A DNA stretch of 64,000 nucleotides from a virus. Taxonomy: Duplodnaviria; Heunggongvirae; Uroviricota; Caudoviricetes; Thumleimavirales; Hafunaviridae. The position numbers were made by a program, and so were the translations under genes. The notes beneath the pieces were generated by a model, which saw only the letters and a list, made by a program, of their open reading frames with translations, did no database searches and was not told the DNA's origin. The DNA lies in the IMG/VR virus record IMGVR_UViG_2974793440_000001, positions 12,822 through 76,821 of that record. One strand, written 5' to 3'. This document shows, piece by piece, positions 1 to 64,000 of the stretch (positions within the stretch are counted from its first letter, which is position 1; the number at the start of each line of letters is the position of its first letter).

Positions 1-1
1 T

Positions 2-217
2 GACGACGAGATTGACGCGCTGATGGAGAAGTGGGGCGAGGATACCGTCCGAAAGGCGTTCTGGTTACAGCGCCACATCAAGCACCACGGCGTCAAGGGG
101 ATTCACTTCATGCACCCCGGCCCGGACGGGGGCGAAAACGCTGAATCCCATATGCGGCAAGTCGGGCCGATGATGGCGAAACGAATCATCGAGGGTGAGA
201 TGGACGACGTTTACTAA
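2..217 (+). CDS. 3' end of a protein that starts upstream of the window (virion module), function unknown
   Basis: Frame is open from the window edge; ORF track 23..217; stop TAA at 215-217. Confidence 0.35.
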   Translation, partial: DDEIDALMEKWGEDTVRKAFWLQRHIKHHGVKGIHFMHPGPDGGENAESHMRQVGPMMAKRIIEGEMDDVY

Positions 218-253
218 CGCTACGTAGCCACTCTCTCCCGCCTCTTTTCTCCT

Positions 254-760
254 ATGTTTCCTAAAGAAGCAGTCACAACTCTAATCACGGAACTAAACAG
301 TCGTATTCCTCCACCCGTCCACACGGCGGGGATTCAGGAGGAGCGCCCGATTCCTGCGGTCTTAATCGACGGTGTAGACCTACGGAATCGAAATCATCAC
401 AACTCGAACTACGCGGGTTCCGAGTACGACTCGCAGGGACGCGAGACGAAGCAAATCGAGCGGTACTACTACTCACTTCGGTTCGACCTCGTTGTTCGAG
501 ACGACTCCGAAACGGGAGCCTACGATATTCTCACTCATCTTCAATCCGCGCTCGCGGATTTGAGTGACAGACCGTGGGAATCGTTCCACCCGGACGTGAA
601 CGACGCCCGGCTTCTCAGCTCGGGTTCGGTGAACTACACGTTCAACGAGCCTGCTGAGACTGAAATACACCAAGCCTTCGAGCTTGACTCGTTCTTCGAG
701 ACGGCTGACGACAACCTCGATGTTATCCAGTCTGTCTCCGACACAATCGAAATTTCCTAA
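254..760 (+). CDS. hypothetical acidic protein, possibly neck or tail-completion by its position just upstream of the sheath gene
   Basis: 168 aa, acidic; location only. Confidence 0.35.
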   Translation: MFPKEAVTTLITELNSRIPPPVHTAGIQEERPIPAVLIDGVDLRNRNHHNSNYAGSEYDSQGRETKQIERYYYSLRFDLVVRDDSETGAYDILTHLQSALADLSDRPWESFHPDVNDARLLSSGSVNYTFNEPAETEIHQAFELDSFFETADDNLDVIQSVSDTIEIS

Positions 761-769
761 TTCTAACCT

Positions 770-2062
770 ATGGCTGACTACGGCAACACTATCGAACCCG
801 GTATTGTTACGAACGTCAACTCGGCGCTGGCTGTCACTTCGAGTGGTGGCGCTCCCGCTGACGTTGGACTCGTTGGACAGGCTGACCTCGATGCGGGGAC
901 GGCGCAGGCAAACGCTGTCTATCAGGTCACTCGTGCGACGATGGCGCGTGAATGGTTCGGTGAGGACAGTCCCCTCACGCAGAACGTTCTCGATGCTCTC
1001 GCGGAGGGAGCCTACCCGGTCTACGCGGTCGCGGTTGACCTCGTGGACGTGACGGGCGAAGACCTCTCCGGTCTTGCCTCAAACACGGGCACGCTGGCCG
1101 AGGGGCCGGTGAGCGAGGACGCCGCCGACACGGTGTTCACCATCAACGGCTCCGACCTCACGACCGTTCTGAAGTACGAAGACCTCTCTACTCTCTCGCC
1201 GGGTGCTGGCGAGGTCTACGTCAACCCATCGACGCGAGAGTTCAAGATTGACGCCGACGTGACCGTGGGCAACACGGGCGACTCCGTGGACTACGCCTAC
1301 GGCGACTACGACGCTGGCAATCAGGCGCTCGCGGAGGGCGCTGGTGGCGCTGTTGACTTCTTCGTTCCGCTGAGCGAGGAAGCGACCGCGACTCAGGACG
1401 CGCAGAGTACGGTCGGGGCGCTCGCCTCCGAATACAACTTCGCAATCGCTATCGTCGGCGCTACTCCCGGCCTCGACCCGGAGAGCTACAACAACTCGTT
1501 CGACGATTCTCGCGTTCAGGTCGTCTACCCGGCCCGGAACGCGGAGGGCTACTCCACGCTCGGTTCCTACGCTGGACGCCGCGCGAAGCTCGGTATCACG
1601 ACCACGCCAATCAACAAGCGCCTCTCCACGCAGAAGTCGCTCGCTGTCAGTCTTGACCGCGCGGCCCGTGGTGCGCTGATTGACGAGCGCGTTGTTCCGC
1701 TGGCTGACGAGACGGAGGGCGCTCGGATTGCCGACGACGTGAACACCGTGAGCGACACGAACACGGAGGAGGCGGGCATCCGCTTCGGCTTCACCCGGCT
1801 CGTGATGGACTACGTTATCACGACGATTCGCGTGAACGAACAGCCCTTCATCGGTCGGCTGAACAGCCGTGCGGTGCGGGCGTCCCTTGAGGGGCTTCTG
1901 AGCAACCAGCTCAAGACCCTGAAGCGGTCGAACGCGATTATCGACTACAACGTGAACGTGTACCGTATCGACGCGACGAGCGCCGCCGTTGAGATTCAGG
2001 TTGAGACGGCCAAGCCGCTCCGCTTCATCGAGAACACGGTCACGATTGGCGCTTCGGCGTAA
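770..2062 (+). CDS. putative contractile tail sheath protein (P2 FI-like by size and gene order)
   Basis: 430 aa, followed by a 181-aa tube-sized gene, a chaperone pair and the tape measure; synteny inference, no motif check possible. Confidence 0.45.
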   Translation: MADYGNTIEPGIVTNVNSALAVTSSGGAPADVGLVGQADLDAGTAQANAVYQVTRATMAREWFGEDSPLTQNVLDALAEGAYPVYAVAVDLVDVTGEDLSGLASNTGTLAEGPVSEDAADTVFTINGSDLTTVLKYEDLSTLSPGAGEVYVNPSTREFKIDADVTVGNTGDSVDYAYGDYDAGNQALAEGAGGAVDFFVPLSEEATATQDAQSTVGALASEYNFAIAIVGATPGLDPESYNNSFDDSRVQVVYPARNAEGYSTLGSYAGRRAKLGITTTPINKRLSTQKSLAVSLDRAARGALIDERVVPLADETEGARIADDVNTVSDTNTEEAGIRFGFTRLVMDYVITTIRVNEQPFIGRLNSRAVRASLEGLLSNQLKTLKRSNAIIDYNVNVYRIDATSAAVEIQVETAKPLRFIENTVTIGASA

Positions 2063-2090
2063 AGACTCAACTTCCACTTTTTAACTCATT

Positions 2091-2636
2091 ATGTCTGCTT
2101 CTAACGTTGACCGGATTGAGAGCGCGGCAAACATCACTCTGAACATCTCGCGTGGTGGGTCGCAGGTTACGACGGATTCTGTTTCGGCTCCCGCTGACGA
2201 TGGTGGTAGCTTCACCGATTCCGAGCGTGCTGAGGCTGTTGATGCGGGTACTCTCCGAGTCCCCATCTCGCGGCTGGACACGACCAAGGACATTGAGATT
2301 TCCGAGATTCGGGAATCCTCGCTGAAGGCGAGTGGCTATTCGGTCACTTCCATCAGCTACTCCGGCTCGATGATGTTCAAGGGCGAGCGGGTTCACGGCC
2401 CGGACAACGAGCCGGTTTCCATCGAATCGCTCATCTACGACGAAGATGGCGTTCCGATTCCCTGCTCTGTCACCATCACCCACGAACTCTCTGGTAAGAC
2501 GGAGACGTTCGAGGACGTTCTCGTGACCAGCGATTCCTACGAGGTTCAGTCTGAGTCTGAGACTGAGACGGCTTTCGACTGGATTGCGATGGATAAGGTC
2601 ACGAAAGACCCCGAGACGGACTCCGAGAGTTCGTAA
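2091..2636 (+). CDS. putative tail tube protein
   Basis: 181 aa, sits between the sheath-like gene and the chaperone/tape-measure genes. Confidence 0.4.
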   Translation: MSASNVDRIESAANITLNISRGGSQVTTDSVSAPADDGGSFTDSERAEAVDAGTLRVPISRLDTTKDIEISEIRESSLKASGYSVTSISYSGSMMFKGERVHGPDNEPVSIESLIYDEDGVPIPCSVTITHELSGKTETFEDVLVTSDSYEVQSESETETAFDWIAMDKVTKDPETDSESS

Positions 2637-2690
2637 TCGCGCTTCTCGCTGAATCGCTCTACGACTAAATTTCTTTACACTTAACCTATT

Positions 2691-3161
2691 ATGACTGACG
2701 AAACCGACAACGACAGTAACGACGTTAACATCTCGAAGCTCCGCGAGCTGGCGCTCCGGGGGAAGAACTACCGCGAGGAGTTCGAGACGGAATACCTCGG
2801 TGAGAGTCTGACTCTCTACCTCAAGCCGCTCACCGACCTTGAGTTCCTTCCGATTGCGGCGTTCCTCGAAGACAAGCTGGACATGGACGCCGAGGAAGCG
2901 AAGGAACGCATCGAGGAGGAGCGCGAAGCCGGTGAAGACAACTCTATCGACGTGAGCAACTTCGACAAGGAGTTCGTCGGCATCATGCAGGAGGCCGCCG
3001 CGAAGGGCGTGGACACCACGCAGGGTGACGCCGAAGGTCTGGACGAGGATATGGTTCTGGACACCATCCGCTCGCTCATCGGTGGGAAGTCCATCGAGAT
3101 TGCGGAGAAGGTGCTGGACATTTCCAGCAACGCGGAGGACGCCAAGAAGTTTCGCAGATAG
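2691..3161 (+). CDS. putative tail assembly chaperone (gpE/gpG-like), acidic
   Basis: 156 aa acidic protein immediately upstream of the tape measure; 3' end is overlapped by an ORF in another frame. Confidence 0.4.
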   Translation: MTDETDNDSNDVNISKLRELALRGKNYREEFETEYLGESLTLYLKPLTDLEFLPIAAFLEDKLDMDAEEAKERIEEEREAGEDNSIDVSNFDKEFVGIMQEAAAKGVDTTQGDAEGLDEDMVLDTIRSLIGGKSIEIAEKVLDISSNAEDAKKFRR

Positions 3162-3474
3162 TGGGGCCGCAGGCATAATTTTCGGCCTCAAGTCTGAGGT
3201 AGGTGCTGGATTCGTCGGGTGCGACGACCAGCTCGAAATGACGCCGTTCCAGCGGCAGGTGTTCGAGGCCGAGAAGGTTCGAGAGCATCAAGAACAGGAA
3301 CGGCAGATGGAGGCCGCCCGTGGAGGTAATATGGGCGGTGGCGGTCGGACTCCGAACGCGGCTCACCCGAGCGTTCCGTCGTCCGGTAACACCCGCTCCC
3401 GGCGCGAGACGGTACGGTATGTGAACGACAGTCCCGACGAGAATCCAGAGGCGAACGTCACGTTCGTTGACTAA
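3025..3474 (+). CDS. overlapping +1-frame ORF: candidate frameshift extension of the chaperone (gpE'/gpGT-like), or an independent 78-aa gene starting at ATG 3238
   Basis: Open in frame +1 relative to 2691..3161 from 3025 on; ends 3 nt before the tape-measure ATG. Confidence 0.3.
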   Translation: MTPKVWTRIWFWTPSARSSVGSPSRLRRRCWTFPATRRTPRSFADSGAAGIIFGLKSEVGAGFVGCDDQLEMTPFQRQVFEAEKVREHQEQERQMEAARGGNMGGGGRTPNAAHPSVPSSGNTRSRRETVRYVNDSPDENPEANVTFVD

Positions 3475-3476
3475 TC

Positions 3477-5297
3477 ATGTCTGTTACTATTGACCTCGAC
3501 ATTCGTGCCGAGGACGTAATTGCGACCCTTGAGGGAGTCGAGGAACAGCTCGACCGCCTCGAAAACGACTTCGATTTCTCGCTCGACGGCGACTTCAAGG
3601 CGCAGTTGGACGACATTATGAAGTCGCTCGACAAGCTATCCAGTTCGCTTGTTGACGACCTCGATGAAGTTGCGTCCCGGCTCGAAGACCTCGAAATTGA
3701 CATTGGCGCTCCCGTGGGAGGGGGCGATTCCGGTGGCGACACCGGGAGTGATAGCGGAGATAGATACACCCCCGACGATTCCCGCCCGACGATGGGGCTA
3801 CGGGAGATTCTGAACCGGGTTGCTGGTTCGGATTACTCCGGTACTTCGATGGACGACCTCGCGGATACCGACCTCGATTTTGAAGTCGGACGGCGAAACA
3901 ACATCGACGGGTTGGCCGATGCCCTGAGCAACACGATTGGGGACGGCCTTCTCTCGGGAATCCTCACGGACAAAACGAACTGGGGGATGTTCACGAGTGA
4001 CCGTGACCGTGGACTCCCGACGTTCCTTGACGCGAAGGGACTCAAGCCGGGCGACCTCAAGTTCGGTCGTCTCGGTCAGTCGGCAAAGCGCCTGAGCGGG
4101 CGCGTCTCGAACCTCCGAGGGATTATCCGTAGTGCGATTCCCTCGATGGCGAAGTGGTGGCAACTCATCGCTCTCGCCCTCCCCGCCCTGATTGCGTTCG
4201 GTACGCAGGCGGCGGGTGTCGCGGCGGCTATGCTCTCGATGGCGGGTGCTGGCGCGGCGTTCATCGGCCTCGGTCTTGCCGGTCACGGCAACACGATGGC
4301 AGAGTCGATGCGGAACGCTCGGCAGGAAGTTCAGGACTTGAAGAAAGACCTGTACGAGACGTTCCAGCCCTCGATGCAGACCTTCGCTCCGATTCAGGGC
4401 GCGTTCTTCGACGTGCTTCCGGTTCGGCTTGAGAAGGTCAACGACGAGCTGAAACAGCTCGCCGGAACGAGCTACCAGTACGCGCTGTTCGACGCGCTGA
4501 ACGGAGCTACGGAGTTCGCGGCTGAGTTCATCCGAACGCTCCGCGAGATGGACGGCGTTGTGTCCCAACTCGGGATGCGGTTCGGTGACATAATCGGGAG
4601 CGCGATTCTCGACTTCTTCGAGTGGCTTGTGATGGAAGCCTACCAGAATCAGGAATCCCTGATTGCTCTCGGTGGGGTCATCAAGTCGGTCATTGAGATT
4701 ATCTACAATCTCGCTAAGATATTCGCGCACCTCGTTATCGTCTTCAAGCCGCTCATCGACTTCTTCGCGTGGCTGACCCGGATTCTCAGCAGTCCGTTCT
4801 ACCGGGCGCTCGCGGCGGTTATCGTCCTGTTCGGGATTATCGGGGTTGTGATGGTGAAGACTATCCTCATCATCTCGAAGCTCCGTATGGCGATGATGAT
4901 TCTCGGCCTCACGGGGTCGGGAGCGATGGCCGGGCTTGCTTCGAGCGCGGTCGGGGCAATGGCGACCGTGAAGACGGCGGTTATGTCGGCGGTCGCGTCC
5001 CTCGGTCTGTTGAAGGCCGCGTTGATTGCCACGGGGATTGGCGCTCTGTTGGTCGGTGGGGGTATCCTCGCCTACCAAGCGATGAAGCCGAAAGGCCCGC
5101 CCTCCGGGGGTAGCGACTACTCCGGCTACACGGGTGGTGGGAGTAACACGGTAATCAACGAGGGTGACACCTACAACTTCAACGTTGACGGTTCGACGGA
5201 CGGGCCGACGACTCAGAAGATGCTGGACGTAGCGAAGCTTGACCGCACGACCGATTCCACCCGGTCGCTCTCTCTTAGTGGTGGAAATGGACGATAA
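3477..5297 (+). CDS. tail tape measure protein
   Basis: 606 aa; N-terminal acidic coiled-coil-like region, central hydrophobic/Gly-Ala-rich segments (several predicted TM helices), C-terminal Gly-rich stretch; position after the chaperone. Confidence 0.7.
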   Translation: MSVTIDLDIRAEDVIATLEGVEEQLDRLENDFDFSLDGDFKAQLDDIMKSLDKLSSSLVDDLDEVASRLEDLEIDIGAPVGGGDSGGDTGSDSGDRYTPDDSRPTMGLREILNRVAGSDYSGTSMDDLADTDLDFEVGRRNNIDGLADALSNTIGDGLLSGILTDKTNWGMFTSDRDRGLPTFLDAKGLKPGDLKFGRLGQSAKRLSGRVSNLRGIIRSAIPSMAKWWQLIALALPALIAFGTQAAGVAAAMLSMAGAGAAFIGLGLAGHGNTMAESMRNARQEVQDLKKDLYETFQPSMQTFAPIQGAFFDVLPVRLEKVNDELKQLAGTSYQYALFDALNGATEFAAEFIRTLREMDGVVSQLGMRFGDIIGSAILDFFEWLVMEAYQNQESLIALGGVIKSVIEIIYNLAKIFAHLVIVFKPLIDFFAWLTRILSSPFYRALAAVIVLFGIIGVVMVKTILIISKLRMAMMILGLTGSGAMAGLASSAVGAMATVKTAVMSAVASLGLLKAALIATGIGALLVGGGILAYQAMKPKGPPSGGSDYSGYTGGGSNTVINEGDTYNFNVDGSTDGPTTQKMLDVAKLDRTTDSTRSLSLSGGNGR

Positions 5298-5861
5298 ATG
5301 GTAAACGCATTTGCGAATATCGGAGGTGGGGACACTTACATCGAGGAAGACCCCATTCAGGCAGGCCCGAACGAGGGTATCCAGTTCAAGGTTATTGCCT
5401 TGGGCCAGCCCGAGACTGACGACACGAACGACGTGTCGGCTCAAGAAAACAAGCCTGTTCTATTCGAGTTCAATCCGCTGTTCTTCCCTGACCGCTTCAA
5501 CCAGAGCTTCGACAAGGAGCTTCGGCGCGAGGGCCAGCAATGTCAGGGCGAGGACGTGTCTATCAAGAATCTGAAGAACTCCGAGTTCCACGCTACCGGA
5601 GTCATTCTTGAGGAAAACCTCCGAGTCGTCCAGAAGCTCGCTGAACACGAAGGCGTCGTGGATATGATTACTCCGATTTCCCCGAACGGCGGGATGGAGT
5701 GTTACATCAAGGGCGGCGACGTGGGCGAGCTGGAAGGCTGGAATCCGGTCTACCGGCAATGGATGTTCACGTACACGTTCGACTTCGTTTCGACCGGCCT
5801 CGATGAGTTTGGCAACGACACGGAGAACGACTTGGTGAGTAGCATCCTCGATAACCAATGA
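5298..5861 (+). CDS. tail protein, gpU-like by position
   Basis: 187 aa, directly after the tape measure (start overlaps its stop, TAAATG). Confidence 0.3.
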   Translation: MVNAFANIGGGDTYIEEDPIQAGPNEGIQFKVIALGQPETDDTNDVSAQENKPVLFEFNPLFFPDRFNQSFDKELRREGQQCQGEDVSIKNLKNSEFHATGVILEENLRVVQKLAEHEGVVDMITPISPNGGMECYIKGGDVGELEGWNPVYRQWMFTYTFDFVSTGLDEFGNDTENDLVSSILDNQ

Positions 5862-7300
5862 ACTGTGAAGACGCCGCTGTGACGCTTGCTTTCCTCGATG
5901 AGAGCAACGACCTCGATAGGCCCATCGTGGAGATTCGGCCTCTCGAAATGGACTTCCAGCGGAACTACAACAAGTTCGACTTCGTTCGGGCCAAGTTCTC
6001 GAAGGGAGTGGCTGACCACATCGAGGGGGCTGTCAAAGCCGACGATGGGGAGCTTCACCGCCCCCGGCCTGTCGTTGTGAAGTTCGGTGGGGAGGCTATT
6101 CACCGGATGCTCTACCTCCCCGACGCGGTTTACTTCGGGAACCATAACGTCACGATTGAGCTACACGACTGTCAGAAGTACCTTGACCGTGGCGTGGTGG
6201 ACTACCAGCGGCAGAACGTCAGCCTCGAAGATGCGTACCGCTACGTGTTCAATCAGCGGGACACCTCGAACGGCGAGATGTTCTCCGGTATCGAGTTTGA
6301 CGTTCCCGGTTCGGCCTACGAGTACCTACACAGTACGTACAAGGACGGCCCGTGGTTCCTCGAATTGAAGAACCAGCGAACGTGGGACTTGATTCGGGAA
6401 GCCCGGAGCGACCAGACCGGAGCGTTCCAGCCGAAGCACCAGAACGACGTTATCCGCGACCTCGAACGCGAGAACGTTCACAACATCATCGACGGGCACT
6501 ACGCCCTCGACTTCAAGCAGGTCACGCCGTGGGAAGCTATCCTCGAAATGAACGAGAAGTTCGGCGTGACTACGTGGGTCGCCCCGGACGGGAAGTTTTG
6601 GGTCGGTAGCCGTCACGCGACGGGCGTTGACCACGTTGCGACCCCGGACGACTCCCGCGTCTGGAAGCTTCTCGACTACAACATCAGCCCGCCGCGCGAC
6701 CCGATTATGAAGGTCGTCGTTCGGGGGAAGATGATTCACGACCCGAACGAGAGTTGGGGCGAACAGCTCGGGGAGATTGTGAACATGAGCCGGGGGACGA
6801 AGGACTACCGGGTGGAGGGCGTGGCCGAACGGCCCGACCTTGACTTTGGGAGAATCCTCGAACCCGAAGACCTCGAAGTGGCGGCTGACGGCTTGGAGGA
6901 CGTTGCGAAGCGTCGGCTACTGAAAGAACAGCGGAATCAATGGAGTGGGAACCTCGAACTTCTCCCGTCCCACTCGGGTTCTGCGTGGACGGACATTCGG
7001 TTCGTTCAAATCGGAGACAACATCGTGACGGTTCCGCCGGAGGATACCGGCGGGGAGTGCGAGTCGAAAGTCCGGTTGGAGAAGTTTATGATTACCGGCG
7101 TTCAGCACAATATCACGGAAAACGGAGAGTGGACGTGTAGGCTGAATGTTATCCCGATAATGGACGGACAGCTTCACCCGGACAGGGTGAAGACCTACAC
7201 TCGGTACTTCGACCCGCACAAGAAGGAATACATCTCCGAGGACGCCTACGAAGCCGACAAGAAGGCTGACGAGGGGATTCAACTCTCCGACTTCATCTGA
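5858..7300 (+). CDS. tail protein, gpD-like (late control D / hub-associated) by position
   Basis: 480 aa, overlaps the preceding stop; P2-like order T-U-D. Confidence 0.35.
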   Translation: MNCEDAAVTLAFLDESNDLDRPIVEIRPLEMDFQRNYNKFDFVRAKFSKGVADHIEGAVKADDGELHRPRPVVVKFGGEAIHRMLYLPDAVYFGNHNVTIELHDCQKYLDRGVVDYQRQNVSLEDAYRYVFNQRDTSNGEMFSGIEFDVPGSAYEYLHSTYKDGPWFLELKNQRTWDLIREARSDQTGAFQPKHQNDVIRDLERENVHNIIDGHYALDFKQVTPWEAILEMNEKFGVTTWVAPDGKFWVGSRHATGVDHVATPDDSRVWKLLDYNISPPRDPIMKVVVRGKMIHDPNESWGEQLGEIVNMSRGTKDYRVEGVAERPDLDFGRILEPEDLEVAADGLEDVAKRRLLKEQRNQWSGNLELLPSHSGSAWTDIRFVQIGDNIVTVPPEDTGGECESKVRLEKFMITGVQHNITENGEWTCRLNVIPIMDGQLHPDRVKTYTRYFDPHKKEYISEDAYEADKKADEGIQLSDFI

Positions 7301-7302
7301 TT

Positions 7303-7737
7303 ATGATTCACGGAATAGCTACTTCTACGGATTTCAAGTCCGGTATTCTACTGGTTGACGTTCAGGTTGCGCGGGCGGGGGTAACTTACAAGAACGTACC
7401 TGTTCTCCATCAGTTCCCCGGACACATCCAGTCTATCACGGAAGGCTCCCGTGTTGTCCTCGAACAGACGGAGGACAATCTGTGGGTCGTTCTCGGCGTC
7501 CTCGAAACGGACGATGAGCTTCTGACTGAGAAGCCGGAAGCCTACGAGCAGGTGATGGCCTTCGATGATGGAACGGAGATTAGTGTCAAAGAAGCCGAAT
7601 CCGGCGGATACGACGTGAATATCAACGCATCGAGCGAGTTGAACATCAAGGCGACCGGGGACGTGACTGTTGAAACTGAGGGACACCTTCAGTTCAAGTC
7701 GTCCTCGGTGGACTTCGACACCTCAGGTAGTGCATGA
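7303..7737 (+). CDS. small baseplate spike/hub-like protein
   Basis: 144 aa, immediately upstream of a PAAR-like ORF. Confidence 0.3.
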   Translation: MIHGIATSTDFKSGILLVDVQVARAGVTYKNVPVLHQFPGHIQSITEGSRVVLEQTEDNLWVVLGVLETDDELLTEKPEAYEQVMAFDDGTEISVKEAESGGYDVNINASSELNIKATGDVTVETEGHLQFKSSSVDFDTSGSA

Positions 7738-8099
7738 GCAAGAAAATCGCTGTTCACGGAGCGACGTGTGAGGCTGACGGCCACCCTTCGGAGTGCCAAG
7801 CTACGGTGACGGGACAGACGAAGGATGCTGACGGCGATACGTCGGTGACTATCAACGGGGTTCCGCTCACCGACCACGGCGACTCGATGCACTTCCCCTC
7901 TCACGCTCACGCATATAGTGGCGACCCACCGGCTTGTACGAGCTATTCTTCCCATGACCTCGTTCCCGACGAGTCTCCCTCGTTCACGGTGAACGGTCGG
8001 CCCGTCGTTCGGGTCGGTGACTCCACGAGCGACCCCGGTGCGGGGACGGCTCAGGTGGTTGATAGTGGTGGGAACGGCGCTGTAACGCACACGGAATAG
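7734..8099 (+). CDS. PAAR-like spike-tip protein
   Basis: 121 aa; 'VHGATCEADGHP...INGVPLTDHGDSMH...VNGRPVVRVGDSTSDPGAG' resembles the repeated PAAR motifs (..NG.P..R.GD...). Confidence 0.45.
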   Translation: MSKKIAVHGATCEADGHPSECQATVTGQTKDADGDTSVTINGVPLTDHGDSMHFPSHAHAYSGDPPACTSYSSHDLVPDESPSFTVNGRPVVRVGDSTSDPGAGTAQVVDSGGNGAVTHTE

Positions 8100-8163
8100 C
8101 TCACATCATATATAAACCCTTTACCATTAATAGTAGTAGAGAACGCCCTTCTTCACCCCTCTC

Positions 8164-8490
8164 ATGCTGGATTTAGCCCTAAATAGTGACTTCTCTGTTT
8201 TTCTCAACGAGAACGGCGACCTCGGTACGGTGAGTGGGCGCGAGGAGTTCGAGCAGTCGGTTGTAATTCTAATGACCGAGCTAATGCGTAGCTCGACCAT
8301 CGGAGAGTTCGACCAATCTACGATTGAGCAGAAGCTCAAGCTCGAAGCAACTCGGGTCGCACGGAAACACGATTTCCTCTCGGAGATTTCGGGAATCGAC
8401 GTTTCGCCGCACAAGGAGAACCCTCACACATACGTTGTAAGTATCGACTACAAAACAGACCGAATTTTCGAGGAGAATATTAGCGGATGA
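8164..8490 (+). CDS. baseplate wedge protein, gpW/gp25-like
   Basis: 108 aa, 'NGDLGTVSGREEFEQSVVILMTEL..GE' resembles the GPW_gp25 family; AT-rich promoter-like region upstream (8100-8160). Confidence 0.5.
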   Translation: MLDLALNSDFSVFLNENGDLGTVSGREEFEQSVVILMTELMRSSTIGEFDQSTIEQKLKLEATRVARKHDFLSEISGIDVSPHKENPHTYVVSIDYKTDRIFEENISG

Positions 8491-9722
8491 CGATTTCCCA
8501 AGACGGCTCTTTTGACGGCGACACCGAGGAGGAAATCCTCGATGCGATGATTGCCGACGCGAAGCAGTATTGGTCAGAGGACATTAAGGAGTCTGACCTT
8601 GCTGTAATCAGGCAGTTCTACCGGCCTATCGCTCGGCGTCTCGCACAGGCACAGGACGACATTGGACTTGTCCTCGAATCCACTCAGATTGACAACGCCA
8701 GCGGCTCGGCTCTCAGTCTTCTAACAGCACTCATCGGAGTGAAGCGACAGCCTTCCGTCCGTGCTACGGGCGAGGTCACGTTCTCTCGTGAGAACATCGC
8801 TGAGCTTGATTACAACATCCCGGCGGGGACAAAGGTTCAGACGGCCTCGGAGCCGCCGACGCAGTTCGTCACTACGCAGGGCGCGACTATCGAGCAGGGG
8901 ACTTCGAGCGCGACCGCTCCGATTATCGCGGTGGAACCCGGCGCTGACGGGAACGTTGGCGCGAACGCGATTTCGGTTCTTCCGGTTCCGCTCGCGGGTA
9001 TCGAGACGGTCACGAACGCGAACGAGACGGTCGGTGGCGAGAACGAGGAAACCGACGACCAGCTTCGCAAGCGAGCGAAGGAGGAGTTGGCCGAGGGTTC
9101 GAGCGCGACCGCTCCGGCGCTGGTGAGCGCGGTACAGAACGTGGAGGGCGTCACGTCCGTCAGCATCCTCGTGAACGACACGAAGGACGACAACGGGCGA
9201 GGACACAACCTCCCGTCTAACTCCGGCGAGCTGGTCGTCACGGGCGGCACGGACGCGGATGTGGCGCAGGCTATCCTCGAAACGAAGGGGATGGATTCGA
9301 CTCTCGTGGCGGGAGTGAACGGTGTGGCCGTTCAGGGAGTCCCGGCGAATCTCCCGAACGGTCAGACGCTCCCGATTGACTTCTCGCGGGCGAACCCCGT
9401 GACCATCTACATCGAGGCAGATGTTCAGGTCGATGCCAACTACGAGAGTGACGAGGATGTGCTGAACAACATCGTCGAGTATGTCGGCGGGCAGACCGTC
9501 GAAGGCTTCGAGCGCGACGGCGAGCTTGGCGTGACGGACGACGTTCTGTACGGCGAGGTCGAATACCGGATTCGGGAAATCCCCGGCGTGTACGACGTTA
9601 CCTCCCTCAAGGTGGACAGGGTTAGTCCCCCGACCGGGACGAGCAACGTCTCGATTAGCGATATGGAGGAAGCGACGACCGACGCTCGGCAGGACATTAC
9701 GATTACGACGAGCGAGGTGTAG
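8487..9722 (+). CDS. baseplate J-like protein
   Basis: 411 aa, start overlaps the gpW-like stop; typical W-J-I order. Confidence 0.5.
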   Translation: MTISQDGSFDGDTEEEILDAMIADAKQYWSEDIKESDLAVIRQFYRPIARRLAQAQDDIGLVLESTQIDNASGSALSLLTALIGVKRQPSVRATGEVTFSRENIAELDYNIPAGTKVQTASEPPTQFVTTQGATIEQGTSSATAPIIAVEPGADGNVGANAISVLPVPLAGIETVTNANETVGGENEETDDQLRKRAKEELAEGSSATAPALVSAVQNVEGVTSVSILVNDTKDDNGRGHNLPSNSGELVVTGGTDADVAQAILETKGMDSTLVAGVNGVAVQGVPANLPNGQTLPIDFSRANPVTIYIEADVQVDANYESDEDVLNNIVEYVGGQTVEGFERDGELGVTDDVLYGEVEYRIREIPGVYDVTSLKVDRVSPPTGTSNVSISDMEEATTDARQDITITTSEV

Positions 9723-9726
9723 CTGA

Positions 9727-10380
9727 ATGGCTACGCTTCACGAAGAAATCGAGGAACTGGTTGACTCCCTTCCGTCCTACTACGGGAACGGGGAGGACTC
9801 TGGTAACTGGAAACTGCTCGATGCGGTTGGTCGCCAAGTTGTAGACCTCGATGGTGACGTAGAGGAACTTGACCGAGAGACGACCGTTCAGGATGCTCTC
9901 GACGTAAACTCCCTCGAAGAACTCGCGGGGATGGTTCAGGTTCAGCGGTACTCCGGTGAGAGCCGCGACCACTACCGGGCGCGGGTTATCGCGGAGTACC
10001 AGCTCAACACGAGCGAGGGAACCACCGAAGACGTTTTCAACACGATGGCTACAATCCTCGGGTGCGAAATCGAGGACTTGTGGTTTCAGGACTGGCGATT
10101 CCTCTTTGGGGAAGTTCACGACCGAGTGGTGTGTTTCCTTCTCCCCCGTGACGACGTTCAAAACATCGACCTCTCGGGTGAGGAAATCTCGAAGGTCGCC
10201 CGGAAGCTCGCGCCGGTCGGGACGACGGTGAAGACTCAGTATAACGGCTCGCTCCGCTACAAGACGAAGGAGGACTTCGAGAGCGGGAATTGGAACGGTT
10301 ACGAAAACGGCTACGACGCTCTTGACTCCGAGGGCAACCCGACCGGAACGGGCGGGACAAAAGGAGGACTGATTCAATAA
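9727..10380 (+). CDS. baseplate/tail protein, gpI-like
   Basis: 217 aa, follows the J-like gene. Confidence 0.35.
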   Translation: MATLHEEIEELVDSLPSYYGNGEDSGNWKLLDAVGRQVVDLDGDVEELDRETTVQDALDVNSLEELAGMVQVQRYSGESRDHYRARVIAEYQLNTSEGTTEDVFNTMATILGCEIEDLWFQDWRFLFGEVHDRVVCFLLPRDDVQNIDLSGEEISKVARKLAPVGTTVKTQYNGSLRYKTKEDFESGNWNGYENGYDALDSEGNPTGTGGTKGGLIQ

Positions 10381-11790
10381 ATGGCGTACACTTCTAAACT
10401 AAAGACGTGGGGAGCCGCCGCTAACGAGCGGGCTGAGTTCCCCGATGGGTACAGGTACACGAAGGAAAACCCGCCCGTCACCCACTACGACAACTTCCTC
10501 GTCTACAATCTCATCGAGGACGTTCAGCACCTCATCGACCTCACGAACACCATCGACCCCGACAACGATGGGCAGGTCGCTGACGCCGAGACGATTCAGG
10601 GGAAGTCCCCCGAACAGCTTGGTGGGTTCAAGTTCATTCAGTCGGACAACCCGACCGAGAACACGCAGGGAACGACGTGGTTCAAGAACAGCAACCACCT
10701 TCTGTTCGTTTCTGACGGTTCGAGCTACGACGTGTTCCCCGACGTAGCGTATCAGGAGTACGACTCGATGGCGGATGGGGACTTGACGGTTCTCCACGAG
10801 ACGGTTCCGCGAACGAAGCTCACGAAGGACGGTCGGATTATGCTCATCAACGAGCAGACCGTCGCTGACTTCGAGGAAACATACGAAGCGAACCACGACC
10901 TTTGGGAGTGGACGAACGGAACGTCGTTCCTCTCCGCTCAGTCGGGAACGGTTCTCTCGGGAACGCAGTCGCTTCAGATTCAGGCAGTTGGTGAGCGTGC
11001 GACTCCCCATCTTACTCGGGAAGCCCCGATTATCCAAGACCTCGAAGTGGCTGTTCAGGTGGAGTCTGACACCGCGAACATCAACGACTTCGTTGGTATC
11101 GAGGTCTTCAGCGGGACGACTCGGATTCTCCGTATCCAGTATAACGACGGTGACGGAAACGTTGAGCTGTTTACTGGTAGCGGTACGACCGAGTTGATGG
11201 CGAGCTGGAATGTGGGAACTACCCACGCTTACGAGTTCGATTGGGACTTCGGTAACGACCAGTACGACCTCTACATCGACGGGGTTCTCGATGGAACCTA
11301 CTCGTTGGAGAGTGCGGCTTCTGGATGGGACGAGTTCCGAGTTGACAACAACGCGGCAAATTCCGGTAACACCCGGAACGTCTACGTTGACGATATTCAC
11401 ACGGGCGCTCGGGAGTACGGTGAGGCGGTCGTTAAGTTCCCGACCCCGGACGAGCGGATTCGAGATTGGGACTTGGTTCGGTACACCAAGACCCTCGCCG
11501 GAGAGTCCGTAATCATCGACGTGGAGGACGAAAACGGGAATGTCCTCGTTCCTGACGTGGACAACAACGGCGACCTCAGCGCGGCGGTTGATGGGTCGGT
11601 GAACCCACAGTTCCGCGTTCGGATTAGCCGGGAGGATATGGCTAACAACCCCTCCCTCAATGCGGTGTTCCGCAGGTGGACGATGCGACCCGGAGACGCG
11701 GGACTCTCCCCCGAGGATGAGGAGGAATGGAAAGCTCAGGACATGAGAGCGAGATACCGCCACACGCGGCTCGCTCGGCGGCAGGCATAA
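10381..11790 (+). CDS. tail fibre / receptor-binding protein
   Basis: 469 aa, follows the baseplate genes; beta-rich with a probable lectin-like jelly-roll segment. Confidence 0.4.
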   Translation: MAYTSKLKTWGAAANERAEFPDGYRYTKENPPVTHYDNFLVYNLIEDVQHLIDLTNTIDPDNDGQVADAETIQGKSPEQLGGFKFIQSDNPTENTQGTTWFKNSNHLLFVSDGSSYDVFPDVAYQEYDSMADGDLTVLHETVPRTKLTKDGRIMLINEQTVADFEETYEANHDLWEWTNGTSFLSAQSGTVLSGTQSLQIQAVGERATPHLTREAPIIQDLEVAVQVESDTANINDFVGIEVFSGTTRILRIQYNDGDGNVELFTGSGTTELMASWNVGTTHAYEFDWDFGNDQYDLYIDGVLDGTYSLESAASGWDEFRVDNNAANSGNTRNVYVDDIHTGAREYGEAVVKFPTPDERIRDWDLVRYTKTLAGESVIIDVEDENGNVLVPDVDNNGDLSAAVDGSVNPQFRVRISREDMANNPSLNAVFRRWTMRPGDAGLSPEDEEEWKAQDMRARYRHTRLARRQA

Positions 11791-11804
11791 TTAATTTCTA
11801 ATCT

Positions 11805-12995
11805 ATGGTCAACTACGGAAGTGGACAGCTCGGTGACGTAACGGTTAGTGCGAATACAACGAAGAAGAATCCTATTCTCGAATACACCAACCTCACCGTT
11901 GAGGATGGTGTCACTCTTACTCTACCATCCCGTTCCCGTCTGATGGTCACGGGAACTCTTACAGTCAATGGGGTTATCCGGGTTCAGAATGACATTGCTG
12001 GCTCGGGAGCTGGCGGCGCAAAGTCCGGCGGCAACCTCGAACTTTTCGCAAAGGAAATCACCGGAACTGGCGAAATAGACGTTGATGGAGCCACCGGAGG
12101 GGATGGGAATAGCTTTGGTAATCAGAACAACGGCGGTTCTGGTGCTGGATATAGTATTCCCGCTACTGGAAAAACTGGTAGTGGTGGGAGCGGTGGAGGG
12201 AAAGGCTCCGACGCATATTACGATGGCAATAGCTGGAATGGTAATCGGAATGGTGGTGGGGGTGGAAATGCCCATTCCTCCATCTATAACGACTCCACGC
12301 TGAAGGCATACATCGAGGACTACCTCATCTCCGGCGCTTACATCACTCAGAGTCCCATCGACACCCTACTTCCCGGTTCCGGTGGTGGTGCTGGTGGTGG
12401 TGGTTCTGAGCAACTTCGTAGGTACTCGAACAACAATAACAGCAATTACCGCGACCGCATTGAAGTTGGTGGGGGCGGTGGTGGTGCTGGTGGAAGTTTC
12501 ATTACCAAGGGTGGAGCCGCCGGAAATGGTGATGAACACTACGAAAATGACAATGCCCTTAGTGTCGAACCCAATGGGAACAACAACGGTAGTGCTTCAG
12601 TTAACTACCAAGGCGGTGAAGGAGGCGGCGGTGGCGGTGCTGGTGGCTTCATTCTTCTCGTGTCTGAGTCCGTTTCCCTTGATGTGACCTTCTCTGTTCG
12701 TGGGGGTGACGGTGGTGACGGCTACTGGGGTCGCCGTTCCGGTAATGAATGGGATGGAAACTCGTTCTCCAACTTCAACGAGGAACGCAACGATATGGAT
12801 GGTGGAGGTGGTGGTGGCGGCTCTGGTGGCCTCATCATCGGTTTCACCGACAAGACCCCAACTATCGACCTCAGCGGCGGTAATCCGGGTATTCCCGGCG
12901 GTCAGCGCCGGAATGGTGCGAACAATAACGCGAACGCTGGTAAGGTGGGCGAAGACGGCGCGACCTTCCTTTATGACGTGACGGAGTTGGTCTAA
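11805..12995 (+). CDS. glycine-rich tail-fibre-like protein
   Basis: 396 aa with six or more poly-Gly tracts (GGGGGAGG, GGGGGGGSGG and similar) separated by Asn/Ser-rich segments. Confidence 0.4.
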   Translation: MVNYGSGQLGDVTVSANTTKKNPILEYTNLTVEDGVTLTLPSRSRLMVTGTLTVNGVIRVQNDIAGSGAGGAKSGGNLELFAKEITGTGEIDVDGATGGDGNSFGNQNNGGSGAGYSIPATGKTGSGGSGGGKGSDAYYDGNSWNGNRNGGGGGNAHSSIYNDSTLKAYIEDYLISGAYITQSPIDTLLPGSGGGAGGGGSEQLRRYSNNNNSNYRDRIEVGGGGGGAGGSFITKGGAAGNGDEHYENDNALSVEPNGNNNGSASVNYQGGEGGGGGGAGGFILLVSESVSLDVTFSVRGGDGGDGYWGRRSGNEWDGNSFSNFNEERNDMDGGGGGGGSGGLIIGFTDKTPTIDLSGGNPGIPGGQRRNGANNNANAGKVGEDGATFLYDVTELV

Positions 12996-12996
12996 A

Positions 12997-13374
12997 ATGG
13001 TTCAGGAAATTACTGTTCTGGTTATGCCTCCGGGCTATGATGGCTCGGAAGTTGGCGACTCTCGAATTGACGAGGTGGAGGTTGACCCCGAAATCGAGGA
13101 CGCATATCTCGATGAGCGGATTGTACCCGATGAGGGTTCGAGTGCAGTTGACCGCTCTCTCGTTACTGACGAGCGAAAGCAACTAATCTCGGATTCTATC
13201 TCCGACTACACCGTTGAGACTTCCAAGGACGCTCCCGACCCACAAGTTCAACTCGCCGCTCTCGAAAAGGCGGTGTCCCTGATGTGGGATGTTGTGAGCG
13301 GAGAGGACGTGGGCTACGCACAGACCCTCGAAGACTCCGAAAGCTCCACTACTGACGACTCTACCTCGGCGTAA
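12997..13374 (+). CDS. hypothetical acidic protein
   Basis: 125 aa, start overlaps the preceding stop (TAAAATG). Confidence 0.3.
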   Translation: MVQEITVLVMPPGYDGSEVGDSRIDEVEVDPEIEDAYLDERIVPDEGSSAVDRSLVTDERKQLISDSISDYTVETSKDAPDPQVQLAALEKAVSLMWDVVSGEDVGYAQTLEDSESSTTDDSTSA

Positions 13375-13395
13375 GCCGGGGTTCTTTTTCTTTCT

Positions 13396-13887
13396 ATGTT
13401 CCCGAGATTTCTACTCGATAGTGACGACGATTGGCAAGAGGGTCTACGAGCGTGGCTGTATCCACGACTACACCCACTCCTAACCCCGTTCGGCGGATAC
13501 GGCGTTGGTGAAACAAGACTGAATCAGTACGTCGGTGCGTTCTCCGAAGGGGAGGAAAGCATCGAGTTGGAGTTGGTCGATGCTGGTTTCCGGCGGAATC
13601 CGATTGCGTGTTTCAAGTCGCTTCCCGATGGGCGCGAGAGTGAGGGGTCGTGGGTTCTCATTCCAGAGGACGCCCCCGACTACGTGGCTCCGGGGATGCA
13701 ACTACACGTTACGATGTTCAAGAGAGCGGATGGGCAGAAAGGCCGCGAGATGTACGCCCACTACGAAGACGATTGGCGTTCGGCTCCGTTCGCTCATCTC
13801 CGCGCAAAGAACTTCAGCGCCACCGCTGGCGTTGATATTGCACGAGATTACTTGGACAAGGAGACGTTCCTTGTCCGGCAAGAATAG
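13396..13887 (+). CDS. hypothetical protein
   Basis: 163 aa, last plus-strand gene of the tail module. Confidence 0.35.
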   Translation: MFPRFLLDSDDDWQEGLRAWLYPRLHPLLTPFGGYGVGETRLNQYVGAFSEGEESIELELVDAGFRRNPIACFKSLPDGRESEGSWVLIPEDAPDYVAPGMQLHVTMFKRADGQKGREMYAHYEDDWRSAPFAHLRAKNFSATAGVDIARDYLDKETFLVRQE

Positions 13888-13902
13888 TAGTTAATCAATT
13901 GG

Positions 13903-14739
13903 CTATTCGTCTTGGTCGTTGGGGAGCATCCGCGACCCCGGCTTCGGTTGCCAGCGACGGTCACGGTACGTGGAAACGTGAGAACTTAGTTCGTTCTTTG
14001 TTCGCTCACGTTCGAGCTGTTCACCCTCTGTCATTGCGCGACTGGTCGCATCCGTGAGAATCGTGTCACGTCGGAAGGGAATGACCTGAATGATGGGTTC
14101 TCCTTCGGGGATAACACCCTCGAAGTCACCGCCTGTCCACATGAACGGGGCGTTGACATTGTTGAAGTAGTTATCAATATCGACCACTCCCGAGAATGGG
14201 GTGAATGGCTGGCCCGGACGGTTGAGCGGATTCGTAATGAGAACCGAGTAGCCGTCTGGAACCTTCATACACCATTGATTGTTGAACTTCAGAATCGGCC
14301 ACTCGTGATTTGGGAACGCAGTTCCCCCGACCTGCCCCAAGTGGTGCTTCGAGATTAGCGGATTCGGAAATTCCCATTCGTACTCTACGTACCCATCTTT
14401 TGCGCTGAAGTGGATTTCTCCCGCGAGTGGGATGATGAACCCCATCGTCATTGCCTCCATGAACGGAGCGCAACGCTTGACGGTGGAGCGGCTAATTCCC
14501 TCTCTGGTATTCGTTGAGCCAAACTCGCCGTCGTTGGCGGTGTATTGGCCGAGCTTCTTGTACCAGTCCGGTAGAACCTTGTTTGCCGGTATTGGTTCGG
14601 GAATCGCTCCGTACAGTTCTTCGTCGGTCACGAACTCGATGAGCTGGTCTTCTTCCGGTTCTTCTTCTGCTGGCGTACCGTCCGGCCTCACGTAGTTAGA
14701 GAGGTCACTAACGGCGCTGGTTACACTCGAAAAATCCAT
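13903..14739 (-). CDS. hypothetical protein (278 aa) on the opposite strand, with its own promoter element
   Basis: Minus-strand ORF; canonical promoter/leader element with GGAGG immediately upstream (14744-14800). Confidence 0.4.
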   Translation of the reverse strand: MDFSSVTSAVSDLSNYVRPDGTPAEEEPEEDQLIEFVTDEELYGAIPEPIPANKVLPDWYKKLGQYTANDGEFGSTNTREGISRSTVKRCAPFMEAMTMGFIIPLAGEIHFSAKDGYVEYEWEFPNPLISKHHLGQVGGTAFPNHEWPILKFNNQWCMKVPDGYSVLITNPLNRPGQPFTPFSGVVDIDNYFNNVNAPFMWTGGDFEGVIPEGEPIIQVIPFRRDTILTDATSRAMTEGEQLERERTKNELSSHVSTYRDRRWQPKPGSRMLPNDQDE

Positions 14740-14743
14740 TTCT

Positions 14744-14800
14744 CCTCACTCTATTAGACGTGAAGCAAGGACTTAAAGATACCTCTTTGAGTCTTTAGTC
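14744..14800 (-). promoter_or_regulatory. canonical promoter/leader element driving the 13903..14739 gene (TATA-like CTTTAAG, then CGTCTAATAGAGTGAGGAG, then ATG)
   Basis: CCTCACTCTATTAGACG...GACTTAAAGATACC...GAGTCTTTAG; the GGAGG just before the ATG is Shine-Dalgarno-like. Confidence 0.45.
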
Positions 14801-14809
14801 CCCTACGAT

Positions 14810-14938
14810 ATGATACCTGAACTCGCAAACACCCCACCCCTCGTGGCGTGGGCACTCGGATTCTTCATGGCATTGGCACTCAAACGTGGCCGAATCGCGG
14901 CCATCCTCGACCGGCTACTCCCGACAGAAAACTAACAA
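14810..14938 (+). CDS. small hydrophobic ORF (42 aa, one TM helix) between inverted promoter elements
   Basis: ATG 14810, translation MIPELANTPPLVAWALGFFMALALKRGRIAAILDRLLPTEN, TAA 14936-14938; not in the ORF track (<60 aa). Confidence 0.25.
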
Positions 14939-14953
14939 ACTAAGACTTAATTC

Positions 14954-14993
14954 GGCATCTTTAAGTCCTTAGTAGCCGTCTAATAGAGTGAGG
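14954..14993 (+). promoter_or_regulatory. canonical promoter/leader element, inverted copy, upstream of nrdJ (about 180-nt leader)
   Basis: GGCATCTTTAAGTCCTTAGTAGCCGTCTAATAGAGTGAGG. Confidence 0.45.
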
Positions 14994-15174
14994 AACTTCG
15001 TGACGAACGGAGTGACTTCACTCGAACATCCATACCCCGTATTACCCACTTAGGGTAGTACGGGGTGTTTTTCACTCTAAGTAGTTCGCACAGTAGAGGG
15101 TAGGATAGAGACAAACCCCTCGATGTGTTGAATCACTCTCAGTAGTTCACATACTATACTAATATACTATACAA

Positions 15175-17595
15175 ATGTCCGTAGTCACAACTGAAGCAGA
15201 CGAAACCGAACAGACCATCGAAACCCCAATCAAGACCGTCGAGGATTCTCTCTCCGTAGAAGACCGCCTCACCGACAACGCACTCCACGGTATTCTCCCC
15301 GCTCGCTACTTCCGCAAGGACTCAGAGGGCAACATCATCGAGGATGCTAACGACCTATTCCGACGAGTCGCGGAGAACGTCGCGGGGGCCGAGGTATCCG
15401 ACGAGGACTTCGAGAAGTGGGCCGACGAGTTCCAGTACCAGATGGAAACCCTCCGGTTCACCCCGAACAGCCCGACCCTGATGAACGCGGGAACCGACAT
15501 GAATCAACTGAGTGCGTGCTTCGTGCTGGAACCCCGCGACGATATGGAGGATATTTTCGAGACGGCTCAGCAGGCCGCGCTGACGTTCCAGAGCGGGGGC
15601 GGCGTCGGGTATGCCTTCTCTCACCTCCGACCCAAAGGAGCGTTTATCAATTCGACTGGTGGCGAAGCGAGCGGCCCGGTGAGCTTCATGCGGGTCTTCG
15701 ATGAGACGTGTAATCAGGTGAAGCAGGGCGGCAAGCGCCGTGGCGCTCAGATGGGGATTCTTCGCGCCGACCACCCTGACATTGGGCGATTCATCGTGGC
15801 AAAGAGGAACGAGGGGGAGTTTGCGAACTTCAACATCTCAGTCGCTACGACGGACAACTTCATCGAGGCAGTTGAGGCTCAGGACTCCTACACTCTATTC
15901 GACCCGGAGACGGACTACGAGGAGCCGTACATAGTCCGAGAGGCGTCGGCCCACTTCTACTCCCCGGAGTATCAGGACAACCCGCGTGACGCTTTTGACG
16001 ACGGCGAGGGCGCGGTCGTGGAGGAGAACCTGTGGCGGGACTACGCCGACGAGATTGAGTGCGAGCTGTTCGGGGAGCGCGTGACGCTCCGTGAGAAGTG
16101 GGAGGAACACGAGGGTCTTCGCCTCGAAGTGGGGGAGCCGATGGAGCTTCCCGCCGCGTTCATTTGGGACGTGATGATTGACGGGGCGTGGCGGAACGGT
16201 GAGCCGGGCCTGTTCAACTTCGAGGAGTCGAACCGCCAGCACTCCTTCGACGTGGACGAGTACCCCGAGTTCCGAATGAACGCGACTAACCCCTGCGCCG
16301 AGCAGATGCTCGTGGAGTACGAGGCGTGCAACCTCGGTCACATCAACCTGAGCTTGATGCTGAACGAGGACGCCCCGACCTACGACGAGTTCCTGAGCGA
16401 CAAGCTGGATTCAATCGCTACGGGCGACCTTTCCACCCGCGAAGCCGTGGAGTGGTACTTCGAGGAGGTCACGAACTTTGAAGACCTGAATCGAACCATC
16501 GAGGCGGGTGTCCGATTCCTCGATAACGTGGTCACGCAGTCGGACTTCCCCATCCCCGAGATTACCGAGCGCGTCAACGGGATGCGGAAAATCGGACTTG
16601 GCATTATGGGCTTCGCTCAGATGCTTTTCCAGATGGGGATTCCTTACGGGACGCAGGACTCCTACGAGGTCGCGCGGTGCGTGATGCGGTACATCGACCG
16701 GAAGGGAACGTGGTCGTCGCACAATCTCGCTAAGGAGCGCGGCGTGTTCTCCTACTGGGACAAGTCGAAGTACGCCAACCCGACCGAGTACCCCGAGTGG
16801 TTCGCGGCCCGCACCGGGCTTGACCCGAACGACCACGCTGGCGGGTTCTTCATCCGCAACCACAACATTACGACAATCGCCCCGACCGGCACGACCTCGA
16901 TGCTGGCGAACACGACGGGCGGGTGCGAGCCTGCCTACAACGTGGCGAACTTCAAGAACGTCTCCGAGGACATTCAGGGCGACGACCTGCTCGTGGAGTT
17001 TGACGACTACTTCCTTCGGACGCTCGAAGCGAACGGCCTCGATGTGGAGAGCATCAAGGAGGAAGCCGAGCGGCTGATGCGGAACAACGAGTTTGAGGGG
17101 GTCAACGACCTCTCCATCCCCGAGGAAATCGCTGAAATCTTCGTGACCACGCAGGACTTGTCCTCCGAACAGCACGGCCTGATGCAGAGAGCGTTTCAGG
17201 AGTTCTGCGACTCGGGTATCAGCAAGACGGTCAACCTCCCGAACAGCGCGACCCACGACGACGTGAGCGAAGCCTACCAGCTCGCGCTCGATGCGAACCG
17301 GCGCGGCGCGGTTATCAAGGGCCTCACCGTGTACCGGGACGGCTCTCGGGACGTTCAGGTTCTCACGACGCGCGTGGACAACAATCTGGACGACGACGGC
17401 GACCGCGACGACGACCTGCTCGAACTATACCTCAAGGGAGAGGTCAGCGAGAAGGCGGCGGTTCAGCTCGGTATCGTTGGCGAGGACGACGTGGGTTCGG
17501 ACACGCTCACCTGCCCGGAGTGCGGAGACGGTGAGCTTGAGAAAACAGACGACTGTGCGGTGTGCCCGGAGTGCTGGTACAGTCCGTGTAAGTAG
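15175..17595 (+). CDS. nrdJ: ribonucleotide reductase, class II (adenosylcobalamin-dependent)
   Basis: 806 aa; 'NPCAEQ' active-site motif, catalytic-Cys context and a C-terminal CxxC...CxxC zinc ribbon typical of NrdJ; no intein apparent. Confidence 0.9.
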   Translation: MSVVTTEADETEQTIETPIKTVEDSLSVEDRLTDNALHGILPARYFRKDSEGNIIEDANDLFRRVAENVAGAEVSDEDFEKWADEFQYQMETLRFTPNSPTLMNAGTDMNQLSACFVLEPRDDMEDIFETAQQAALTFQSGGGVGYAFSHLRPKGAFINSTGGEASGPVSFMRVFDETCNQVKQGGKRRGAQMGILRADHPDIGRFIVAKRNEGEFANFNISVATTDNFIEAVEAQDSYTLFDPETDYEEPYIVREASAHFYSPEYQDNPRDAFDDGEGAVVEENLWRDYADEIECELFGERVTLREKWEEHEGLRLEVGEPMELPAAFIWDVMIDGAWRNGEPGLFNFEESNRQHSFDVDEYPEFRMNATNPCAEQMLVEYEACNLGHINLSLMLNEDAPTYDEFLSDKLDSIATGDLSTREAVEWYFEEVTNFEDLNRTIEAGVRFLDNVVTQSDFPIPEITERVNGMRKIGLGIMGFAQMLFQMGIPYGTQDSYEVARCVMRYIDRKGTWSSHNLAKERGVFSYWDKSKYANPTEYPEWFAARTGLDPNDHAGGFFIRNHNITTIAPTGTTSMLANTTGGCEPAYNVANFKNVSEDIQGDDLLVEFDDYFLRTLEANGLDVESIKEEAERLMRNNEFEGVNDLSIPEEIAEIFVTTQDLSSEQHGLMQRAFQEFCDSGISKTVNLPNSATHDDVSEAYQLALDANRRGAVIKGLTVYRDGSRDVQVLTTRVDNNLDDDGDRDDDLLELYLKGEVSEKAAVQLGIVGEDDVGSDTLTCPECGDGELEKTDDCAVCPECWYSPCK

Positions 17596-17603
17596 AACTG
17601 GTC

Positions 17604-17954
17604 TTAGTTATCTCCGAACTCAAAGCGGTCGCCTTCATCCTCGGGGTTCATATCGAGAACGACGAAGGTGGCAACATCCATTTCGTCTGTTCTCCCACTC
17701 GTCGCTTCGACGTACAATCCATTCCCAATCGTTCCGGTATCGAATCCTTCTGAGGGAGCTGGCGATGGGTTGGCGTCTATGTCGTATCGGACGGTAAACG
17801 GATAGAGCGTCTGTCCATAGTCGTTTTCTTCTTCTTCAGAGTAGTCTAAGAACTCGATAGTAACGTCTTCTTCATCTAATTCTTCTCTCGCAACGAGAAA
17901 TGCTTGCTCACAGATGCTCTCACATTCTTCCGGCGAGGGCTTGAGCGGTTCCAT
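17604..17954 (-). CDS. hypothetical acidic protein
   Basis: 116 aa, convergent with the RNR gene. Confidence 0.35.
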   Translation of the reverse strand: MEPLKPSPEECESICEQAFLVAREELDEEDVTIEFLDYSEEEENDYGQTLYPFTVRYDIDANPSPAPSEGFDTGTIGNGLYVEATSGRTDEMDVATFVVLDMNPEDEGDRFEFGDN

Positions 17955-17992
17955 TACCGGAGTCTAAGTGTATCTCCGAATATAGTTCTTGG

Positions 17993-18045
17993 GTTTAAAT
18001 AGGCAATCCCCCCATCGGGCTTCGGCCCGGTGGGGGATTTTTGTG
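17993..18045 (+). promoter_or_regulatory. TATA-like TTTAAATA followed by a GC-rich 13-bp hairpin and a T tract
   Basis: ATCCCCCCATCGGGC-TTCG-GCCCGGTGGGGGAT then TTTTTG; lies upstream of tbp. Confidence 0.3.
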
Positions 18046-18225
18046 TAGTGGTGTGGAGAAACCCCCTCGATGCGTCTGTTCACGAGAAGAAAAGAACTCA
18101 GAAAACAGAGAGGTTCATCGTGCGGCGGGAACTGCGGCTCTCGAACGGTAGTCTTCTAAGGCTGTGTGAACACCGTTCAAGCAGTATGGTGGCTCGTCTC
18201 TCTAAGGACAACACGGAGGCATCCT

Positions 18226-18840
18226 ATGAGCGGTGACTCAGAAATAGAATCCTTACCCGATATCGAGGTGGCGAATATCGTTGCGTCGGGAAAACTAAAC
18301 CTCGAATTAGACTTAGCGGCGGTGGCCGAAGACCTCCGAGAACTGGATATAATTGAGGACGTGGAACACAGCCGACGGCAGGGGAATCGGCTTCTAATCC
18401 ATTTTAGAGAGGGAGAGGCGCTTGGTATTCTCGCCCCAACTGGTGTCTACGTCTTCACCGGGGTTGATACCCACGAGGAGATACACAGCGCCAAGGAACA
18501 ACTCTTTAGCGCCCTCGCCTCATTAGGAATTATCTCTGGTGTAGATGTGGACGAGTCCGAAGTAGTCGATGAATTTCAGGTTCAGAACGTCGTTTGTACC
18601 GCCGAGTTGAGTGACCACCTGAATCTAAATCTTAATGCGCTCGCCATCGGGCTGGGACTTGAAAACACCGAATATGAACCTGAACAGTTCCCCGGTCTAA
18701 TTTTCCGACCGAGTAGTAGCAGTTGCACGATACTCATATTTGCGTCTGGGAAAGTCGTAATTACGGGCGTCAGAGAGGCAGATACGGCCCAAACCGAGTT
18801 TGTCGAACTCCGCGAGAAATTGGAGTCTCTTCTGGGTTAG
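18226..18840 (+). CDS. tbp: TATA-box-binding protein homologue, virus-encoded
   Basis: Start reassigned to the internal ATG at 18226 (MSGDSEIESLPDIEVANIVASGKLNLELDL...); second repeat 'LNLNALAIGLGLENTEYEPEQFPGLIFR...ILIFASGKVVITG' is near-identical to the haloarchaeal TBP consensus; first repeat is divergent. Confidence 0.85.
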   Translation: MSGDSEIESLPDIEVANIVASGKLNLELDLAAVAEDLRELDIIEDVEHSRRQGNRLLIHFREGEALGILAPTGVYVFTGVDTHEEIHSAKEQLFSALASLGIISGVDVDESEVVDEFQVQNVVCTAELSDHLNLNLNALAIGLGLENTEYEPEQFPGLIFRPSSSSCTILIFASGKVVITGVREADTAQTEFVELREKLESLLG

Positions 18841-19073
18841 TCGTCCATACTCTCGGCTTCAAGGATTAGTTCGCCCTTCTCGGTCAGCGAGTAGATGATT
18901 CTGCGGTCATCCTCTTCCCCCTCGATGTAATTCTCTTCCTCAAGGTCGTGGAGATGTTCATAGACCGTACTACCGTGTAAATCGAGTTCCTTTGCGAGTT
19001 TGTAGCCGTGTCTCGGCTCCTCGGCTAATAGATTTAGAATCCGCAATTTGGGCTTAGTCAGCGAGATTCCCAT
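18837..19073 (-). CDS. winged-helix (PadR/ArsR-like) transcriptional regulator, candidate controller of the adjacent R-M genes
   Basis: Start reassigned to ATG at 19073 (MGISLTKPKLRILNLLAEEPRHGYKLAKELDLHGSTVYEHLHDLEEENYIEGE..., 78 aa); divergent from the MTase; perfect palindrome CCAATGCATTGG in the shared intergenic region. Confidence 0.55.
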   Translation of the reverse strand: MGISLTKPKLRILNLLAEEPRHGYKLAKELDLHGSTVYEHLHDLEEENYIEGEEDDRRIIYSLTEKGELILEAESMDD

Positions 19074-19086
19074 TACGGGGATTTTC

Positions 19087-19098
19087 CCAATGCATTGG
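19087..19098. promoter_or_regulatory. perfect 12-bp palindrome CCAATGCATTGG, candidate operator
   Basis: Read directly; lies between the divergent wHTH regulator and MTase genes in an AT-rich region. Confidence 0.4.
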
Positions 19099-19116
19099 CA
19101 TAGATGTTTACGCAGG

Positions 19117-19150
19117 ATTATTCCCTTGTATGGGGAAATATCTATGTACC
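19117..19150 (+). repeat. direct repeat copy 1 flanking the R-M cassette (core TTATTCCCTTGTATGGGGAAATATC)
   Basis: Matches 21545-21580 (TTATTCCCTTGTACGGAAATATC) in the same orientation. Confidence 0.5.
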
Positions 19151-19251
19151 TGCTTTGCTTATGGGAACACGAAGCAGAAAGACCTAATGATGGGATACAG
19201 AACGATGAGAAAGAATATGACGAGCCTGAACCTTGGGAGGTATAAGAACTA

Positions 19252-20586
19252 ATGTCTGACGAGATGGGCGATATCTCCTTCAGAGCGAACAAGCGTCTGC
19301 CGATTCACTCGTGGTTCGGGTATGTGGCTGGCTACGACGCTAAGTTCGTTCGGAGTGTTATCGAAGAATACTGCGACGAGCCTGACGGGGATTACACACC
19401 TACTGTCTTTGACCCTTATTGTGGTTCTGGAACGACGGTTGTGGAAGCGATAGACTCAGGCCGAGACGGAATCGGGACTGAAATCAACCCGTTTATGGCC
19501 TTCGTCGCTCGGGCGAAGACCGACTGGCACACCTACCCGAAGGATGTTCGGACGGGTGCGCGTGAGTTCCTAAACGACGTGAAGCCGCAGGTTCTCTCTG
19601 AGTTCCCGAACGCAACTCTCGATACCTTCTCCGGTCAGGGCGCTGTCGAGGACGTTCGCATTAAGGCAAAATCGGAGGTTCCCGAGTTAGCGAACATCGA
19701 GAACTGGTACACCGACTCTGTCCTTGAGCAACTTCGGATTCTCAAGGGCAACATTATGGAAATCGAAACAGAGGGACTTCGGATGCTGGGTCTCATCTCC
19801 TTTGCTTCCATCCTCGTGGACGTATCTAACGGTGGCTACGACCCATCTCTGGGCTACCGAAGAGACAGCGACGGTAACATCATCGAGAACGAAGCAAACG
19901 TCGCCAAGGCGTTCGAGGAGAAACTGATGAACGTCGTGGAAGACGTTGAGGAGAAGGTACTCAACCGGGATGATTCCAACTCCTTCGGGGATGCCCTGAT
20001 AATGAACTCCGACGGCGAGGAACACCCAGCTCTCCAAGACGAGTGCGTGGACTTGCTTGTAACGTCGCCGCCCTACGCGAACAATATGAACTACATCCGG
20101 CAAACCCGGCCCCATCTCTACTGGCTTGACTACTGGGCCGACCGTTCCCGTCGGAAGTTCGAGGATAACATGATGGGTTCGTATTGGCAGATTGTTCGCC
20201 GGGAAGAGGTCGAGATGAAGTATCCGACTGAGACGCTGGAATCGGTCACCGACGAGATTCGGAAACAGGAACCCGAGCGTGAAGAACTCGGTGGGCCGGG
20301 ATGGGCACGATACGTAAACCGCTACTTCAACGACCTTGGGAATGGGTTTGAGCAACAGTACCGGCTCCTCAAACCAGACTCCCACGCGGTGTATGTCGTC
20401 GGGAACAGCGTCATCAAGGACGTGAACGTTCCTGTCGGTGAAATCATCGCGGAGATGATTGAGGAACACTTCGACTTTGAGGTAGTCGGGTCACCCGTTC
20501 ACTCGTCCAATACCCGTGTCTCTTCGTCGCTTCGGACAGAAGACCTGACCGACGTTGTCGTAACTCTCTACAAGCCCGAACAATGA
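19252..20586 (+). CDS. amino-methyltransferase (DNA N6-adenine/N4-cytosine type)
   Basis: 444 aa; AdoMet motif I 'DPYCGSGTTVVEA', motif IV 'LLVTSPPYANN' (SPPY); lower GC than surrounding genes. Confidence 0.8.
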   Translation: MSDEMGDISFRANKRLPIHSWFGYVAGYDAKFVRSVIEEYCDEPDGDYTPTVFDPYCGSGTTVVEAIDSGRDGIGTEINPFMAFVARAKTDWHTYPKDVRTGAREFLNDVKPQVLSEFPNATLDTFSGQGAVEDVRIKAKSEVPELANIENWYTDSVLEQLRILKGNIMEIETEGLRMLGLISFASILVDVSNGGYDPSLGYRRDSDGNIIENEANVAKAFEEKLMNVVEDVEEKVLNRDDSNSFGDALIMNSDGEEHPALQDECVDLLVTSPPYANNMNYIRQTRPHLYWLDYWADRSRRKFEDNMMGSYWQIVRREEVEMKYPTETLESVTDEIRKQEPEREELGGPGWARYVNRYFNDLGNGFEQQYRLLKPDSHAVYVVGNSVIKDVNVPVGEIIAEMIEEHFDFEVVGSPVHSSNTRVSSSLRTEDLTDVVVTLYKPEQ

Positions 20587-20801
20587 ATCCAAAATTCCAG
20601 TCCGTGATTCGATGCCCGGAAACGGATTGTCACGGCGATATTGAAATCACAGAACGGGCCGAAGAACACGCGGGTCAAATCGTGAAAGGCACGATGGAGT
20701 GCCAATCCTGCGGGAAGGAGTACCGTATCCGCGACGGCTTCCCGATACTACTACCTGAATCGCTGGACGACGAAGCAGAGGACTTAGGCGAAGTCAGTTA
20801 G
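20583..20801 (+). CDS. Trm112-like zinc-ribbon protein (methyltransferase partner family)
   Basis: 72 aa; 'RCPETDCHGD...ECQSCGKEYRIRDGFPILLPESLDDE' matches the Trm112/DUF343 signature (Cx2C...Cx2C..YPIrDGIPvLL); ATGA overlap with the MTase stop. Confidence 0.55.
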   Translation: MNPKFQSVIRCPETDCHGDIEITERAEEHAGQIVKGTMECQSCGKEYRIRDGFPILLPESLDDEAEDLGEVS

Positions 20802-21515
20802 TTCCCCGTCTTCGGCCCCGTCAACCTCCTCTTCTGTCACAGACAGGCTCTTCACGTTTTCACGCCGCCACTCAGCGTCTACTTTTGGTTGCACTTCTTC
20901 TTCCCAAACGTTCGGCTCTGTATCGCGGCGCGGGAGGTCTCGCTTCTCGACCCAGCCACGCCCCGGATGAAGGGTGTCCCACACGGAGCGTTCCTGATTC
21001 GCTCTTCCCTTTCCGGGGTCGTGGTCACCGAAACCGTCGATGTACCGATTCCACCACGGCTTGTAGTACGAAATGAGGGTCTGTTCACAGTACCGAATCC
21101 AGATGGAACTGGTAATCAGGTACTTGACCCTGAAGTTGTCTATGTCCAGATTCTCGGCCTGCTCGATGCTCTTTCGGTGTTCGAGAAGTCGTTTGTAAAT
21201 TCCACGCCCGGTAGAGGATTCCAAGTGCGCTCCCCCGGTACGCGAGCCGGATGGCACGGCTTTGCCTATGTAAATCGGGAAGTCGTACTCCCACTTGTCG
21301 TTCGAGACCGGCTCGTAGTTCTCGTAGTCACCGAAGTAATAAAGGCCGTAAACACCACAGCCGTCGAAGGGGTTGTAGGGTTCAGGAAGTTCCTCGCCGT
21401 CGTGTTCCTCAAATTCTCGGATAATCGTTTTGTTTAGTTCTCGTTGGGAAATACCGAGGTCATCCAAAGGATTCCAAGCAGATACTATCTGGTCATCCGA
21501 CATTGGATGGGGCAA
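20784..21515 (-). CDS. GIY-YIG family nuclease, candidate restriction endonuclease (Eco29kI-like architecture)
   Basis: 243 aa; 'GVYGLYYFGDYENYEP...PIYIGKA' GIY...YIG motif with downstream R and E residues; convergent with and overlapping the MTase/Trm112 gene pair. Confidence 0.5.
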   Translation of the reverse strand: MPHPMSDDQIVSAWNPLDDLGISQRELNKTIIREFEEHDGEELPEPYNPFDGCGVYGLYYFGDYENYEPVSNDKWEYDFPIYIGKAVPSGSRTGGAHLESSTGRGIYKRLLEHRKSIEQAENLDIDNFRVKYLITSSIWIRYCEQTLISYYKPWWNRYIDGFGDHDPGKGRANQERSVWDTLHPGRGWVEKRDLPRRDTEPNVWEEEVQPKVDAEWRRENVKSLSVTEEEVDGAEDGELTDFA

Positions 21516-21544
21516 AACCCGCAGACGCCGAAAAGATTGAATCC

Positions 21545-21580
21545 GTTTATTCCCTTGTACGGAAATATCCCAATACAGTC
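21545..21580 (+). repeat. direct repeat copy 2 flanking the R-M cassette
   Basis: See 19117-19150. Confidence 0.5.
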
Positions 21581-21633
21581 AACGTGTACCAAGGGGATAG
21601 GAACTAAATTGGACGGCGACAGAGACACCGTTA

Positions 21634-21915
21634 ATGAGCAATCCGGGTCTGATAGAACGGGTTGAATCTATGTCAGCCGCGTTAAATTACGCTTTCAATA
21701 AGAAATGGGCTGACAGAGTGGATTCTAACGTCACCCACCAACTATATCACGAGAATGGGGTTGTCGCAATTCCCGCAGAGACTGAGAAAATTGAAATCGA
21801 CGTGAGTGACCCGGACGGCTTGATAGTAGTCAGAAAAGGGAGACAGAAGGAGGAATTTGCGAACGAAAAGGAGGCCGCCGAGTCCGCCTTAACAAAATTC
21901 TTCAACTCCGACTAA
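21634..21915 (+). CDS. hypothetical protein
   Basis: 93 aa ORF. Confidence 0.3.
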   Translation: MSNPGLIERVESMSAALNYAFNKKWADRVDSNVTHQLYHENGVVAIPAETEKIEIDVSDPDGLIVVRKGRQKEEFANEKEAAESALTKFFNSD

Positions 21916-21975
21916 TCTACAAGGCAACCCGCTCTGGGGTCGCGGGCATTCCCGAAAAAGCCTCGATGCGTTGAT

Positions 21976-22164
21976 TCAGGAGAAGATTTCTTCGGGAGAG
22001 ATGTTTCCGTTGAGATGCTGTTGTTTCTCCCACTCGATTTCGCCGGAGATTTTCCCGTAGAGTTCTGCGGCGATAGTTCGGTCTTCGTAGTCTCGGTCGG
22101 GATTGTCCTTGATGTGTTCTAACTCGTGTTCGAGGAAAGCGAGTTGCTTCGGGGTGAGTTCCAT
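21976..22164 (-). CDS. hypothetical small protein (62 aa from the internal ATG)
   Basis: MELTPKQLAFLEHELEHIKDNPDRDYEDR...; TTTATAAA TATA box about 30 nt upstream of the ATG on the minus strand (22190-22197). Confidence 0.35.
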   Translation of the reverse strand: MELTPKQLAFLEHELEHIKDNPDRDYEDRTIAAELYGKISGEIEWEKQQHLNGNISPEEIFS

Positions 22165-22388
22165 ATAAAGAGTCACGCACCGGGGGTTTATAAAACGGGG
22201 GTTGGTAGGGGGTTCTTCATTTCCCAATATGAGTTATGGATAGAAAGTGGTACACGCACGGCATCCGGGGCTATACCCCCTGTTTATTTATAAGCAGAGT
22301 TGGTAGTAGAGTGTAGAGAAGCACGCCAAGTGGTGTGAACCCGGCAAGGAGTGCCGGAAGCTTAGCCACTCCCCGCCGGAGGCGAGCG

Positions 22389-22435
22389 CGTCCTTGGTAA
22401 GGACGAGAGCGCGGGTTCAAATCCCGCCTCAGGCT
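22389..22435 (+). other. attP-like site: 3' portion (anticodon arm to 3' end) of a tRNA-Thr(GGU) gene, no 5' half
   Basis: Anticodon arm CGTCC-TTGGTAA-GGACG, T arm GCGGG-TTCAAAT-CCCGC, acceptor 3' strand CTCAGGC; no matching 5' acceptor or D arm upstream; lies immediately 5' of the integrase gene. Confidence 0.6.
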
Positions 22436-22618
22436 TTCACGGGCTACACGGCCTGTATTCCCACTTTGCGTGCTTCTTGGGAGCGAAACAATGTACCCCA
22501 AGAAAGCACTCTACCCACAAACGTACACCCCCGCGCCGTCTTGCGATTCCGAGAGTTGTCAGGACACTATAACGCTGAGTCACACGAAAGCGCGTTTCCT
22601 CAACGTGGGGGCCGGACG

Positions 22619-23812
22619 ATGAACCGCGACGACCCCCTCGACCAGATGGAAATGAGCGCGGCATCCGAGGATATACCACCCGCGCCCAAACCCATCGAGT
22701 TCGGCTTCCCACTCGTGAGCCAACGGTCGCGCGAAGACCTCGAAGCGTTCGGCCTCAATATGGTTCAGGACTACCACGATTTCAAAGAGGAAGTCCTGAC
22801 GTGGCTCGGCAACTACGGGAAGAACCCCGACAAGCACGAGGGACTGGCTCGAACCACGCTTGAGAGTACCCACTACAAGCTCGAAACCGTCTTCCGCTGG
22901 CTATGGAAATACGAGGGCCAATACACTACCAAGTTCACACCCGAACACGCAGATAAGTTCATCTCGCTGTTGAATCAAGCCGACTCGATGATTGACAGCA
23001 CGGTGCTTCACCACGCGAAGGATATTCGCCGGTACTTCCGCTACTGTAACCACGTTCAGGGGAAGGACTACGATTGGGAACCCGACCTCGAACTCTCTCA
23101 GTCAAACGGCGACGAGCGAGAGTACCTACGTCGCGCCGCGTTTGAGCCGCTGTATCAATCCGCGCTTCAACACTCGTCGGTCAAGAGCTACTACTCCTGT
23201 ACCCCGGAGGAACGACAGGAGTTGAAGTCCTACGTCTCTCAGCGGCTTCAAGTCCCCAAGTCGAAGGTCGGGGCGGAGGAGTTCAAAAAAGCAAACTCGT
23301 GGAAGTACCCATCTATGATTGCGGCTACGCTGGACACCGGGCTTCGACCCATCGAGGTCGGACGCGCCAAGGTGTCTTGGGTGAACCTCCAAGATAACGA
23401 GCTGAACATCCCGAAGGACGAGTCCACGAAAAACGAGGGCCATTGGAACTGCGCGATACAGAAGCGCACGGCGAAGGCGCTCGAACGTTGGATAGACGAG
23501 CGGGCGACGATGGAGAAGTACGACGGTCGGGACGAGCTGTGGCTCACGCAGAAAGCCCGCCCCTACAACTCCGACTCGTGTAACGGCCTGCTTGACCGAA
23601 TCATCGAGTCGGGGAACGTCCCGATTCCCGAGAACCAGAAGAACAAAATCTCGTGGTACAGCATCCGCCACGGAGTCGCAACCTATTGGGCGAACCACGT
23701 TGGCCCGCACCACGCAAAGGAACAACTCCGCCACAAGAGCGTGACGACGACGATGAAGTACCTCCACTCGGACTCGGACACCCGAGGGAGCGCGGTCGAA
23801 CAAATCTGGTAG
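22619..23812 (+). CDS. tyrosine recombinase / integrase
   Basis: Start reassigned to ATG 22619 (the ORF-track start at 22394 is a TTG that reads through the tRNA fragment); C-terminal catalytic region '...WYSIRHGVATYWANHVGPHHAKEQLRHKSVTTTMKYLH' (R..HxxR...Y). Confidence 0.8.
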   Translation: MNRDDPLDQMEMSAASEDIPPAPKPIEFGFPLVSQRSREDLEAFGLNMVQDYHDFKEEVLTWLGNYGKNPDKHEGLARTTLESTHYKLETVFRWLWKYEGQYTTKFTPEHADKFISLLNQADSMIDSTVLHHAKDIRRYFRYCNHVQGKDYDWEPDLELSQSNGDEREYLRRAAFEPLYQSALQHSSVKSYYSCTPEERQELKSYVSQRLQVPKSKVGAEEFKKANSWKYPSMIAATLDTGLRPIEVGRAKVSWVNLQDNELNIPKDESTKNEGHWNCAIQKRTAKALERWIDERATMEKYDGRDELWLTQKARPYNSDSCNGLLDRIIESGNVPIPENQKNKISWYSIRHGVATYWANHVGPHHAKEQLRHKSVTTTMKYLHSDSDTRGSAVEQIW

Positions 23813-23877
23813 CCTGCGGTATATTCCTCTTTTTGACACCCGCAAAACTGATGTGTTGAGGTTTATACCTTTGAAGT

Positions 23878-23988
23878 ATGAGCGGAGACGATAGAGAGCC
23901 GTTTAAGAAATACAAGACCTGCTTAGAATCCGGTTGCGACAATCAGGTTGGCAAGGAAGACGATTACTGCCCTCTACATAGAGAATAA
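23878..23988 (+). CDS. mini zinc-finger protein 1 of a five-gene tandem paralogue array (36 aa)
   Basis: MSGDDREPFKKYKTCLESGCDNQVGKEDDYCPLHRE; Cx4C...Hx2-3C..H pattern; not in the ORF track. Confidence 0.5.
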   Translation: MSGDDREPFKKYKTCLESGCDNQVGKEDDYCPLHRE

Positions 23989-24098
23989 TGTCGGAAGATG
24001 GAAACCGACGAGAGTTACAAAAAGCGTGTAGAGAAGATGGCTGTGGTAGGCACGTTGGTCGAGAGCATGATTACTGTTTGAAACACCGTGAGGACTAA
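23988..24098 (+). CDS. mini zinc-finger protein 2 (36 aa)
   Basis: MSEDGNRRELQKACREDGCGRHVGREHDYCLKHRED; TAATG overlap with gene 1. Confidence 0.5.
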   Translation: MSEDGNRRELQKACREDGCGRHVGREHDYCLKHRED

Positions 24099-24109
24099 TC
24101 TGGTCAACT

Positions 24110-24226
24110 ATGTCTGACGATAAAGGAAACCCGAATATCGCCGCGAACGTCAAAGTGTGCCTCAAAGACGGCTGTAAAGCCAGCATTGGGCGAGAACACA
24201 AATTCTGTCCGAAGCATCGAGGGTGA
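24110..24226 (+). CDS. mini zinc-finger protein 3 (38 aa)
   Basis: MSDDKGNPNIAANVKVCLKDGCKASIGREHKFCPKHRG. Confidence 0.5.
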   Translation: MSDDKGNPNIAANVKVCLKDGCKASIGREHKFCPKHRG

Positions 24227-24228
24227 AT

Positions 24229-24342
24229 ATGTCTGAAGACGACCCCCTTGGAATAGACCAAAAGCTCAGTCTATGCGCTAAATCGGGGTGCGATACCCCG
24301 ATTGGGCGAGAACACGAATTTTGTCCACAGCATCGTGAGTGA
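24229..24342 (+). CDS. mini zinc-finger protein 4 (37 aa)
   Basis: MSEDDPLGIDQKLSLCAKSGCDTPIGREHEFCPQHRE. Confidence 0.5.
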   Translation: MSEDDPLGIDQKLSLCAKSGCDTPIGREHEFCPQHRE

Positions 24343-24344
24343 TT

Positions 24345-24455
24345 ATGTCTGACGACAAATTTGAAACTGATGCGTTACAGAAGACCTGTGCTGAATCGGG
24401 ATGTAAAAGCGCAGTAGGACGAGAACACGACTACTGCTTTGAACATCGGGAATAG
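24345..24455 (+). CDS. mini zinc-finger protein 5 (36 aa)
   Basis: MSDDKFETDALQKTCAESGCKSAVGREHDYCFEHRE. Confidence 0.5.
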   Translation: MSDDKFETDALQKTCAESGCKSAVGREHDYCFEHRE

Positions 24456-24459
24456 TTAG

Positions 24460-25035
24460 ATGATTTCCATAGGTGGGGTATATCTCGTTCTACTTGGCAT
24501 TTTCATATTCGTACCCACCGTCCAGATATTGATTAATCCAGTATCTATCAGCGAGGCTCCTTCATCTAAGGATTCAATGTCTGTGGTGGATAGGACAGCA
24601 TCCGAGTCGATTGCCCTGTTTGCTATTGTTTTAGTTATAATTCAATTTGTATTAGAGGATACTGAGTTGAGCTACTATCAGGAACTCACAGTTGGCATCT
24701 TGACCCTCTGTGCTGGTTTCTTGATGCTCACGTTCATTTTAGAACTCTTTAGCGATGTTCGAGTGGTTCTGTTTCACCTACAAATCACCGCTCTCAGATA
24801 TTCGGGTCTGCTCCTGTTCTCTGGACTGTTTTTCCTCCTCCAATCATACCAATTGAACCCGACCATCCAGTACCTATTCGCTGGATTTGTCCTCATCTCT
24901 TGGGGCGCTTGGATATTCCACGAACTGAAGTATCTATTCAGAATCCAGCTTCGAGAGTGGAATAGTAGAGGTTTAGAGCGAGGTAATTGGTTTCGTAAGG
25001 TGATTCGTCAAAAGGTTCCTTTTGTGCCTGACTGA
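24460..25035 (+). CDS. polytopic membrane protein
   Basis: 191 aa, about 5-6 hydrophobic helices; lower GC. Confidence 0.5.
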   Translation: MISIGGVYLVLLGIFIFVPTVQILINPVSISEAPSSKDSMSVVDRTASESIALFAIVLVIIQFVLEDTELSYYQELTVGILTLCAGFLMLTFILELFSDVRVVLFHLQITALRYSGLLLFSGLFFLLQSYQLNPTIQYLFAGFVLISWGAWIFHELKYLFRIQLREWNSRGLERGNWFRKVIRQKVPFVPD

Positions 25036-25039
25036 TTAC

Positions 25040-25564
25040 TTATAATTCATCAACCGAGCGCATTCCGCGCTCGTTCAGTCGGTATTCCTTCTTGCGACCG
25101 TCTTCATCGTGTGGCTGTTTCTCCACTACGTCGCGCTCCGATAGTTCCCATAGAATTTGACTCACATCGTCCGGGTCTATCTCGGAGTCCTCGGGGAGTT
25201 TCGATTTGATTTCATTCGTTGTGTGCCACTCATTCCCATTATTCTCATAGAGGAATTTGGCAAGTCGTCGCGTCCGTGAGCCTTCCTCGAATGAAACGAG
25301 GTCGGGGTCGTCCCCTTCGTCTTCACCACTTCGACGGGGGATTTCCTCTCCGGTGATGTATTCAGTCAAGTCTATCGGAGACTCAGCCTCAATAGTCACC
25401 TCGATGTTCTCGATGGAATCACCGAATCCAGCTTCCTCGATGAACTGATTAAACGCGCGAAGCCCCTGCTCTCCCGAAAGTTGGAGTGTCATTACTCCAT
25501 CCGGTTCATCAGACGACATATTCTGACTCTTGATTTGGCGTACTGAAAAACACCCGGCAATCAC
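25040..25564 (-). CDS. acidic protein with C-terminal winged-helix-like domain
   Basis: 174 aa; downstream of rtcB on the same strand. Confidence 0.4.
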   Translation of the reverse strand: MIAGCFSVRQIKSQNMSSDEPDGVMTLQLSGEQGLRAFNQFIEEAGFGDSIENIEVTIEAESPIDLTEYITGEEIPRRSGEDEGDDPDLVSFEEGSRTRRLAKFLYENNGNEWHTTNEIKSKLPEDSEIDPDDVSQILWELSERDVVEKQPHDEDGRKKEYRLNERGMRSVDEL

Positions 25565-25623
25565 ATCGTTCTAAAAACAAAAAGACCCCCGACCACGGGG
25601 GGTCGGGGGTGGCAAACAGGGTT

Positions 25624-26988
25624 CTACTTCTTGAAGTTCATTACGGGCTTCAGTCGGTCAACGACCATCGCCGTGGGGCCGAGGTGTTCCTCGATTAGCT
25701 CCGGGGACTTGTACGCCTGCGGAACTTCGTCGCCGGGGACGACCGCCGAGTACGTCCCGTTGTCGTACATCCGCTTCCGCGTAGCGTCGGCGTCAAACTC
25801 GGAGCGTGCCCATCCACGAGAACCAAGTCGCCCCGCGCCGTGGGGAGCCGAGTAGTTGTAGTCGGGGTTCCCGCGTCCCTGACAGAGTAGGGTTCCGTCC
25901 TCCATATTCATCGGGATGGCGAACAGCTCGCCGTCCTGAGCGCGGGTGGAGCCTTTGCGAATCATCATATCCTCGAAGTCCACGTAGTTGTGCGGGGAGT
26001 CGAGGAACTTGGTAATCGACGCATCGAGGGTTTCGGCCACCTCCTGAACCATCAGAAGACGATTGAAGCTCGCGTAGGTCTGAGTGAGCATCATATCGTA
26101 GTAGTAGCCGTAGGCTTCGCGTCCTTCGAGGTAATCGAGGTCTTTGTTCCGGTTCGCGTCGGGGGTGTAGGACTCAATCTCGGAGCCGATGCGCTCGATT
26201 TCCTTGCCGTCGTTGTAGAGACGAATCTTCTCCCAATCCGGGGAGCCGTCGCGGTTCGTGTAGTGCTTCAACCGCTCACCCATCTCGCCCCACTTCACGT
26301 CGGCGTCACGGTGTTCGGTCGCCTTCTCCTGCCAGTACGCCGCGACCTTCTGCCCGAGGTTACGGGAGCCGGAGTGAACGACCACCCACAGGTCGCCGGA
26401 CAGCTCGGACTCAGCCAGCTCGATGAAGTGATTACCGGAGCCGAGCGTTCCGAGCGAGCGAAGCGCGTACCGCCTTCCCGCCCCGACTCGGGTACACATC
26501 TTCTCGAAGTAATCCGGTCGGAACATCCCCTCGTCGCGGCTCTCGTAGTCGAAGTCCATCGCGTCGTAGAAGTGGAGTAGCTTCTCGTTCGCCTTCCACC
26601 ACGGGAACGACCACTCAAGTTCGACCTTCGGCTCTTTGTGAACGCGACCCGTTCCCATCGGAATCCGGTCGCGCACCTCGCTGTTCACCTCTCGGAAGTC
26701 GTCTATGTCGGAGGGATGGTCGGCTTTCGACACATCGAGGCGGGCCGCCGTCATCCCGCACCCAATGTCCCCGCCGACCGTCTTCGGAATCACGCGGTCA
26801 GTCAGCGGCATTGAGAACCCCACAATACAGGCAGGCCCGAGGCCTCCGTGACAGTCCGGCATAAACTTCACCGGATTCTGGAACGCCTCGTGGTCAACCA
26901 TCTCCTTGATTTCTTCTCGGAGTCCGTCTTCCACTTCTTTCTCTGGTAGATGTATCTCTGCTGTCGTACTGTCTCCTTCTACAATCAT
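25624..26988 (-). CDS. rtcB: RtcB-type RNA 3'-phosphate ligase
   Basis: 454 aa; metal/GTP-binding signature residues: 'MPDCHGGLG', 'GSGNHFIEL', 'VVVHSGSRNLG', 'SPHNYVDFE', 'SAPHGAGR'. Confidence 0.9.
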   Translation of the reverse strand: MIVEGDSTTAEIHLPEKEVEDGLREEIKEMVDHEAFQNPVKFMPDCHGGLGPACIVGFSMPLTDRVIPKTVGGDIGCGMTAARLDVSKADHPSDIDDFREVNSEVRDRIPMGTGRVHKEPKVELEWSFPWWKANEKLLHFYDAMDFDYESRDEGMFRPDYFEKMCTRVGAGRRYALRSLGTLGSGNHFIELAESELSGDLWVVVHSGSRNLGQKVAAYWQEKATEHRDADVKWGEMGERLKHYTNRDGSPDWEKIRLYNDGKEIERIGSEIESYTPDANRNKDLDYLEGREAYGYYYDMMLTQTYASFNRLLMVQEVAETLDASITKFLDSPHNYVDFEDMMIRKGSTRAQDGELFAIPMNMEDGTLLCQGRGNPDYNYSAPHGAGRLGSRGWARSEFDADATRKRMYDNGTYSAVVPGDEVPQAYKSPELIEEHLGPTAMVVDRLKPVMNFKK

Positions 26989-27202
26989 TAGTTCTGTTTA
27001 GATAGAGTGTATAACTCTGTGTGTTCTACTACGGTACTGTCTTAGTTGAGTGAACAACCCTCGATGTGGTAAAACTCAAAGTAGGTAACTATCAGTAGAT
27101 AACTACTAAGAGTATATATCTAAGATAGATATTTCGCGCGTTATGAGCGCCCGCGCCCTTCATTCGGATGTTTCGTCGTATAGTACCGATACGGTACTAT
27201 AT

Positions 27203-27229
27203 GACTTAAAGATGCCGAAATAAGTCTTA
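27203..27229 (-). promoter_or_regulatory. conserved promoter element copy (GACTTAAAGATGCC...AAGTCTTAG), oriented towards rtcB
   Basis: Matches the element family listed under findings. Confidence 0.4.
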
Positions 27230-27234
27230 GTGGG

Positions 27235-27447
27235 CTACTGGGGAGGCTCCAAATACCGAATCGGAACCGACCACCTCCCCTTCATCAGCCACACGAAGAA
27301 CCACGGGTAGAGGAACATCGTCGCCAGCATATTCAGAAGCGAAACCACCAACACCGCGTACAGCGCGGCCTTCACGAACAGAAGCGAGAAAACCTGAATC
27401 GTGAATCCAAGGTAGAACGAGTAGATGTAGGTATTCTCAGTCTTCAT
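27235..27447 (-). CDS. small membrane protein
   Basis: 70 aa, two hydrophobic helices. Confidence 0.3.
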   Translation of the reverse strand: MKTENTYIYSFYLGFTIQVFSLLFVKAALYAVLVVSLLNMLATMFLYPWFFVWLMKGRWSVPIRYLEPPQ

Positions 27448-27655
27448 CGGTGAGCGGTCTGGTGTGGTAGTTCACTCCGTGGTAGCCCGTCGTCGGAACA
27501 GGCTGGTCGATGCGCTCGATTAGCGGCCACGGAAGCTCATACCGCCCGAACAAGTAGCCGCAGATGTTTCCGTTGTGGTCAGTAATCGCTCGAACCTTCG
27601 CGTCCTCAGGAATGGAAGGCGTCGTCACGGCTCCATCACAGCCCGCGCGAGCCAA
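27437..27655 (-). CDS. hypothetical protein
   Basis: 72 aa ORF. Confidence 0.3.
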   Translation of the reverse strand: MARAGCDGAVTTPSIPEDAKVRAITDHNGNICGYLFGRYELPWPLIERIDQPVPTTGYHGVNYHTRPLTDED

Positions 27656-28065
27656 TGCTTCGCCGTCCGAATCGGATTGTCGTGTTCCCGGTACTCGGAC
27701 TCTGAGATACTGAACCGGATTTTGGATACCGGGTCGTGAGCATCGTAGCTCCGAAGGTTAGCCAACTCCATCGAGTCAACTTCACAACGCTCGAAGACCG
27801 CGTTCTTCGCCTCAGCCTCAAACTCGTTGCGGAGGTTGTAGAGTTCGTGTTCCGTCTCCGGGGAGAGCGCACTACGCGGTAGCTCTTGTAGGAGCGCGTT
27901 CAGGTGGCGGGCAATCCGAATATCTTGGTTCGGTTCGACCTCGGGAACGAACTGCTTGAGCGTCCCCACGTCACCAGCCACGCCGTTCTTGATGGGTTCC
28001 TCACCGAGCTTCGTCTGTTCCAGAAGCTCGTGGACTTGCTCAAGCCGATTCATCGAAGTCCTCAT
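27625..28065 (-). CDS. hypothetical protein
   Basis: 146 aa ORF. Confidence 0.35.
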   Translation of the reverse strand: MRTSMNRLEQVHELLEQTKLGEEPIKNGVAGDVGTLKQFVPEVEPNQDIRIARHLNALLQELPRSALSPETEHELYNLRNEFEAEAKNAVFERCEVDSMELANLRSYDAHDPVSKIRFSISESEYREHDNPIRTAKHWLARAVMEP

Positions 28066-28660
28066 ACAACCGCGAAGCGGTTGGCCCGGTCTGGTCGTTG
28101 TATTTGTTCCCGTTCTCCTTCGAGTACGCCACGTCCGGCTTAGTCTTCATATCGTGAAGCGCGAGCTGGCAAATCCGCATCCCGTCGCGGAGTCGAATCG
28201 GGTAGGGAGCGGCGTTGAACAGTTCGAGGGTGATTTGTCCTCGGAATCCGGGGTCGATGAAGCCCGCGTTGTGGATGAACAGGCCGAGCCGTCCGACCGA
28301 GCTACGCCCGTGGAGGATACCCACCTTGTCGTCGGGGACGGTGATGTTCTCCTCCGTGTGGGCCAGCGCGAACTTACCGGGAGAGAGCGAAAGCTCGCTG
28401 GTTCTTTCGTAGTGAGCCGGGTAGGTGTCGGCGTCGTTAACTTCGACCACGCCGGTCGCGGCAGGAATCCTAAGCTCCGACCCGAGGTGCAAATCCATCG
28501 AGGCAGGTTCGACGGAGAGTTGTTTCCCATCACCCCGAGTTGCACCGAGGTCGCCACGGCTAATTGCGTGCTGAATATCGTGCTGAGAGAGAATCATGGG
28601 GCGATGATTGAGTTGTTGTTCGTAACTTCCTCGTAGGCCGTGAAGACGAGCGGCGACCAC
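28040..28660 (-). CDS. dcd: dCTP deaminase (dUTPase superfamily)
   Basis: 206 aa; 'NAGFIDPGFRGQITLELFN' matches the Dcd signature. Confidence 0.8.
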   Translation of the reverse strand: MVAARLHGLRGSYEQQLNHRPMILSQHDIQHAISRGDLGATRGDGKQLSVEPASMDLHLGSELRIPAATGVVEVNDADTYPAHYERTSELSLSPGKFALAHTEENITVPDDKVGILHGRSSVGRLGLFIHNAGFIDPGFRGQITLELFNAAPYPIRLRDGMRICQLALHDMKTKPDVAYSKENGNKYNDQTGPTASRLYEDFDESA

Positions 28661-29298
28661 TCCTTACACTCGTCGAGGACTTGGGTGGCGAACTCACGGG
28701 CCTCCCATTGGGCCTTCATATTCTTCCGAAGGTCGAAGAAGTGCATCAGAGTCCGAGCGTTTGCTGAGAACGTCAGGTCAACCTCCACGCCGATAGGGAG
28801 TATGAACCGAGCGTCCTCCTTCGCCATTCCTTCCTCAATGAGCCGTTCGTACAGCTCTACCGAGTTGAGGAAATGCCCCTCGAAGGCGTCAGTTCCGGTG
28901 AAGTCCTCGGCGGGGCCGTCGTACTGGCCGAGAACCACGTCGGAGGCTCCGGGGTTGTTCTTGTCGCCCGGTGGGACGACGATGTTCTTCTCGGAGAAGT
29001 CGCAGTACCGCTGGCTCTGAACGTCGAACGACATATGGCGGTGTCGCGTCACCTGAGCCATAGCTGAACGGCTGAGTCCTTCGACCGCGAAGAACGCTTG
29101 GATGTGTTCAAATGGGCCGAAGTGACCACGGCGGAGTAGGTCAGCAATCAGTTCTTCCTGCGTCTTCGGCGTCCCGGCGAGGGCGTCCTCGATGGTCTTC
29201 CCGACGAGGGATTCGCTCATGTAGTCTCCGCGAGCGGCCATTACGGGAACGTCGTCGGGGTTCGGCGTGCTGTATTCTGTCTTGAGTTCGACTTTCAT
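28594..29298 (-). CDS. thyX: flavin-dependent thymidylate synthase ThyX
   Basis: 234 aa; ThyX motif 'RHRHMSFDVQSQRY' (RHRxxSxxxxSQRY). Confidence 0.85.
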   Translation of the reverse strand: MKVELKTEYSTPNPDDVPVMAARGDYMSESLVGKTIEDALAGTPKTQEELIADLLRRGHFGPFEHIQAFFAVEGLSRSAMAQVTRHRHMSFDVQSQRYCDFSEKNIVVPPGDKNNPGASDVVLGQYDGPAEDFTGTDAFEGHFLNSVELYERLIEEGMAKEDARFILPIGVEVDLTFSANARTLMHFFDLRKNMKAQWEAREFATQVLDECKEWSPLVFTAYEEVTNNNSIIAP

Positions 29299-29507
29299 TC
29301 GTGGTAGTAGACGAGATTGAGGTCGATTTCGGTCATCTCGGGGTTGAAGTGATGCGTTTCCTGAAACCCCTCGATGCGGCAGTCCTCTCGTAGTACGTCG
29401 CTGAGAACGTCAGCGAGCATTGATGCAAGTTCGTCCTGAGTAACGGGTGTGATGTATCTCATAGATGCGTCTCTCTGGTTCAGAAAAGCGGAGAAGTCGC
29501 TCCTCAC
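29295..29507 (-). CDS. hypothetical small protein
   Basis: 70 aa; canonical promoter element plus ACCAGAGAGA upstream. Confidence 0.3.
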   Translation of the reverse strand: MRSDFSAFLNQRDASMRYITPVTQDELASMLADVLSDVLREDCRIEGFQETHHFNPEMTEIDLNLVYYHE

Positions 29508-29557
29508 TCTAATAGACGGTATCTAATGACTTAAAGACTCCTATGTGAGTCTTTAGG
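29502..29557 (-). promoter_or_regulatory. canonical promoter/leader element copy upstream of the 29295..29507 gene
   Basis: CCTCACTCTAATAGACGG...GACTTAAAGACTCC...GAGTCTTTAGG. Confidence 0.4.
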
Positions 29558-29981
29558 CAATAGAAACGAGTTGACCTCTCTCGTTCAGCGTTCGCGTTTC
29601 GTAGTGATGTTTCGCGTGTTCAGCGTGGCCGAGAAGTTCGATGTTCTCCACTCGGTTGTCCAGCTTCATCGAGTTCTTGTGGTGAACATCATTCTCTACC
29701 ACGGCGTCGTAACCGTACTCGGCAACGGCGAGAAGCCGATGATGGAGGCACGAGTAGGTCTTTCCGTCGATGTTGACGGTGAGCTGTTCGTATCCATCGG
29801 AACGTTCCGTGACGGCGACGTTGTGCTTCCGTCCGGTTCTCTCGATACCGAATTTCTCCATCCAGTATCGAATCGTCTCCTTGGAACAGCCGAGGTCTGC
29901 CGCGACCTTTCGGCAGGAGCGGTGTGTCGAATACTTTTCTCTAAGCGTTTCCTCGTCTTGCCACGGTCTTTCTCGGGACAT
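29553..29981 (-). CDS. HNH endonuclease with N-terminal HTH domain
   Basis: 142 aa; 'NDVHHKNSMKLDNRVENIELLGHAEHAKHH' HNH motif; N-terminal 'RPWQDEETLREKY...LGCSKETIRYWMEKFG' HTH shared with ORF 50637..51062. Confidence 0.7.
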   Translation of the reverse strand: MSRERPWQDEETLREKYSTHRSCRKVAADLGCSKETIRYWMEKFGIERTGRKHNVAVTERSDGYEQLTVNIDGKTYSCLHHRLLAVAEYGYDAVVENDVHHKNSMKLDNRVENIELLGHAEHAKHHYETRTLNERGQLVSIA

Positions 29982-32572
29982 TAGCAGAACGCGGCGAGGC
30001 CGGTCTGACTCTGCCCCTCGATTGCGGCGTCCACATCAATGTCCACCGCGTCGAGAATATCTACCATCGGGTTCCGAACGAGCGTGTCCTGCATCCGCTT
30101 CACGTCCACGGTGAGGCGGTCACGGAGGTCGTCCAGTTGCGCTCCCCGCTCGAATCCAATCACATCGAGGGCGTCTTCTCCGAGCGTGGTGTGCTTGAGG
30201 TAGACCCGCTTGACCGTGTTCCCCTTCCCGAAGTTACAGTCCTTGATGAACTTGTTAGCGTAGAACGCCGCTCGGGGCGAAGCGCCCTTTGGCGTCCCAT
30301 CAGACCACGAGTAGTCTTCAAGTTCTTTTCCAAGACCGCCGGGGATTCCGATTAGGTCGAAGTCCGGGTTCGAGGCGTCAATGCGTTCGGCTCCTTCCCG
30401 AATGATGCGGCGAATCTCGTCCTTCGAGCCGCCGCGAACGATGGTTTCCAGCGTCTCTCGCTGAACCTCCTTGGTGAGCTGAGCCGTGTTGTTCTTCTTG
30501 CACGGGTAGCCGGAGATGGAGAGCTTGCCCTTGCCGTCCTTGATTTGGGCGTCATAGTCCATCCCTTCGTCCCACACCTTCACGTAGGCGTAGAACTTCT
30601 TTTGGCCGGACATGAAGAACCGAGAGGCGTACATCTCGATTTCAATATCGAACCGGCACGGGTCGGTCGGCATCCCGTACTCGGCGGCAAGTTCGACGTA
30701 CACCTCGTTGTTCAACGTGTCCGTGATTTCGTCGGCGGCTTCGAGGCACTCTCGCTGATTCATCGAACTATCAAATTCTATATAATTTGAGTCGGTGTCC
30801 CCGTATGCTACATTTGCGACACTTTCATCGTCCACGTACTTCGCGGTACGCTTGATTACTGCCTGCCCAGTAAGGGTGACAGCGGCGGCAATATCGGAGT
30901 CGTAGAGGAAGAACCGAACCCACCCCAAAACGCCGTAGATAGAGTTAACTATCGTCTTCCTGACACTATACTCCTCGCCCCATTTCGCCTTCTCCTCGGC
31001 GCTCAGCGAGTCGTCCTTCTTCATCTCGCCAGCGTGTTCCTTGAGGCGGAGAGCTTCGTCCACCAGTTCGCGGAACACGCCGTCGAAATCGAGTCGGAAG
31101 TAAACGTCGTTGGCCGCCTTCGCTACCGGCACGAGGTCGCCCCCTTCTTCGAGGACAGCGTACAGGCCGTCGTCGTGTTCTTCGACGTGGATGGGGTCAA
31201 CCTTCGTTTCCGGGCTGGCGTTCAGCATCCAGAGTGCGTTCGGGTACAGGGAAGCGAGGTCGATACCGACCACGTTCTCCTTGAGGCCGGTGAACGCCGG
31301 GAACACGTAGGCCCCGTCGTACTTACCGGAGTCCTCCGGCGGGTCGGCGGTCGGCCCGGCGTAGCCCTCCTCGTAGAGCTTCCGGCGAATCATCATCTCG
31401 ATGAACTCGTTGTTCGCCGTGGTCTGCTCGAAGTCCAGACCAATCGTGTCGCGCAGGGCCTTCTTGAACGCGAGGACGTTCGCGGCTTCGTTGATGCCGA
31501 CCGTGAGGAAAACGTCCTTCGTGTTGTAGTTGAGGAACTTGCGGGTGTTCTCCGAGTATAGCTCGTAGAAGCCCTTATCGGAGTGTTCGATTTTCGCGTC
31601 CTCCAACTCCATCTCGGCGGCGGAATCGAGGCTCCCGCTGACCTTCGTGAACTTGGTGTCCTTCCAAGCGTCCATCAGGTCGTAGCAGGTACGTCCCTGA
31701 ATCGTCGGGCCGCCGTACCCGGTGTAGGCGTTCCCGGTGCGGGAGAGGCGGTCAGCGTTGACACCGCGCTCTTTCATCCGCTCGATAACGAACGGGGTGT
31801 CGAACCCGTTGCTGTTCCAGCCAACCACGAGGTCGCTGTCCTTCTCGCTCACGTACTTGGCGAACTCCGTGAGCATCTTCCGCTCGTTCGGCTCGAACTT
31901 GAGCTGGTCGAGGTGGTCGAGGCCGAGGTCGCTCGGGTGGCTCACCGCATCGAGGTCTGCGTCGGGGAAGCGTTCCCCAAGCCCGTGACCGTCGAGGTCG
32001 ATGAACCCCACGTACTCGTCGGTGTAGTTGTCGTGAGCGACGATGCTCAGGATTCGAGCCTTCCCGTAGTCGGGGAAGCCCTCGCCCCGGTCGTCCGTCT
32101 CTATGTCGAACGTCAGAACGCGGGGTGGGGCGTCCAACTCCACCGGCTCAAGCTCGTCGGGAGTGACCCTGCCGGACGGGGCGCGAACGCCGGTCTTGAT
32201 TCCGAGGTCGATTCGGAGCCGGTCGGTGTAGTCCACGTCGGCTTCCCACGACTTCGAGAAGAACGACGCGACCTCGCCCATCTTCTTGGGGTTGTTCACG
32301 ACGACCTTCGCCAGCTCGTCTTGGTTCACGAGGCCGGTGAAGTCGGTGTCGTCATACCCCTCGATGTGGTCATTATCGAACGGGTCAACCTCGTCCTTCT
32401 CCTCTGCCGGGACGTAGAAGTAGGGGTCGAAGTTCTCCACCACGATAGAGTCCGGTTTCCCGGCTTCGGTTCGACCGAACAGTTTGACCTTCGGGGTGTA
32501 GTCTTCGTAAATCAGTTCGGTGTTCGTAACGTAGATTTCCTTCATTTTAAACGAGACAGGCGCTCCATCCAC
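29981..32572 (-). CDS. family-B DNA polymerase
   Basis: 863 aa; exo I 'FDIETD', polymerase motif C 'YGDTDS', motif A 'DLASLYP'; no intein. Confidence 0.9.
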   Translation of the reverse strand: MDGAPVSFKMKEIYVTNTELIYEDYTPKVKLFGRTEAGKPDSIVVENFDPYFYVPAEEKDEVDPFDNDHIEGYDDTDFTGLVNQDELAKVVVNNPKKMGEVASFFSKSWEADVDYTDRLRIDLGIKTGVRAPSGRVTPDELEPVELDAPPRVLTFDIETDDRGEGFPDYGKARILSIVAHDNYTDEYVGFIDLDGHGLGERFPDADLDAVSHPSDLGLDHLDQLKFEPNERKMLTEFAKYVSEKDSDLVVGWNSNGFDTPFVIERMKERGVNADRLSRTGNAYTGYGGPTIQGRTCYDLMDAWKDTKFTKVSGSLDSAAEMELEDAKIEHSDKGFYELYSENTRKFLNYNTKDVFLTVGINEAANVLAFKKALRDTIGLDFEQTTANNEFIEMMIRRKLYEEGYAGPTADPPEDSGKYDGAYVFPAFTGLKENVVGIDLASLYPNALWMLNASPETKVDPIHVEEHDDGLYAVLEEGGDLVPVAKAANDVYFRLDFDGVFRELVDEALRLKEHAGEMKKDDSLSAEEKAKWGEEYSVRKTIVNSIYGVLGWVRFFLYDSDIAAAVTLTGQAVIKRTAKYVDDESVANVAYGDTDSNYIEFDSSMNQRECLEAADEITDTLNNEVYVELAAEYGMPTDPCRFDIEIEMYASRFFMSGQKKFYAYVKVWDEGMDYDAQIKDGKGKLSISGYPCKKNNTAQLTKEVQRETLETIVRGGSKDEIRRIIREGAERIDASNPDFDLIGIPGGLGKELEDYSWSDGTPKGASPRAAFYANKFIKDCNFGKGNTVKRVYLKHTTLGEDALDVIGFERGAQLDDLRDRLTVDVKRMQDTLVRNPMVDILDAVDIDVDAAIEGQSQTGLAAFC

Positions 32573-32662
32573 AGTTCAGGCAGGTGCGGCATCCGCCCTG
32601 CGGGGCGATTCGGGGGTTGTTACATCCACACGGTGCGGCTTGCTGGTGACTCTGGTTCTGAC

Positions 32663-33136
32663 TCATCGTTGTTTGGTGATTGTAACCTCAGAACGCTCCC
32701 ACGTCGTGTTCGCCGTCGCTTCAGGAGCGACGTATTGTACGTCCTCGAACCCGTCGCGGTTCCGCTCTATCCGCTCCTCTCCTTCGATGATGGTGTTCGC
32801 TTCAGGGTCGTAGGCGACGACCTCGCCGTTCGTGAACGCCACGGGGTCGTACTCGATAACCCGGCTGTCGTCGCGCTCGATGATGAAGATGGAACTGACG
32901 CCCATCCCCTGAACCTGATTCAGAACATCCTCGGAGATTGCGTACCCTGCGTACTTGCGGAAGTAGTGCTGGTCGGCCTCCCCCTTTCCGTGACGGTTCC
33001 GGGGGAACGTAGCAACCCGACCACGGTGAGCGTCCTCTCCGAAGTGGCCGATTACAACGTCCGATTTACGTATCGGAGCAACGAGGGTCGTTTTCGGTGC
33101 TGGTGTGTCGGTGTAGTTGAATAGTGTGCTACTCAT
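32663..33136 (-). CDS. hypothetical protein
   Basis: 157 aa. Confidence 0.35.
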   Translation of the reverse strand: MSSTLFNYTDTPAPKTTLVAPIRKSDVVIGHFGEDAHRGRVATFPRNRHGKGEADQHYFRKYAGYAISEDVLNQVQGMGVSSIFIIERDDSRVIEYDPVAFTNGEVVAYDPEANTIIEGEERIERNRDGFEDVQYVAPEATANTTWERSEVTITKQR

Positions 33137-33317
33137 TCTCTCGTTGTCGTTCCCGCATTGTCGCGTTCTTCGCTATCTCCAAACAGAAGTGACAGAGCGA
33201 CTTACCGGGAATCGGCTCTCTATTTTCGCATTTTCGGCATTTCGTCATATCTCTGGATTCGTGCCGCACCGCCAGCGGATGCTGACGGCGTTTCGACCGA
33301 AACAGAGATTCAGAGAA

Positions 33318-34232
33318 TTAGAGATATGCCGGGGACTCGCCCCGGTATTCCTCCTTCCATTCGGGGTAGGAGAGCGTGTCGTCACGGTAGAAATACGCCC
33401 GACCGGGGAACGGGTGTTCCTCGTCCGGGCCGATACAGAGTTCGTCGCGGGAGTGTGGTCGCGCCTTCCGTTCGGTTTCGAGAACCGGAGGCGTCTGTGG
33501 GTGTTCGACCTCCCGCCGTCGCCGGTTCAGGAACGCGGAGTCAACGCGGTCGTCCTTGTTCCAAGAGAGTAGAACGTTCTCCATCGACCGCTCGATGCGG
33601 TCGTAGTAGTTGTAGCCGTCCTCACCCCACTTATCGCCCTGCCACACACTCCCGAATTGAGCCGCCTTCAGCGGTGAAGCGGTGTCCACGGAGTGAACAG
33701 GCACGTAGTGGGATAAATCGAATTGTCGGTGGGGGCTACCACCGAGGATGTGAACGCTTCGGCAGTTACGGTACTCCCATACAGGCCACGGTACACCACC
33801 AAAGCGGTCTTGAGCGGGGAGTCCGACGCGGAACCGAGAGGGTACACGGTCGGGCTTGACACCTTTCGGAACCACAATAATAACCTCTGCGTGGCGACGG
33901 AGACGGTCAGCCTTAGCAAGAGTAGAATCGAGGTCAGACTCGTCTCGAATATCAGGCGCAACAGCATATTTCGGCTGTTCGCGTTTCACCACATCGAGGT
34001 GGGCTTCCCACTTCTGGTCGAACGGAATATCATCTTGAAGGAACGGCCAATCCACGAACTCCACCGGAATCTCCCTCGGTGGTCGGGCTTTCGTACTTTC
34101 CATCCCCACGAGCGAGCCACCACGGTAGGCCGCTCGGGGCATATCCTCGCCGCCGCAGGACGTTACTATAACATCAATTCGGTCGGGTGAGCTGGTGCTG
34201 TCGCTGGTCGATGCGTACTCGGTGAGACTCAT
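33318..34232 (-). CDS. hypothetical protein; weak resemblance to the tRNA-guanine transglycosylase (TGT/DpdA-like) fold
   Basis: 304 aa; 'VHILGGSPH' and 'VHSVDTASP' loosely resemble the TGT 'LxGxGxP' and catalytic-Asp segments; no CxCxxC zinc site; low certainty. Confidence 0.3.
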   Translation of the reverse strand: MSLTEYASTSDSTSSPDRIDVIVTSCGGEDMPRAAYRGGSLVGMESTKARPPREIPVEFVDWPFLQDDIPFDQKWEAHLDVVKREQPKYAVAPDIRDESDLDSTLAKADRLRRHAEVIIVVPKGVKPDRVPSRFRVGLPAQDRFGGVPWPVWEYRNCRSVHILGGSPHRQFDLSHYVPVHSVDTASPLKAAQFGSVWQGDKWGEDGYNYYDRIERSMENVLLSWNKDDRVDSAFLNRRRREVEHPQTPPVLETERKARPHSRDELCIGPDEEHPFPGRAYFYRDDTLSYPEWKEEYRGESPAYL

Positions 34233-34245
34233 TAGGAATTTGTCG

Positions 34246-34419
34246 CTAACGTAGGCTGTGAGCGTGCTGTGCGTACAGGGTGTTGCGGATGGTTTCCGCC
34301 CGCTCCGCTTCCTCGTGCTGTCTCACCACACGCTTCATCTGAGCGTACTCGGTAAGCATCGAGGCGAGGTCGTCGAACGATTCGTTGTGTAGGACGAAGC
34401 TGAGGTTTCCTTCAGTCAT
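34246..34419 (-). CDS. small hypothetical protein (57 aa)
   Basis: MTEGNLSFVLHNESFDDLASMLTEYAQMKRVVRQHEEAERAETIRNTLYAQHAHSLR; not in the ORF track. Confidence 0.25.
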   Translation of the reverse strand: MTEGNLSFVLHNESFDDLASMLTEYAQMKRVVRQHEEAERAETIRNTLYAQHAHSLR

Positions 34420-34532
34420 TGTTTTTGTAGCGTCGGTATTCGCATCGCAGGTAGTCGTATATCGCTCCGAGTCCGTAGCTCAGAACGAGAACGCCGAGCG
34501 GAATCAGGCAGAGTCGGAGGAATACTTCCCCG

Positions 34533-34733
34533 TCACTCATCAAGGCCGAGTTGAGTGGGGATTTTCGTGTTGCCGAACGGAGCGCACCCGGTACAGTAGA
34601 CGACCGAGGCGGTCGCCCCACGGTAGCGGGCGCTTCTTTTCTGGACTACGTAGTAATCCTCGTTCGATTCAGGGTTCAGATAGTTGAACTCCTTGTCGCA
34701 CTTCGTACAGTTGTGAGGGAGATTGAAGTCCAT
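34533..34733 (-). CDS. small zinc-ribbon protein
   Basis: 66 aa; CTKC...CTGC. Confidence 0.35.
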   Translation of the reverse strand: MDFNLPHNCTKCDKEFNYLNPESNEDYYVVQKRSARYRGATASVVYCTGCAPFGNTKIPTQLGLDE

Positions 34734-35740
34734 TAGTAGGGATACCAGTTCTTCGCCCGCTTGTGCTTCGTAATCTCATCTTTGGGTTTCACGGAGCCGT
34801 CAGGCTCAGCGAACCCGTGGTAGCCTTCGCCGCCTTTCTTCCCCCACGTCGAAGCGCACTCGTCGTAGAAGAAGCACTTACCGTGGCCGTAGTGACACAG
34901 CGGGCCGGTTTCGAGGTCGTAGTTCTCCTCGGTCGGCTTCATCTGCATCCCGAGGACAGCCTTGCGGATGATGTGTCGGCGGTCTTCGTCCGGGTATGGA
35001 CTGACGACCAACTCATCCTCTTGCGGGTAGTACCCGGCGACTCCGGCGATTTCGTAGTCGAGGTCGTTCTCGAACAGCCATCCGTAGAACTCACCTTCGA
35101 GGTAGATTCCCTTGTGGCGGTACTTCGGGTCTTGAACCTTCCCGGTCTTGTAGTCGAGAATCACCACGCCCTCGTTGGCCTCGATGCCGGGGACGGTCGC
35201 GGCGTGGAGTAGGGCGTCGGCGTATCCCATCCACGGGAGGTTCCCGATAGGAACGTCGTCGCCTTCGAGTCGGCCTTCGACTTCGACCCCGATGGGGAGC
35301 CAAGCATCGAGGGCGTACTCCATCACGGTCTTGCCGTCGCGGGGGTCGTCCAGAGCGCGGAACTTCGCGGCGGCGTAGTCACAGGCCAGCTCCCACCGCT
35401 TGTCCTCGAACTTCCAGAAGTTCTCGATGTGTGGGTGAAGCCATTGTGCGTAGTCCTCCCACGGCCCCATCACATAGGCATACCACTCAGGGCGCTCTCC
35501 GTGTTCCTCAACGTACTCGATGAGGTTGAGATGGAAGTCCTCGTAGGCTCGGTGAATCTGACTGCCCTTCTCCGTGTGGTAGGAACCGGGCGTCCGGTTG
35601 TCCATCCAGTAGGAGTAGAGGAACTTCCGGGGGCATTGGAGGTACGTCTTGATTCGGCTCTTGGAGATGTGTTCGAGGCCGTTCTCGGCGTGGTCGTCGG
35701 GAACGGTGAGGTCGATTCCCGACGATTCAGCCTTACTCAT
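34733..35740 (-). CDS. PD-(D/E)XK nuclease, Cas4/RecB-like, with C-terminal Cys cluster
   Basis: 335 aa; 'VVILDYKTGK', 'QIHRAYEDF', C-terminal 'CHYGHGKCFFYDEC' (Fe-S-type Cys). Confidence 0.7.
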   Translation of the reverse strand: MSKAESSGIDLTVPDDHAENGLEHISKSRIKTYLQCPRKFLYSYWMDNRTPGSYHTEKGSQIHRAYEDFHLNLIEYVEEHGERPEWYAYVMGPWEDYAQWLHPHIENFWKFEDKRWELACDYAAAKFRALDDPRDGKTVMEYALDAWLPIGVEVEGRLEGDDVPIGNLPWMGYADALLHAATVPGIEANEGVVILDYKTGKVQDPKYRHKGIYLEGEFYGWLFENDLDYEIAGVAGYYPQEDELVVSPYPDEDRRHIIRKAVLGMQMKPTEENYDLETGPLCHYGHGKCFFYDECASTWGKKGGEGYHGFAEPDGSVKPKDEITKHKRAKNWYPY

Positions 35741-35933
35741 CGACCTCTACGACGACGCAGTATGCGGGGAACTTTCGACCGTAGCCGGGACGGTCAATCA
35801 TCTTCCCCTTCACGTTCGAGTAGGGAATATCGTGTTCCTCCGCGAATTGGCTCTTGGCGGTCGAAACAGAATGTTGTCGTCCTTCGAGTCGGTACACCTC
35901 GCTCCGAACGTCTGGTTTGCGTAGCTCACTCAT
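35733..35933 (-). CDS. small hypothetical protein
   Basis: 66 aa. Confidence 0.3.
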   Translation of the reverse strand: MSELRKPDVRSEVYRLEGRQHSVSTAKSQFAEEHDIPYSNVKGKMIDRPGYGRKFPAYCVVVEVDE

Positions 35934-36241
35934 TTTCTTCTTCCAGAACCTCTACGTGTTCCGTTATGTCCATCGCGTGAAGCTCGCCGTCACGCTTCTT
36001 GAACTCGATTACCGCCCTATCCTGCGAAGCCGCCCGCTGAAGAATATCCATCAGAATATCCTTCGTTTCCTGAGGGAGTCCGACGCTCACGAGAACAACG
36101 CCTCCGCTTGATTCTTCATCTCACGGGGTTCCGGGTCGAACACGCCCTCCCACTTCTTGTTTCGCTCCTTTGCTATCTTGATTGACCGCTCTATTTCGAG
36201 TGCGAGAGCGTCAATCTCGTCGTGTAGGTCTTCGTCTTCGT

Positions 36242-36586
36242 TCATCGTAGATTGCTGGCGAGATTGACGTAGCCAAGACGGTCGCGGTAGTCATCCTCGT
36301 TGTAGTCACCTCCCTGCGCTCGGGCCAGTTTGAACAACGCCATCATTTCAGCCACGTCAGCAGGCCGGATGTTTGGGTCTGGACACCCCGTACTGAGGAA
36401 GTAAGCGTTCCAGTAGTGGGCGATTCGTTGAAAGGAGTCTTCGGGAGCGCCGTGTGTTTCCGAACGCCCCTCGATGATTTCCTTCGCTTCATCGAGAAGT
36501 CTCCCGTTATTCACTTCGTCCATGTCGTACTCGGTCGTATTTGATTTCGTCCACGTCCATCCGGGCGTGGTCGGTCGCTTCTCCAC
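36242..36586 (-). CDS. hypothetical protein
   Basis: 114 aa. Confidence 0.3.
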   Translation of the reverse strand: MEKRPTTPGWTWTKSNTTEYDMDEVNNGRLLDEAKEIIEGRSETHGAPEDSFQRIAHYWNAYFLSTGCPDPNIRPADVAEMMALFKLARAQGGDYNEDDYRDRLGYVNLASNLR

Positions 36587-36893
36587 AAACCGGACACATC
36601 ATCTCGGTTTGCTCACCCCTGTCGCGCTGGCTGATTACGTCTGTCTCGAACTCCCCGCACTCCGAACAGCGGTAACGGTAGGCATCGTCAAGGCCGCGAA
36701 CTTGCGACCGGACGATTCGACCGCCCTGAATCTGCTTGAGTCCGTTCTCGTAGTAGAACTTCACCGTCCCATCAGGGAGGTTCATCACATCGAGGACGTT
36801 CTCGTACTCGCGGAAGTTCGTGAGATTACCGTCGTCGTCAACCTGAGCGAGATGGATGTTGTGACTGATTCCGTCTGTTCCAAAACTCATCAT
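36507..36893 (-). CDS. zinc-ribbon protein
   Basis: 128 aa; 'CSECGEF...CPVCGE'. Confidence 0.35.
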   Translation of the reverse strand: MMSFGTDGISHNIHLAQVDDDGNLTNFREYENVLDVMNLPDGTVKFYYENGLKQIQGGRIVRSQVRGLDDAYRYRCSECGEFETDVISQRDRGEQTEMMCPVCGEATDHARMDVDEIKYDRVRHGRSE

Positions 36894-36908
36894 TGGTGGT
36901 AGGGCCGG

Positions 36909-37286
36909 TTACTCGTCGTCCGGTGCGAAGTACCCGGAGTGCTTGCCGTCGCGCTCTCCGAGAAGTTCGAGGTCGCCGCGCTGAAGTCTGAGGTAGACGC
37001 CGAAAGCAGACTCCTTCATCCCTTCCAGAATCTCCACGAGCTGTTCGTCGTCGTTGCCCTTCGCCATCAGAATCCGCTCATCGAGGGCGTTACTCAGCTT
37101 GAGCGCCCCCGACTTGTAGGCGTCCAGCTCTTGATGAGCCGTCTTAATGTCACCTATCAGGTCGGAGAGGCGTTCGTCCTCGCCCCCGATTTCCACGGTC
37201 GTCTCGTTCATCAGACGTTTCAACTCCTCTGTCTTCTCGGTAGGGTCAGCTACTTCCATTTTAGATTCCACCAGATTCGGCGTCAA
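36909..37286 (-). CDS. hypothetical coiled-coil protein
   Basis: 125 aa. Confidence 0.3.
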   Translation of the reverse strand: MTPNLVESKMEVADPTEKTEELKRLMNETTVEIGGEDERLSDLIGDIKTAHQELDAYKSGALKLSNALDERILMAKGNDDEQLVEILEGMKESAFGVYLRLQRGDLELLGERDGKHSGYFAPDDE

Positions 37287-37686
37287 CGCGCCCCGCCGCT
37301 TTGGGGTCGTTCACGATTTCGTAGGTCGGTCGTCCTTCGTCGCAGATGAGGCCACACTCGGGACACACCGGCTCTCCGGTGTGAATCTTCCGAGCCGCTT
37401 CCTCACAGTCCGGGCAAGTGAGGGTTTCCTCCGTGACCTTCTTCTTGAGAACGCGGCCTCTCGGGGCGTCGTGAGCGACGGGAATGAACTCGTCGTAGTA
37501 GCCCTCCATCAGCTCGCCGTCAATCATCCGTCCGGGGTGGTAACGGCGAAGATGGGTGGGCATCCAGTCGTACTCGGTTTCGAGTGCGAACTTGTGAAGC
37601 GCCCAGTAATCATGGATTCCGGGGCCGCTTTCGATAGTAGTGGTGTCGGCTCTTGGCTTTCCGAAGAACTCGTCTTTGGCTTCCAT
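37261..37686 (-). CDS. zinc-ribbon protein
   Basis: 141 aa; 'CPDCEEA...CPECGLIC'. Confidence 0.35.
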   Translation of the reverse strand: MEAKDEFFGKPRADTTTIESGPGIHDYWALHKFALETEYDWMPTHLRRYHPGRMIDGELMEGYYDEFIPVAHDAPRGRVLKKKVTEETLTCPDCEEAARKIHTGEPVCPECGLICDEGRPTYEIVNDPKAAGRVDAESGGI

Positions 37687-37773
37687 TTAGTGTCCTGCTT
37701 GTTGCGTACTGCTAAGACTCGTAGAACGGTGCTTAACTCTTTGTAAAAGACTTGGCGCTATGTCTTCGAGTCT

Positions 37774-39054
37774 TTACGGCTGGTACTGCACGTCGTAGAG
37801 CCACGTAAGCGGGAGGCTGTCCGAGACGCCGTGGATGGTCGCTCCCGGCATAGACCACTCGGAGATGGATTCCTCGAAGTCACCCGGCGGCTTGATGGAA
37901 CCGGAGCGAATCACGGGGACGTTCATTACGCGGTCAACACCCTGCGTGTGGTAGTGCCCGGCGTAGGCAATCTCGAAGTTGTGCTGAAGGAGCCATCCGC
38001 GCCAGTCGCGCTTCGCGGCGGCAGTACCGATGTGTTCCGCCGCGTTCTGACCGTGGCGGATATGCGCCTTGTGGCCCCGAATCTCGAAGTTCGTGAAGCC
38101 CGTCCGGTCGTTTCGGATGAAGGTGATGTTGTCGTACTCAGACGCCCGAACAACCGCATCGAGCATCCGGTACACAATGTCGTCGCCGTTAGCCTGCTGG
38201 CTCGAACCGCTAATGCGAATCTCGCCGTGGTTGCCGGTCTGACACACCACCTGAACGGCGTCGAAGTTCTCCGCGAGAATCCGAATCTGCTCGAAGTGAA
38301 CCTGAGCCGCGAGGTCTACCTGCTCGTTGAAGTTCAGTTCGACCTCCCACGCCTGCCCTCGGTAGATACCGGAGCCGGTGATAATGTCGCCGCCCATCAC
38401 GTAGTGAACCGTGTGGAAGTCCCACCCGGCCTTCCGCTGGCGCTCAATCAGTTCGAGCGTCTTCTGCGTCCGGTAGCGGATACGTTCGAGAGCGATTTCG
38501 GTGTTGAAGACCTCGTTCCCGAACTCGTCTTCGAGAACGTCGCCAATGTGGTCGTCCGTGACGTGAATCACCACGTCTTCCTCACCACCCTCGGAGAGCG
38601 GGACGGCGCTAATAGCGGGTTCCGTGTTGTTCAGCACTTTATCGAGACGCCGCGAGAGCGACCCGGCGGCCTTGTTCAGCCGCTTCGTCTTGGTCGCCTT
38701 CGTGGTCGAACCGTACTCGCGGGTCTTGTTCTGGTTCGTGGGGTGTTCCTTCTCCACGTCCCGCATATACGCTTCGACCTTTCCCCCGTCGATGCGTCTT
38801 TTCGCAAGGGGAGCGCCCTTGCGCTCGATGCTACTGATGTGGTCACGGGCGGTGGACTCGGAGAAGCCGAACTCCTCGGAGAGCTGAGCGTAGCCAGCAG
38901 GCAGGTAGTCGATGATTTCCAGTTCGGTGGGAGTGAGATTCTGTTCGTAGTTCATTGAGTTACGTATTCTTCGTCGTAGATTCGGCAGGATTCGTCCGAG
39001 CGGTCGTTCATTCCGACACAGAACTCGCCGCCAGCGTCCCACACGTTCTGACAA
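37774..39054 (-). CDS. HTH-domain protein fused to a calcineurin-like metallophosphoesterase (Mre11/SbcD-like)
   Basis: 426 aa; N-terminal HTH repeats; 'VIHVTDDHIGD', 'CQTGNHGE' phosphoesterase motifs. Confidence 0.6.
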   Translation of the reverse strand: MSERVGRWRRVLCRNERPLGRILPNLRRRIRNSMNYEQNLTPTELEIIDYLPAGYAQLSEEFGFSESTARDHISSIERKGAPLAKRRIDGGKVEAYMRDVEKEHPTNQNKTREYGSTTKATKTKRLNKAAGSLSRRLDKVLNNTEPAISAVPLSEGGEEDVVIHVTDDHIGDVLEDEFGNEVFNTEIALERIRYRTQKTLELIERQRKAGWDFHTVHYVMGGDIITGSGIYRGQAWEVELNFNEQVDLAAQVHFEQIRILAENFDAVQVVCQTGNHGEIRISGSSQQANGDDIVYRMLDAVVRASEYDNITFIRNDRTGFTNFEIRGHKAHIRHGQNAAEHIGTAAAKRDWRGWLLQHNFEIAYAGHYHTQGVDRVMNVPVIRSGSIKPPGDFEESISEWSMPGATIHGVSDSLPLTWLYDVQYQP

Positions 39055-40190
39055 ACGAACGGGCCGTCGTAGCGAGAGATGAGGTCTTCAACCAGCGAGC
39101 GAGTCGTGGACTCGTTATACCCCTCGATGGGGCGAAAGAAGTTCACGATAACCTCGATGGGAACCTTCTTCTGAATCAGCTCCTTCATCACGTTAATCTC
39201 CATCACGCGGCTCTCAGAACCGTAGGAGTAGGAGTCATCGCGCTTGATGAACTCCATGATGCAGGGCTTGTTTGCGACGAGAAGCGGAATGTCGCTGACC
39301 TTGATTCGGTCGTTCGATTCTTCCCGGTATTTCTTCACGGCCTTCGGGTCTTTCACCGAGCCACGGCGTTCGCTGTACGTACCTTCGCCACCGCTGGCGT
39401 TCCGTACTTCGAGCGCCACTTCCCGGCGTCCCGCCTCTGAGGGCGACCGTTCCTTTTGGGGAACGGGCCGGGGGCCGCTGGTAAGTTCCAGATAGTCGTC
39501 CGGTGTGAGGTCTACCAGTTCCTCAATGCTCACCGGGACACACCAACTCGTTTCATCTCGATGCTCCGCACCGGGATGGGGCGTGTTCGGATGTCGGACG
39601 AGACGAGCGAGGTCGGAGCTGTCAACGTCAACCCACGGGTCGATGTTGATGCCACCTGCTATCTCATCCAGTTGCTCTATCATCTGGTTGCCGTACTTCT
39701 CAAGTCCACGCTTGAACTGAGTGTACGACCCGTTGGCTACGTCCACCGGCTCGAAGTCGAAGAATAGGTGGATTCCTTTGTGACCGGAGAGGGACGCTCG
39801 CCAATGCTGTTCTTTGCCGCCTTCGAGGATTGCCTCCGCGACCAACTGAACGCGAATCAGGAGGTCGCTCATCGAGCGTTTCCACGCATCGAGGGTTCGG
39901 TTCCGTTCGCGGTACTCGGAGTCAGCGGGAACGTCGAAGTCGATGAAGATAGTGTCTATCTTCGGGATGTTGTCCCCGTCGTCCGTGTGACCCCGAGGGA
40001 AGGAATAGGTGGATACGAACCCGTCCTTTCCTGCGCGACCGGCCTCAAGAAGACTGCTTACCAACTCTACTCGATTGTTCGCCGGTTCCTGTATCCTAAA
40101 CCGGGTGCTTACCCTCCGTGGAGCGTCCGGCCCCACGTCGGGACACCAGACCTTCGATGCTTCCCATAGAAGCTTCTCGTGATTTCCCAT
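38952..40190 (-). CDS. archaeo-eukaryotic primase (PriS-like / primase-polymerase) with C-terminal Cys-rich domain
   Basis: 412 aa; motif I 'IFIDFDV', motif II 'SGHKGIHLFF', motif III region 'VDVDS'; C-terminal 'PCIMEF...FVCQNVWDAGGEFCVGMNDRSDESC'. Confidence 0.7.
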   Translation of the reverse strand: MGNHEKLLWEASKVWCPDVGPDAPRRVSTRFRIQEPANNRVELVSSLLEAGRAGKDGFVSTYSFPRGHTDDGDNIPKIDTIFIDFDVPADSEYRERNRTLDAWKRSMSDLLIRVQLVAEAILEGGKEQHWRASLSGHKGIHLFFDFEPVDVANGSYTQFKRGLEKYGNQMIEQLDEIAGGINIDPWVDVDSSDLARLVRHPNTPHPGAEHRDETSWCVPVSIEELVDLTPDDYLELTSGPRPVPQKERSPSEAGRREVALEVRNASGGEGTYSERRGSVKDPKAVKKYREESNDRIKVSDIPLLVANKPCIMEFIKRDDSYSYGSESRVMEINVMKELIQKKVPIEVIVNFFRPIEGYNESTTRSLVEDLISRYDGPFVCQNVWDAGGEFCVGMNDRSDESCRIYDEEYVTQ

Positions 40191-40315
40191 TTGTGTGAGT
40201 GGTCATTCGGTACACCTCTCGGTGAAGCTCGTACATCCCGCGCTCTGACACTCGGGACAGTATTCAGCAACACCACCCGTCGATGCGTCACAACACCGGC
40301 AGTTCCAGCGCCCGT

Positions 40316-41800
40316 TCATCCGAGCGTGCCGCCAGCGAAGGCTTGCTCCGCGTCGGACTCGTCCTCAACATCGTCGGCTTCGTTGTCACCGCCGCCGTAG
40401 AGGTCTTGGGAGAACACGTCTTCCTCCTTCTCGGTCGCTTCTTCGACCTTATCTTCGAGGATGTTCTGCTTCGTGATGTTCAGCTTCTCCCCGGTGAACG
40501 GGTGGGTGACGAACAGGCCGTCTCCCTCACAGAACCGCTCAATGTATTCCTCCGCAATGTCGTCGGGGAGTGCCTGCCGAGCGGTCTTCTTCGTGTCTTC
40601 GACCATCTCCTCCCAGTTGAGGGTCACGTCACGCCGGGCTTGAGCCGCGAACTCGGACGCCTTCCACATCACGGGGTTCTCGTTCTGGTCTTTCCGCACG
40701 TAGCCCTTCGTGAGCATATTGTTCAGCGCGGAGTGAACGTCGCGGTTCGTGATGTTGAAGCCCCGGTCGCGCATCTCCATCTGAATCTCCGCCTTCGAGT
40801 ACCCGCTGTTCGTGTCTCGAAGCATCGACAGCATCTCGAAGTCGATTTCTCGGAGGTTCAACGCGGAGAGAATCATCTGTTCACCGAAGATTCGCATGGC
40901 GTACCACACGTCGGCGGGCGTGATTAGGAGAGTCGCCGTCTCCTTCCGGTCGGGGAGCGCCGGAGTCATTCGGTCTTTGTAGTGGAACAGCGCCACCGAC
41001 CGGCAGAAGTCCAGAAGGCGCGGGAAGTCTTGACGGGCTTCCGTGAAGTGCTGAGGGAGCGGATTCTGGTTGTTCAGCGCGACAGACACCGGGTTCAGCG
41101 TACCGCCGTTCGGCCCTTCGTCGGACGCGAACATCTTAACGGGGATGCCGGAGACGTACCGGCGAATCTCGTCGCGCTCCTCCTCGGTGAAGTTATACTC
41201 GACGAGGCCAGCTTCCTGCCGGGCCTGCCGTTCGTTCACCTTCTTCGTCAGCTCCTCGCTGGCGTCGATGGAGACGACGAGAGCGCGGTTCCGAAGTTCG
41301 GGGTAGTCATTGAGGTCTACCTGCTCGTTGTCCGAAGCCACGAACAGCACGAATGCGTCCGGGGGCTTCAGCTCGAACGACTCAGTTTGACCGCTCGTAC
41401 CGAGAGCGCGGGAGTGGGTAGCCGACTTGCCCTCTCCGTGGCGCTTCATAATTTCCTCCAAGTGCTGTTTGTCTTGGAGGGTCGCAATGTCCGGATAACG
41501 GTGGACACGGGCCGAGTTCATCTGGTCTTCCTTCATGTAGAGGTCGGTATTCGAGGTGGAGTCGGGGACTTTGAACACGAAGTCGCCCATCGTGCAGTAG
41601 TCAGCCGCGTCCACCACCATGTCCTTGCCACCTCGTGAGAGGCCGGTCATAGCGACGAACCCTCCGTTGAACCACGAGAGGAATACGGTCTGAAGGGTGT
41701 CTTCTTCCCCCATCAGGCCGAAGTCCTCTTTCATCAGAGTGAGGTCGTACAGGTTCGGAATGTAGGTGTCTTCCATCTGGTTGAGAACGGGAATGTGCAT
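40316..41800 (-). CDS. Walker-type ATPase with C-terminal winged helix: candidate replication initiator/helicase-loader
   Basis: 494 aa; Walker A-like 'TGLSRGGKD', Walker B-like 'AFVLFVASDNE'; wHTH-like segment around 340-400; acidic tail. Confidence 0.4.
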   Translation of the reverse strand: MHIPVLNQMEDTYIPNLYDLTLMKEDFGLMGEEDTLQTVFLSWFNGGFVAMTGLSRGGKDMVVDAADYCTMGDFVFKVPDSTSNTDLYMKEDQMNSARVHRYPDIATLQDKQHLEEIMKRHGEGKSATHSRALGTSGQTESFELKPPDAFVLFVASDNEQVDLNDYPELRNRALVVSIDASEELTKKVNERQARQEAGLVEYNFTEEERDEIRRYVSGIPVKMFASDEGPNGGTLNPVSVALNNQNPLPQHFTEARQDFPRLLDFCRSVALFHYKDRMTPALPDRKETATLLITPADVWYAMRIFGEQMILSALNLREIDFEMLSMLRDTNSGYSKAEIQMEMRDRGFNITNRDVHSALNNMLTKGYVRKDQNENPVMWKASEFAAQARRDVTLNWEEMVEDTKKTARQALPDDIAEEYIERFCEGDGLFVTHPFTGEKLNITKQNILEDKVEEATEKEEDVFSQDLYGGGDNEADDVEDESDAEQAFAGGTLG

Positions 41801-41869
41801 TGCGAGCGTAATTTCAGGAACCTATTTCATGGCCTAAGCTCGGAACTATTCTACCTCATCGAGCGGGGG

Positions 41870-42121
41870 TTAGTCGTCCGACTTTCGGACGTGCTTCTCC
41901 CACCGCTCCATGATGCTCCTCTCCGTGGCTTCCCAAGCGAGGTCTTCCAGCGCCTCGATTACCTCAGCCGGGTCGTCCACGGGGTCGCCGTTCTCGTCGT
42001 GGGGAATCTCGGCGGTCAGGAACGTGTGGGCTGTCGCTGGCTCGTACTGACCGAGCTGTTTCTTCTTGTCCGTACCGACCTGTACCTCCGTCACGTATTG
42101 CTTGGCGTCGTCCTTATCCAT
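41870..42121 (-). CDS. hypothetical small protein
   Basis: 83 aa; TAAAGACTC motif about 30 nt upstream. Confidence 0.3.
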   Translation of the reverse strand: MDKDDAKQYVTEVQVGTDKKKQLGQYEPATAHTFLTAEIPHDENGDPVDDPAEVIEALEDLAWEATERSIMERWEKHVRKSDD

Positions 42122-42172
42122 CTTCTAAGAGTTAGTGGGTTGTTTTTGAGTCTTTACACCGAGAAGGAACGC

Positions 42173-43117
42173 TTACATCCGGCGCTCAATCTCGGCAATC
42201 ACCGCGTCGAGGTCGTACTCGGCGTCACCGACCTCACCAGCGACAAGCTGTTCGACGTTCTCCGGCGTCGTCTCGCCCGTGTTCGCCATGAAGTCGATAA
42301 TCTGGTCGGCGGCCTGCGGGACACCCTCGGGAAGCTCGTCGTCGGAGCCACCACCGAGGGAACCACCGGAGTCGCCCGAGGACTCGTCGGACTCGTCGCT
42401 GTCGCCGCCGGAGTTGGCGATGGTGATACCGGCCAGCGTCTCGGCGTCGAGAACCTTCGCGTCCGTGTATTCCACGTAGTCGTCCTCGCTCTCCGCGTCG
42501 TCCGGCAGGAAGCCGTCCTTGTAGTAGGAGAGGATGATACGGCGGCCTTCGAGGTCGTCACGGAGTTCGAGAGCGTCCTCGTTCAGCCAGTTGTAGTTGT
42601 CGTCCTTGTCGTCCACAATGTCGTGACCCGCCGGGGTAACGACCTTGGCGAACGTGCGGTTCTTCGTCCCGTTCGAGAGCCACAGCGTGCAGTTGCCGAG
42701 GTTCACCGGGTCGTCGCCCTCCTGAACGGTGTCGGAGAGCTTGTACGTGAAGTCGTTGCTACCGAACTGCTCGTTGTGCCGGGAGGGAACTTCGTCGCCG
42801 CCCACGTCCTCGGAGAGAGCGCCGTTGTCGTCGGTGGCGAACCAAGTGTCCCACCCGAAGACCTTGACCGTATCATCGTCCGGGTCGCCGGGCGACCGCT
42901 CCATCACGATGCCGTCGATAACCTCCACGTCGTCGGCGTCCACGATGAGGGACTGCCCGTAGGAGGAACCCGTGTATTCCCCGAGACGGGAAATCTTGAA
43001 CGAGATGAAGGCGTAGTTGTTCATCTTCAGCGACAGCCGCTCCTCGAAGTCGCCGCCGTTCGCGCCGCTGTTGTTGTTGCTACCGCCGCTGTTGTAGTCG
43101 GTGTCGAAAAGGCTCAT
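42173..43117 (-). CDS. hypothetical very acidic protein
   Basis: 314 aa; Gly/Ser/Asp-rich termini; ACCAGAGAAAC motif upstream. Confidence 0.35.
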   Translation of the reverse strand: MSLFDTDYNSGGSNNNSGANGGDFEERLSLKMNNYAFISFKISRLGEYTGSSYGQSLIVDADDVEVIDGIVMERSPGDPDDDTVKVFGWDTWFATDDNGALSEDVGGDEVPSRHNEQFGSNDFTYKLSDTVQEGDDPVNLGNCTLWLSNGTKNRTFAKVVTPAGHDIVDDKDDNYNWLNEDALELRDDLEGRRIILSYYKDGFLPDDAESEDDYVEYTDAKVLDAETLAGITIANSGGDSDESDESSGDSGGSLGGGSDDELPEGVPQAADQIIDFMANTGETTPENVEQLVAGEVGDAEYDLDAVIAEIERRM

Positions 43118-43199
43118 TTGTTGAACTTAGGTTTCTCTGGTTCTGGTTTTCAGTCGGTTCAGCACGAGCTACGACATTGGATTCTCGCCGTAGCAAAAG

Positions 43200-43272
43200 C
43201 GCCGAGGACAGGACTCGAACCTGTGGCTACCTGATTAACAGTCAGGCGCTCTACCAACTGAGCTACCTCGGC
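43200..43272 (-). tRNA. tRNA-Asn (anticodon GUU)
   Basis: Minus-strand sequence GCCGAGGTAGCTCAGTTGGTAGAGCGCCTGACTGTTAATCAGGTAGCCACAGGTTCGAGTCCTGTCCTCGGCG folds as a cloverleaf; anticodon loop CTGTTAA; no encoded CCA; canonical promoter element at 43300-43338 upstream. Confidence 0.8.
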
Positions 43273-43299
43273 AAGAGAAAGGGAGGATTGGGTGCTTGT

Positions 43300-43338
43300 C
43301 CCTACTCTATTAGATGTGGGACTAAGACTTAAAGATAC
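43300..43338 (-). promoter_or_regulatory. canonical promoter element copy upstream of tRNA-Asn
   Basis: CCCTACTCTATTAGATG...GACTTAAAGATAC. Confidence 0.4.
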
Positions 43339-43435
43339 TTATTTAATTCTTAGAAGTCGTCGGGAGGGATACCCCGCTCGATGATGTTTGTAGCAAGTGG
43401 AGAACCACGACCGGGAGAGGAAATAGTAGAGAACA

Positions 43436-43645
43436 TCACTTGTCGAAGCGGTTGACCCACGTAGAGAGATTCTTGACACTCAGCCCGTCAGCCCGAATGT
43501 CGTCAGCGAGAGAATTGATAGCAGAGAGTAGAGTAGAGTCGTTCCACGAGGCTGGATAGTCGAGAGAGATGATGTCCACCTCGTCGCCGTTTCCGAAGGG
43601 TTCGATAGTCGCTTCGAGGTCGCCGGAGGTCTGAGTGTAGCTCAT
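43436..43645 (-). CDS. hypothetical protein
   Basis: 69 aa; ATGA overlap with an upstream 43-aa ORF (43648..43776). Confidence 0.3.
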   Translation of the reverse strand: MSYTQTSGDLEATIEPFGNGDEVDIISLDYPASWNDSTLLSAINSLADDIRADGLSVKNLSTWVNRFDK

Positions 43646-43768
43646 ACAGGAGTGTTGATTGGATTCACGACGTGGTTCGGCTCCGCCGTAGGAGCGAGCG
43701 GGACTTCCGGGCCGGATGGTTCGTTGAAGGAGACAGCGCCGACACCACCAGCCGGGGGAGAATCGTCG

Positions 43769-44185
43769 TCACTCATTCGAGGTGGCGAGAGCGTCGAAGT
43801 TCGGGACGACCGTGCCGTTCACTCGGTTGCCGGGAACGGACATTCCCGTAAGCTCGAACACGTCGGCCACCTTCTCGATACCGAACGCATCGAGTAGGTC
43901 GAAGAACTCAGCGGAAGCGTCCTCGATTCCGTCCGGCAGGTCGAACTCCAAGTCAGCGGGGTTCGGGCCGTTCTCGGTGTACGTGGGAATGACCACGTAG
44001 AGGTCTTCGGTCAGCTCACCACGGTCGATGAGTCTCGGTTCACCGAGCTGAATCTGCACCTCGAAGCCGGAGTCCGTGCGCTCCGTGATTGCGTTGAAGA
44101 CTGCCTCGGCCCCACCGAGGTCGAGGTAGTCGGAATTTTCGTCGTCGTTACTGCCGAACAGTAGGTTTCGGATAAAGCCAAACAT
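43769..44185 (-). CDS. hypothetical acidic protein
   Basis: 138 aa; ACCAGAGAGAAC directly upstream of the ATG. Confidence 0.35.
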   Translation of the reverse strand: MFGFIRNLLFGSNDDENSDYLDLGGAEAVFNAITERTDSGFEVQIQLGEPRLIDRGELTEDLYVVIPTYTENGPNPADLEFDLPDGIEDASAEFFDLLDAFGIEKVADVFELTGMSVPGNRVNGTVVPNFDALATSNE

Positions 44186-44367
44186 AGTTCTCTCTGGTTT
44201 CCAGCAGATAACCGCCGCTGGCGCGGTTTAGGTAGCGTAGTACCGAATCCCCCTATGACGGAGGGGAAGCGACCGGCGGGAATCGAACCGCGCCTTGACC
44301 CCGCCCACGCCCGTCGAGGGGCATGGTCACGGGGCCGCCATTGGTCGCAAGAAGGAGAACGAGCGTG

Positions 44368-44502
44368 CTACTCGTTCTTCATTTCGTACATCGTCTCCTC
44401 GTGTTCCAGCTCAGCCTGTCGCTGGAAGTAGCCGAACGCAACCACCGTAACCACGGTCACGAGGAACAGCCACAGAAGAATCAAGAAGACGACTTTGAAC
44501 AT
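44368..44502 (-). CDS. small single-pass membrane protein (44 aa), coupled downstream of the SPFH gene
   Basis: MFKVVFLILLWLFLVTVVTVVAFGYFQRQAELEHEETMYEMKNE; start 1 nt after the SPFH stop. Confidence 0.3.
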   Translation of the reverse strand: MFKVVFLILLWLFLVTVVTVVAFGYFQRQAELEHEETMYEMKNE

Positions 44503-44503
44503 C

Positions 44504-45379
44504 CTACTCGTCCTCGTCGTTCGTGTCCTTCACGAGAGTCGGAGTTTCGTCGGAGGGGAGGTAGATGGTCTTCCCGTCCGAGTTCTTGATTGCCTCGATG
44601 TAGCGAATCTGGATGAGTTCGGGGTTGTTACGAACGGACTCAGCGACGATGCGGTTCGCCTCTGCCTCACCGCGAGCCTTCTCGATTTCGGCGCGAGCTT
44701 CCTGCTTCGCCACCTCAACCTCGGCCTCAGCCTTCAGTTCGCGCTGTTGGGCGACCTCCTTCTCCGTGATGGAACGCTCGTAGGACTCAGGGAAGTTCAC
44801 CTTCGTAATCTGGACGGAATCCAGAACGAGGCCGGTGTCAGCGAACTTCTCCTCAAGCTGTTCCCGAGCGTCCATCGTAATCTCGGTCTGTCCCTGAGAC
44901 GTGTAGACCTCGCTCGTCGGCATACTGCCCGTGGTGACGAGCATCTGCTTGGCGAGCGTCGTCCGAATCATCCGCTTCTCAGCGTTCTCAAGAGTTCGGT
45001 AGTCCGTGTAGAAGTCAGTCACCGCCGCCGGGTCGTTCGGGAGCTGGTAGCGAACGGTCACGTCGAAGGTCGCCTCCACACCATCGGCGGTCTTCACCAC
45101 GATGGGGTCAGCGTAGTCCTTCGCGCCCTCTCCGGGGTTCGAGGTCATGGTGTACGCCTGCTGTCGGGTGGAGAGTTCCACCGTGTTGTGCTTGACCGGC
45201 GTAATCCAGTTCGCACCGGGCTGAAGAACCTCACCAGTTGCGTCACCCCACTCGGTGACGACCGCGACGTTTCCTTCCTCAACAGGCTCCCACGCCATCG
45301 CACCGACCGCACCGCTGGTGAGAAGGAGGAAAGCCATAGCGACTCCGATAGCCTTCAGTTTGAATGTAGTTAGTTCCAT
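44504..45379 (-). CDS. SPFH/band-7 (prohibitin/HflK-C-like) membrane protein
   Basis: Start reassigned to ATG 45379 (MELTTFKLKAIGVAMAFLLLTSG..., N-terminal TM); SPFH core then a charged coiled-coil 'EKEVAQQRELKAEAEVEVAKQEARAEIEKARGEAEANRIVAE'. Confidence 0.8.
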   Translation of the reverse strand: MELTTFKLKAIGVAMAFLLLTSGAVGAMAWEPVEEGNVAVVTEWGDATGEVLQPGANWITPVKHNTVELSTRQQAYTMTSNPGEGAKDYADPIVVKTADGVEATFDVTVRYQLPNDPAAVTDFYTDYRTLENAEKRMIRTTLAKQMLVTTGSMPTSEVYTSQGQTEITMDAREQLEEKFADTGLVLDSVQITKVNFPESYERSITEKEVAQQRELKAEAEVEVAKQEARAEIEKARGEAEANRIVAESVRNNPELIQIRYIEAIKNSDGKTIYLPSDETPTLVKDTNDEDE

Positions 45380-45564
45380 TTCGTAGATTTCTCTCTGGTC
45401 TGTTTCATAGGGCGATAAACCGCATCGAGTTGGGAGGAATCGAACCATCCCTCTATGCGAACCAGCAACTCGGAAAGGCCACCGCAGAGCAGTAGCTGGA
45501 CACCAACGAGTCAAACTATGACAGGATTCAGCCAAGCAAACGAGTCAAGGGGGCCACCGCGACC

Positions 45565-45621
45565 TCCTCACTCTAATAGACGGGAACTAAAGACTTAAAA
45601 ATACCGATTTGAGTCTTTAGG
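45565..45621 (-). promoter_or_regulatory. canonical promoter/leader element (copy upstream of the SPFH gene)
   Basis: CCTCACTCTAATAGACGGGAACTAAAGACTTAAAAATACC...GAGTCTTTAGG. Confidence 0.45.
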
Positions 45622-45673
45622 GAGAGACAAGCGATAGCAAAGACTTAAGCAAAGCAACTCCGTCTTTGTAGGC

Positions 45674-46225
45674 ATGGCTAAGACGAAGCACAAGAATCAG
45701 GAAAAAGTAGTCAAGTGTCCCGTGGAGGGGTGCGACCACGAGGGCCTATCCCGAGGGATGCACCTTCACGTTCGCCAATCGAGCGGTAACGGTCACGGGC
45801 CGAACGGGGATGTGCCGGACGGCTTAGATTTTAGTAATCTGGAAGTTGTGGGTACGAAAGAAGTTGAAATGGATTACCCGTCAGAACGGAAAGGAGAAGA
45901 CGTAGCCCGTCTCTGTCCCTTTTGCCGACGCCCGTTCAGCGGGTATCAGGGAGTGATGATTCACCTCGGGCAGATTCAGGGTAAAGAAAACCACCCCGAG
46001 GACGCGACCGAGCTGGTCGATAAGGGCGACTGCCCAGTTGCTCACGTTGATGAGAACCGGAACGTCGTTGAGGTTATTGAGGAAGGCGACCCCGACCTGA
46101 TGCCGTCCACGGAAGACCGGCGGGAAGGCTCTGTACCACGGGCCGACGTGATTGCCTACATCGAGTGGGCTGAATCCAACGACCACCTCACGGCGGCGAA
46201 CAAGGCCCGCGAGATGCTACTCTAA
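45674..46225 (+). CDS. C2H2-type zinc-finger protein
   Basis: 183 aa; 'CPVEGCDHEG...HLHV' and 'CPFCRRPF...IHL'. Confidence 0.5.
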   Translation: MAKTKHKNQEKVVKCPVEGCDHEGLSRGMHLHVRQSSGNGHGPNGDVPDGLDFSNLEVVGTKEVEMDYPSERKGEDVARLCPFCRRPFSGYQGVMIHLGQIQGKENHPEDATELVDKGDCPVAHVDENRNVVEVIEEGDPDLMPSTEDRREGSVPRADVIAYIEWAESNDHLTAANKAREMLL

Positions 46226-46716
46226 GTCTCGATTTCGTCGCGCCACTTATTCGAGAACGTCGTCGTCTCGTACTTCCACTTGTGGATAGACGGGTCTTTC
46301 CGATACATCCGATTCATCGCCTTCACTATTTCGTAGAAGCCCTGCTTCGACTGATGCTCTCCCTGAGCATACGCCGGGAGGATTTCGTCCACGAAGATTC
46401 CCACGACCTCGTGCTTCTGGACGATGTATGGGAAGAACGGCTCAAGGAACCGATGGATGTTGTCCGGCTCCGTGAGGTAGAACTCCATCGTCGTCCCCGT
46501 GTCGTTGTAGTTGTACCGAACGCCCTCATCGTGGCAGTATTCCTCGAACATTCCGAACACCGCCGTCTCCGGGTCGTTACGGCTCATCTTCACCCTCGGG
46601 GACATTTCGTACCCGAGCTTGTAGTCGTCGTCCTCTTTGATTTTCACACGGAATTGGCCGATTGAGTCAACCACTCCCGCGAGATACGCTACATCCTGCT
46701 CTTTCATACCACCCAC
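46222..46716 (-). CDS. hypothetical protein with degenerate LAGLIDADG-like motif
   Basis: 164 aa; 'YLAGVVDSIGQF' near the N-terminus, but the second acidic residue is replaced (I), so possibly inactive. Confidence 0.3.
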   Translation of the reverse strand: MGGMKEQDVAYLAGVVDSIGQFRVKIKEDDDYKLGYEMSPRVKMSRNDPETAVFGMFEEYCHDEGVRYNYNDTGTTMEFYLTEPDNIHRFLEPFFPYIVQKHEVVGIFVDEILPAYAQGEHQSKQGFYEIVKAMNRMYRKDPSIHKWKYETTTFSNKWRDEIET

Positions 46717-46774
46717 TTTCGGGGTGGCCTATGTTAATGCCGTCCATTGGTCTAACCTGTAAAGACTCATAATC

Positions 46775-46814
46775 GGTATCTTTAAGTCTTTAGTTCCCGT
46801 CTATTAGAGTGAGG
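46775..46814 (+). promoter_or_regulatory. canonical promoter/leader element (copy upstream of the 46999 gene, about 185-nt leader)
   Basis: GGTATCTTTAAGTCTTTAGTTCCCGTCTATTAGAGTGAGG. Confidence 0.45.
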
Positions 46815-46998
46815 AGTTCTTCCGAACGGACTACTAACCAGTATAGTACCTACTCTACTCTAACTACTCTGATAACACTCAGTTAGCTAAAGAGACTCGA
46901 TGTAGTAATCTACTATAAGTAATACACTTAGTAGTTATACTCTTAGTTATACTGTTAGGTCAGTTATCGGGGAACTCTACCCTCTGAGATGATTCTAA

Positions 46999-47478
46999 AT
47001 GGAAACCCTGACCGAGAAGCAACCACCTGACGTAATCACTCCCGACACCGAGAACGCAACGTACTTCGACCCGACCGAACGAAACGCCGATTCTGACAAA
47101 TTCAAGCGGCTGATGCTCTACAACCGGGGAACGTGGCTCGGCCCCGGCGAGGAAAACAAGAAGGTCACGCACAGACAGGACAACCTCGCTATCCTCGATT
47201 CCCTGAGCGGCCAACTCGAACTAACTCCCTTCCAGAAGGGGAAAGCCCGACGAATCTATGATGCTCTCGACCTACAAGACCTCGGCAAGCCTGCTTGTCT
47301 CGTTGCTTTCGGCGTTTGCGCTCTCGTTGCTAACGACGACGTTCACGACGGGACTCGCTACTGGCCGACCGCCAACGACACCTGCGAGCTGTTCGAGAAC
47401 ATCGCTGGCAACCTCGGGTTCACGGAGAATCAACAGCTCAGTATCATCCTCACCATCGACCACCGGAGGCCGGAATGA
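46999..47478 (+). CDS. hypothetical protein
   Basis: 159 aa. Confidence 0.35.
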   Translation: METLTEKQPPDVITPDTENATYFDPTERNADSDKFKRLMLYNRGTWLGPGEENKKVTHRQDNLAILDSLSGQLELTPFQKGKARRIYDALDLQDLGKPACLVAFGVCALVANDDVHDGTRYWPTANDTCELFENIAGNLGFTENQQLSIILTIDHRRPE

Positions 47479-47939
47479 GCGAGTTTACGATTCTCCGCGA
47501 TACTCGGGAACACGAGGGCCACGGTTACTGGTTCGAGGACTACCCCGTGGAAGTGAAGGAGAAGAAGCTCCGCACCGGAGACTACGCCGTAGAGGAACTG
47601 GGCTACTACGGGAAGCACGGAACCTATGTCCCGCCGTTCGCCGTCGAACGGAAGGCGAAGGGTGACTTCCTTAACTCCATCACTCACGAACGCGACCGCT
47701 TCGAGCGGGAGTTGAAGCGAGCCGACGATTGGGAAGCCCCGATGCCGGTCGTGGTCGAAGCTCCGTGGCTCGATTTCACGCAGGGCAATTACTGGCGTAA
47801 CATCAATCCCAACTCCATCATTGGGACGGTCGAAAAGTGGCCGGGCTACTACAATGTGGACTTCTTCTTCAAGCCGACCGATACTGACGCAGAGAGATTC
47901 ACCTACGAGTTCCTCAAGTGGTGGAACAATCGAGGGTGA
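47475..47939 (+). CDS. ERCC4-type (XPF/Hef/Mus81-like) nuclease domain protein
   Basis: 154 aa; 'ILRDTREHEG...LRTGDYAV...FAVERKAKGDFLNSI' matches the ERCC4 signature (RE...GDY...ERK..D). Confidence 0.55.
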   Translation: MSEFTILRDTREHEGHGYWFEDYPVEVKEKKLRTGDYAVEELGYYGKHGTYVPPFAVERKAKGDFLNSITHERDRFERELKRADDWEAPMPVVVEAPWLDFTQGNYWRNINPNSIIGTVEKWPGYYNVDFFFKPTDTDAERFTYEFLKWWNNRG

Positions 47940-48236
47940 ACGTGACCACCTCTGCCGACGAGTTTCTGCTCAAGCGTAATCGAATTACGATGCCGTAAAA
48001 GGCGCGTTTGACATTCTATGCCGCTACCATTCGGTGACTGTTCGTTTATCATACGTGGATAACTCAACGACCTTTCCAAGATGCAAGATTACTCGGTCGG
48101 TCGAACTCAACTTCACGCGGAGAACAAAGGGGGAGCGCGGGACGTTGTATAGCTTCTTTCTGGTGCTGTGCAACTCTTGGTCGATGAAAGTAGACATTTG
48201 GTGTTTGTCGTTCTGTGCAATCGGAAGGCAGTACCC

Positions 48237-48437
48237 CTACGCTCGAAGAACGTCAGACTGCGCGGCTTCGAGCGCAGAGACGGCCTCATCGAGATAATCT
48301 TCAGCGGCGTAACCAGCTATCTCGTCGTGACCTCTCACAAGGGAGAGAGCGTCAATAACATCTGAGAAGAAATCCGCTACGTTTTCAGTATCCTGTTCAT
48401 CCACATCGAGTCCTGTTACTTTTGCCTGAATTTCCAT
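48237..48437 (-). CDS. hypothetical acidic protein
   Basis: 66 aa. Confidence 0.3.
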   Translation of the reverse strand: MEIQAKVTGLDVDEQDTENVADFFSDVIDALSLVRGHDEIAGYAAEDYLDEAVSALEAAQSDVLRA

Positions 48438-48460
48438 CTAATCCGTTGTCACTCAGAGAA

Positions 48461-48610
48461 GCTTCTCATTTTCCAGTTGCTTCTCAAGTTTTGCGCGTCG
48501 GTCTTCGTTGCGCTTCTCCGAGATTTCCTTCTGAAGAAGGAACACGGGAAGGAGTGCGACTACCACGAGGAACATCGCCCCGAATACAGCGAGGCCAGCC
48601 ATCACGTCAC
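48461..48610 (-). CDS. small membrane protein (49 aa)
   Basis: MAGLAVFGAMFLVVVALLPVFLLQKEISEKRNEDRRAKLEKQLENEKLL; not in the ORF track. Confidence 0.25.
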
Positions 48611-48954
48611 TCACGGTTTTCAGACACCCACGTTATTGCCGTGCCGAGGGCGCTCATCATCTCCATGAAATATGGCCCGGTCTGTTGAGGGAAGACGGGG
48701 TAGCCGTCCTCGATATACTCGTCGGGAGTCCCCTCGTTCACTATCTCGAACTCTCGAACGACGATGTTGTATCCCTCGTCGGGGTCGTCGTTCTCAGGGT
48801 ACACCTCCACTTCAACGCACTTCTCGTAGTTGACGAGCCGGAAGTCGTATCCCCCGGTGGCCCCGCTGATTGGGACGTACTCCCAATCGTACTTCGTGAG
48901 GTCGGGGCCGACGTGGTTGCCGGTCGTGTCTGTCTTGACCGCCACTACAACCAC
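48607..48954 (-). CDS. hypothetical protein
   Basis: 115 aa. Confidence 0.3.
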   Translation of the reverse strand: MVVVAVKTDTTGNHVGPDLTKYDWEYVPISGATGGYDFRLVNYEKCVEVEVYPENDDPDEGYNIVVREFEIVNEGTPDEYIEDGYPVFPQQTGPYFMEMMSALGTAITWVSENRE

Positions 48955-49241
48955 CCGAGGTCTTCCGCAATATCCCTCCCGACCCTCGCCTTTCGGTCAG
49001 CGGCGTACTCATCCCCCTCGATGCTTTCGACCGCCGCGAGCCACGCTTGTCGGGCTTTCTCCTCGGGAATTACGGAGTGGGCGTTGCCCAAGTCCAGTTC
49101 CCGAACGTAGTAGTCGTAAGTCTCTGCTATCTCGGTGGACTCGTCGCCCGTGTTCGGAGAGAATCCCGCCGCGACCGCCGGGCAACAGCATCCACCAATC
49201 GTGTCCTTTCCGTAAGCGAAGTTCTTGTTTTGCGTACTCAT
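48945..49241 (-). CDS. hypothetical protein
   Basis: 98 aa. Confidence 0.3.
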   Translation of the reverse strand: MSTQNKNFAYGKDTIGGCCCPAVAAGFSPNTGDESTEIAETYDYYVRELDLGNAHSVIPEEKARQAWLAAVESIEGDEYAADRKARVGRDIAEDLGWL

Positions 49242-49762
49242 TGTTTGTAGACGACCTCGTACTTGTTACCGACTCGAACCCGAACGTACCCGTCACCGTA
49301 GTCGTTCGGCGGGTCAACGTCCAGAAGCTCGATTTCCTCGAAGTCCGTGATTTCCACGGCCACCAGAGCGTCCTCGTACAGCCGCTCGATGAAGCCCCAC
49401 TCGTTGTGGTGGTCTTCTTCCGACGCGAGGTAAGTCACGTCCGGCTCACCGTCGCGGAGCAGAATCACGCGCTCCACGTCGCACCGGAACCACCGGGTTT
49501 CCTCACACTCCCACCCCTCGCCGTAGCGACCTTCCGCATAGCCGCAGGCTTCGTGGAACATCGCCGCTCCATCCTCGAAGATGGGGCCTTCGGTGTCCCA
49601 CCACTCGTGTTCGTGGGAGTGGTCAGGCTGATTGTAGGGCGCTCGGGGGTCGTTCGCCGCCCCCGGTGGGTAGTTCCAGCCGAATTTCCCCATTAGTCTG
49701 AACACCTCGGACAACTTCGGCGGCTTCCGGGGACGGCTGGCTCCCTCCATGTGAACCCGCAA
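49238..49762 (-). CDS. hypothetical protein
   Basis: 174 aa. Confidence 0.35.
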   Translation of the reverse strand: MRVHMEGASRPRKPPKLSEVFRLMGKFGWNYPPGAANDPRAPYNQPDHSHEHEWWDTEGPIFEDGAAMFHEACGYAEGRYGEGWECEETRWFRCDVERVILLRDGEPDVTYLASEEDHHNEWGFIERLYEDALVAVEITDFEEIELLDVDPPNDYGDGYVRVRVGNKYEVVYKQ

Positions 49763-49795
49763 CTGAAACAGCGGCGCTCTCGGTCGTTCGGGTTG

Positions 49796-50137
49796 TTACT
49801 CCGCATTAGTCACCTCCGCTCGGGGCGTCGAGGACGGCCCGTAGCTCAGGATAGCCGAGAACGAGAGGGACTTTCGCTGACCACGATTCAGGTCGTGCTT
49901 CTCGGCGTGTTTCTCGACGATTTCTGTCTGCCGGTCGCCATCGAGGTAGTGTTCCGAGTACCACCCGGAACCGTACTCGTCGGGGTTTTCCAGCACATCA
50001 TCGAAATCGAGGGGCGGTTCTGCCTCCGCGTACATCTCACGGAGAACATCGTTGAGGACTTCTCGTAGGTTTGTCATAGGCTGAATCGCTCGTTCCACCG
50101 GGGATTGTCCATGAACGTCGTACCACAGTCGGGACAC
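49796..50137 (-). CDS. hypothetical protein
   Basis: 113 aa. Confidence 0.3.
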   Translation of the reverse strand: MSRLWYDVHGQSPVERAIQPMTNLREVLNDVLREMYAEAEPPLDFDDVLENPDEYGSGWYSEHYLDGDRQTEIVEKHAEKHDLNRGQRKSLSFSAILSYGPSSTPRAEVTNAE

Positions 50138-50214
50138 TCGAACGTCGTCTCACGTCCGTCCTGTAACACGGCTGTACCGGGGCAGTTGACGCAGGAGCGT
50201 GTCTCTGCCATCAC

Positions 50215-50634
50215 TTACTTGTAGACGACCGGGGCGATTGCGAGGTACTTCTCGGAGTCCTCGGGCTTCACCACGAGAATGAAGTTCCACTCGGGGTGGA
50301 TGAACAGCGCCTCCGTGTTCTCCCGAAGGTTCACGTCGAAGAACTCCTCGGCGTGGTCGAAGTAGGAGAACTGAACGCGAGTCTTCTTGCTCTCGTCGCC
50401 CTCCTCGGGGTAGAGGTCAACGTAGTGGCCGTTGTCCGTTCGCTGAACGTCCACCGGGTGTTCCGACGCGAGCTGGTAGTCCCACGTAATGTGGCTGTTC
50501 TTCTCCCTCAGGTCGTCGCCGTAGGTTCCAAGACAGACCGTGTTCTCCTCATTCTGAATTGCTCCATCGAGGTCGCTTCCACGACCGAATATCTCCTCGA
50601 ACTTTTCCTCATCTTCCGTAGTGGCAACACTCAT
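50215..50634 (-). CDS. hypothetical protein
   Basis: 139 aa. Confidence 0.35.
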   Translation of the reverse strand: MSVATTEDEEKFEEIFGRGSDLDGAIQNEENTVCLGTYGDDLREKNSHITWDYQLASEHPVDVQRTDNGHYVDLYPEEGDESKKTRVQFSYFDHAEEFFDVNLRENTEALFIHPEWNFILVVKPEDSEKYLAIAPVVYK

Positions 50635-50636
50635 TA

Positions 50637-51062
50637 TTACTTCTCTGAGTCTTTATCTCGAAGTTCGTACAACGTCTTCACGAACTCGGTCATTTCCTCG
50701 AAGCTACTCCGTTCGACCTTCTCGCCGTCGTAGTAGGCGGATTGATTGTCTCGAATTATATCGAGGCAGTCGTCACACAGACCGTTCCGGGGGCCGGGCG
50801 TCTCGTTGCCGCAGACCTCGTAGTATTCACACTCCCAATCCTCAGGTTGGGGTTCCCGCTGAGTTGAGCTGTGCTTCGTGTGGGTCGTATCGACTCCGAG
50901 CTTATCCATCCAGTAGGAGATTGTCCCGGCGGAACAGCCGAGTTCGTCTCCCATCTCGGACTGGTCAAGCCCTTTGTCGTGGTACATCTCGCGGAGAACT
51001 TCCGCGTCCTTCCACGGTTCTTTGTCAGGGATTTCCGCCCCGAAGTCAGCGAGCGTACTCAT
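50637..51062 (-). CDS. HTH-domain protein with C-terminal Cys cluster; N-terminal domain paralogous to the HNH ORF's N-terminus
   Basis: 141 aa; 'KEPWKDAEVLREMYHDKGLDQSEMGDELGCSAGTISYWMDKLG' vs 'RPWQDEETLREKYSTHRSCRKVAADLGCSKETIRYWMEKFG'; 'CEYYEVCGNE...CDDC'. Confidence 0.4.
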   Translation of the reverse strand: MSTLADFGAEIPDKEPWKDAEVLREMYHDKGLDQSEMGDELGCSAGTISYWMDKLGVDTTHTKHSSTQREPQPEDWECEYYEVCGNETPGPRNGLCDDCLDIIRDNQSAYYDGEKVERSSFEEMTEFVKTLYELRDKDSEK

Positions 51063-51209
51063 TTTATGATGCCGTGTTCATCGGATTCATCCCCTCGTTT
51101 CCCTCCATCCAGAAGATAGGAAAGGGGTGAGTCGGGAGTAACAATTCGGGAGGACATACCGAAGCTAATTGCTTCGGGTTCAACCCCGGTTCTTTCGGAG
51201 CGCGACAAC

Positions 51210-51476
51210 TTACCACCAGCCCTCGAATCCCATCACTTGACGGGCGAGATTGTCGATTGAATCCCGACCGCTGAGGAAAAGGACGTTCGACACCATCTGC
51301 TTGATAGCATCGAGGCGGGGGAATCGGACGTTCCGAATCTCCATCCACTTGTTCACGACCGACCGGATAGACCGGGCGGAGTCGTAGAACGCCGTCACCA
51401 GCTCAGCCGAGAACTGACGGGCGAGGTTCCACGCTTCGAGCTGTTCGAGGTAGCGTCCGTGAAGGCCGTTGTTCAT
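51210..51476 (-). CDS. hypothetical protein (88 aa from the internal ATG)
   Basis: ATGA overlap with the upstream gene. Confidence 0.3.
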   Translation of the reverse strand: MNNGLHGRYLEQLEAWNLARQFSAELVTAFYDSARSIRSVVNKWMEIRNVRFPRLDAIKQMVSNVLFLSGRDSIDNLARQVMGFEGWW

Positions 51477-51883
51477 ACCCGCACCTCCGGGGCGTGTTCG
51501 GGCCGAGTCGCGTTGATGCGGTACTCTCCGAAGACTTCGAGTAGGACTGCTTGGTTGTTGTAGTCGGCGCGGCTCCACGCTTGGTACAGGTGGCCGTCCC
51601 ACAGCGCCGTGAAGAAGTGGCCGCCGTAGGGAGTGAACTCCTCAGCGTTCTCCTCGGTGAGCGCCGGGCCAACGTAGTCGGTTCCCCGGACGTACTTCTT
51701 GACTTCTACGAGAGCGGAGTTACGGGTCACGGCCTTGCCGTCGTCTCGTCCCCGCTCCATATTCTCGATGTTGAACTCACACACCTCGATGAGTCGTTCG
51801 TCGGCTCCGGCCCACCGGAGTAGGCGTCGTTCGTGGTCGGTCAGGTCAGGCGTCGGGTCGGTGAAGTCGGTTAGTTCTGTCAT
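51473..51883 (-). CDS. hypothetical acidic protein
   Basis: 136 aa. Confidence 0.35.
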   Translation of the reverse strand: MTELTDFTDPTPDLTDHERRLLRWAGADERLIEVCEFNIENMERGRDDGKAVTRNSALVEVKKYVRGTDYVGPALTEENAEEFTPYGGHFFTALWDGHLYQAWSRADYNNQAVLLEVFGEYRINATRPEHAPEVRV

Positions 51884-51932
51884 TTCTTATGTTCCTCTAA
51901 GACTCAGAGCAGTATCTATAAGTCTTTATCGC

Positions 51933-53729
51933 TTATCGCCACGGTGCGGCTTCCGAATCGTTCCAATGCTCCGGGGGTTCATCCCGAATCGCCTCGGTGA
52001 ACCACTCCGGCGGCTTCGTCCTGTTCATCAGTTTGTTGAACGCCCCGTCGATGACGTAGTACGACGCGGCTTCACTCGGTTCGGGGCCACGAACAGCGCG
52101 ACCCACGGACTGCTGAACATCGAGGGAAGCGGATTCCATATACCACTTCCAGTCGTTCCGCTCATCGAGCAGGTAGGACACCCGGCTATCCCCGAGGTAC
52201 GGGTAGGGAACCTTCAAGAGAACCTGCCACCGGCAACGGTCGCCGTAGAGGTCAACGCCCTCCATCATCGACGGGGAGATGAGAATGTCCTTGTCGGAGT
52301 TAACCCACTCCTCAATCATCTCCTCCTTGTCCTTCTCTTGGTCTTGAACGATAGCGTTCTCACTCCCAAGAGACGCGCCAAGCTTCTCCGCTCGCTTGTA
52401 GGAGTTCGTGTGAATCAGCCCCTTCTCGCCTTCGTGGTGAGAATTGATTTCACGAATCGTCCTCACGACCTTGTTCCAGTTGCGTTCCTCTCCGTCCCCA
52501 CTCATCGAGCCGACGATAGTGTTCGTGTGAATCAGTCGGTGGGATTCGGGGAACGGCATCGTCCGGCTGATGAGCTTCGTAGAACCTTCGAGGCCAATCC
52601 GGTCGGCCCACTCCGCAATGTCCTCCCGGTACGGAATCGTCGCGGAGGAAATCACTCGCTTCCGACCGCGACTCCAAATGAACCGTTCGAGGAACTTGTC
52701 CACGTCCACCGGGCTGACGACCATCTTCTTCTGGTGGGACTTCCCGAACTTGCTCACCGTGACAGTCCACGGGCGGTCTTCCTTCACTTCGCGGTGACAG
52801 TATTCGACCTTCTTAATGAAGTCCTTACATTGGTCAACCTCAGCCTGCCGGTTCGGGGCCTCCTCGTGGCGGTCTACGAAGTTCGTCGCCCTCTCGTAGA
52901 GGCTGTTGAGGATGGGCGTAATGTCCTCGAACCGCTCAAAGTCCCACGAAATCCGGTCGCCCGTGTTCCGGTAGACCTCGTTCGGGAGAACCCACGGCGA
53001 GATAGTGAACCCCGCGAACAGCGAAGCCACTTGGCTCTCAAGCCCGTGGCCTTCGTCCACAATCACGAGGTCGCGGTTATCGAAGGAAATCTGTTCCTCC
53101 TGAACCTGATTCACCATAATCGTCGTCGGGAGGTAGTTGTCCACGACGAGCATAGCGAACGTGAGTGCCGCTATGTCGGCGTCCATCGCTCGGGCCTTCG
53201 CTCGCCAGTAGGTACACCCGGCGATAGTTCGGCAGGACTCTCCCTCCGTCTCGTCGGCCAGCGTACAATCCTTACAGTTGTCGCCGCTCGCCCCGCAGAT
53301 GTAGTCCTGCCGGGACTTCAGCATCGTGACGTATTCCTGAAGGTCAACGTCGTTGGCGAGCTGGTTTCGGAGTTGCTTCTGTGGGGTCGTGTAGAACGAT
53401 TTGCCCCCGTCGATGCCGTAGAGCTTGTAGTTGAAGTGGTCTTCAATCCGGCTCTTGTTCTTAGCGAGGTGGGAAACCACCCGGCCAAGCGTCACGTTGA
53501 TAGGAGACTTCCCAATCCCGGTGGGGCCGTCGATTACGACGTTCGTGTGACCGTCGATGAACAGGGCTTCGAGAGCATCCTTTAGGATTTCATCTTGGTA
53601 GTCACGGTAGCCGGGGAAGGGGAACAGGTCGTCAGCGAGGTCGAATAGGTATTCGCGGAGTCCGTCCCGGTTCCTCGAATAGTTAGCTAACGGTTCTACT
53701 CTCTGGTTCTGGATTGCTGTTGTGGACAT
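51933..53729 (-). CDS. XPD/Rad3/DinG-like Fe-S DNA helicase
   Basis: 598 aa; Walker A 'IDGPTGIGKSP', DEAH-like 'VIVDEGHGLE', Fe-S Cys cluster 'CGASGDNCKDCTL...CRTIAGCTYW'. Confidence 0.8.
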   Translation of the reverse strand: MSTTAIQNQRVEPLANYSRNRDGLREYLFDLADDLFPFPGYRDYQDEILKDALEALFIDGHTNVVIDGPTGIGKSPINVTLGRVVSHLAKNKSRIEDHFNYKLYGIDGGKSFYTTPQKQLRNQLANDVDLQEYVTMLKSRQDYICGASGDNCKDCTLADETEGESCRTIAGCTYWRAKARAMDADIAALTFAMLVVDNYLPTTIMVNQVQEEQISFDNRDLVIVDEGHGLESQVASLFAGFTISPWVLPNEVYRNTGDRISWDFERFEDITPILNSLYERATNFVDRHEEAPNRQAEVDQCKDFIKKVEYCHREVKEDRPWTVTVSKFGKSHQKKMVVSPVDVDKFLERFIWSRGRKRVISSATIPYREDIAEWADRIGLEGSTKLISRTMPFPESHRLIHTNTIVGSMSGDGEERNWNKVVRTIREINSHHEGEKGLIHTNSYKRAEKLGASLGSENAIVQDQEKDKEEMIEEWVNSDKDILISPSMMEGVDLYGDRCRWQVLLKVPYPYLGDSRVSYLLDERNDWKWYMESASLDVQQSVGRAVRGPEPSEAASYYVIDGAFNKLMNRTKPPEWFTEAIRDEPPEHWNDSEAAPWR

Positions 53730-54149
53730 TTCTTAGAAGGTTCTGGTCAGCTCGTCACAGCCGGGGCGACCAACTCCCGACGACGCCCCACGGTGGGGCG
53801 TTTCGCCGTTACTCCTGCCACCAACGACGCTCGATGTTGATTATCTCCGATACATCCCGTCGCGGAGCAGACTTTCCACGACGCCGCCAGCAAGCCTTCC
53901 GCCGTAGGGAGTAGAAATACTCGTAGTCGGCTTGCTCTATCTTCTCTATGTCTTCTCCTTCCATACTACCGTAAGTGACACCGCAAGTTGTTCGTCAGTA
54001 GTTACTTCGAGGGGACAGCTCGCCGCCGAGTCCCGCTGGCTCCGCCCTCGGAACCGGGCACTTCGTCGGTTCGAGCGTCATTTGGTCAACCCCGTGTTTC
54101 GAGAGAGGTTCACCACACCGACTACACCGCTCGTCTTCTCGGGACATTA

Positions 54150-54476
54150 CTACTCTGCCTCGAACCAGAACTTCACCCCGACTCCCTTCCCGGTGAGGGT
54201 TGCGAACTTGAACTCGAATCCGAAGTCGGAGAGCGTGTTTCGCTCCGTGTTCATCAGAAGGTGGGAGGATAGTTCGCCTTCACCATCCCGCCACGTCTGG
54301 TGGGGAATCAGAATCATCTGAACGTCCCCCATCCGACCTCGGCGGAGGTGGCTCAGCTCACCGAACCGCTCGGGAAGCTCGTCGAGGATTTGTTCTTCGA
54401 GGTCGTCGTAGTCCACGTCCTCGGTCGTCGGTTCGTCGGTGCTGGTGCTGTCGGTCGTGCTGGTAGTCGTACTCAT
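54150..54476 (-). CDS. hypothetical acidic protein (108 aa from the internal ATG)
   Basis: MSTTTSTTDSTSTDEPTTEDVDYDDLEEQ... Confidence 0.3.
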   Translation of the reverse strand: MSTTTSTTDSTSTDEPTTEDVDYDDLEEQILDELPERFGELSHLRRGRMGDVQMILIPHQTWRDGEGELSSHLLMNTERNTLSDFGFEFKFATLTGKGVGVKFWFEAE

Positions 54477-54483
54477 TGTAGGA

Positions 54484-55137
54484 TTACTCGCTGGTTTCTC
54501 GCTCTCGTTCCCGCCGGGCGCAGATGTTATCGAGGAACAGCTTGAGCGAATACTCGGGAATCGGTCGGTCGGCGTTCTCCACGGCAACCCGTGGGCTGAT
54601 TACCTCGAACGGCTCGCCGTCCGGGTCGTACATCCGCCACTCTCCTTGACCGAGAGCTTCGAGAGTGTACGTCACCGGGTCTTTCGAGGACAGCCGGATG
54701 TAGTAGTCGTACTCGTACCGAACTCCCCGAGAGTGAAGCGGCCCTTCGAGTAGCTGTATCGCTTCACCCAAATCCTCACGGGTTTCCTCGATGAATCGGA
54801 GCTTCGTGATGATGTCGTTGTAGAACCCGGCAAGGGCGAGCTGTTGAACCGACTCCTGCTGGTCTTCCGGGTCGTGGTAGAACCGCTCACCACCCTCGTT
54901 GTAGAACCCCTCCTCGGCGTGATAGATTACACACCGCTGGTAATACTGAATCAGCTCGTGGTTCTCCACGGCGGCTTCAGCGATAGTCCACAGAGGAATG
55001 TCGTCGGGAAGCTCGTCGGGGTCGAACGCCGAGCATCGTATCTCGTCACCTCCCTCTCGGGCGTAGTCGTAGTACCGCTTAGCGGTGGTCTGTACCTCTC
55101 GGATGTAACTCTCGAATGTATCGTACTTGTTGCTCAT
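54484..55137 (-). CDS. hypothetical protein (217 aa from the internal ATG)
   Basis: MSNKYDTFESYIREVQ... Confidence 0.35.
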   Translation of the reverse strand: MSNKYDTFESYIREVQTTAKRYYDYAREGGDEIRCSAFDPDELPDDIPLWTIAEAAVENHELIQYYQRCVIYHAEEGFYNEGGERFYHDPEDQQESVQQLALAGFYNDIITKLRFIEETREDLGEAIQLLEGPLHSRGVRYEYDYYIRLSSKDPVTYTLEALGQGEWRMYDPDGEPFEVISPRVAVENADRPIPEYSLKLFLDNICARRERERETSE

Positions 55138-55281
55138 AGGTAGGGTAACTCCGGTCGAATGACCTCGAACACGATTATCGCAATCCAGAGAACGAAGGAC
55201 GCAAGAAGAACCTCGGCAGGAATCATACCGGGACGGCGGCCCCGCCGCCACCCCGTCGCTTGAAGAACTCTCGTAGGAGGT

Positions 55282-56133
55282 CTACCACAGTTCCACCCCC
55301 GGAGTGTCCACGTACAGCGGGCCGATTAGTTCGGCCACCTCGCTGAAGTTCTCCGGCTTCACGATGAAGCCCCGCCAAGCAAGACTGAACTTCCCGAGGT
55401 CGCGCTCCTTCAGCTCGTCGTCCAAGACTCGGCAGATGTGTTCGTTGTAGAGCCGGGGAACCACGAAGAACCCCTGAGGGAACTGTTCTATCTGGAAGGT
55501 CGTCGGCTTCTCCTTCACGAGTGAACCCCACAGGTGGGTCTTCTCCGGGTCGCCGCCGTGTTGGGACACCCACATCTGAGTCACGAGGCTCCGGTAGCGT
55601 TCGTGAGTGTGGAGGGCTTCCACGTTCCTCGGCTCTTTCAACACATCGAGGGTGTCTATCTCATCGAGGTGGTGCTTGAGGTCGTCCACCACGAGGGCCT
55701 TTGCGATGTTCTCGTTCAGCTCCTTCATCGTCCCGTAGAGGGTGTCCGACGCCCACCCGTCCTCCACGGTCTGCTCGATTGTCTCCGGGTCGAGAACGAA
55801 CCGCCGGTAGTAGCCCCACACCTTCCCACCGACTGACTCGTAATACTGCTCGATGCGTCCGAACTCTGTCTCCCACACTTTCGGGTCGTCGTTGGCGGCC
55901 TCGAAGTCGGGGCGCTCCGTGTAAATCGTCTTGCTCTTGCCGTTGAAGATTTCCCGAATCCAGAAGTCGTCGTAGAGGGGCTTTGGGTCGTCCGGGTCAG
56001 TCAGTTGACCGGCCTTCCACACCGGATGAACCGGGTCGTCGGGCTTCAGGGTCGTCGTTCCGACGTGTTTGTTCTTCTTGAGTTCGACCAGCGATTCTCC
56101 GGCCTTCGTCTCGATAGGAGTTGGAACGCTCAT
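55282..56133 (-). CDS. hypothetical protein
   Basis: 283 aa; TTTAAAGACTCAAA immediately upstream of the ATG. Confidence 0.35.
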   Translation of the reverse strand: MSVPTPIETKAGESLVELKKNKHVGTTTLKPDDPVHPVWKAGQLTDPDDPKPLYDDFWIREIFNGKSKTIYTERPDFEAANDDPKVWETEFGRIEQYYESVGGKVWGYYRRFVLDPETIEQTVEDGWASDTLYGTMKELNENIAKALVVDDLKHHLDEIDTLDVLKEPRNVEALHTHERYRSLVTQMWVSQHGGDPEKTHLWGSLVKEKPTTFQIEQFPQGFFVVPRLYNEHICRVLDDELKERDLGKFSLAWRGFIVKPENFSEVAELIGPLYVDTPGVELW

Positions 56134-56142
56134 TTTGAGTCT

Positions 56143-56328
56143 TTAAATCATCCGCCGAGCCGCCATTCCACCAACGAACTTCTGGTGGTGCTGTCCACAG
56201 AGGATGAACCGCGCCGTGTCGTCCTCCGCAATCCGTGTTCCCTGATACGGGCAGGGGTCGTCGTCGGTCGCTACTTCTCGTCCGTGGTGGCACATCTCGT
56301 TGCCGTGGTAGTGTTCAAAGTCAACCAT
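56143..56328 (-). CDS. small Cys/His-rich protein (61 aa)
   Basis: MVDFEHYHGNEMCHHGREVATDDDPCPYQG...; 1-nt overlap with the upstream gene. Confidence 0.25.
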   Translation of the reverse strand: MVDFEHYHGNEMCHHGREVATDDDPCPYQGTRIAEDDTARFILCGQHHQKFVGGMAARRMI

Positions 56329-56504
56329 TAGTGAGTCTCCGCGTAGTGTTGTTCGTGGGTCTTTGCGCTGAACATCGGGAGTTTGTCCTGCCACCATCGC
56401 TTCCAGAGACAGCGGAAGTTCGAGCAACGTACTCCGTAGCTCCGTTCTTCGACCGTTGAATCGCAGGCAGGGCAGTTCTCCGGGTAGTCGTCGTGTGGTT
56501 CCAT
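56328..56504 (-). CDS. small zinc-binding protein (58 aa from the internal ATG)
   Basis: MEPHDDYPENCPACDSTVEERSYGVRCSNFRC... Confidence 0.3.
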   Translation of the reverse strand: MEPHDDYPENCPACDSTVEERSYGVRCSNFRCLWKRWWQDKLPMFSAKTHEQHYAETH

Positions 56505-56770
56505 TACTGAGTGACCTCCTTCGCACAGCTCCGGCAGTAGTATCGCTTGTCTGAATCGCTCGGGAAAGCAATTCGCCACTCTCCCGTCTCCTTATCCCGA
56601 GTAACAGGAGTTCCGTTCAGTCGGGGGCCGCCACATCTCTCGCACTCTAAGGCCACGTCCCACCCCGGAACTCGATGAAGCGCCCTTCGTCGTGGTCGTA
56701 ACCGCCGGTCAGTTGTCGGTAACAGTCCCGACACCGCCACTTCGACCTCATTCCCCGTCCGGCGAGCCAC
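56504..56770 (-). CDS. zinc-ribbon protein
   Basis: 88 aa; 'CERCGGP...YYCRSC'. Confidence 0.3.
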   Translation of the reverse strand: MARRTGNEVEVAVSGLLPTTDRRLRPRRRALHRVPGWDVALECERCGGPRLNGTPVTRDKETGEWRIAFPSDSDKRYYCRSCAKEVTQ

Positions 56771-56785
56771 GTCCGATTCTCGTGG

Positions 56786-57055
56786 TCACACATTGATGGT
56801 CAGCTCCAGAATCTCACTCGTTCGGAACGGCTTGCTCGGGTCTTGTCCCTGAACCGTGGACTCGATGACGACCTCCGCGACCTTCTCGTGAGGATAGTCC
56901 TTAGCGAACACCCCGGAGTCCTCAAGCCTCGATGCGACTTCCCGCCGGGTTTCCAGCGGGAGCTTGTTCGGCTTGAGGTGGAACATATGTCCACCACGGG
57001 AGTCGTTCTTCGGTCGGGCTATCACGTCGTGGGTCTTGGTGTGGGTGACGCTCAT
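56786..57055 (-). CDS. hypothetical protein
   Basis: 89 aa. Confidence 0.3.
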   Translation of the reverse strand: MSVTHTKTHDVIARPKNDSRGGHMFHLKPNKLPLETRREVASRLEDSGVFAKDYPHEKVAEVVIESTVQGQDPSKPFRTSEILELTINV

Positions 57056-57423
57056 CGGTTCTTGGGGTGGAAGATGTGGTTCTCGGGGTAGTCTCGGTCA
57101 GCCGACCATCCGAAGGACTTGAGCCAAACGCTCAGACAGCTCTCACAGAGGTAGACTGTCATATAGCCCCCGGCGAGTCCTCCGGTGTAATCGCTCAGCA
57201 CTCCTTTGTCCCGACCTCCCCGGTTACACTCCGGGCAACGGTCGTCGTGGTGGTATCCCTCGAAGTGAATCCCCGAAGGCATCGACCGGAAGGGATTGTC
57301 GTCCGAAGCGTGAGGCATCTCGAAGACCTCGGTATCCACGCCCCACGTTTCCACGAGGGCTTCCCGTCGCTCGATTCCGATTAACTCTCTATCACCGTCG
57401 CTGTCGTTGGTTTCAACACTCAT
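57052..57423 (-). CDS. zinc-ribbon protein
   Basis: 123 aa; 'CPECNRGG...CESC'; CTAAAGACTC about 20 nt upstream. Confidence 0.35.
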   Translation of the reverse strand: MSVETNDSDGDRELIGIERREALVETWGVDTEVFEMPHASDDNPFRSMPSGIHFEGYHHDDRCPECNRGGRDKGVLSDYTGGLAGGYMTVYLCESCLSVWLKSFGWSADRDYPENHIFHPKNR

Positions 57424-57441
57424 TATTGTCTCTCCGAGTCT

Positions 57442-58110
57442 TTAGACCGAACCGACGACCGTAATCTCGCCACTCTCGATAGCGGCGTCCAACTCCATCG
57501 AGTCCATCCAGACCTTCGAGCAGTCCTCACAGAACGCCTCCGCTCCGTGGGTTCCTCGGTCGGTCACTACGTGGTCGTGGTCACAGACCTCGTTCTGATA
57601 CCGGAATTTCTCCTCGCGGAGTTCGTCGATACGTTCCTCGACGGCCCAATGAAGTCCATTTCGGATGGAAGCCTCGATTTCGGCCTCGTTGACGCCGTTC
57701 TCGTAGGCATCCTTAATCTCTCCCGGCGTTGCCTCGACGGTGAACTCGACAGTCACCGTTCCCCACTTCTCCCCGGTGTATTCCTCACATCGGAGCTTCG
57801 AGCCGCCACGGGAGCCGTGCTTCATCTCCCACTTGCCACGGGAGTAGGGAACGACCTGCCAATCCGGGGAGCAGGAATACTTCGCCATCCCCTCGATGTG
57901 TCCCTTATGGTCGTAGGTCTTGAGGGTGACGTGGGGGAGCTTCACCCGGAGATGCTTCATATCCCTCGGGTACATCTCGAACCACCGACCCATCAGGCGG
58001 GCCTTCCGAAGCTTCTTCCACGCTTCTTCGTCGTTGGCGTGGAATCGGTAGTGGTAGTCCCGACCGTCCGGGTTCCCCATCCAGTCCTCGGGGTACTCTC
58101 GCCACGTCAT
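57442..58110 (-). CDS. hypothetical protein
   Basis: 222 aa. Confidence 0.35.
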   Translation of the reverse strand: MTWREYPEDWMGNPDGRDYHYRFHANDEEAWKKLRKARLMGRWFEMYPRDMKHLRVKLPHVTLKTYDHKGHIEGMAKYSCSPDWQVVPYSRGKWEMKHGSRGGSKLRCEEYTGEKWGTVTVEFTVEATPGEIKDAYENGVNEAEIEASIRNGLHWAVEERIDELREEKFRYQNEVCDHDHVVTDRGTHGAEAFCEDCSKVWMDSMELDAAIESGEITVVGSV

Positions 58111-58228
58111 TACTCGTCGTCCTCCGGTAACAGGTCGCCGTACTTCGTCTTGCTACGCTTGCTTCTCCGCTCGGCTTTCTCGATGCTTTCCAGCTCGTCT
58201 TCGCTGAGGGTATCTTCCAGAGTCGTCA

Positions 58229-58477
58229 TTAGCCTTCGACCTCCTCGATGGGGAGAACCAGCGGTTCGTTCTCGGTGTCTATCGGGTCTTCCGACCAGAA
58301 GAACACACCAAACGTTTCCTCGTCATACTGATGGAGGTCGTAGGCTTCGGTGTAGTTCTCATCATCATCGAAAGCCTCGTTGAACGCCACGACCGCTTCC
58401 TCCTCAGTCTCCGCAGTAACGGTGATTTCGTAGCGGTTCTCCTGTTCGGGGTGGTCAGTTAGTCCAAGTATTCCCAT
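58229..58477 (-). CDS. hypothetical acidic protein
   Basis: 82 aa. Confidence 0.3.
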   Translation of the reverse strand: MGILGLTDHPEQENRYEITVTAETEEEAVVAFNEAFDDDENYTEAYDLHQYDEETFGVFFWSEDPIDTENEPLVLPIEEVEG

Positions 58478-58587
58478 CTCTCACTCCACGATGTAGTGGC
58501 CGTTCGGCGTCTCGTAGACCGTTCCGGGCTTCACGTAGTCGTCGTCCTCTGCCATTACCTCGTCAACCGCGATTTCGAGAATGTTCA

Positions 58588-58860
58588 TTAGTATCCTGCC
58601 TCGTAGACCGCTTCCGCTTGCTCGAACGCCGATTCCTTCGCGTCGGTGAACACCTCTATCTCCACCACAGCACGGGGATAGCCCTCGGTGTCCACGTTGA
58701 AGCTCTCGTAGAGAATCCAGCGGCCATCGAGGTCTTCTTCGAGAAGGTCGCAGGCCGCGAAGATTGCTTCCACGTCGTCGCTTTCGTCCACGGCGTACTC
58801 CGTGGCGAACACGTCCAAGTCCTCCTTCAGCCGCTCGATGATGTGTTCTTCCAGACTCAT
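58588..58860 (-). CDS. hypothetical acidic protein
   Basis: 90 aa. Confidence 0.3.
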   Translation of the reverse strand: MSLEEHIIERLKEDLDVFATEYAVDESDDVEAIFAACDLLEEDLDGRWILYESFNVDTEGYPRAVVEIEVFTDAKESAFEQAEAVYEAGY

Positions 58861-59376
58861 CCCTTGATGATTTGGAGGCCACGGTTCGCTTCGAGGACGT
58901 GTTCCGCCGCCTCTTTCGAGGGGAACGACTCGATTATCTCGAATCGGGCTTCCTCGTTCGCTACGATTGGCTCGGTCGGGTCGATTAGGTGGTATCTCAT
59001 ACTGTTACCAGCTCAGGCTTCGCTTCGTGGGTCGGTTCTGCCGTGGGAGCCAAGCTTAGCTTGGGGCCGCTCGGTTCCCTCGTTACCATCACGGCTCCCG
59101 CCGCTGGTGGGTCATCGTCGTCGCCCCCTCCGCCCCGTGGATTGATTTCGAGAAGCGGATTCGCGTTGCTCTCGTCGTCGTCGCTCCCATCGTTCTCGGC
59201 GGATTGTTTGGGCAAGAATGTCACCACTCAAAGGTGTGCTACTTTCTCCATCGGGTCGTTGAAGCCGTCCAGTTCGTCCATATCGAAGCCGGGAGTGTCT
59301 CGGTCGTCGTAACTTGCCGCGTCGTTCATCTCGGGGTCGTGGAAGTCGGGGTAGTAGTTGTCGTACATCGTTCTCG

Positions 59377-59667
59377 TTAGAGGTCGTTCAGGGCGTTTTC
59401 CAGCTCTCGGTCGAACAGCGCCACCAGTTGCTCGATGTATTGTCCGTCTCGGGGAATCGGCTCTCGCATCTCCCCGTCGATGCCTCGAATCAGGTAGGAG
59501 TCGTCGCTCGGGATTACCTCGATGCCGCCCCACCAGATTTCGTCGTCGTAGAACTTCGCCACCGAAGCCCGGCGGAGTCGAAGCACGTAGTCTCCGACCT
59601 TCCGTTCGAGGTCGGGTTCGCTTAGGTCGATACGTCGGTCGTTGCTTGTCGCTGTTGCTACTGCCAT
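59377..59667 (-). CDS. hypothetical protein (96 aa from the internal ATG)
   Basis: Start ATG 59667 preceded by GAGTGACACCT and a tRNA-like leader. Confidence 0.3.
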   Translation of the reverse strand: MAVATATSNDRRIDLSEPDLERKVGDYVLRLRRASVAKFYDDEIWWGGIEVIPSDDSYLIRGIDGEMREPIPRDGQYIEQLVALFDRELENALNDL

Positions 59668-59769
59668 AGGTGTCACTCGGTAGTATGGACTACCGGAAGC
59701 CCCGCTACGGAGTCGAACCGTAGCTACCGCCACTCGGGGCAAAGGGTTAGAGTTGCTTACTTGAGTCTT

Positions 59770-59870
59770 TAGAGCCTATGGAATCCACGCCTCCGGTCGG
59801 CTCTCTCGGCTCGTTCGAGGTCACAGTACCAGCAGTTACACTCCGGGTTGAACGAATGTGGTTTCTTCAT
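59770..59870 (-). CDS. possible 33-aa Cys-containing micro-protein
   Basis: MKKPHSFNPECNCWYCDLERAERADRRRGFHRL; speculative. Confidence 0.2.
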
Positions 59871-59953
59871 TTGGGGTTAATCGCATCGAGTCGTTGTCCC
59901 CGAGAAAGGTCTTCACTCTCAAAGACAACGTTTGAGTATTAAGTCTTTGCTGT

Positions 59954-60301
59954 TCACATCCAAGCTCCGGTATAGGCCGCTCCGCGACCCTCCCGAACCT
60001 TTCGCTCGCGTTCCTTCCGTCGTTCCTCCTGCGTTCGGAGGGTCTTGAGCTTCTTTCCGGTTCCCCAGTAGGTTGAGACGATGTATTCGCTCTTGGGGTC
60101 AATCACGACCGTCATTACTGCTCCGCTCCACCTCGTTTCCAGCAGGACGTTTCCGCTATGTCCCTGATAGGCGTCTCCCTCCTCGATGGCTTGGTCTATC
60201 GCTTTCATCGGAATCCGTCGCTCGCGTCGTCGGTTCCCACCGTGGGAACGGGGATTGTAGTCGTAGCTCGATGCGTCTCGGCTGAATTGAATCTCGTTCA
60301 T
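59954..60301 (-). CDS. hypothetical basic protein (115 aa from ATG 60301)
   Basis: MNEIQFSRDASSYDYNPRSHGG... Confidence 0.3.
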   Translation of the reverse strand: MNEIQFSRDASSYDYNPRSHGGNRRRERRIPMKAIDQAIEEGDAYQGHSGNVLLETRWSGAVMTVVIDPKSEYIVSTYWGTGKKLKTLRTQEERRKERERKVREGRGAAYTGAWM

Positions 60302-60306
60302 CGTTG

Positions 60307-60636
60307 TCACTCGCTGTCGTGGTAGCTGGAATACCGTCGCTGGTACTTCTCGGCCTTCTTCCGCCGCTCGATTTCCACGTCACTCAGGCCGGAACCCTCG
60401 AAGCTCTCGGGTTCCGACTTCTTCTCGTGGTGAGGATGAATCTCACTCGGGTCGGGTTCTCCGTAGAGGAACTTCCGCAAGTCCTCTCCTTTCAGGAGCT
60501 TTCCCTCGCGTTTTTCCTCTACTATCGCTCCGAAGGCTCGATGCCTCTGGTCGATTTTGAGGTCGGCGCGGTGGCTCCATTGGTTCTCCTTCTCGCTATC
60601 GGTCTGCCGAACCGTCCCGAGTCGTGGCGAGAACAT
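60307..60636 (-). CDS. hypothetical protein
   Basis: 109 aa; preceded by a coupled 43-aa ORF (60637..60768) with a tRNA-like leader. Confidence 0.3.
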   Translation of the reverse strand: MFSPRLGTVRQTDSEKENQWSHRADLKIDQRHRAFGAIVEEKREGKLLKGEDLRKFLYGEPDPSEIHPHHEKKSEPESFEGSGLSDVEIERRKKAEKYQRRYSSYHDSE

Positions 60637-60870
60637 TTATTCGCTCGCTTCGCTATCCGCCGCGTTCAGCGCCGCTAACTTGTCCATCTCCCTCCGGTAA
60701 TCCTCGTCGCTGAGGGGGTTCGTGAGACTGCCAGCGCCGCCGCTACGTCGTGGATACTCTCGTTCCATAGGTGTCACTCACGATAGCTTTCGCTATCGTA
60801 GGCCCTTCCGGGGAGTCGAACCCCGGAGCCGCCGCTAAGGGTTAATGAAGCGCCTTTGAGTCTTTGCGCC

Positions 60871-61749
60871 TTACTCGGAGTTTTCGAGCAACTGCTGAAG
60901 GAGCGCGTCCTTCTCGCGCTGGCTCATCTCACTCACGTCGGGAACCTCCGGCTCGGGAAGCTCGACGTGTTCCTCGTAGTCCTCGTAGTTGATACTAACC
61001 TCATTCTCCACGATGAACTGAAGGAACGTCTCACCGAGGTTGTTCCCGATACCCTTCACTTCCGTAGGGTCGAAAAGGTCGTCGGGGAGGTCGAGGCCGG
61101 TGTCACTCTCGCCGTCGCTACCGCTACCGTCGTTGTTCTTATCGCTCGTTTCCGCCGTCTCATCGACTTCGATTTCTCCGAAGTAGTCACTCAGGAGGGT
61201 TTCGAGACGGGCCACGGCTTCCTCGTAAGTCGGGACGCTCCCGACCTCGAAGCCATCCGCCGCCTCTTGGCGACCCTCACTTGCCACTACCGGAACCACA
61301 GGCTCCCCGTCGCTGTTGATGGGAACCATCACGGTGTCGCTTGCCTCGATGATGTCTTGCGAGAGCAGTAGCTCACGCTGGAACTCATCGACCTCCGCAA
61401 GCGGCTTCACATCAATCGAGTCGTACTTGCCGCTAAACTGATTGTATTCAGAAGCGGTGTAATCGGTGGCCTTCCAGAAGGCACGACCGATAGAGCCGTC
61501 GCTATCGTTAGCGTCGGTCGGCTCGACGATGTTCACCTCACGGGGCGCTTCACACCACTTAGCGATTTCACTCTCGCCACCCTTCTTCACAGAATCCTCT
61601 CCGAACGCCTTACGAACCTCGTGAGCGAGGCTCATCACGGAGTGGTCATCCTTCTGAAGAATGTCGTAGAGGTCGCTAACAGGGTTAGCGCCGAGGGTGT
61701 TCACCGTGTTCTCAACGAAGTCGCCGTTGCTGTTGACTTTGACAGACAT
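60871..61749 (-). CDS. hypothetical very acidic protein; first gene next to the 2.2-kb non-coding region
   Basis: 292 aa. Confidence 0.4.
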   Translation of the reverse strand: MSVKVNSNGDFVENTVNTLGANPVSDLYDILQKDDHSVMSLAHEVRKAFGEDSVKKGGESEIAKWCEAPREVNIVEPTDANDSDGSIGRAFWKATDYTASEYNQFSGKYDSIDVKPLAEVDEFQRELLLSQDIIEASDTVMVPINSDGEPVVPVVASEGRQEAADGFEVGSVPTYEEAVARLETLLSDYFGEIEVDETAETSDKNNDGSGSDGESDTGLDLPDDLFDPTEVKGIGNNLGETFLQFIVENEVSINYEDYEEHVELPEPEVPDVSEMSQREKDALLQQLLENSE

Positions 61750-64000
61750 AGTTCGTTGGGTGTCACTTACGGCTTATTGGGTCAGGGAAGCCGCGAGAAA
61801 ACCTGAATCCGGCTTGAGAAGTCACTAAGTGACTCACTCAAGACCGTTGGGGTTGCTTAGCACGGGGCTTAGCCCCGTAAAGACCCTTAATGGGTACACC
61901 TTTCGGTGGAACCTTTCTTACCTATCCTTTCCCCCGGTTTACACCGGGGCCGGACATACTAACGACCGTTTTAAACGTGACACACATCCCTCAAAGCCGG
62001 TTGCTATACGCTACGCTATGTGAACTGCTCACTATGCGGAGCTTCAAACCTCAAAGAGTCTTTCGCGTTAATCGCTACTTTGAGCTGTTGCTCGGTGGAC
62101 TAATACGTTCGTCTCTCGCGCCTAATCTGTGGCATAGGTTATTCGTTCCATAGGCTAAGCTACTGCCTATTTTAAGTTGTAACCGGGGCGAGATTCACAT
62201 TTCAGTACCCTGTTGGTACTGTATGGCAAGCTATGAGCATTAATGCTCTTAGCGCCGGTTTTCGTCACTCTTTGCCCTAAGGGTCGGTCTTTGTCCGGGC
62301 CAAACTACCCCGTATCACCTGAAATACACACCGGAGCGTATGCTTTCCACCGTGGTAGGTTTCCAGCTACCCCGCCCGCTTAGCGGGCCGGGCCGTTCCG
62401 GGTTCGGGCCGTCACTACGAACGGGGGCGAGTTACCCCGTCCCGTCCGTTCGGGCCGTACCTACGACGTACCTCCGGGCGGGCCGTTCGGGGCCGGGCTT
62501 TGCTTACTCAACAGGGAACCCGGTGGCCCACCTTTGGCGTTTCGGGGCTAATCCGTCCCGTTCCGACTCACAAGAGCCTTTCCGGGCCGTTTCGCCCCAC
62601 GTTCCTACCCCCGTCCGACCGTTTCGGACGGGTTCCGTTCCCCCGTACTGGGTACGGGCTATGTGTCTTTAAATCAGGTAGCCACACCGGATACCCCCGT
62701 TGGGGCGACGTAAACACCGACTTACCTAACCGTCCCGTCTCTCGGGGTACTGGGGCGTCAATTCGCCGGGTTCCCCGCTAATCGCACAACTTTACCAACA
62801 GGTGTGTGTCGGGCCTACATTCCGTATCGGGTTCCGTTTCGGCCCGTGGTTCCGTCCGTCCGTCGTACCCCGACCGGGGCCGTTTCGTCCGAACCTACCC
62901 ACGGGCCTACTAACCCGCCCCCGACCGTTCGGGGGGAACGTGGTAGTAGTTCCGTCGTAGGGTGGTAGCGTACTGGGGAAACCTCGGAGGGATACGCATT
63001 TGGCGACGTACCCCGCATTTAACGGGTTTCCCGTCTTTGTCCCGGCCCCCGGAGGGGGGCCGTCTTTTTGCGTCCGGGCCACCGGGGGGCCACCGGAGGG
63101 ACGGACGCTTAGCGTCCGAACCCCGGAGGGTTCCCCCGACCGTGGGGCCGGGAACGTTCCGACCGTCCGGGCCACCGTAGGCCCGTCCGACCGGGGCGAA
63201 CTATCCCGGCCCGCTCCGAGAGGGGCCGGGGCCGCTTTCGTCAAGCGACATTCTACCCAAATGGGGGTAAGTATATAAAGGTTGTGTAAGATAAACCGAG
63301 CAGTCCTATTAATCCGTCGAACCCGGAGGGTACAAGCCCCGAGACGGACGGATAGGTGCGACACAAGACGGGAGTATATCATAAAACAGAGAGATATATA
63401 CAGTAAGAGTATATAAAGGATAAAAATTTGAAAGTGGCAAGCGCGGAGGGTACAAGCCTCGATGCGGTAAAACACGGGTAAAATAATCCCACGACAAACA
63501 CCCACATAGTCAGACACACACCGAATTAACAAAACACCTGTAAGTGGTGATACCGGGGGATACGGCCCCCGAGACGGACGGATAGGGGTAGCGCGGGCGA
63601 GACGGGACGAGACGGAACCCCGACGTACCCCGCGCGGGACGGACGAGAGACGGACGGACGGACGAGAGACGGCCCGTACTTGCCAAATGCGCCGTTTTCA
63701 GGTGGCCCGAGAGTCGGGATAACGGCCCGTATGGACGGTGTGAGACGGCCCAGTACGGCCCGCGCGGGGGGCGAGAGACGGATATACGGCCCAGTACGAC
63801 CGGAGCGACCGGAGCGACCGGGACGGGACGGGACGGGACGGGCCACCGGAGCGACACACCGACCGACCGACCGGGTACGCGCCCCGCGCCCGCGTAGGCA
63901 CAGCGATAACGTACATATCCGGGGGTACAAGCCCGAGCGAGGGGGCGAGGGGGCCACCCGGTTAGAACATTAAGGTGCTTTCCGCAGGCGCATATTTAGT
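61750..64000. repeat. 2.2-kb ORF-free, repeat-dense region; candidate replication origin or genome terminus/packaging region
   Basis: No credible ORF on either strand; dense short direct repeats (GGGCCG, CCGTTCGGG, GGGACGGGACGGGACGGG, GACCGGAGCGACCGGAGCGACC, GACGGACGGACGG); four or more copies of a roughly 30-bp unit CCGGAGGGTACAAGCCCCGAGACGGACGGATAGG separated by AT-rich stretches of about 80 bp. Confidence 0.6.

Follow-up and report, generated by a model that had tools for sequence, protein, structure and literature searches.

Unannotated orthologues of the HF2 class I intergenic repeats in Haloarcula virus HJTV-2

The window analyzed here, a 64,000-nucleotide stretch of viral DNA, is 100% identical over positions 14000-18000 to Haloarcula virus HJTV-2 (MZ334513.1, 76,821 bp; Haloferacalesvirus, Hafunaviridae), and about 40 HF1/HF2-type relatives match the same interval at 80-94% identity. 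A window position is the record position minus 12,821. At 14.7-15.0 kb, two copies of a recurring intergenic repeat (IR), here named IR6 and IR5c after their HF2 counterparts, lie between gp36 and nrdJ, one on either side of the small gene gp37 (Table 1). An earlier sequence-only reading of this DNA had placed a 42-aa membrane ORF between copies that face each other. A small hydrophobic ORF is indeed present, although it encodes 41 aa, and the copies stand back to back: IR6 fires left into gp36 and IR5c right toward nrdJ. Since the two are divergent, gp37 lies upstream of both starts, and forward transcription from either copy misses it. All 10 aligned genomes are collinear at this locus, with the orientation of the small ORF constant.

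The gp37 product matches phrog_19997 (E = 6e-26), its core TPPLVAW-LGFFMALALKRGR is unchanged in six viruses despite the accumulation of synonymous changes, and in HF2 a 35-kb late transcript (R131) covers the orthologue in sense. It is probably a real gene. We considered the reversed alpha motif of IR6 as a promoter for leaderless gp37 and rejected it; its TTTGAG at 14786 would place the start at about 14816, past the ATG at 14810, and the reverse activity of HF2 IR6 is negligible (PMC8707807).

The repeat recurs in the window far more often than chance would allow. Its 5' half, GGTATCTTTAAGTCYTTAGT, with up to three mismatches, has 4 matches against 0.00 expected, its 3' half, CCGTCTAWTAGAGTGAGG, has 5 against 0.10, and the six occurrences of the 8-mer CTTTAAGT, compared with 0.83 expected, all fall within listed repeat copies. 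In the seventh copy (45564-45621) the 8-mer is replaced by TTTTTAAGT. Five copies contain the core CGTCTNNTAGAG exactly and the 43.3-kb copy (IR3) contains it with one mismatch; the 27.2-kb copy lacks it. An alpha motif (CTAAAGACTYARA) is found about 21 nt 5' of the TATA box in all seven, with 0-3 mismatches. Our repeat search recovered the copies as the direct families D2 and D3 and the inverted pairs I1-I7 and I10, and a scan of the full 76.8-kb HJTV-2 genome found exactly seven class I copies, all within the window. Every copy (~57 bp) is intergenic in the deposited annotation. The sequence-only reading had named equal frequency inside coding regions as a refutation, and this outcome is therefore not seen. 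The seven sites that it had listed all exist and each copy points at the gene it had assigned; in the copy at 27191-27231 the alpha and beta parts are there, whereas the 3' part is replaced by a palindrome.

Neither the HJTV-2 GenBank annotation nor the HJTV-2 genome paper mentions the class I repeats. An Rfam scan of the whole window returned nothing at the repeats or their leaders, and only the tRNA-Asn, a tRNA-like attP and a type II hammerhead elsewhere; matches from a sigma-70 scan were disregarded, as this is an archaeal virus. The hammerhead ribozyme (RF02276, 45.4 bits; 53742-53808, minus strand) immediately precedes the Rad3-like helicase gene and is unannotated in HJTV-2, while the orthologous site is annotated in HF2. 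The weak tRNA-like match (37 bits; annotated tRNA-Thr; 22353-22435, plus strand) adjoins the integrase gene and is the counterpart of the proposed HF2 attP. Other repeats in the window are a 56-nt direct pair with 86% identity (24185-24240 and 24301-24356) among the tiny ORFs gp52-gp56, and three 34-nt direct copies 110-120 nt apart at 63323-63586, near the right genome end.

Table 1. Repeat copies and associated features of HJTV-2, in window positions unless marked otherwise; repeat copies are named after their HF2 orthologues.
Feature	Position	Strand	Predicted start	Details
IR6 orthologue	14742..14800	-	G 14747	alpha CTAAAGACTCAAA; TATA TTTAAG 14777-14772; gamma CGTCTAATAGAGTGAGGAG; target gp36 (ATG 14739; 8-nt leader)
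IR5c orthologue	14939..14995	+	G 14990	TATA TTTAAG 14960-14965; target nrdJ (ATG 15175, 185 nt downstream)
IR4.5 orthologue	27175..27231	-	~27178(-)	alpha and beta, TATA at 27210; palindrome TATAGTACCG-TATC-GGTACTATA in place of gamma; target rtcB (ATG 26988; copy ~190 nt upstream)
IR4 orthologue	29500..29557	-	G 29505	upstream of gp65 and thymidylate synthase
IR3 orthologue	43298..43355	-	~43303(-)	gamma slightly degenerate (CATCTAATAGAGTAGGGA); ~31 nt upstream of tRNA-Asn (43272-43199), head of a long replication operon
IR2 orthologue	45564..45621	-	45569(-)	TATA variant TTTTTAAG; upstream of SPFH/prohibitin gp92
IR1c orthologue	46757..46819	+	46811(+)	188 nt upstream of gp96 and ERCC4 nuclease gene
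gp37	14810..14935	+		41-aa small hydrophobic protein; HF2 HrrHF2_470, phrog_19997
Hairpin then T5	15032..15074	+		in IR5c-nrdJ leader; 12 alignment-supported pairs
Alpha-like dyad	2059-2092	+		GTAAAGACTCAAC...TAACTCATTATG; ends exactly at tail-tube gene start codon
Alpha-like dyad	record 8229-8262 (outside window)			CTAAAGACTTAATC...TAACTCTTTATG; ends exactly at major capsid gene start codon
Further dyads	42125-42160, 51897-51932			family D1
Single alpha sites	37745-37780, 56114-56149, 59740-59775, 60835-60870			family D1

The element itself is already known, having been in the literature since 2002 and experimentally tested in 2021. Tang et al. 2002 (Mol Microbiol 44:283) described the class I IRs of HF1 and HF2, and Russ, Pfeiffer and Dyall-Smith (Viruses 2021, 13:2388; PMC8707807) added IR4.5 as the seventh. 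In the latter study, all HF2 class I IRs gave strong bgaH reporter activity in Haloferax volcanii in their native orientation without viral genes, and low or negligible activity in reverse (PMC8707807). As the reporter host contained no viral protein, the host basal machinery suffices for these promoters. Primer extension of the reporter transcripts found a common start at a G in the gamma motif, and a start two bases further on in IR4.5; the evidence for these starts comes from plasmid-borne reporters in a heterologous host rather than from infected cells (PMC8707807). Scanning mutagenesis of HF2 IR4 identified the TATA box and gamma/initiator as essential, their mutation abolishing activity, and BRE, alpha and the non-TATA part of beta as dispensable for basal activity (PMC8707807). 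The HF2 class I repeats possess a TATA box and a BRE as well as the mapped start, and their position and sequence are conserved across the genus (PMC8707807). The authors also suggested that virus-encoded factors may bind the IRs for temporal control (PMC8707807).

We find the same elements in HJTV-2. The HF2 GenBank record annotates IR1c, IR2, IR3, IR4, IR5c and IR6 as “AT-rich intergenic repeats that contain promoter motifs”, next to the ERCC4 operon, prohibitin, tRNA-Asn, the ThyX operon, Rnr and HrrHF2_475, respectively, and the HJTV-2 copies have the same neighbors. Flanking genes and orientations correspond one-to-one between the two viruses and the copies align base for base. As in HF1 and HF2, there are seven copies of ~57 bp with the same order and spacing of alpha, BRE, TATA-containing beta and gamma/INR, the same IR4.5 palindrome in place of gamma, and the same divergent IR5c/IR6 pair around a 41-aa ORF. 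The repeats of HF2 and HJTV-2 show point differences only, such as the TATA box TTTTTAAG of HJTV-2 IR2 and the IR3 gamma ending ...GAGTAGGGA; the IR6 leader is 4 nt longer than in HF2, and HJTV-2 carries an insertion between polB and IR4, an HNH endonuclease gene, that HF2 lacks.

The repeat is confined to this genus. A blastn search with one 63-nt copy found 233 places in 41 of 50,697 phage records, all 41 of them Haloferacalesvirus with similar class I copy numbers, and zero matches in the other ~50,650. A strict beta-gamma pattern had no exact match in 185,579 GTDB species-representative prokaryotic genomes and so gave no sign of copies in host chromosomes, although diverged proviruses would escape exact matching. 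A looser pattern applied to IMG/VR returned 119 loci that we set aside as mostly chance matches in unrelated AT-rich phages; the genuine ones were HF-like contigs only, with a 12-nt gap and TTTAAGTC...GTCT..TAGAGTG. These whole-genome and cross-virus motif searches, which the sequence-only reading had called for, thus place seven copies in HJTV-2 and the repeat in 41 Haloferacalesvirus records.

Based on these observations, the seven elements are very probably Haloferacalesvirus class I IRs, that is, ~57-bp promoter cassettes read by the host TBP, TFB and RNA polymerase. They are AT-rich, 56-58 bp long, intergenic, present in several copies per genome and restricted to the genus; the beta sequence (TCTTTAAGTC / CTTTAAGT) is found only in the IRs, and the gamma core CGTCTNNTAGAG is missing only from IR4.5, which has a 9-bp inverted repeat there instead. 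The HJTV-2 copies are unannotated orthologues without unexpected features. The proposal of a virus-specific promoter class on early and middle genes therefore holds, given the reporter activity, mapped start, TATA box and BRE of the HF2 orthologues and the restriction to one genus. The class II IRs of the same viruses (29 bp, late-gene promoters) are likewise conserved, genus-specific, intergenic promoter cassettes, but their sequence is unrelated (ATATATAAACCCTTTACCATTAATAG), they lie in the morphogenesis arm, and in HF2 they are bidirectionally active (PMC8707807). One class II copy, ATATATAAACCCTTTACCATTAATAGTAGT, is present at 8108-8137 on the plus strand between the PAAR-repeat and gp25-like baseplate genes and is the orthologue of HF2 IR11c; a second lies outside the window at record position ~1050-1080. 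Both were found through the core CCCTTTAC, with a 1-nt indel relative to the HF2 sequence.

With the first T of TTTAAG counted as 0, alpha (AAGACTYAAA) spans -18 to -9 in the class I layout and is followed by cGGTA, a BRE-like sequence, from -7 to -3; positions 0 to +5 are the TATA box TTTAAG, which is part of beta (TCTTTAAGTC), and gamma (CGTCTAWTAGAGTGAGGA) occupies +17 to +34. The TATA-like CTTTAAG of the sequence-only reading is borne out, TTTAAG being the TATA box both in the published HF2 repeats and here. The consensus of 33 distinct gamma-bearing copies from about ten genomes reads AAGAct.aaat.GgtaTCTTTAAGTC.Tt....c.CgTCTA.TAGAGTGAgGA. Pooled over these 33 copies, conservation stays high between -18 and +34 and drops to background directly 5' of alpha and about 5 nt past the start, and in this profile the TATA box is both unusual and invariant. 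Generic haloarchaeal promoters similarly have a TATA box ~25-30 nt upstream of a purine start that follows a pyrimidine, a BRE directly upstream of the TATA box, and recognition by host factors (PMC8707807). The class I IRs differ from them in carrying ~35 extra near-invariant positions (alpha, 3' beta, 5' gamma) that basal promoters do not need.

We infer that transcription starts at the G of gamma at +30 (GAGT[G]AGG). This is the only placement that gives HF2 IR4.5 a G two bases downstream; the bases at -1/+1 are then T/G, the BRE (-37 to -33) is then cGGTA, immediately 5' of the TATA box, and the segment from -7 to +1, the most conserved according to the 2021 paper, then equals the invariant block TAGAGTGA. 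The start could alternatively be the G at +26, which is another meaning of that paper's “TATA beginning at -26”. Under either start, only 6-10 nt of the element are transcribed. The element had been thought to include an attached conserved 5' leader, but the mapped start is the G inside TAGAGTGAGG and conservation collapses ~5 nt later, indicating that the conserved 3' block is promoter-proximal, or initiator, DNA rather than a leader.

The repeats and their predicted starts bear on two annotated ORFs. The annotated GTG of gp65 (29507) falls within the gamma motif of IR4, 2 nt upstream of the predicted start; the true gp65 start is probably the ATG at 29462, 45 nt further downstream, where the HF2 orthologue is annotated. 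The 47-aa ORF gp93 (45455-45598, plus strand) is antisense to the SPFH leader, and 35 nt of it fall within IR2. At the equivalent place HF2 carries a tRNA-Arg and lacks such an ORF, and gp93 may be spurious.

The leaders below the repeats are less uniform than the sequence-only reading had suggested. A GGAGG 4-6 nt before the ATG is found at gp36 only (GAGGAGAAATG), whereas the other six copies lie 31-192 nt from their genes. Even at gp36 the orthologues carry GTGAAGATG (HF2, HRTV-5, -8 and -10) or GTGAAGACAAATG, so that GGAGG is not conserved, and the repeats do not supply a Shine-Dalgarno leader in the sense of a GGAGG at a fixed short distance shared among orthologues. Distances of about 180-200 nt do occur, as had been noted, but these stretches are not simple leaders: that of nrdJ contains a conserved, terminator-like hairpin, and in HF2 the region below IR1c has its own mapped bidirectional promoters (PMC8707807). 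The leaders of nrdJ (15115-15175), gp96 (46895-46960) and rtcB (27040-27125) share CTCGATGT (reversed in rtcB) and TAGTAGTT-type boxes. There are also CTTAGTAGTTAT / TATACTCTTAG boxes in the gp96 and rtcB leaders and a partial AGTAGTTC in that of nrdJ. These shared boxes resemble the repeat-embedded bidirectional promoter region that was mapped at 17022-17068 of HF2.

The sequence-only reading had suggested that the repeats are served by the viral TBP. The HJTV-2 genome does contain a gene for a TBP homologue (gp41; window 18226-18840, plus strand), and a TATA box as unusual and invariant as TTTAAG could be thought to need a factor of its own. However, the class I repeat is present in all 41 Haloferacalesvirus records, whereas a tblastn search of the 50,697 phage records with gp41 found only HJTV-2 itself and a partial, 44%-identical match in HRTV-9. 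HF2 has no tblastn match to HJTV-2 gp41, no TBP gene is listed in its annotated first 50 kb, which hold all its class I IRs, and its IRs are active in uninfected Haloferax volcanii, in which no viral genes are present (PMC8707807). The rarity of gp41 beside a repeat found in 41 records, together with the reporter activity, largely refutes specific dependence on the viral TBP, which we regard as extremely improbable. We likewise consider it highly improbable that the inverted repeat formed by alpha and beta acts chiefly as an RNA hairpin, a processing or stability signal in read-through transcripts to which promoter activity would be secondary. Transcripts of 18-35 kb do cross several IRs in HF2 and are thought to be processed to smaller RNAs (PMC8707807), and the best alpha/beta copies have hairpin potential of up to -11 kcal/mol. 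Yet the arms show no compensatory changes, and in IR5c of HF2 and HRTV-5, with 7/13 matches and an MFE of -1.4 kcal/mol, pairing is lost while beta stays invariant. Conservation follows sequence rather than pairing, and promoter function has been directly demonstrated in HF2 (PMC8707807).

The inverted arrangement of some copies could also be read as that of recombination substrates or mobile-element remnants, with IR6/IR5c and IR2/IR1c bracketing invertible or exchangeable cassettes. The arms of the first pair (I3) are 53 nt long and lie 146 nt apart around gp37; those of the second (I1; 45561-45609 and 46771-46819) are 49 nt long, 96% identical and 1161 nt apart, flanking gp94 and a LAGLIDADG endonuclease gene. 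Within HJTV-2, IR1c resembles inverted IR2 more closely than either resembles its counterpart in HF2, a pattern suggestive of gene conversion; HJTV-1 has its best IR1c match on the opposite strand. Against such cassettes, the ten aligned genomes are collinear with the small ORF in the same orientation throughout, each copy is always directed at its downstream gene, repeat positions are fixed across the genus, and there are no target-site duplications. With neither duplications nor variable position or orientation, this origin seems extremely unlikely, and the promoter cassette read by host factors is the interpretation that we retain.

Additional functions may be associated with the parts of the cassette that a basal promoter does not need. 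Alpha is the reverse complement of beta (CTAAAGACTYAAA-N8-TTTAAGTCTTTAG), with 13-nt arms that match at 7-12 of 13 positions across 33 copies and an 8-nt spacer spanning the BRE. Arms that lack covariation, and an alpha that is lost in some orthologues while beta is invariant, argue against an RNA hairpin and for two protein half-sites, one on each side of the BRE. Across the genome there are 28 occurrences of the half-site AAGASTYA, compared with 5.3 +/- 2.3 expected from third-order Markov simulations, and 22 of the 28 fall in the non-coding 7%. At the tail-tube gene and at the major capsid gene alike, the dyad has its alpha starting 32 nt ahead of the ATG, and the spacing of 20-21 bp is that of the IRs. 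The six sites of family D1 are intergenic and belong to minus-strand early/middle operons, where the half-site reads TAAAGACTCAAA on the coding strand; at several of them a degenerate inverted partner lies ~20 bp away. An explanation of alpha as a fixed-distance TATA box at these extra sites was rejected, as start-codon distances range from 13 to 99 nt with no single geometry.

Alpha and the non-TATA part of beta may be viewed as putative sites for a viral or host regulator that would time early-to-middle expression; alpha being an inverted copy of beta, a hypothetical dimeric protein could straddle BRE and TATA box. Mutations in alpha were without effect in the HF2 reporter (PMC8707807), and since no viral proteins were present there, this result is silent on regulation. 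In its main text, the 2021 paper speaks of inverted repeats in other contexts only, never uses the word “palindrome” and does not describe alpha and beta as inverted copies of one another (PMC8707807). Its primer table (IRA, IRB, IRCc, IRDc, IRPc) and a remark on T-4384 indicate that several extra half-sites were known to the authors (PMC8707807). As the table shows that extra sites had been cloned, our dyad observation is an extension rather than a discovery.

The leader of nrdJ contains a further conserved structure, a hairpin followed by five T residues (Table 1), which lies ~45-85 nt past the predicted IR5c start, with ~100 nt left to the nrdJ ATG. Its conservation extends to ten relatives, and 12 of 12 pairs are kept in seven distinct sequences (16 pairs in a single-sequence scan when G-T is counted). 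Two pairs are changed on both sides (G-C to A-U and U-A to C-G), one pair changes via G-U, and no pair is broken in the stem body. The final 70 nt before the nrdJ ATG are also more conserved than the flanks of the IRs. The hairpin may function as an attenuator, mark the 3' end of a small RNA or stabilize upstream transcripts.

These observations permit two extensions of the known promoter model, which taken together we hold only tentatively and consider somewhat unlikely. The selected unit may be the dyad AAGACTYAAA-N8-TTTRAGTCTT, to which a virus-encoded regulator would bind as a dimer, covering BRE and TATA box. The strong IR5c promoter, for its part, may mainly make a structured RNA of ~85 nt that ends at the hairpin and its U5.

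The HF2 promoter map transfers directly to HJTV-2, and to that map our analysis adds little that is new beyond predicted starts for seven HJTV-2 transcription units and two points of annotation, the gp65 GTG upstream of the predicted IR4 start and the overlap of gp93 with IR2. The residual interest is in the dyad with its possible regulon and in the covarying hairpin of the nrdJ leader. If the dyad is indeed bound by a viral regulator, the presence of its half-site at at least a dozen further intergenic sites would point to a genome-wide regulon linking middle and late genes, and if IR5c mainly yields the short RNA, the viral ribonucleotide reductase would be under the control of that RNA, acting as an attenuator or a small RNA. 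The non-basal parts of the repeat and the nrdJ-leader hairpin thus bear on how an archaeal virus times its expression without a polymerase of its own.

Follow-up and report, generated by a model that had tools for sequence, protein, structure and literature searches.

Background

Among the closest described relatives of the locus reported here is the DraI restriction-modification (R-M) system of D. radiodurans (R.DraR1/M.DraR1, PMC10855626), which shares with it an Eco29kI-family GIY-YIG nuclease and an alpha-class SPPY N4-cytosine methyltransferase (MTase) in place of the usual m5C MTase. M.DraR1 has been shown by experiment to be an m4C MTase specific for CCGCGG (PMC10855626). The two DraI genes, however, lie approximately 10 ORFs apart on pCP1, and next to the MTase there is neither a wHTH regulator nor a Trm112-like gene. 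The Eco29kI and Cfr42I systems, which also act on CCGCGG, have the same nuclease family and active-site residues but employ m5C MTases; Eco29kI is regulated through internal and antisense promoters and without a controller protein (PMC3113576, PMC12707154).

Two further groups of systems are relevant. C-protein circuits (PvuII, Esp1396I, EcoRV and Kpn2I; PMC12707154) encode a small dimeric DNA-binding protein within the cassette and have palindromic operators in the regulator's own promoter, arranged as a distal and a promoter-overlapping pair. There is also an operator at the promoter of the nuclease gene, and the divergent control region that faces the MTase gene is shared. Such an arrangement would be expected to delay expression of the nuclease, and each of these elements has a counterpart, putative in the case of the operators, in the present locus. 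The Trm112 holoenzymes (Trm9, Trm11, Mtq2, Bud23, METTL5 and the H. volcanii network, PMC6144793) likewise contain a small zinc-ribbon partner, in which a C-terminal DG(F/I)P-LLP strand and N-terminal hydrophobics form the MTase interface; the short archaeal form has about 60-70 aa. The interface hydrophobics in H. volcanii are M1, L5, I8, L9, P12 and I50-P55 (PMC6144793). Known Trm112 partners modify tRNA, rRNA or proteins, and many MTases share one housekeeping Trm112, whose gene does not lie next to theirs.

The DNA under study belongs to Haloarcula virus HJTV-2 (MZ334513); the window referred to below is the whole stretch analysed, 64,000 nucleotides in length. GenBank and Liu et al. 2021 already record the nuclease/methylase pair and note that the HJTV-2 genome has no CCGCGG, and the R-M pair, the missing CCGCGG and the idea of host takeover or competitor exclusion have been published (PMC8651126 S1 text). 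In our assessment the region is quite probably a self-contained Type IIP R-M cassette of haloarchaeal origin with a PadR-type controller and a dedicated Trm112-type helper.

Gene content and conservation

The genes of the region are as follows:

18226..18840, plus strand: divergent TATA-box-binding protein (TBP) gene (Pfam TBP 1e-32)
18837..19073, minus strand: wHTH regulator gene, putative cassette controller, 78 aa, PadR/ArsR-type winged-helix (PadR E=7e-13)
19252..20586, plus strand: alpha-class amino-MTase, motif I DPYCGSGTT, motif IV TSPPY (PADLOC MTase_II 1.8e-37)
20583..20801, plus strand: Trm112-family zinc ribbon (gp45), 72 aa (NCBIfam Trm112_arch 1.7e-11)
20784..21503, minus strand: Eco29kI-family GIY-YIG restriction endonuclease (RE_Eco29kI E=9e-56)
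21634..21915, plus strand: gp48, 93-aa island cargo, divergent from the nuclease gene

The original prediction had described a compact, convergent four-gene unit, and this unit is real: a PadR-type wHTH protein, an alpha-class SPPY amino-MTase, a Trm112-family zinc ribbon and an Eco29kI-family GIY-YIG nuclease. The evidence supports reading it as a compact Type II R-M cassette that has a wHTH regulator dedicated to it as well as a Trm112-like gene. The order wHTH(-) / MTase(+) Trm112-like(+) / nuclease(-) recurs in 12 independent loci with differing flanks, mostly cellular or metagenomic contigs in which the flanking genes are non-viral.

The minus-strand wHTH gene was borne out by its PadR match, and the protein is kept at 66-86% identity, with its gene divergent from the MTase gene, in 10 loci; L006 has a wHTH pseudogene and L012 is without the gene. 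A homologue with 68% identity lies divergent from a different R-M cassette, where a related control region is retained and no Trm112-like gene was found. The TBP gene is convergent with the wHTH gene, the two overlapping by 4 nt, and the TBP product scores 149 bits against the NCBIfam TBP subfamily, under the cutoff. Homologues occupy the same position in L010, L014, L015 (as a fragment), L017, L019 and L020, and with a divergent TBP gene physically attached in 7 of 13 loci, it is a frequent fifth member of the cassette.

Methyltransferase and nuclease

The plus-strand MTase was recovered as predicted, matching N6_N4_Mtase (E=2.6e-13) and, over its full length, PADLOC MTase_II. Over 95% of its length it aligns at 31% identity with the MTase of D. 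radiodurans pCP1, which matches the published M.DraR1. It is predicted to make m4C at CCGCGG; its AF2 model is poor (pLDDT 57). The nuclease, which has 49% identity to R.DraR1 and matches PDB 3MX1 (1.5e-36) in an alignment that pairs the active-site residues Y, Y, R, H, E and N, is predicted to cut CCGC/GG. For both enzymes this predicted specificity is taken from homology only. The nuclease had been proposed as a 243-aa ORF overlapping the Trm112-like 3' end; the family and the overlap (18 nt) hold, whereas the start does not, the conserved one being ATG 21503 and not TTG 21515. In HJTV-2, unlike in DraI, the genes are tightly packed into a convergent, overlapping cassette that has a regulator and putative operators of its own.

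Within the cellular cassettes CCGCGG was observed once against 4-12 expected, but other GC-rich palindromes are likewise depleted, so this shortage is not specific to CCGCGG. No CCGCGG was found in the virus genome, and the system thus cannot harm the virus; its targets would be host DNA or competing elements. As a separate observation, retention of the MTase would be hard to explain if the nuclease merely destroyed host DNA.

The Trm112-family protein

The 72-aa Trm112-like gene lies where predicted, overlapping the MTase stop codon as ATGA. Its family profile matches A. fulgidus Trm112 (6zxw_H) at 2e-9, and its AF2 model (pLDDT 81) matches 6zxw_H with a TM of 0.82 and also H. volcanii Trm112 (6f5z). 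Its score of 44 bits lies below the NCBIfam equivalog cutoff of 77 bits. The counterparts of the H. volcanii interface residues, conserved in the HJTV-2 Trm112-like family, are M1, F5, V8, I9, P12 and FPILLP. The gene follows the MTase gene in all 12 loci where the region is present, with or without wHTH or TBP genes; the ATGA overlap occurs in 8 of the 12 and the gap is at most 4 nt in the remainder. Beside bacterial MTase homologues no Trm112-like gene was found.

These features suggest that the MTase would be co-translated with a diverged Trm112-family zinc ribbon, which may be a subunit dedicated to solubilising or activating the enzyme, in the manner of Trm112 with Trm9, Trm11 and Mtq2. 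The protein is probably the partner of the MTase, and not a translation factor as published. Unlike the known holoenzymes, HJTV-2 has a diverged paralog, similar in length to the short archaeal form, that is translationally coupled to a single DNA MTase in an R-M cassette. No Trm112-type helper dedicated to a DNA methylase has been reported, and the MTase of HJTV-2 seems to have one.

Putative operator boxes and promoters

The control elements were located as follows, boxes being given without strand:

19085..19100: proximal operator box (putative), -27 to -12 relative to the wHTH ATG, PWM 20.5 bits
19101..19113, minus strand: GCGTAAACAnCTAT element between the wHTH-side boxes (conserved columns in the upstream-region alignment)
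19121..19136: distal operator box (putative), -63 to -48 relative to the wHTH ATG, PWM 19.1 bits
19142..19147, plus strand: CTATGT (ACATAG on the minus strand), adjoining the distal box (invariant or near-invariant alignment columns)
21528..21544, minus strand: GGATTCAATCTTTTCGG, candidate core promoter of the nuclease gene (conserved in the nuclease-upstream alignment)
21550..21565: nuclease-gene operator box (putative), -62 to -47 relative to the ATG, PWM 15.4 bits

A pair of direct repeats of about 25 bp and a 12-bp palindrome had been noted separately; they are three copies of one 16-bp palindromic box with the consensus TTCCAATGCATTGGAA. Counted from the wHTH ATG, two of the boxes begin 63 and 27 nt upstream; the third begins 62 nt upstream of the nuclease ATG. 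These positions are common to about ten homologous haloarchaeal cassettes. The distal box, the core of repeat copy 1 (19118-19142), keeps its position in 11/11 loci with an intact wHTH gene, and the proximal box in 10/11. The latter includes the 12-bp palindrome CCAATGCATTGG, which is present at 19087-19098, contains the sole ATGCAT of the 64 kb and is well accounted for as operator-like. The nuclease-gene box is the core of repeat copy 2 (21547-21570); among the 10 loci with boxes upstream of the nuclease, 9 have one starting at -61 to -63, and further boxes are often present 18 nt upstream.

A PWM scan of the 64-kb window returned only three matches of at least 12 bits, all at the wHTH and nuclease promoters and none elsewhere, where chance would give about 1 match at a threshold of 12 bits and 0.1 at one of 15 bits. 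Since the PWM was trained on these same promoter regions, the only independent tests are the absence of matches elsewhere and the co-loss with the wHTH gene. No boxes were found in L006 or L012, the two loci with a broken or missing wHTH gene, and the homology of L012 to the HJTV-2 window covers 19170-21545 only, with all three boxes outside. The boxes are best read as operators of a controller-like circuit.

GCGTAAACAnCTAT lies about 30 nt upstream of the ATG and, by that placement, would be the BRE/TATA of the wHTH promoter. CTATGT, which is also retained in a Halorubrum tebenquichense variant cassette, is a candidate TATA-like element of the MTase promoter, and the conservation of GGATTCAATCTTTTCGG partly persists in loci without boxes.

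Proposed control circuit

The 78-aa PadR-type winged-helix protein may be an analogue of the bacterial C proteins, recognising the 16-bp palindrome TTCCnATGCATnGGAA. Both the regulator's own gene and the nuclease gene would have a box immediately upstream of the BRE/TATA, a typical archaeal activator position, while the second regulator-gene box, between TATA and start codon, would be in a repressor position; both assignments depend on accepting the atypical TATA-like elements as promoters. The distal box would also abut the divergent MTase promoter. In such a circuit the MTase and its partner would be produced first, the regulator would then build up and turn on its own gene and the nuclease, and at a high level it would turn itself off.

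The regulator lacks homology to canonical C proteins, nor is it co-transcribed with the nuclease gene. It has a PadR/ArsR winged-helix fold where C proteins have an Xre-type HTH, its nuclease has a separate promoter 2.4 kb away with its own box copy, and the promoters are archaeal (TBP/TFB type). In contrast to the C-protein circuits, the HJTV-2 circuit is a proposal made from sequence.

Alternative explanations

The repeat pair, TTATTCCCTTGTATGGGGAAATATC at 19118-19142 and TTATTCCCTTGTACGG-AAATATC at 21547-21570, is real and nearly identical, and the region has a low GC content and is missing from the sister viruses, all of which would suit the original prediction that an inserted mobile R-M island ends in these repeats, as target duplication or att sites. 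Copy 1, however, separates the wHTH gene from the MTase gene; the former therefore falls outside the pair, which does not enclose the unit. The repeat boxes are equidistant (start -63/-62) from both minus-strand genes, wHTH and nuclease, and homologous cassettes in unrelated genomic contexts carry them at the matching promoter positions and at equal distance from both start codons, with DNA homology running through and past both repeats (18250-21618). Homology to the sister viruses breaks instead at 18044 and 21961, and HRTV-8, which has the empty site, holds a single copy of another, 33-nt sequence. The terminus reading is refuted as stated and has next to no probability left; the repeats are two of the three putative operator-box copies internal to the cassette. 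It is also improbable that the boxes serve as basal promoter elements of an unusual kind, recognised by the TBP paralog of the cassette or by a host TFB, with the wHTH protein regulating something else. The frequent attachment of a TBP gene (7/13 loci) and the lack of canonical TTTAWA boxes in the cassette promoters would fit this, but loci without TBP (L007, L016, L018) still carry fully conserved boxes, boxes are missing exactly where the wHTH gene is absent or broken, and a 16-bp dyad is the target expected of a dimeric PadR/ArsR winged-helix protein and not of TBP.

For gp45, Liu et al. chose the class of translation-modulating auxiliary factors, by which it would activate host tRNA or release-factor methyltransferases and its location in the cassette would be incidental. 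Its Trm112 membership by sequence and fold is consistent with this, as is the action of all known Trm112 partners on the translation apparatus (PMC6144793, PMC7544214). We regard this role as unlikely, given that a gp45-type protein was never apart from this DNA MTase in the 12 loci, that the two genes are ATGA-coupled, that gp45 is a diverged paralog under the housekeeping cutoff, and that among 5.8 billion proteins it has just 16 close relatives, all of the cassette type. A doubtful but more tenable suggestion is that in the virus the cassette is a host-shutoff device and not a protective R-M system. The nuclease would break down the host chromosome, which is rich in CCGCGG, so that its nucleotides could be recycled, and the genes for the MTase, the regulator and the Trm112-like protein would be passengers of the acquisition. 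The T4 phage enzyme EndoII is a GIY-YIG nuclease, and it degrades host DNA. A virus without CCGCGG needs no methylation, and Liu et al. propose degradation of host or competitor DNA. Against this, all four genes are intact with conserved starts, putative operators and coupling, whereas passengers without selection would decay as the wHTH gene did in L006. Host shutoff is a biological role and not a molecular mechanism, and is compatible with the self-contained R-M cassette that we favour.

Extent and origin of the acquired segment

Horizontal acquisition inside the virus genome is supported by the breaks in sister-virus homology, and the acquired segment, about 18045-21960, exceeds the unit first proposed and includes the TBP gene and gp48. 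Its predicted low GC content is confirmed but modest (52.8% for the finding, 52.1% for the swapped segment, 56.8% for the window), the region falling in the lowest 3% of same-size windows. Two junction copies were identified:

18058..18090, plus strand: left copy of a 33-nt imperfect direct repeat, 26/33 identical to 21954-21986
21954..21986, plus strand: right copy of the 33-nt repeat (gp49 last codons, stop and 3' UTR)

The left copy is a relic of the gp49 3' end at the left edge of the HJTV-2-specific island. The empty site expected to hold one copy of the 25-bp repeat has instead one copy of this different 33-nt sequence (HRTV-8, L003 3551-3583), onto which both window flanks align. The hotspot in which the island lies is variable, and sister viruses have a type IIG enzyme there. 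The cassette, usually with the divergent TBP gene attached, probably moves among haloarchaeal genomes, and in HJTV-2 it probably replaced the type IIG R-M cargo of the sister viruses in a hotspot placed between the ribonucleotide reductase gene and tRNA-Thr/integrase. The gp48 product had no family match among the Pfam, NCBIfam and PADLOC profiles; homologues with 43-48% identity are present at the same position in L013 and L015.

Virus identity and published annotation

The region is 100% identical to MZ334513.1, the genome of Haloarcula virus HJTV-2 (Hafunaviridae, Haloferacalesvirus); window coordinates equal record coordinates minus 12821. The genes under study, with the products assigned to them in GenBank where quoted, are:

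18226-18840, gp41, annotated as TATA-box-binding protein (TBP)
18837-19073, minus strand, gp42, annotated as winged HTH (wHTH)
19252-20586, plus strand, gp44, annotated as N4-cytosine methyltransferase (MTase)
20583-20801, plus strand, gp45, a 72-aa protein annotated as Trm112 family protein
20784-21503, minus strand, gp46, annotated as Eco29kI restriction endonuclease

An Eco29kI-type nuclease with its cognate MTase was described in HJTV-2 by Liu et al. 2021 (S1 text, PMC8651126), who also reported that CCGCGG is missing from the genome, that the restriction-modification (R-M) genes were horizontally acquired and that host chromosomes or competing elements are possible targets of such systems. 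The same authors placed gp45 in the RNA-metabolism category, reading it as activating the host's tRNA and release-factor MTases, and left the controller and the operators unmentioned. The R-M pair is therefore already published and its presence alone is no news. What is new here is computational: the predicted operator architecture of a non-canonical, archaeal-type controller, evidence tying a Trm112 paralogue to a DNA MTase, and a cargo hotspot delimited together with the true island junctions.

Nuclease and methyltransferase

The original prediction of an R-M cassette with nuclease and MTase agrees with the published description, the four genes being arranged as it had proposed and the family matches to RE_Eco29kI, N6_N4_Mtase and PADLOC being of the expected kinds. 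In Pfam, the nuclease reading frame gave RE_Eco29kI (9e-56), the very family that had been named for it, and it matched PDB 3MX1 at 1.5e-36. The motifs VYGLYY, PIYIGKA, R..EH, CEQ and WWN occupy the catalytic positions in the 3MX1 alignment, where equivalents of Eco29kI residues Y49, Y76, R104, H108, E142 and N154 (roles in PMC1952068) are aligned, and the start of the gene is conserved at ATG 21503. The MTase carries motif I (DPYCGSGTT, residues 54-62) and motif IV (TSPPY, with SPPY at 272-275) in the alpha-class order (I ... TRD ... IV) and matches N6_N4_Mtase (2.6e-13) and, over its full length, PADLOC MTase_II (1.8e-37, residues 12-410). Its homologues comprise 25 close haloarchaeal proteins at 72-94% identity, followed by bacterial ones at about 33%.

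The best plasmid match of the MTase is that of D. radiodurans pCP1 (31% identity, 95% of length, E = 4e-65), whose gene is separated by about 10 ORFs from that of an Eco29kI-family nuclease, precisely the arrangement published for M.DraR1 and R.DraR1; between R.DraR1 and the HJTV-2 nuclease, identity is 49%. The R-M system of these two D. radiodurans enzymes, DraI, has been shown by experiment to use m4C at CCGCGG and has been called a rarity, the 310 other CCGCGG systems having m5C MTases (PMC10855626). Since the homology of the MTase and that of the nuclease lead to DraI as two independent lines, they point to CCGCGG as the predicted recognition sequence common to both enzymes, with m4C as the predicted product.

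Depletion of CCGCGG was considered as a test of this specificity and was set aside as uninformative. The window holds 0 sites against about 30 expected, but 43 of the 64 possible 6-bp palindromes are wholly missing from its 64 kb (under the Markov model CTCGAG occurs 0 times against about 71 expected and TTCGAA 0 times against about 46), and extreme palindrome avoidance is a known trait of the HF1 group (PMC7230728). Likewise, the cellular cassettes (31.7 kb) have 1 CCGCGG site against 4-12 expected, and other GC-rich palindromes are depleted there too.

Putative controller and operators

The wHTH protein matches PadR (7e-13); its best Pfam matches are PadR, HTH_5/ArsR and other winged-helix families, and HTH_3 is not among its matches. 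Its gene lies 1.7 kb from that of the nuclease, with the MTase and Trm112-like genes between them on the opposite strand. Homologous cassettes were gathered with the MTase as handle and came from one Halarchaeum chromosome, one Haloplanus MAG and about ten metagenomic contigs. The order wHTH(-), MTase(+), small zinc ribbon(+), nuclease(-) is kept among them while the flanking genes are unrelated, with a frameshifted wHTH gene in one locus (L006) and none in another (L012).

Alignment of the upstream regions, followed by an iterated weight matrix, yielded a single 16-bp palindromic box with the consensus TTCCAATGCATTGGAA. Relative to the wHTH ATG, copies of the box begin at -63 and -27 in 10 of the 11 loci; relative to the nuclease ATG a copy begins at -62, frequently accompanied by additional boxes another 18 nt upstream. 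The control elements in HJTV-2 are:

19085-19100, -27 box of the wHTH gene, including a 12-bp palindrome at 19087-19098
19101-19113, GCGTAAACAnCTAT element, conserved between the two wHTH-promoter boxes
19121-19136, -63 box of the wHTH gene
19142-19147, near-invariant CTATGT, abutting the distal box and facing the MTase gene
21528-21544, GGATTCAATCTTTTCGG element, conserved downstream of the nuclease box
21550-21565, -62 box of the nuclease gene

Three sites in the 64-kb window score at least 12 bits with the matrix, and they are these boxes; the expected number of matches is about 1 at this score and 0.1 from 15 bits upwards. Matches in the remaining loci are limited to the same two promoter regions, save for one inside the nuclease gene of locus L015. 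The boxes are missing from both loci that have no intact wHTH gene, L006 with its frameshifted relic and L012 in which the gene is absent, the DNA homology of L012 to the window being confined to 19170-21545, which leaves all three boxes outside. The sole ATGCAT of the palindrome-purged 64-kb window is inside one of these putative operators.

The 12-bp palindrome and the two repeats of about 25 bp recorded in the original prediction are present where it had placed them. Its reading of the palindrome as operator-like is supported by the position of the -27 box, which is conserved across loci. The repeats, by contrast, had been taken to flank the cassette, and this does not hold: copy 1 (19118-19142) lies between the wHTH and MTase genes, both copies, at 19118 and 21547, are internal to the acquired segment, and they correspond to the -63 and -62 boxes, i.e. 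to putative operator sites. Each is equally far from a minus-strand start codon, the spacing being 2429 nt between the repeats and 2430 nt between the ATGs of the wHTH and nuclease genes.

The boxes are putative operators of the wHTH controller. For a haloarchaeal transcript that is leaderless or has a short leader, the BRE/TATA is expected about 25-40 nt upstream of the ATG, where both GCGTAAACAnCTAT and GGATTCAATCTTTTCGG are found; these would be the BRE/TATA elements of the wHTH and nuclease promoters. The -63 and -62 boxes would then stand directly upstream of BRE/TATA, in the position of an activator site, and the -27 box between TATA and start, in that of a repressor site.

Such a layout matches that of bacterial C-protein circuits, which combine a distal activating site with a promoter-overlapping repressing one and sometimes include control of the MTase promoter (review PMC12707154). 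Like a C protein, the HJTV-2 regulator has paired palindromic operator candidates, distal and promoter-overlapping, in its own promoter. C proteins, however, are Xre-type HTH proteins homologous to C.PvuII or C.AhdI, whereas this regulator is of the PadR/ArsR winged-helix type; and a C gene is immediately upstream of the nuclease gene and co-transcribed with it, whereas in HJTV-2 the nuclease gene is separated from the regulator and has its own promoter with its own copy of the box. The wHTH protein would, by this analogy, resemble a C protein in its working and yet not be one. To our knowledge, nearly all that has been worked out about how R-M establishment is controlled comes from bacteria and their Xre-type C proteins. 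The arrangement proposed here provides a testable regulatory model for an archaeal R-M system, with a PadR-type controller and three mapped sites around archaeal promoters.

A wHTH homologue with 68% identity is encoded by Halorubrum tebenquichense (AOJD01000024; locus L025, 3317-5000), divergently from a different R-M-like cassette, in which a gene for a 290-aa protein accompanies two for N6_N4 MTases; the 290-aa protein had no family match and may be a new nuclease. The control region is related but diverged: ACATAG-AAATTT is kept, the box has become CCTACGCATAGG, and a direct PWM scan of this variant cassette found no box match, so that extension of the box beyond the core family is by inspection of CCTACGCATAGG by eye. 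The presence of the regulator's homologue at another R-M cassette, with a related control region, argues that regulator and control region act as a module attached to R-M systems.

Separately, at 4621-4841 of locus L006 (the chromosome of Halarchaeum sp. CBA1220) the wHTH gene is broken into two fragments that are out of frame, and all boxes are gone, with intact MTase, Trm112-like and nuclease genes. This cassette looks like a natural controller-less derivative.

Trm112-like protein

The 72-aa protein matches NCBIfam Trm112_arch at 1.7e-11, and its 44 bits, against an equivalog cutoff of 77, make it a diverged paralogue below the level of the housekeeping archaeal Trm112. The profile of its family matches A. 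fulgidus Trm112 (6zxw_H) at 2e-9, and an AF2 model (pLDDT 81) superposes on 6zxw_H with a Foldseek TM of 0.82 and an rmsd of 1.7 A, and on H. volcanii Trm112 with a TM of 0.79. C11, C16, C40 and C43 are invariant in the family, as are G52 and P54, and the segment RIRDGFPILLP is conserved. With the four-Cys zinc ribbon and the C-terminal beta-zipper strand that characterise Trm112 proteins, it is a real member of that family.

Two functions may be weighed for it: the published role in translation, and a role as partner of the DNA MTase. The genomic context favours the latter. The gene directly follows that of the MTase in all 12 loci that include the region, with or without wHTH or TBP; in HJTV-2 it overlaps the MTase stop as ATGA, and the junction is an ATGA overlap in 8 of the 12 and a gap of at most 4 nt in the others. 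Close relatives in a set of 5.8 billion proteins numbered only 16, all of the same type. The hydrophobic residues of the H. volcanii Trm112-MTase interface (PMC6144793) have conserved counterparts in the 72-aa family. No Trm112-like gene was found beside the bacterial MTase homologues examined, or in the wHTH-linked R-M cassette of H. tebenquichense. A model of the MTase itself (AF2, from a 24-sequence alignment) reached a pLDDT of 57, too poor for a fold search or for inspection of a Trm112-binding surface.

The original prediction of a Trm112-like partner gene was borne out in its fold, its sequence match and its ATGA overlap with the MTase gene. Synteny and coupling lead us to lean, if only slightly, towards a dedicated partner of the DNA MTase, a reading that would contradict the published translation assignment. 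We tentatively propose that it serves as an obligate subunit, of Trm112 type, in an R-M DNA N4-cytosine MTase. If so, this would be the first Trm112-DNA-methyltransferase holoenzyme, and a gene published as a translation modulator would be part of the R-M machinery; the Trm112 activator network would extend from the translation apparatus to DNA modification, and the published functional assignment would stand corrected.

Island junctions and cargo hotspot

The GC content, predicted to be lower than that of the surroundings, is modestly so: at 52.1-52.8% (whole window, 56.8%) it falls among the lowest 3% of stretches of equal size. Homology with HJTV-3, the closest relative, ends at 18044 and begins again at 21961, and the HJTV-2-specific segment between holds the TBP, wHTH, MTase, Trm112-like and nuclease genes, gp47 and gp48.

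Content of the same position in related viruses:
HJTV-3, HRTV-15 and HSTV-3: type IIG R-M enzyme, L21e-like protein and zinc finger
HRTV-9: type IIG enzyme and a different TBP
HRTV-8: nearly empty

On this comparison a cargo hotspot lies between the ribonucleotide reductase gene and tRNA-Thr/integrase. At it, viruses of the Hafunaviridae (Haloferacalesvirus) exchange alternative R-M modules, in two cases along with a TBP gene.

A 33-nt imperfect direct repeat stands at both junctions (18058-18090 and 21954-21986, 26/33 identical). In HRTV-8 a single copy is present (L003 3551-3583), and both window flanks align onto it. The 3' end of gp49 forms the right copy, and a relic of that end the left one. 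This pair is the flanking-repeat signature of the original prediction, at other coordinates and around a larger unit: horizontal acquisition stands, with an island of about 18045-21960, and an empty site with one repeat copy exists in HRTV-8, but the sequence involved is the 33-nt one and the repeats of about 25 bp are not the bounds. As a further observation, the left 33-nt copy matches the HRTV-8 version and the right copy the HJTV-3 version.

The 11-nt core of the junction repeat, CCTCGATGCGT, was considered as an att site and rejected. With at most 1 mismatch it occurs at 29 sites in the window (e.g. 2906, 15118, 18065, 21961, 26019 and 39884), where dinucleotide shuffles predict 2.1; most of the sites are inside genes, and the core alone is not diagnostic. 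Because the exact core is common in the genome, the argument for duplication rests on the three-way junction alignment with HRTV-8. The excess may be codon or k-mer skew left by the palindrome purge, or it may be a real dispersed motif, some copies sharing the extended context GAAAC-CCTCGATGCGT-yGATT.

DNA homology to the cellular cassettes covers 18250-21618, from TBP through the nuclease promoter, and this stretch is the conserved mobile unit. Searches for the cassette elsewhere found one locus in GTDB genomes, two in JGI metagenomes and no match in IMG/VR viral contigs; most contexts came from exact-protein look-ups, and the cassette family is rare.

TBP and accessory genes

In a set of 50,697 phage records, HRTV-9 (L024 3119-3658) is the only virus besides HJTV-2 itself with a TBP gene of this kin. 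The two proteins are 38% identical and lie in the same hotspot with R-M genes adjoining, Eco29kI-type in one and type IIG in the other. In 6 loci of cellular or metagenomic origin, too, the cassette has a TBP gene attached. In a wider version of the proposal, the cassette would be a portable expression kit of wHTH controller, archaeal-promoter operators, MTase chaperone and, often, a TBP paralogue, with which a toxic R-M module could establish in new haloarchaeal hosts and viruses. The type IIG cargo (L002 8610-8989 in HJTV-3, and the HRTV-15 and HSTV-3 equivalents) always has an L21e-like SH3 protein and a small zinc-finger protein alongside. Liu et al. read the L21e-like protein as ribosomal (PMC8651126); by analogy with the Trm112-like protein, both may be R-M accessory parts rather than translation factors.

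Role in the virus

As the HJTV-2 genome has no CCGCGG, the R-M system is harmless to the virus, and its targets would be host DNA or co-infecting elements, in line with the proposal of Liu et al. (PMC8651126). Host protection until lysis, competitor exclusion and addiction are the candidate outcomes. That regulator, operators and MTase partner are all intact argues for selection on the circuit as a whole, beyond the nuclease alone. If confirmed, the cassette would offer a compact, self-regulating tool for haloarchaeal genetics.

Other features of the region

The annotated gp43 (19130-19252) is doubtful as a real gene, its full ORF being broken by stops in close homologues. Its C-terminal stretch, a short upstream ORF at 19190-19254 (...RTMRKNMT..RYKN*) whose end overlaps the MTase start codon as TAATG, has been kept in six close loci, unlike the longer annotated ORF. 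It may be a translational-coupling leader or mere conserved 5' UTR DNA.

A scan for bacterial sigma-70 promoters and terminators, irrelevant to archaeal promoters, flagged only a hairpin at 18009-18036. The Rfam scan of 17500-23000 detected tRNA-Thr only. This annotated tRNA-Thr(GGT), at 22353-22435 between the hotspot and the integrase gene, scored 37 bits in Rfam and was missed by ARAGORN; its length of 83 nt suggests an intron or insertion.

Short AT-rich repeats at 14742-14994, upstream of the ribonucleotide reductase gene, match intergenic sites of HJTV-3 (L002 1590-1642, 13914-13953 and 16223-16279). They are unrelated to the cassette boxes and are probably what has been described in HF1 and HF2 as class I/II intergenic promoter repeats.

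Follow-up and report, generated by a model that had tools for sequence, protein, structure and literature searches.

The window analysed here, a stretch of viral DNA of 64,000 nt, is in the region of interest 100% identical to Haloarcula virus HJTV-2 (MZ334513.1 / NC_062755.1; Hafunaviridae, Haloferacalesvirus), and coordinates are given as window positions (record position minus 12821). Immediately behind the gene for a tyrosine integrase (gp51, 22619..23812, plus strand; Pfam Phage_integrase E = 8e-17) five zinc-finger micro-genes follow one another on the plus strand: copy 1 or gp52 (23878..23988, 36 aa: MSGDDREPFKKYKTCLESGCDNQVGKEDDYCPLHRE), copy 2 or gp53 (23988..24098, 36 aa: MSEDGNRRELQKACREDGCGRHVGREHDYCLKHRED), copy 3 or gp54 (24110..24226, 38 aa: MSDDKGNPNIAANVKVCLKDGCKASIGREHKFCPKHRG), copy 4 or gp55 (24229..24342, 37 aa: MSEDDPLGIDQKLSLCAKSGCDTPIGREHEFCPQHRE) and copy 5 or gp56 (24345..24455, 36 aa: MSDDKFETDALQKTCAESGCKSAVGREHDYCFEHRE). 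The next gene, gp57 (24460..25035, plus strand), starts 4 nt past the stop codon of copy 5 and encodes a hydrophobic five-helix membrane protein of 191 aa; it is convergent with gp58 (25040..25564, minus strand), the gene for a winged-HTH (wHTH) protein. gp51 and gp58 are the left and right borders of a hotspot for variable genes.

The start codon of copy 1 lies 66 nt past the integrase stop. From copy 1 to copy 5 the junctions read TAATG (1-nt overlap), an 11-nt spacer, TGAatATG and TGAttATG, and an SD-like GGGTGA precedes copy 4, overlapping the stop codon of copy 3. Both the tandem arrangement of five plus-strand ORFs of 36-38 aa after the integrase and their close spacing with TAATG and TGAnnATG junctions had been described in the original prediction, and both agree with the sequence, the former also with the deposited genes gp52-gp56. 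As the five ORFs differ in reading frame they are separate cistrons, and a read-through polyprotein is ruled out by the lack of one continuous frame through the five copies. The genes themselves are not newly discovered, since all five are already annotated in MZ334513.1 / NC_062755.1 as 'hypothetical protein'; zinc or Zn fingers are mentioned nowhere in the paper describing the HJTV-2 genome.

Distribution of the arrays

Among the records of the phage collection the array is otherwise found in HRTV-24, HRTV-13 and HRTV-21 only. A consensus search of haloarchaeal genomes, as proposed with the original prediction, proved productive: degenerate-pattern scans of GTDB genomes and metagenomes (the latter using the five-copy alignment), together with an exhaustive HMMER search of 1.84 billion representative proteins, led to further arrays in haloarchaeal chromosomes, on one plasmid and on metagenomic contigs (loci designated by L numbers below). 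The exhaustive search returned 17 matches only, and the pattern scan of IMG/VR found no relatives. In total the 21 distinct arrays comprise eight with five copies, three with four, five with three and four with two, while the remaining copy number of one comes from a single contig that ends 273 nt upstream. Two weak pattern matches, L012 (Victivallaceae MAG) and L034, carry neither the finger motif nor a gp57 homologue and were set aside. Gene callers had missed the finger genes, with their 34-41 codons, in many of the cellular and metagenomic loci that were inspected, which leaves apparently 'empty' gaps upstream of the gp57 homologues.

The upstream spacer that separates the integrase stop codon from the start of copy 1 (23813..23877, plus strand) is non-coding and likewise conserved. 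Its 65 nt are largely invariant across HJTV-2, HRTV-13, L025, L007, L009 and L027, with the consensus TTTGACACCCGCAAAACTGATGTATTGAGGTTTAyAsCTTTGAwGTATG, in comparisons where the synonymous sites of the adjacent genes are near saturation. Conservation so far above that of synonymous sites suggests a promoter or leader, and the spacer probably serves as promoter or 5' leader of the genes that follow.

The micro-genes are protein-coding and under purifying selection

ORFs of this size fall below usual length cut-offs, and the five copies, concatenated, had no match in a word-indexed protein search, as might be expected of a non-coding repeat or of chance ORFs. Such an origin is already refuted by the substitution pattern, and its remaining probability is negligible. 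We found the codon-level conservation that the original prediction expected of real genes: the arrays of HJTV-2 and HRTV-13 differ at 11 positions in 564 nt, 9 of them synonymous and 2 non-synonymous. Nei-Gojobori dN/dS for the five genes concatenated is 0.13 between HJTV-2 and L007 (dS 0.92), 0.12 between HJTV-2 and L009 and 0.15 between L007 and L009; it amounts to 0.10-0.15 in comparisons with cellular arrays at a dS of about 0.9-1.2, and to 0.05-0.20 across orthologous arrays. N-terminal tails and Cys/His cores are both constrained (omega lies at about 0.09-0.21 for most pairs and reaches 0.38 for L007-L020), and start codons, reading frames and junctions are kept from locus to locus. Since substitutions are biased to synonymous sites, the array consists of genes and not of a non-coding repeat, and the five ORFs are confirmed as real protein-coding genes under purifying selection.

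Further observations stand against a non-coding or chance origin. When the 64-kb window is translated in six frames, the motif C-x4-C-x10-C-x2-H turns up five times, each time in the array, compared to a mean of 0.06 in shuffled sequences. A DNA-level self-comparison of the copies yielded a single 56-nt pair at 86% identity, so that a DNA-level tandem repeat is ruled out by the divergence of the copies. Rfam has no match in the array and found over the region an upstream tRNA only, which rules out a known RNA. Finally, reading frame and CCCH pattern are kept in 67 unique family peptides, which were collected by the exact C-x4-C-x10-C-x2-H spacing.

A CCCH finger related to those of HNH_3 endonucleases

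In the alignment of the five copies the columns M1, S2, D4, C15, G19, C20, G25, E27, C31, H34 and R35 are invariant. Family members span 34-41 aa, and in 38 aligned members M1, C15, C20, G25, C31 and H34 are invariant and R26 and R35 nearly so; K/R residues beside the ligands are conserved as well. An N-terminal MS(D/E)D and a GREHxYC core had been attributed to all five copies; copy 1 deviates, with MSGD and GKEDDYC. Of the four to five Cys/His ligands suggested at the same time, four stand as a CCCH set; the fifth, the His of 'GREH', is variable, and members of the family have D, R, Q, Y, E, G or F in its place. Because this His is not conserved, the alignment points to C15/C20/C31/H34 as the likely ligands, and gp52-gp56 are accordingly named zinc fingers on the strength of a predicted zinc site.

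The AF2 model of the finger, a tiny beta-hairpin, is of moderate confidence (pLDDT 67), and its nearest neighbours in a Foldseek search of the PDB are all mini zinc fingers, none of them significant. Regarding A20, AN1 and RanBP2-type fingers, the Foldseek PDB lists contain FUS-ZnF, A20 ZF7 and AN1 at E > 4 only, and the fingers have no Pfam match to zf-A20 or zf-AN1. Pfam and NCBIfam gave sub-threshold noise only (CxC6, zf-TRM13_CCCH, EsV_1_7_cys), and a sequence search of the PDB nothing meaningful.

Two profile matches lead in a common direction. Positions 17-46 of the phrog_144 profile are matched by all five window copies and by 28 of the 38 family members, and the exhaustive HMMER search hit P0017 (E = 1.8e-4, whole library), a protein in which two N-terminal fingers of identical spacing are followed by HNH_3 and HTH_3. 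Aligned by hhalign, the family profile and P0017 reach a probability of 93% (E = 2.5e-7); a word-indexed protein search with the P0017 N-terminus gave no candidates. The N-terminal fingers of these HNH_3 proteins share with ours the C-x4-C-x10-C-x2-H spacing, the xGC and the IG(K/R)E. In contrast to the endonucleases, gp52-gp56 are without an HNH domain (the finger ORFs have no Pfam match to the catalytic domain and end 2-3 residues past the His ligand), each finger forms its own gene with an acidic N-terminal tail, and a membrane-protein gene invariably goes with the fingers. By the matches to phrog_144 and P0017, the micro-proteins are thus stand-alone, nuclease-less versions of this finger. 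Judged by profile comparison, kinship with the fingers at the N-terminus of HNH_3 homing endonucleases is the one consistent relationship that emerged. HJTV-2 also encodes an HNH_3 endonuclease of its own, gp66, which has an HTH in place of this finger.

The family is distinct from the CPxCG micro-proteins of Haloferax, as the original prediction had stated: a CPXCG or CXXCG pair is present in none of the five window copies, the pattern being C-x4-C ... C-x2-H instead. The C(P)XCG proteins of Haloferax volcanii (HVO_0758, HVO_2753) and Brz of Halobacterium are likewise haloarchaeal one-domain zinc-finger proteins of <70 aa, cytoplasmic and often regulatory or of unknown function, and with 36-38 aa the five copies lie within the size limit of the C(P)XCG class (70 aa or fewer). 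They differ from that class in their CCCH set with C-x4-C and C-x2-H in place of two C(P)XCG knuckles, in their tandem multi-paralogue arrays, in being borne by mobile elements and in their obligate linkage to a 5-TM protein. Unlike the C(P)XCG proteins and Brz, the family has no relative in sequence among the models of Pfam and NCBIfam.

The paralogues are old and differentiated

A nearest-neighbour analysis pairs copies 1-5 of HJTV-2 with copies 1-5 of L007 and L009. Orthologues of copy 1 (gp52) are the first copies of L007, L009, L025 and L013, and those of copy 2 (gp53) the second copies of L007, L009 and L013 and the first copy of L020. Copies 3 (gp54) and 4 (gp55) have orthologues in L007, L009 and L020 at 74-79% and 70-84% identity, respectively, and copy 5 (gp56) shares 92% of its residues with the fifth copy in L007 and L009. 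Shorter arrays can be read in the same way: Haloferax sulfurifontis, whose array L020 is chromosomal, possesses copies 2-5, and the three copies of L013 are copies 1, 2 and 5. The most conserved type, (E/A)LQKTC...YCFEHRE, is in most arrays the last copy, adjoining the membrane gene.

The N-terminal halves had been described as divergent, and indeed the acidic tail of each paralogue differs from those of its neighbours; between orthologues it is conserved. A tail conserved by orthologue indicates that the copies are functionally differentiated rather than kept for dosage. A virus-specific five-fold amplification for dosage is not upheld, as the paralogues are old and have positional orthologues in cellular and metagenomic arrays; by its alignments, the array did not arise through recent multiplication for the sake of dosage.

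A membrane protein gene accompanies every array

A gp57 homologue is located directly 3' of the fingers in all 21 distinct arrays, separated from them by 0-21 nt or overlapping in loci with both ends defined (4 nt in HJTV-2). The converse is also true: finger ORFs were found upstream of every gp57 homologue examined, down to 37-38% identity to HJTV-2 gp57. dS and dN of gp57 equal those of the fingers, with an omega of 0.13-0.15. gp57 is the obligate genomic partner of the finger array, which the original prediction had overlooked. With 22 clusters the gp57 family is small, and it has no match in Pfam, PHROG or PADLOC. The AF2 model of gp57 is confident (pLDDT 83.9, pTM 0.79) and comprises five long helices, with a short amphipathic helix at the C-terminus; following the positive-inside rule, the conserved loop 26-50 and the basic C-terminal tail are predicted to face the cytoplasm. 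A significant match of the model was not found in BFVD. The small oligomeric cation channels Orai (CRAC) and WeiTsing are fold neighbours only, at 9-11% identity, and have four helices in contrast to the five of gp57.

Short tandem paralogous ORFs adjoining a multi-pass membrane protein could also encode secreted or modified peptide precursors of the halocin or RiPP type, with gp57 as immunity or export protein. Microhalocins have 36-38 aa, and the finger peptides are near this size. Against such precursors speaks that the peptides are highly charged and hydrophilic, with no signal peptide or Tat motif apparent on reading, and that no modifying enzyme or ABC exporter is present in any locus examined. 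RiPP precursors usually combine a conserved leader with a variable core; the family has the opposite pattern, a conserved Cys/His core behind a variable N-terminus. We regard precursors of this type as very improbable.

Fingers and gp57 form a mobile cassette

In six of seven loci tested the fingers and gp57 have a G+C content of 43-47% between flanks of 51-69%; the HJTV-2 genome as a whole has 57%. The exception is L017, where cassette and flanks both have about 34-38%. The cassette is present in four related Hafunaviridae, while sister viruses are without it at the same junction of integrase and wHTH genes. HRTV-15 has nothing between these two genes, although the whole region is 96% identical at the DNA level and the integrase closely related. 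The slot is filled by a 48-aa ORF in HSTV-3 and by a 286-aa ORF in HJTV-3 and HRTV-16; of these two, the protein from HJTV-3 was scanned and matches PDC-S05, a candidate defence gene of PADLOC (8e-18). Sister viruses possess the wHTH gene gp58 whether or not they carry the cassette. An Xis-like role was rejected, as the array is missing from sister viruses whose integrase is closely related. The fingers and gp57 are a mobile AT-rich accessory cassette in an integrase-proximal cargo hotspot. Best supported is a six-gene accessory operon that travels between haloarchaeal viruses and cellular islands.

Regarding the neighbourhood of the cassette, in HJTV-2 genes for Eco29kI and an N4-cytosine methyltransferase lie just upstream. 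Full integrases are encoded in L025 and L038, whereas upstream of the cassette the cellular five-copy clade has kept the 3' end only of an integrase gene, as seen in L007-L009 and L026-L029. L007 has a TIR protein as neighbour (PDC-S66 at 1e-34, ThsB-like), in L017 the cassette is situated between SIR2 (PDC-S65 at 6e-191), SLFN-AlbA_2 and a type I restriction-modification system, and in L022 its neighbours are MazE, an integrase fragment and tRNA-Pro. In several loci the argument from neighbouring genes is weak: at L015 and L020 the cassette forms a small islet with metabolic or housekeeping neighbours, not defence-type ones. A search of PADLOC-DB v2 with finger copies c2 and c5, gp57, its 370-aa variant from L017 and gp58 gave no match.

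The position of the array right after the integrase and before the wHTH gene would fit fingers that act as independent small nucleic-acid-binding regulators, Brz-type or recombination directionality factors, which modulate the transcription of virus or host, or the activity of the integrase, while gp57 is merely co-transcribed. The kinship with fingers of DNA-targeting HNH_3 endonucleases and the conserved K/R residues flanking the ligands agree with this, and small zinc-finger regulators known in haloarchaea (PMC2253796) set a precedent. On the other hand, HRTV-15 does without the array in an almost identical context. Most cellular loci contain a mere fragment of the integrase or lack it, and still keep fingers and gp57 intact under purifying selection; co-transcription alone does not explain a linkage to gp57 that is maintained in 21 of 21 arrays across deep divergence. 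Regulators of this kind are in our view unlikely, if still worth weighing.

Tandem small ORFs are typical of anti-defence loci, which raises the question whether anti-defence or decoy fingers mask the targets of HNH endonucleases or block a host factor, with one paralogue per target; a decoy or inhibitor had been suggested in the original prediction. In favour of this, the fingers are homologues of HNH_3 N-terminal fingers that lack the catalytic domain, the several diverged paralogues each have their own conserved tail, and the cassette resides in a variable region with restriction-modification genes. The invariant membrane partner, however, would be unexplained. Moreover, the cassette persists in chromosomal islets whose retrieved flanks contain no intact integrase and which have neither a wHTH nor an RtcB homologue close by, and chromosomal cassettes adjoin defence rather than anti-defence genes. 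The acr-aca layout, small ORFs followed by an HTH gene in the same operon, is absent: gp58 lies on the opposite strand, convergent and present with or without the cassette, so the operon contains no Aca-type regulator. We consider decoys quite unlikely. Regulators, decoys and peptide precursors all fit less well, mainly because they explain neither the invariant membrane partner nor how the cassette persists where an intact integrase or the viral genes beside it are missing.

A possible role in exclusion or defence

Our preferred explanation, to which we give slightly less than an even chance, is that gp52-gp57 constitute one mobile accessory operon of a membrane effector and finger subunits that is employed in virus-virus or virus-host conflict; it is the position of the cassette and its neighbouring genes that suggest action in such a conflict. 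With cistrons tightly spaced or overlapping, fingers and gp57 are probably co-translated in a fixed proportion. The cytoplasmic fingers would then dock on the conserved cytoplasmic loop or the basic C-terminal helix of gp57, and the docked fingers would act as sensing or regulatory subunits with gp57 as membrane effector. The module would serve its carrier element through superinfection exclusion or defence, a role which is tentative, and not virion production or integration.

Superinfection-exclusion (Sie) or prophage defence cargo beside an integrase is represented by lactococcal Sie2009, S. thermophilus Ltp and the prophage-mediated defence genes of mycobacteriophages. By analogy, this cargo resembles the cassette in being accessory, patchy and integrase-proximal and in including a membrane protein; like known Sie and defence cargo, the cassette is AT-rich, and its slot is exchangeable with a defence-type gene, the PDC-S05 homologue of HJTV-3. 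There is no sequence or structural similarity to known Sie or defence proteins, and the cassette differs from known Sie cargo in its multi-gene zinc-finger component and its archaeal hosts. Hafunaviridae isolates are described as lytic, which makes a role in lysogenic conversion in HJTV-2 itself uncertain. A bolder version, in which the diverged, nuclease-less fingers sense invading nucleic acid or proteins in the cytoplasm and gate an oligomeric, Orai-like gp57 pore to abort or exclude infection, would amount to a new archaeal immunity or superinfection-exclusion system; in this specific form it is speculative and rather doubtful.

What appears to be undescribed is the family as such, with its CCCH signature and its derivation from HNH fingers, together with the positional paralogy and the obligate membrane partner. 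Regarding annotation, finger genes of 34-41 codons are easily left uncalled. Archaeal zinc-finger micro-proteins are a poorly understood class, to which this work adds a narrowly distributed family with a ligand pattern unlike C(P)XCG and an origin that can be traced to the fingers of HNH endonucleases. In gp57 the family has a fixed genomic partner and thereby an experimental handle that most micro-proteins lack. If fingers and gp57 do act jointly in exclusion or defence, they would represent a new architecture for archaeal immunity.

Surroundings of the zinc-finger cassette in HJTV-2

Upstream of the integrase gene gp51, the deposited annotation of HJTV-2 places the virus's own TATA-box-binding protein (18226-18840, plus strand) and a restriction-modification pair (19252-21503) comprising an N4-cytosine methyltransferase, a Trm112-like protein and an Eco29kI endonuclease, and the tRNA/integrase region lies immediately 3' of these restriction-modification genes. 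The annotated tRNA-Thr(GGT) (22353-22435, plus strand) is directly followed at its 3' side by gp50 and the integrase, and may mark the attP region. It was not detected by ARAGORN and scores 37 bits with the Rfam tRNA model (threshold 29); it spans 83 nt in all, and this extra length suggests an intron or insertion. An RtcB tRNA-splicing ligase is encoded at 25624-26988 on the minus strand, and ARAGORN places a second viral tRNA, tRNA-Asn(GTT), at 43199-43272, also on the minus strand.

The 65 nt spacer preceding the first micro-gene (23813-23877, plus strand) shows much stronger conservation between diverged loci than do the synonymous sites of the flanking genes. Within it lies a TTTAyA box, just about 12 nt ahead of the ATG of copy 1. 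Promoter, leader and recombination joint are candidate roles for this spacer.

The HNH_3 endonuclease gp66 of HJTV-2 (29553-29981, minus strand) carries an HTH at its N-terminus and no C-x4-C-x10-C-x2-H finger, and we therefore rejected the idea that the micro-fingers are fragments of gp66.

Arrays and neighbours in cellular and metagenomic loci

Some arrays of cellular or metagenomic origin have locally decayed or been remodelled. In L009 (5111-5236) the stop codon of copy 2 is gone and its frame reads 41 aa on into copy 3; copy 4 of L026 (2849-2956) ends early, just past the His ligand; and L030 (170-390) has a four-copy array, compared with five copies in its relatives, with one copy lacking an ATG start.

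Regarding the neighbours of these cassettes, the Halorarius halobius plasmid unnamed2 (L007) encodes a ThsB-like TIR-domain protein (6305-7129, minus strand; Pfam TIR_2 4e-16, PADLOC PDC-S66 1e-34) directly 3' of the cassette and in convergent orientation, and an N6 DNA methylase fragment upstream. A two-finger cassette in L017, a contig with a GC content of only about 34%, is enclosed by a defence island (882-10111) with SIR2 (PDC-S65), SLFN-AlbA_2 and type I HsdR/HsdM. Its gp57-like protein is 370 aa long, with an additional C-terminal half that matched neither Pfam nor PADLOC families. Another two-finger cassette (L014) neighbours a Pfam HNH_repeat gene (PF18780, a homing-endonuclease-associated repeat; 49-414, minus strand), and an HHH and HNH protein (7718-9130) is located about 2 kb 3' of the L010 cassette; these two links to HNH elements may be coincidental.

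Content of the integrase/wHTH slot in sister viruses

In two sister viruses the cassette is replaced, within the slot between the integrase and wHTH genes, by a gene for a 286 aa protein, gp46 in HJTV-3 (L004, 2403-3263) and gp43 in HRTV-16 (L039, 2201-3058). Of these two proteins that of HJTV-3 was scanned; its matches were to PDC-S05 (8e-18), a family of candidate defence genes in PADLOC, and, at a weak level, to a PLD-like nuclease domain. The slot appears to be a hotspot for conflict-gene cargo.
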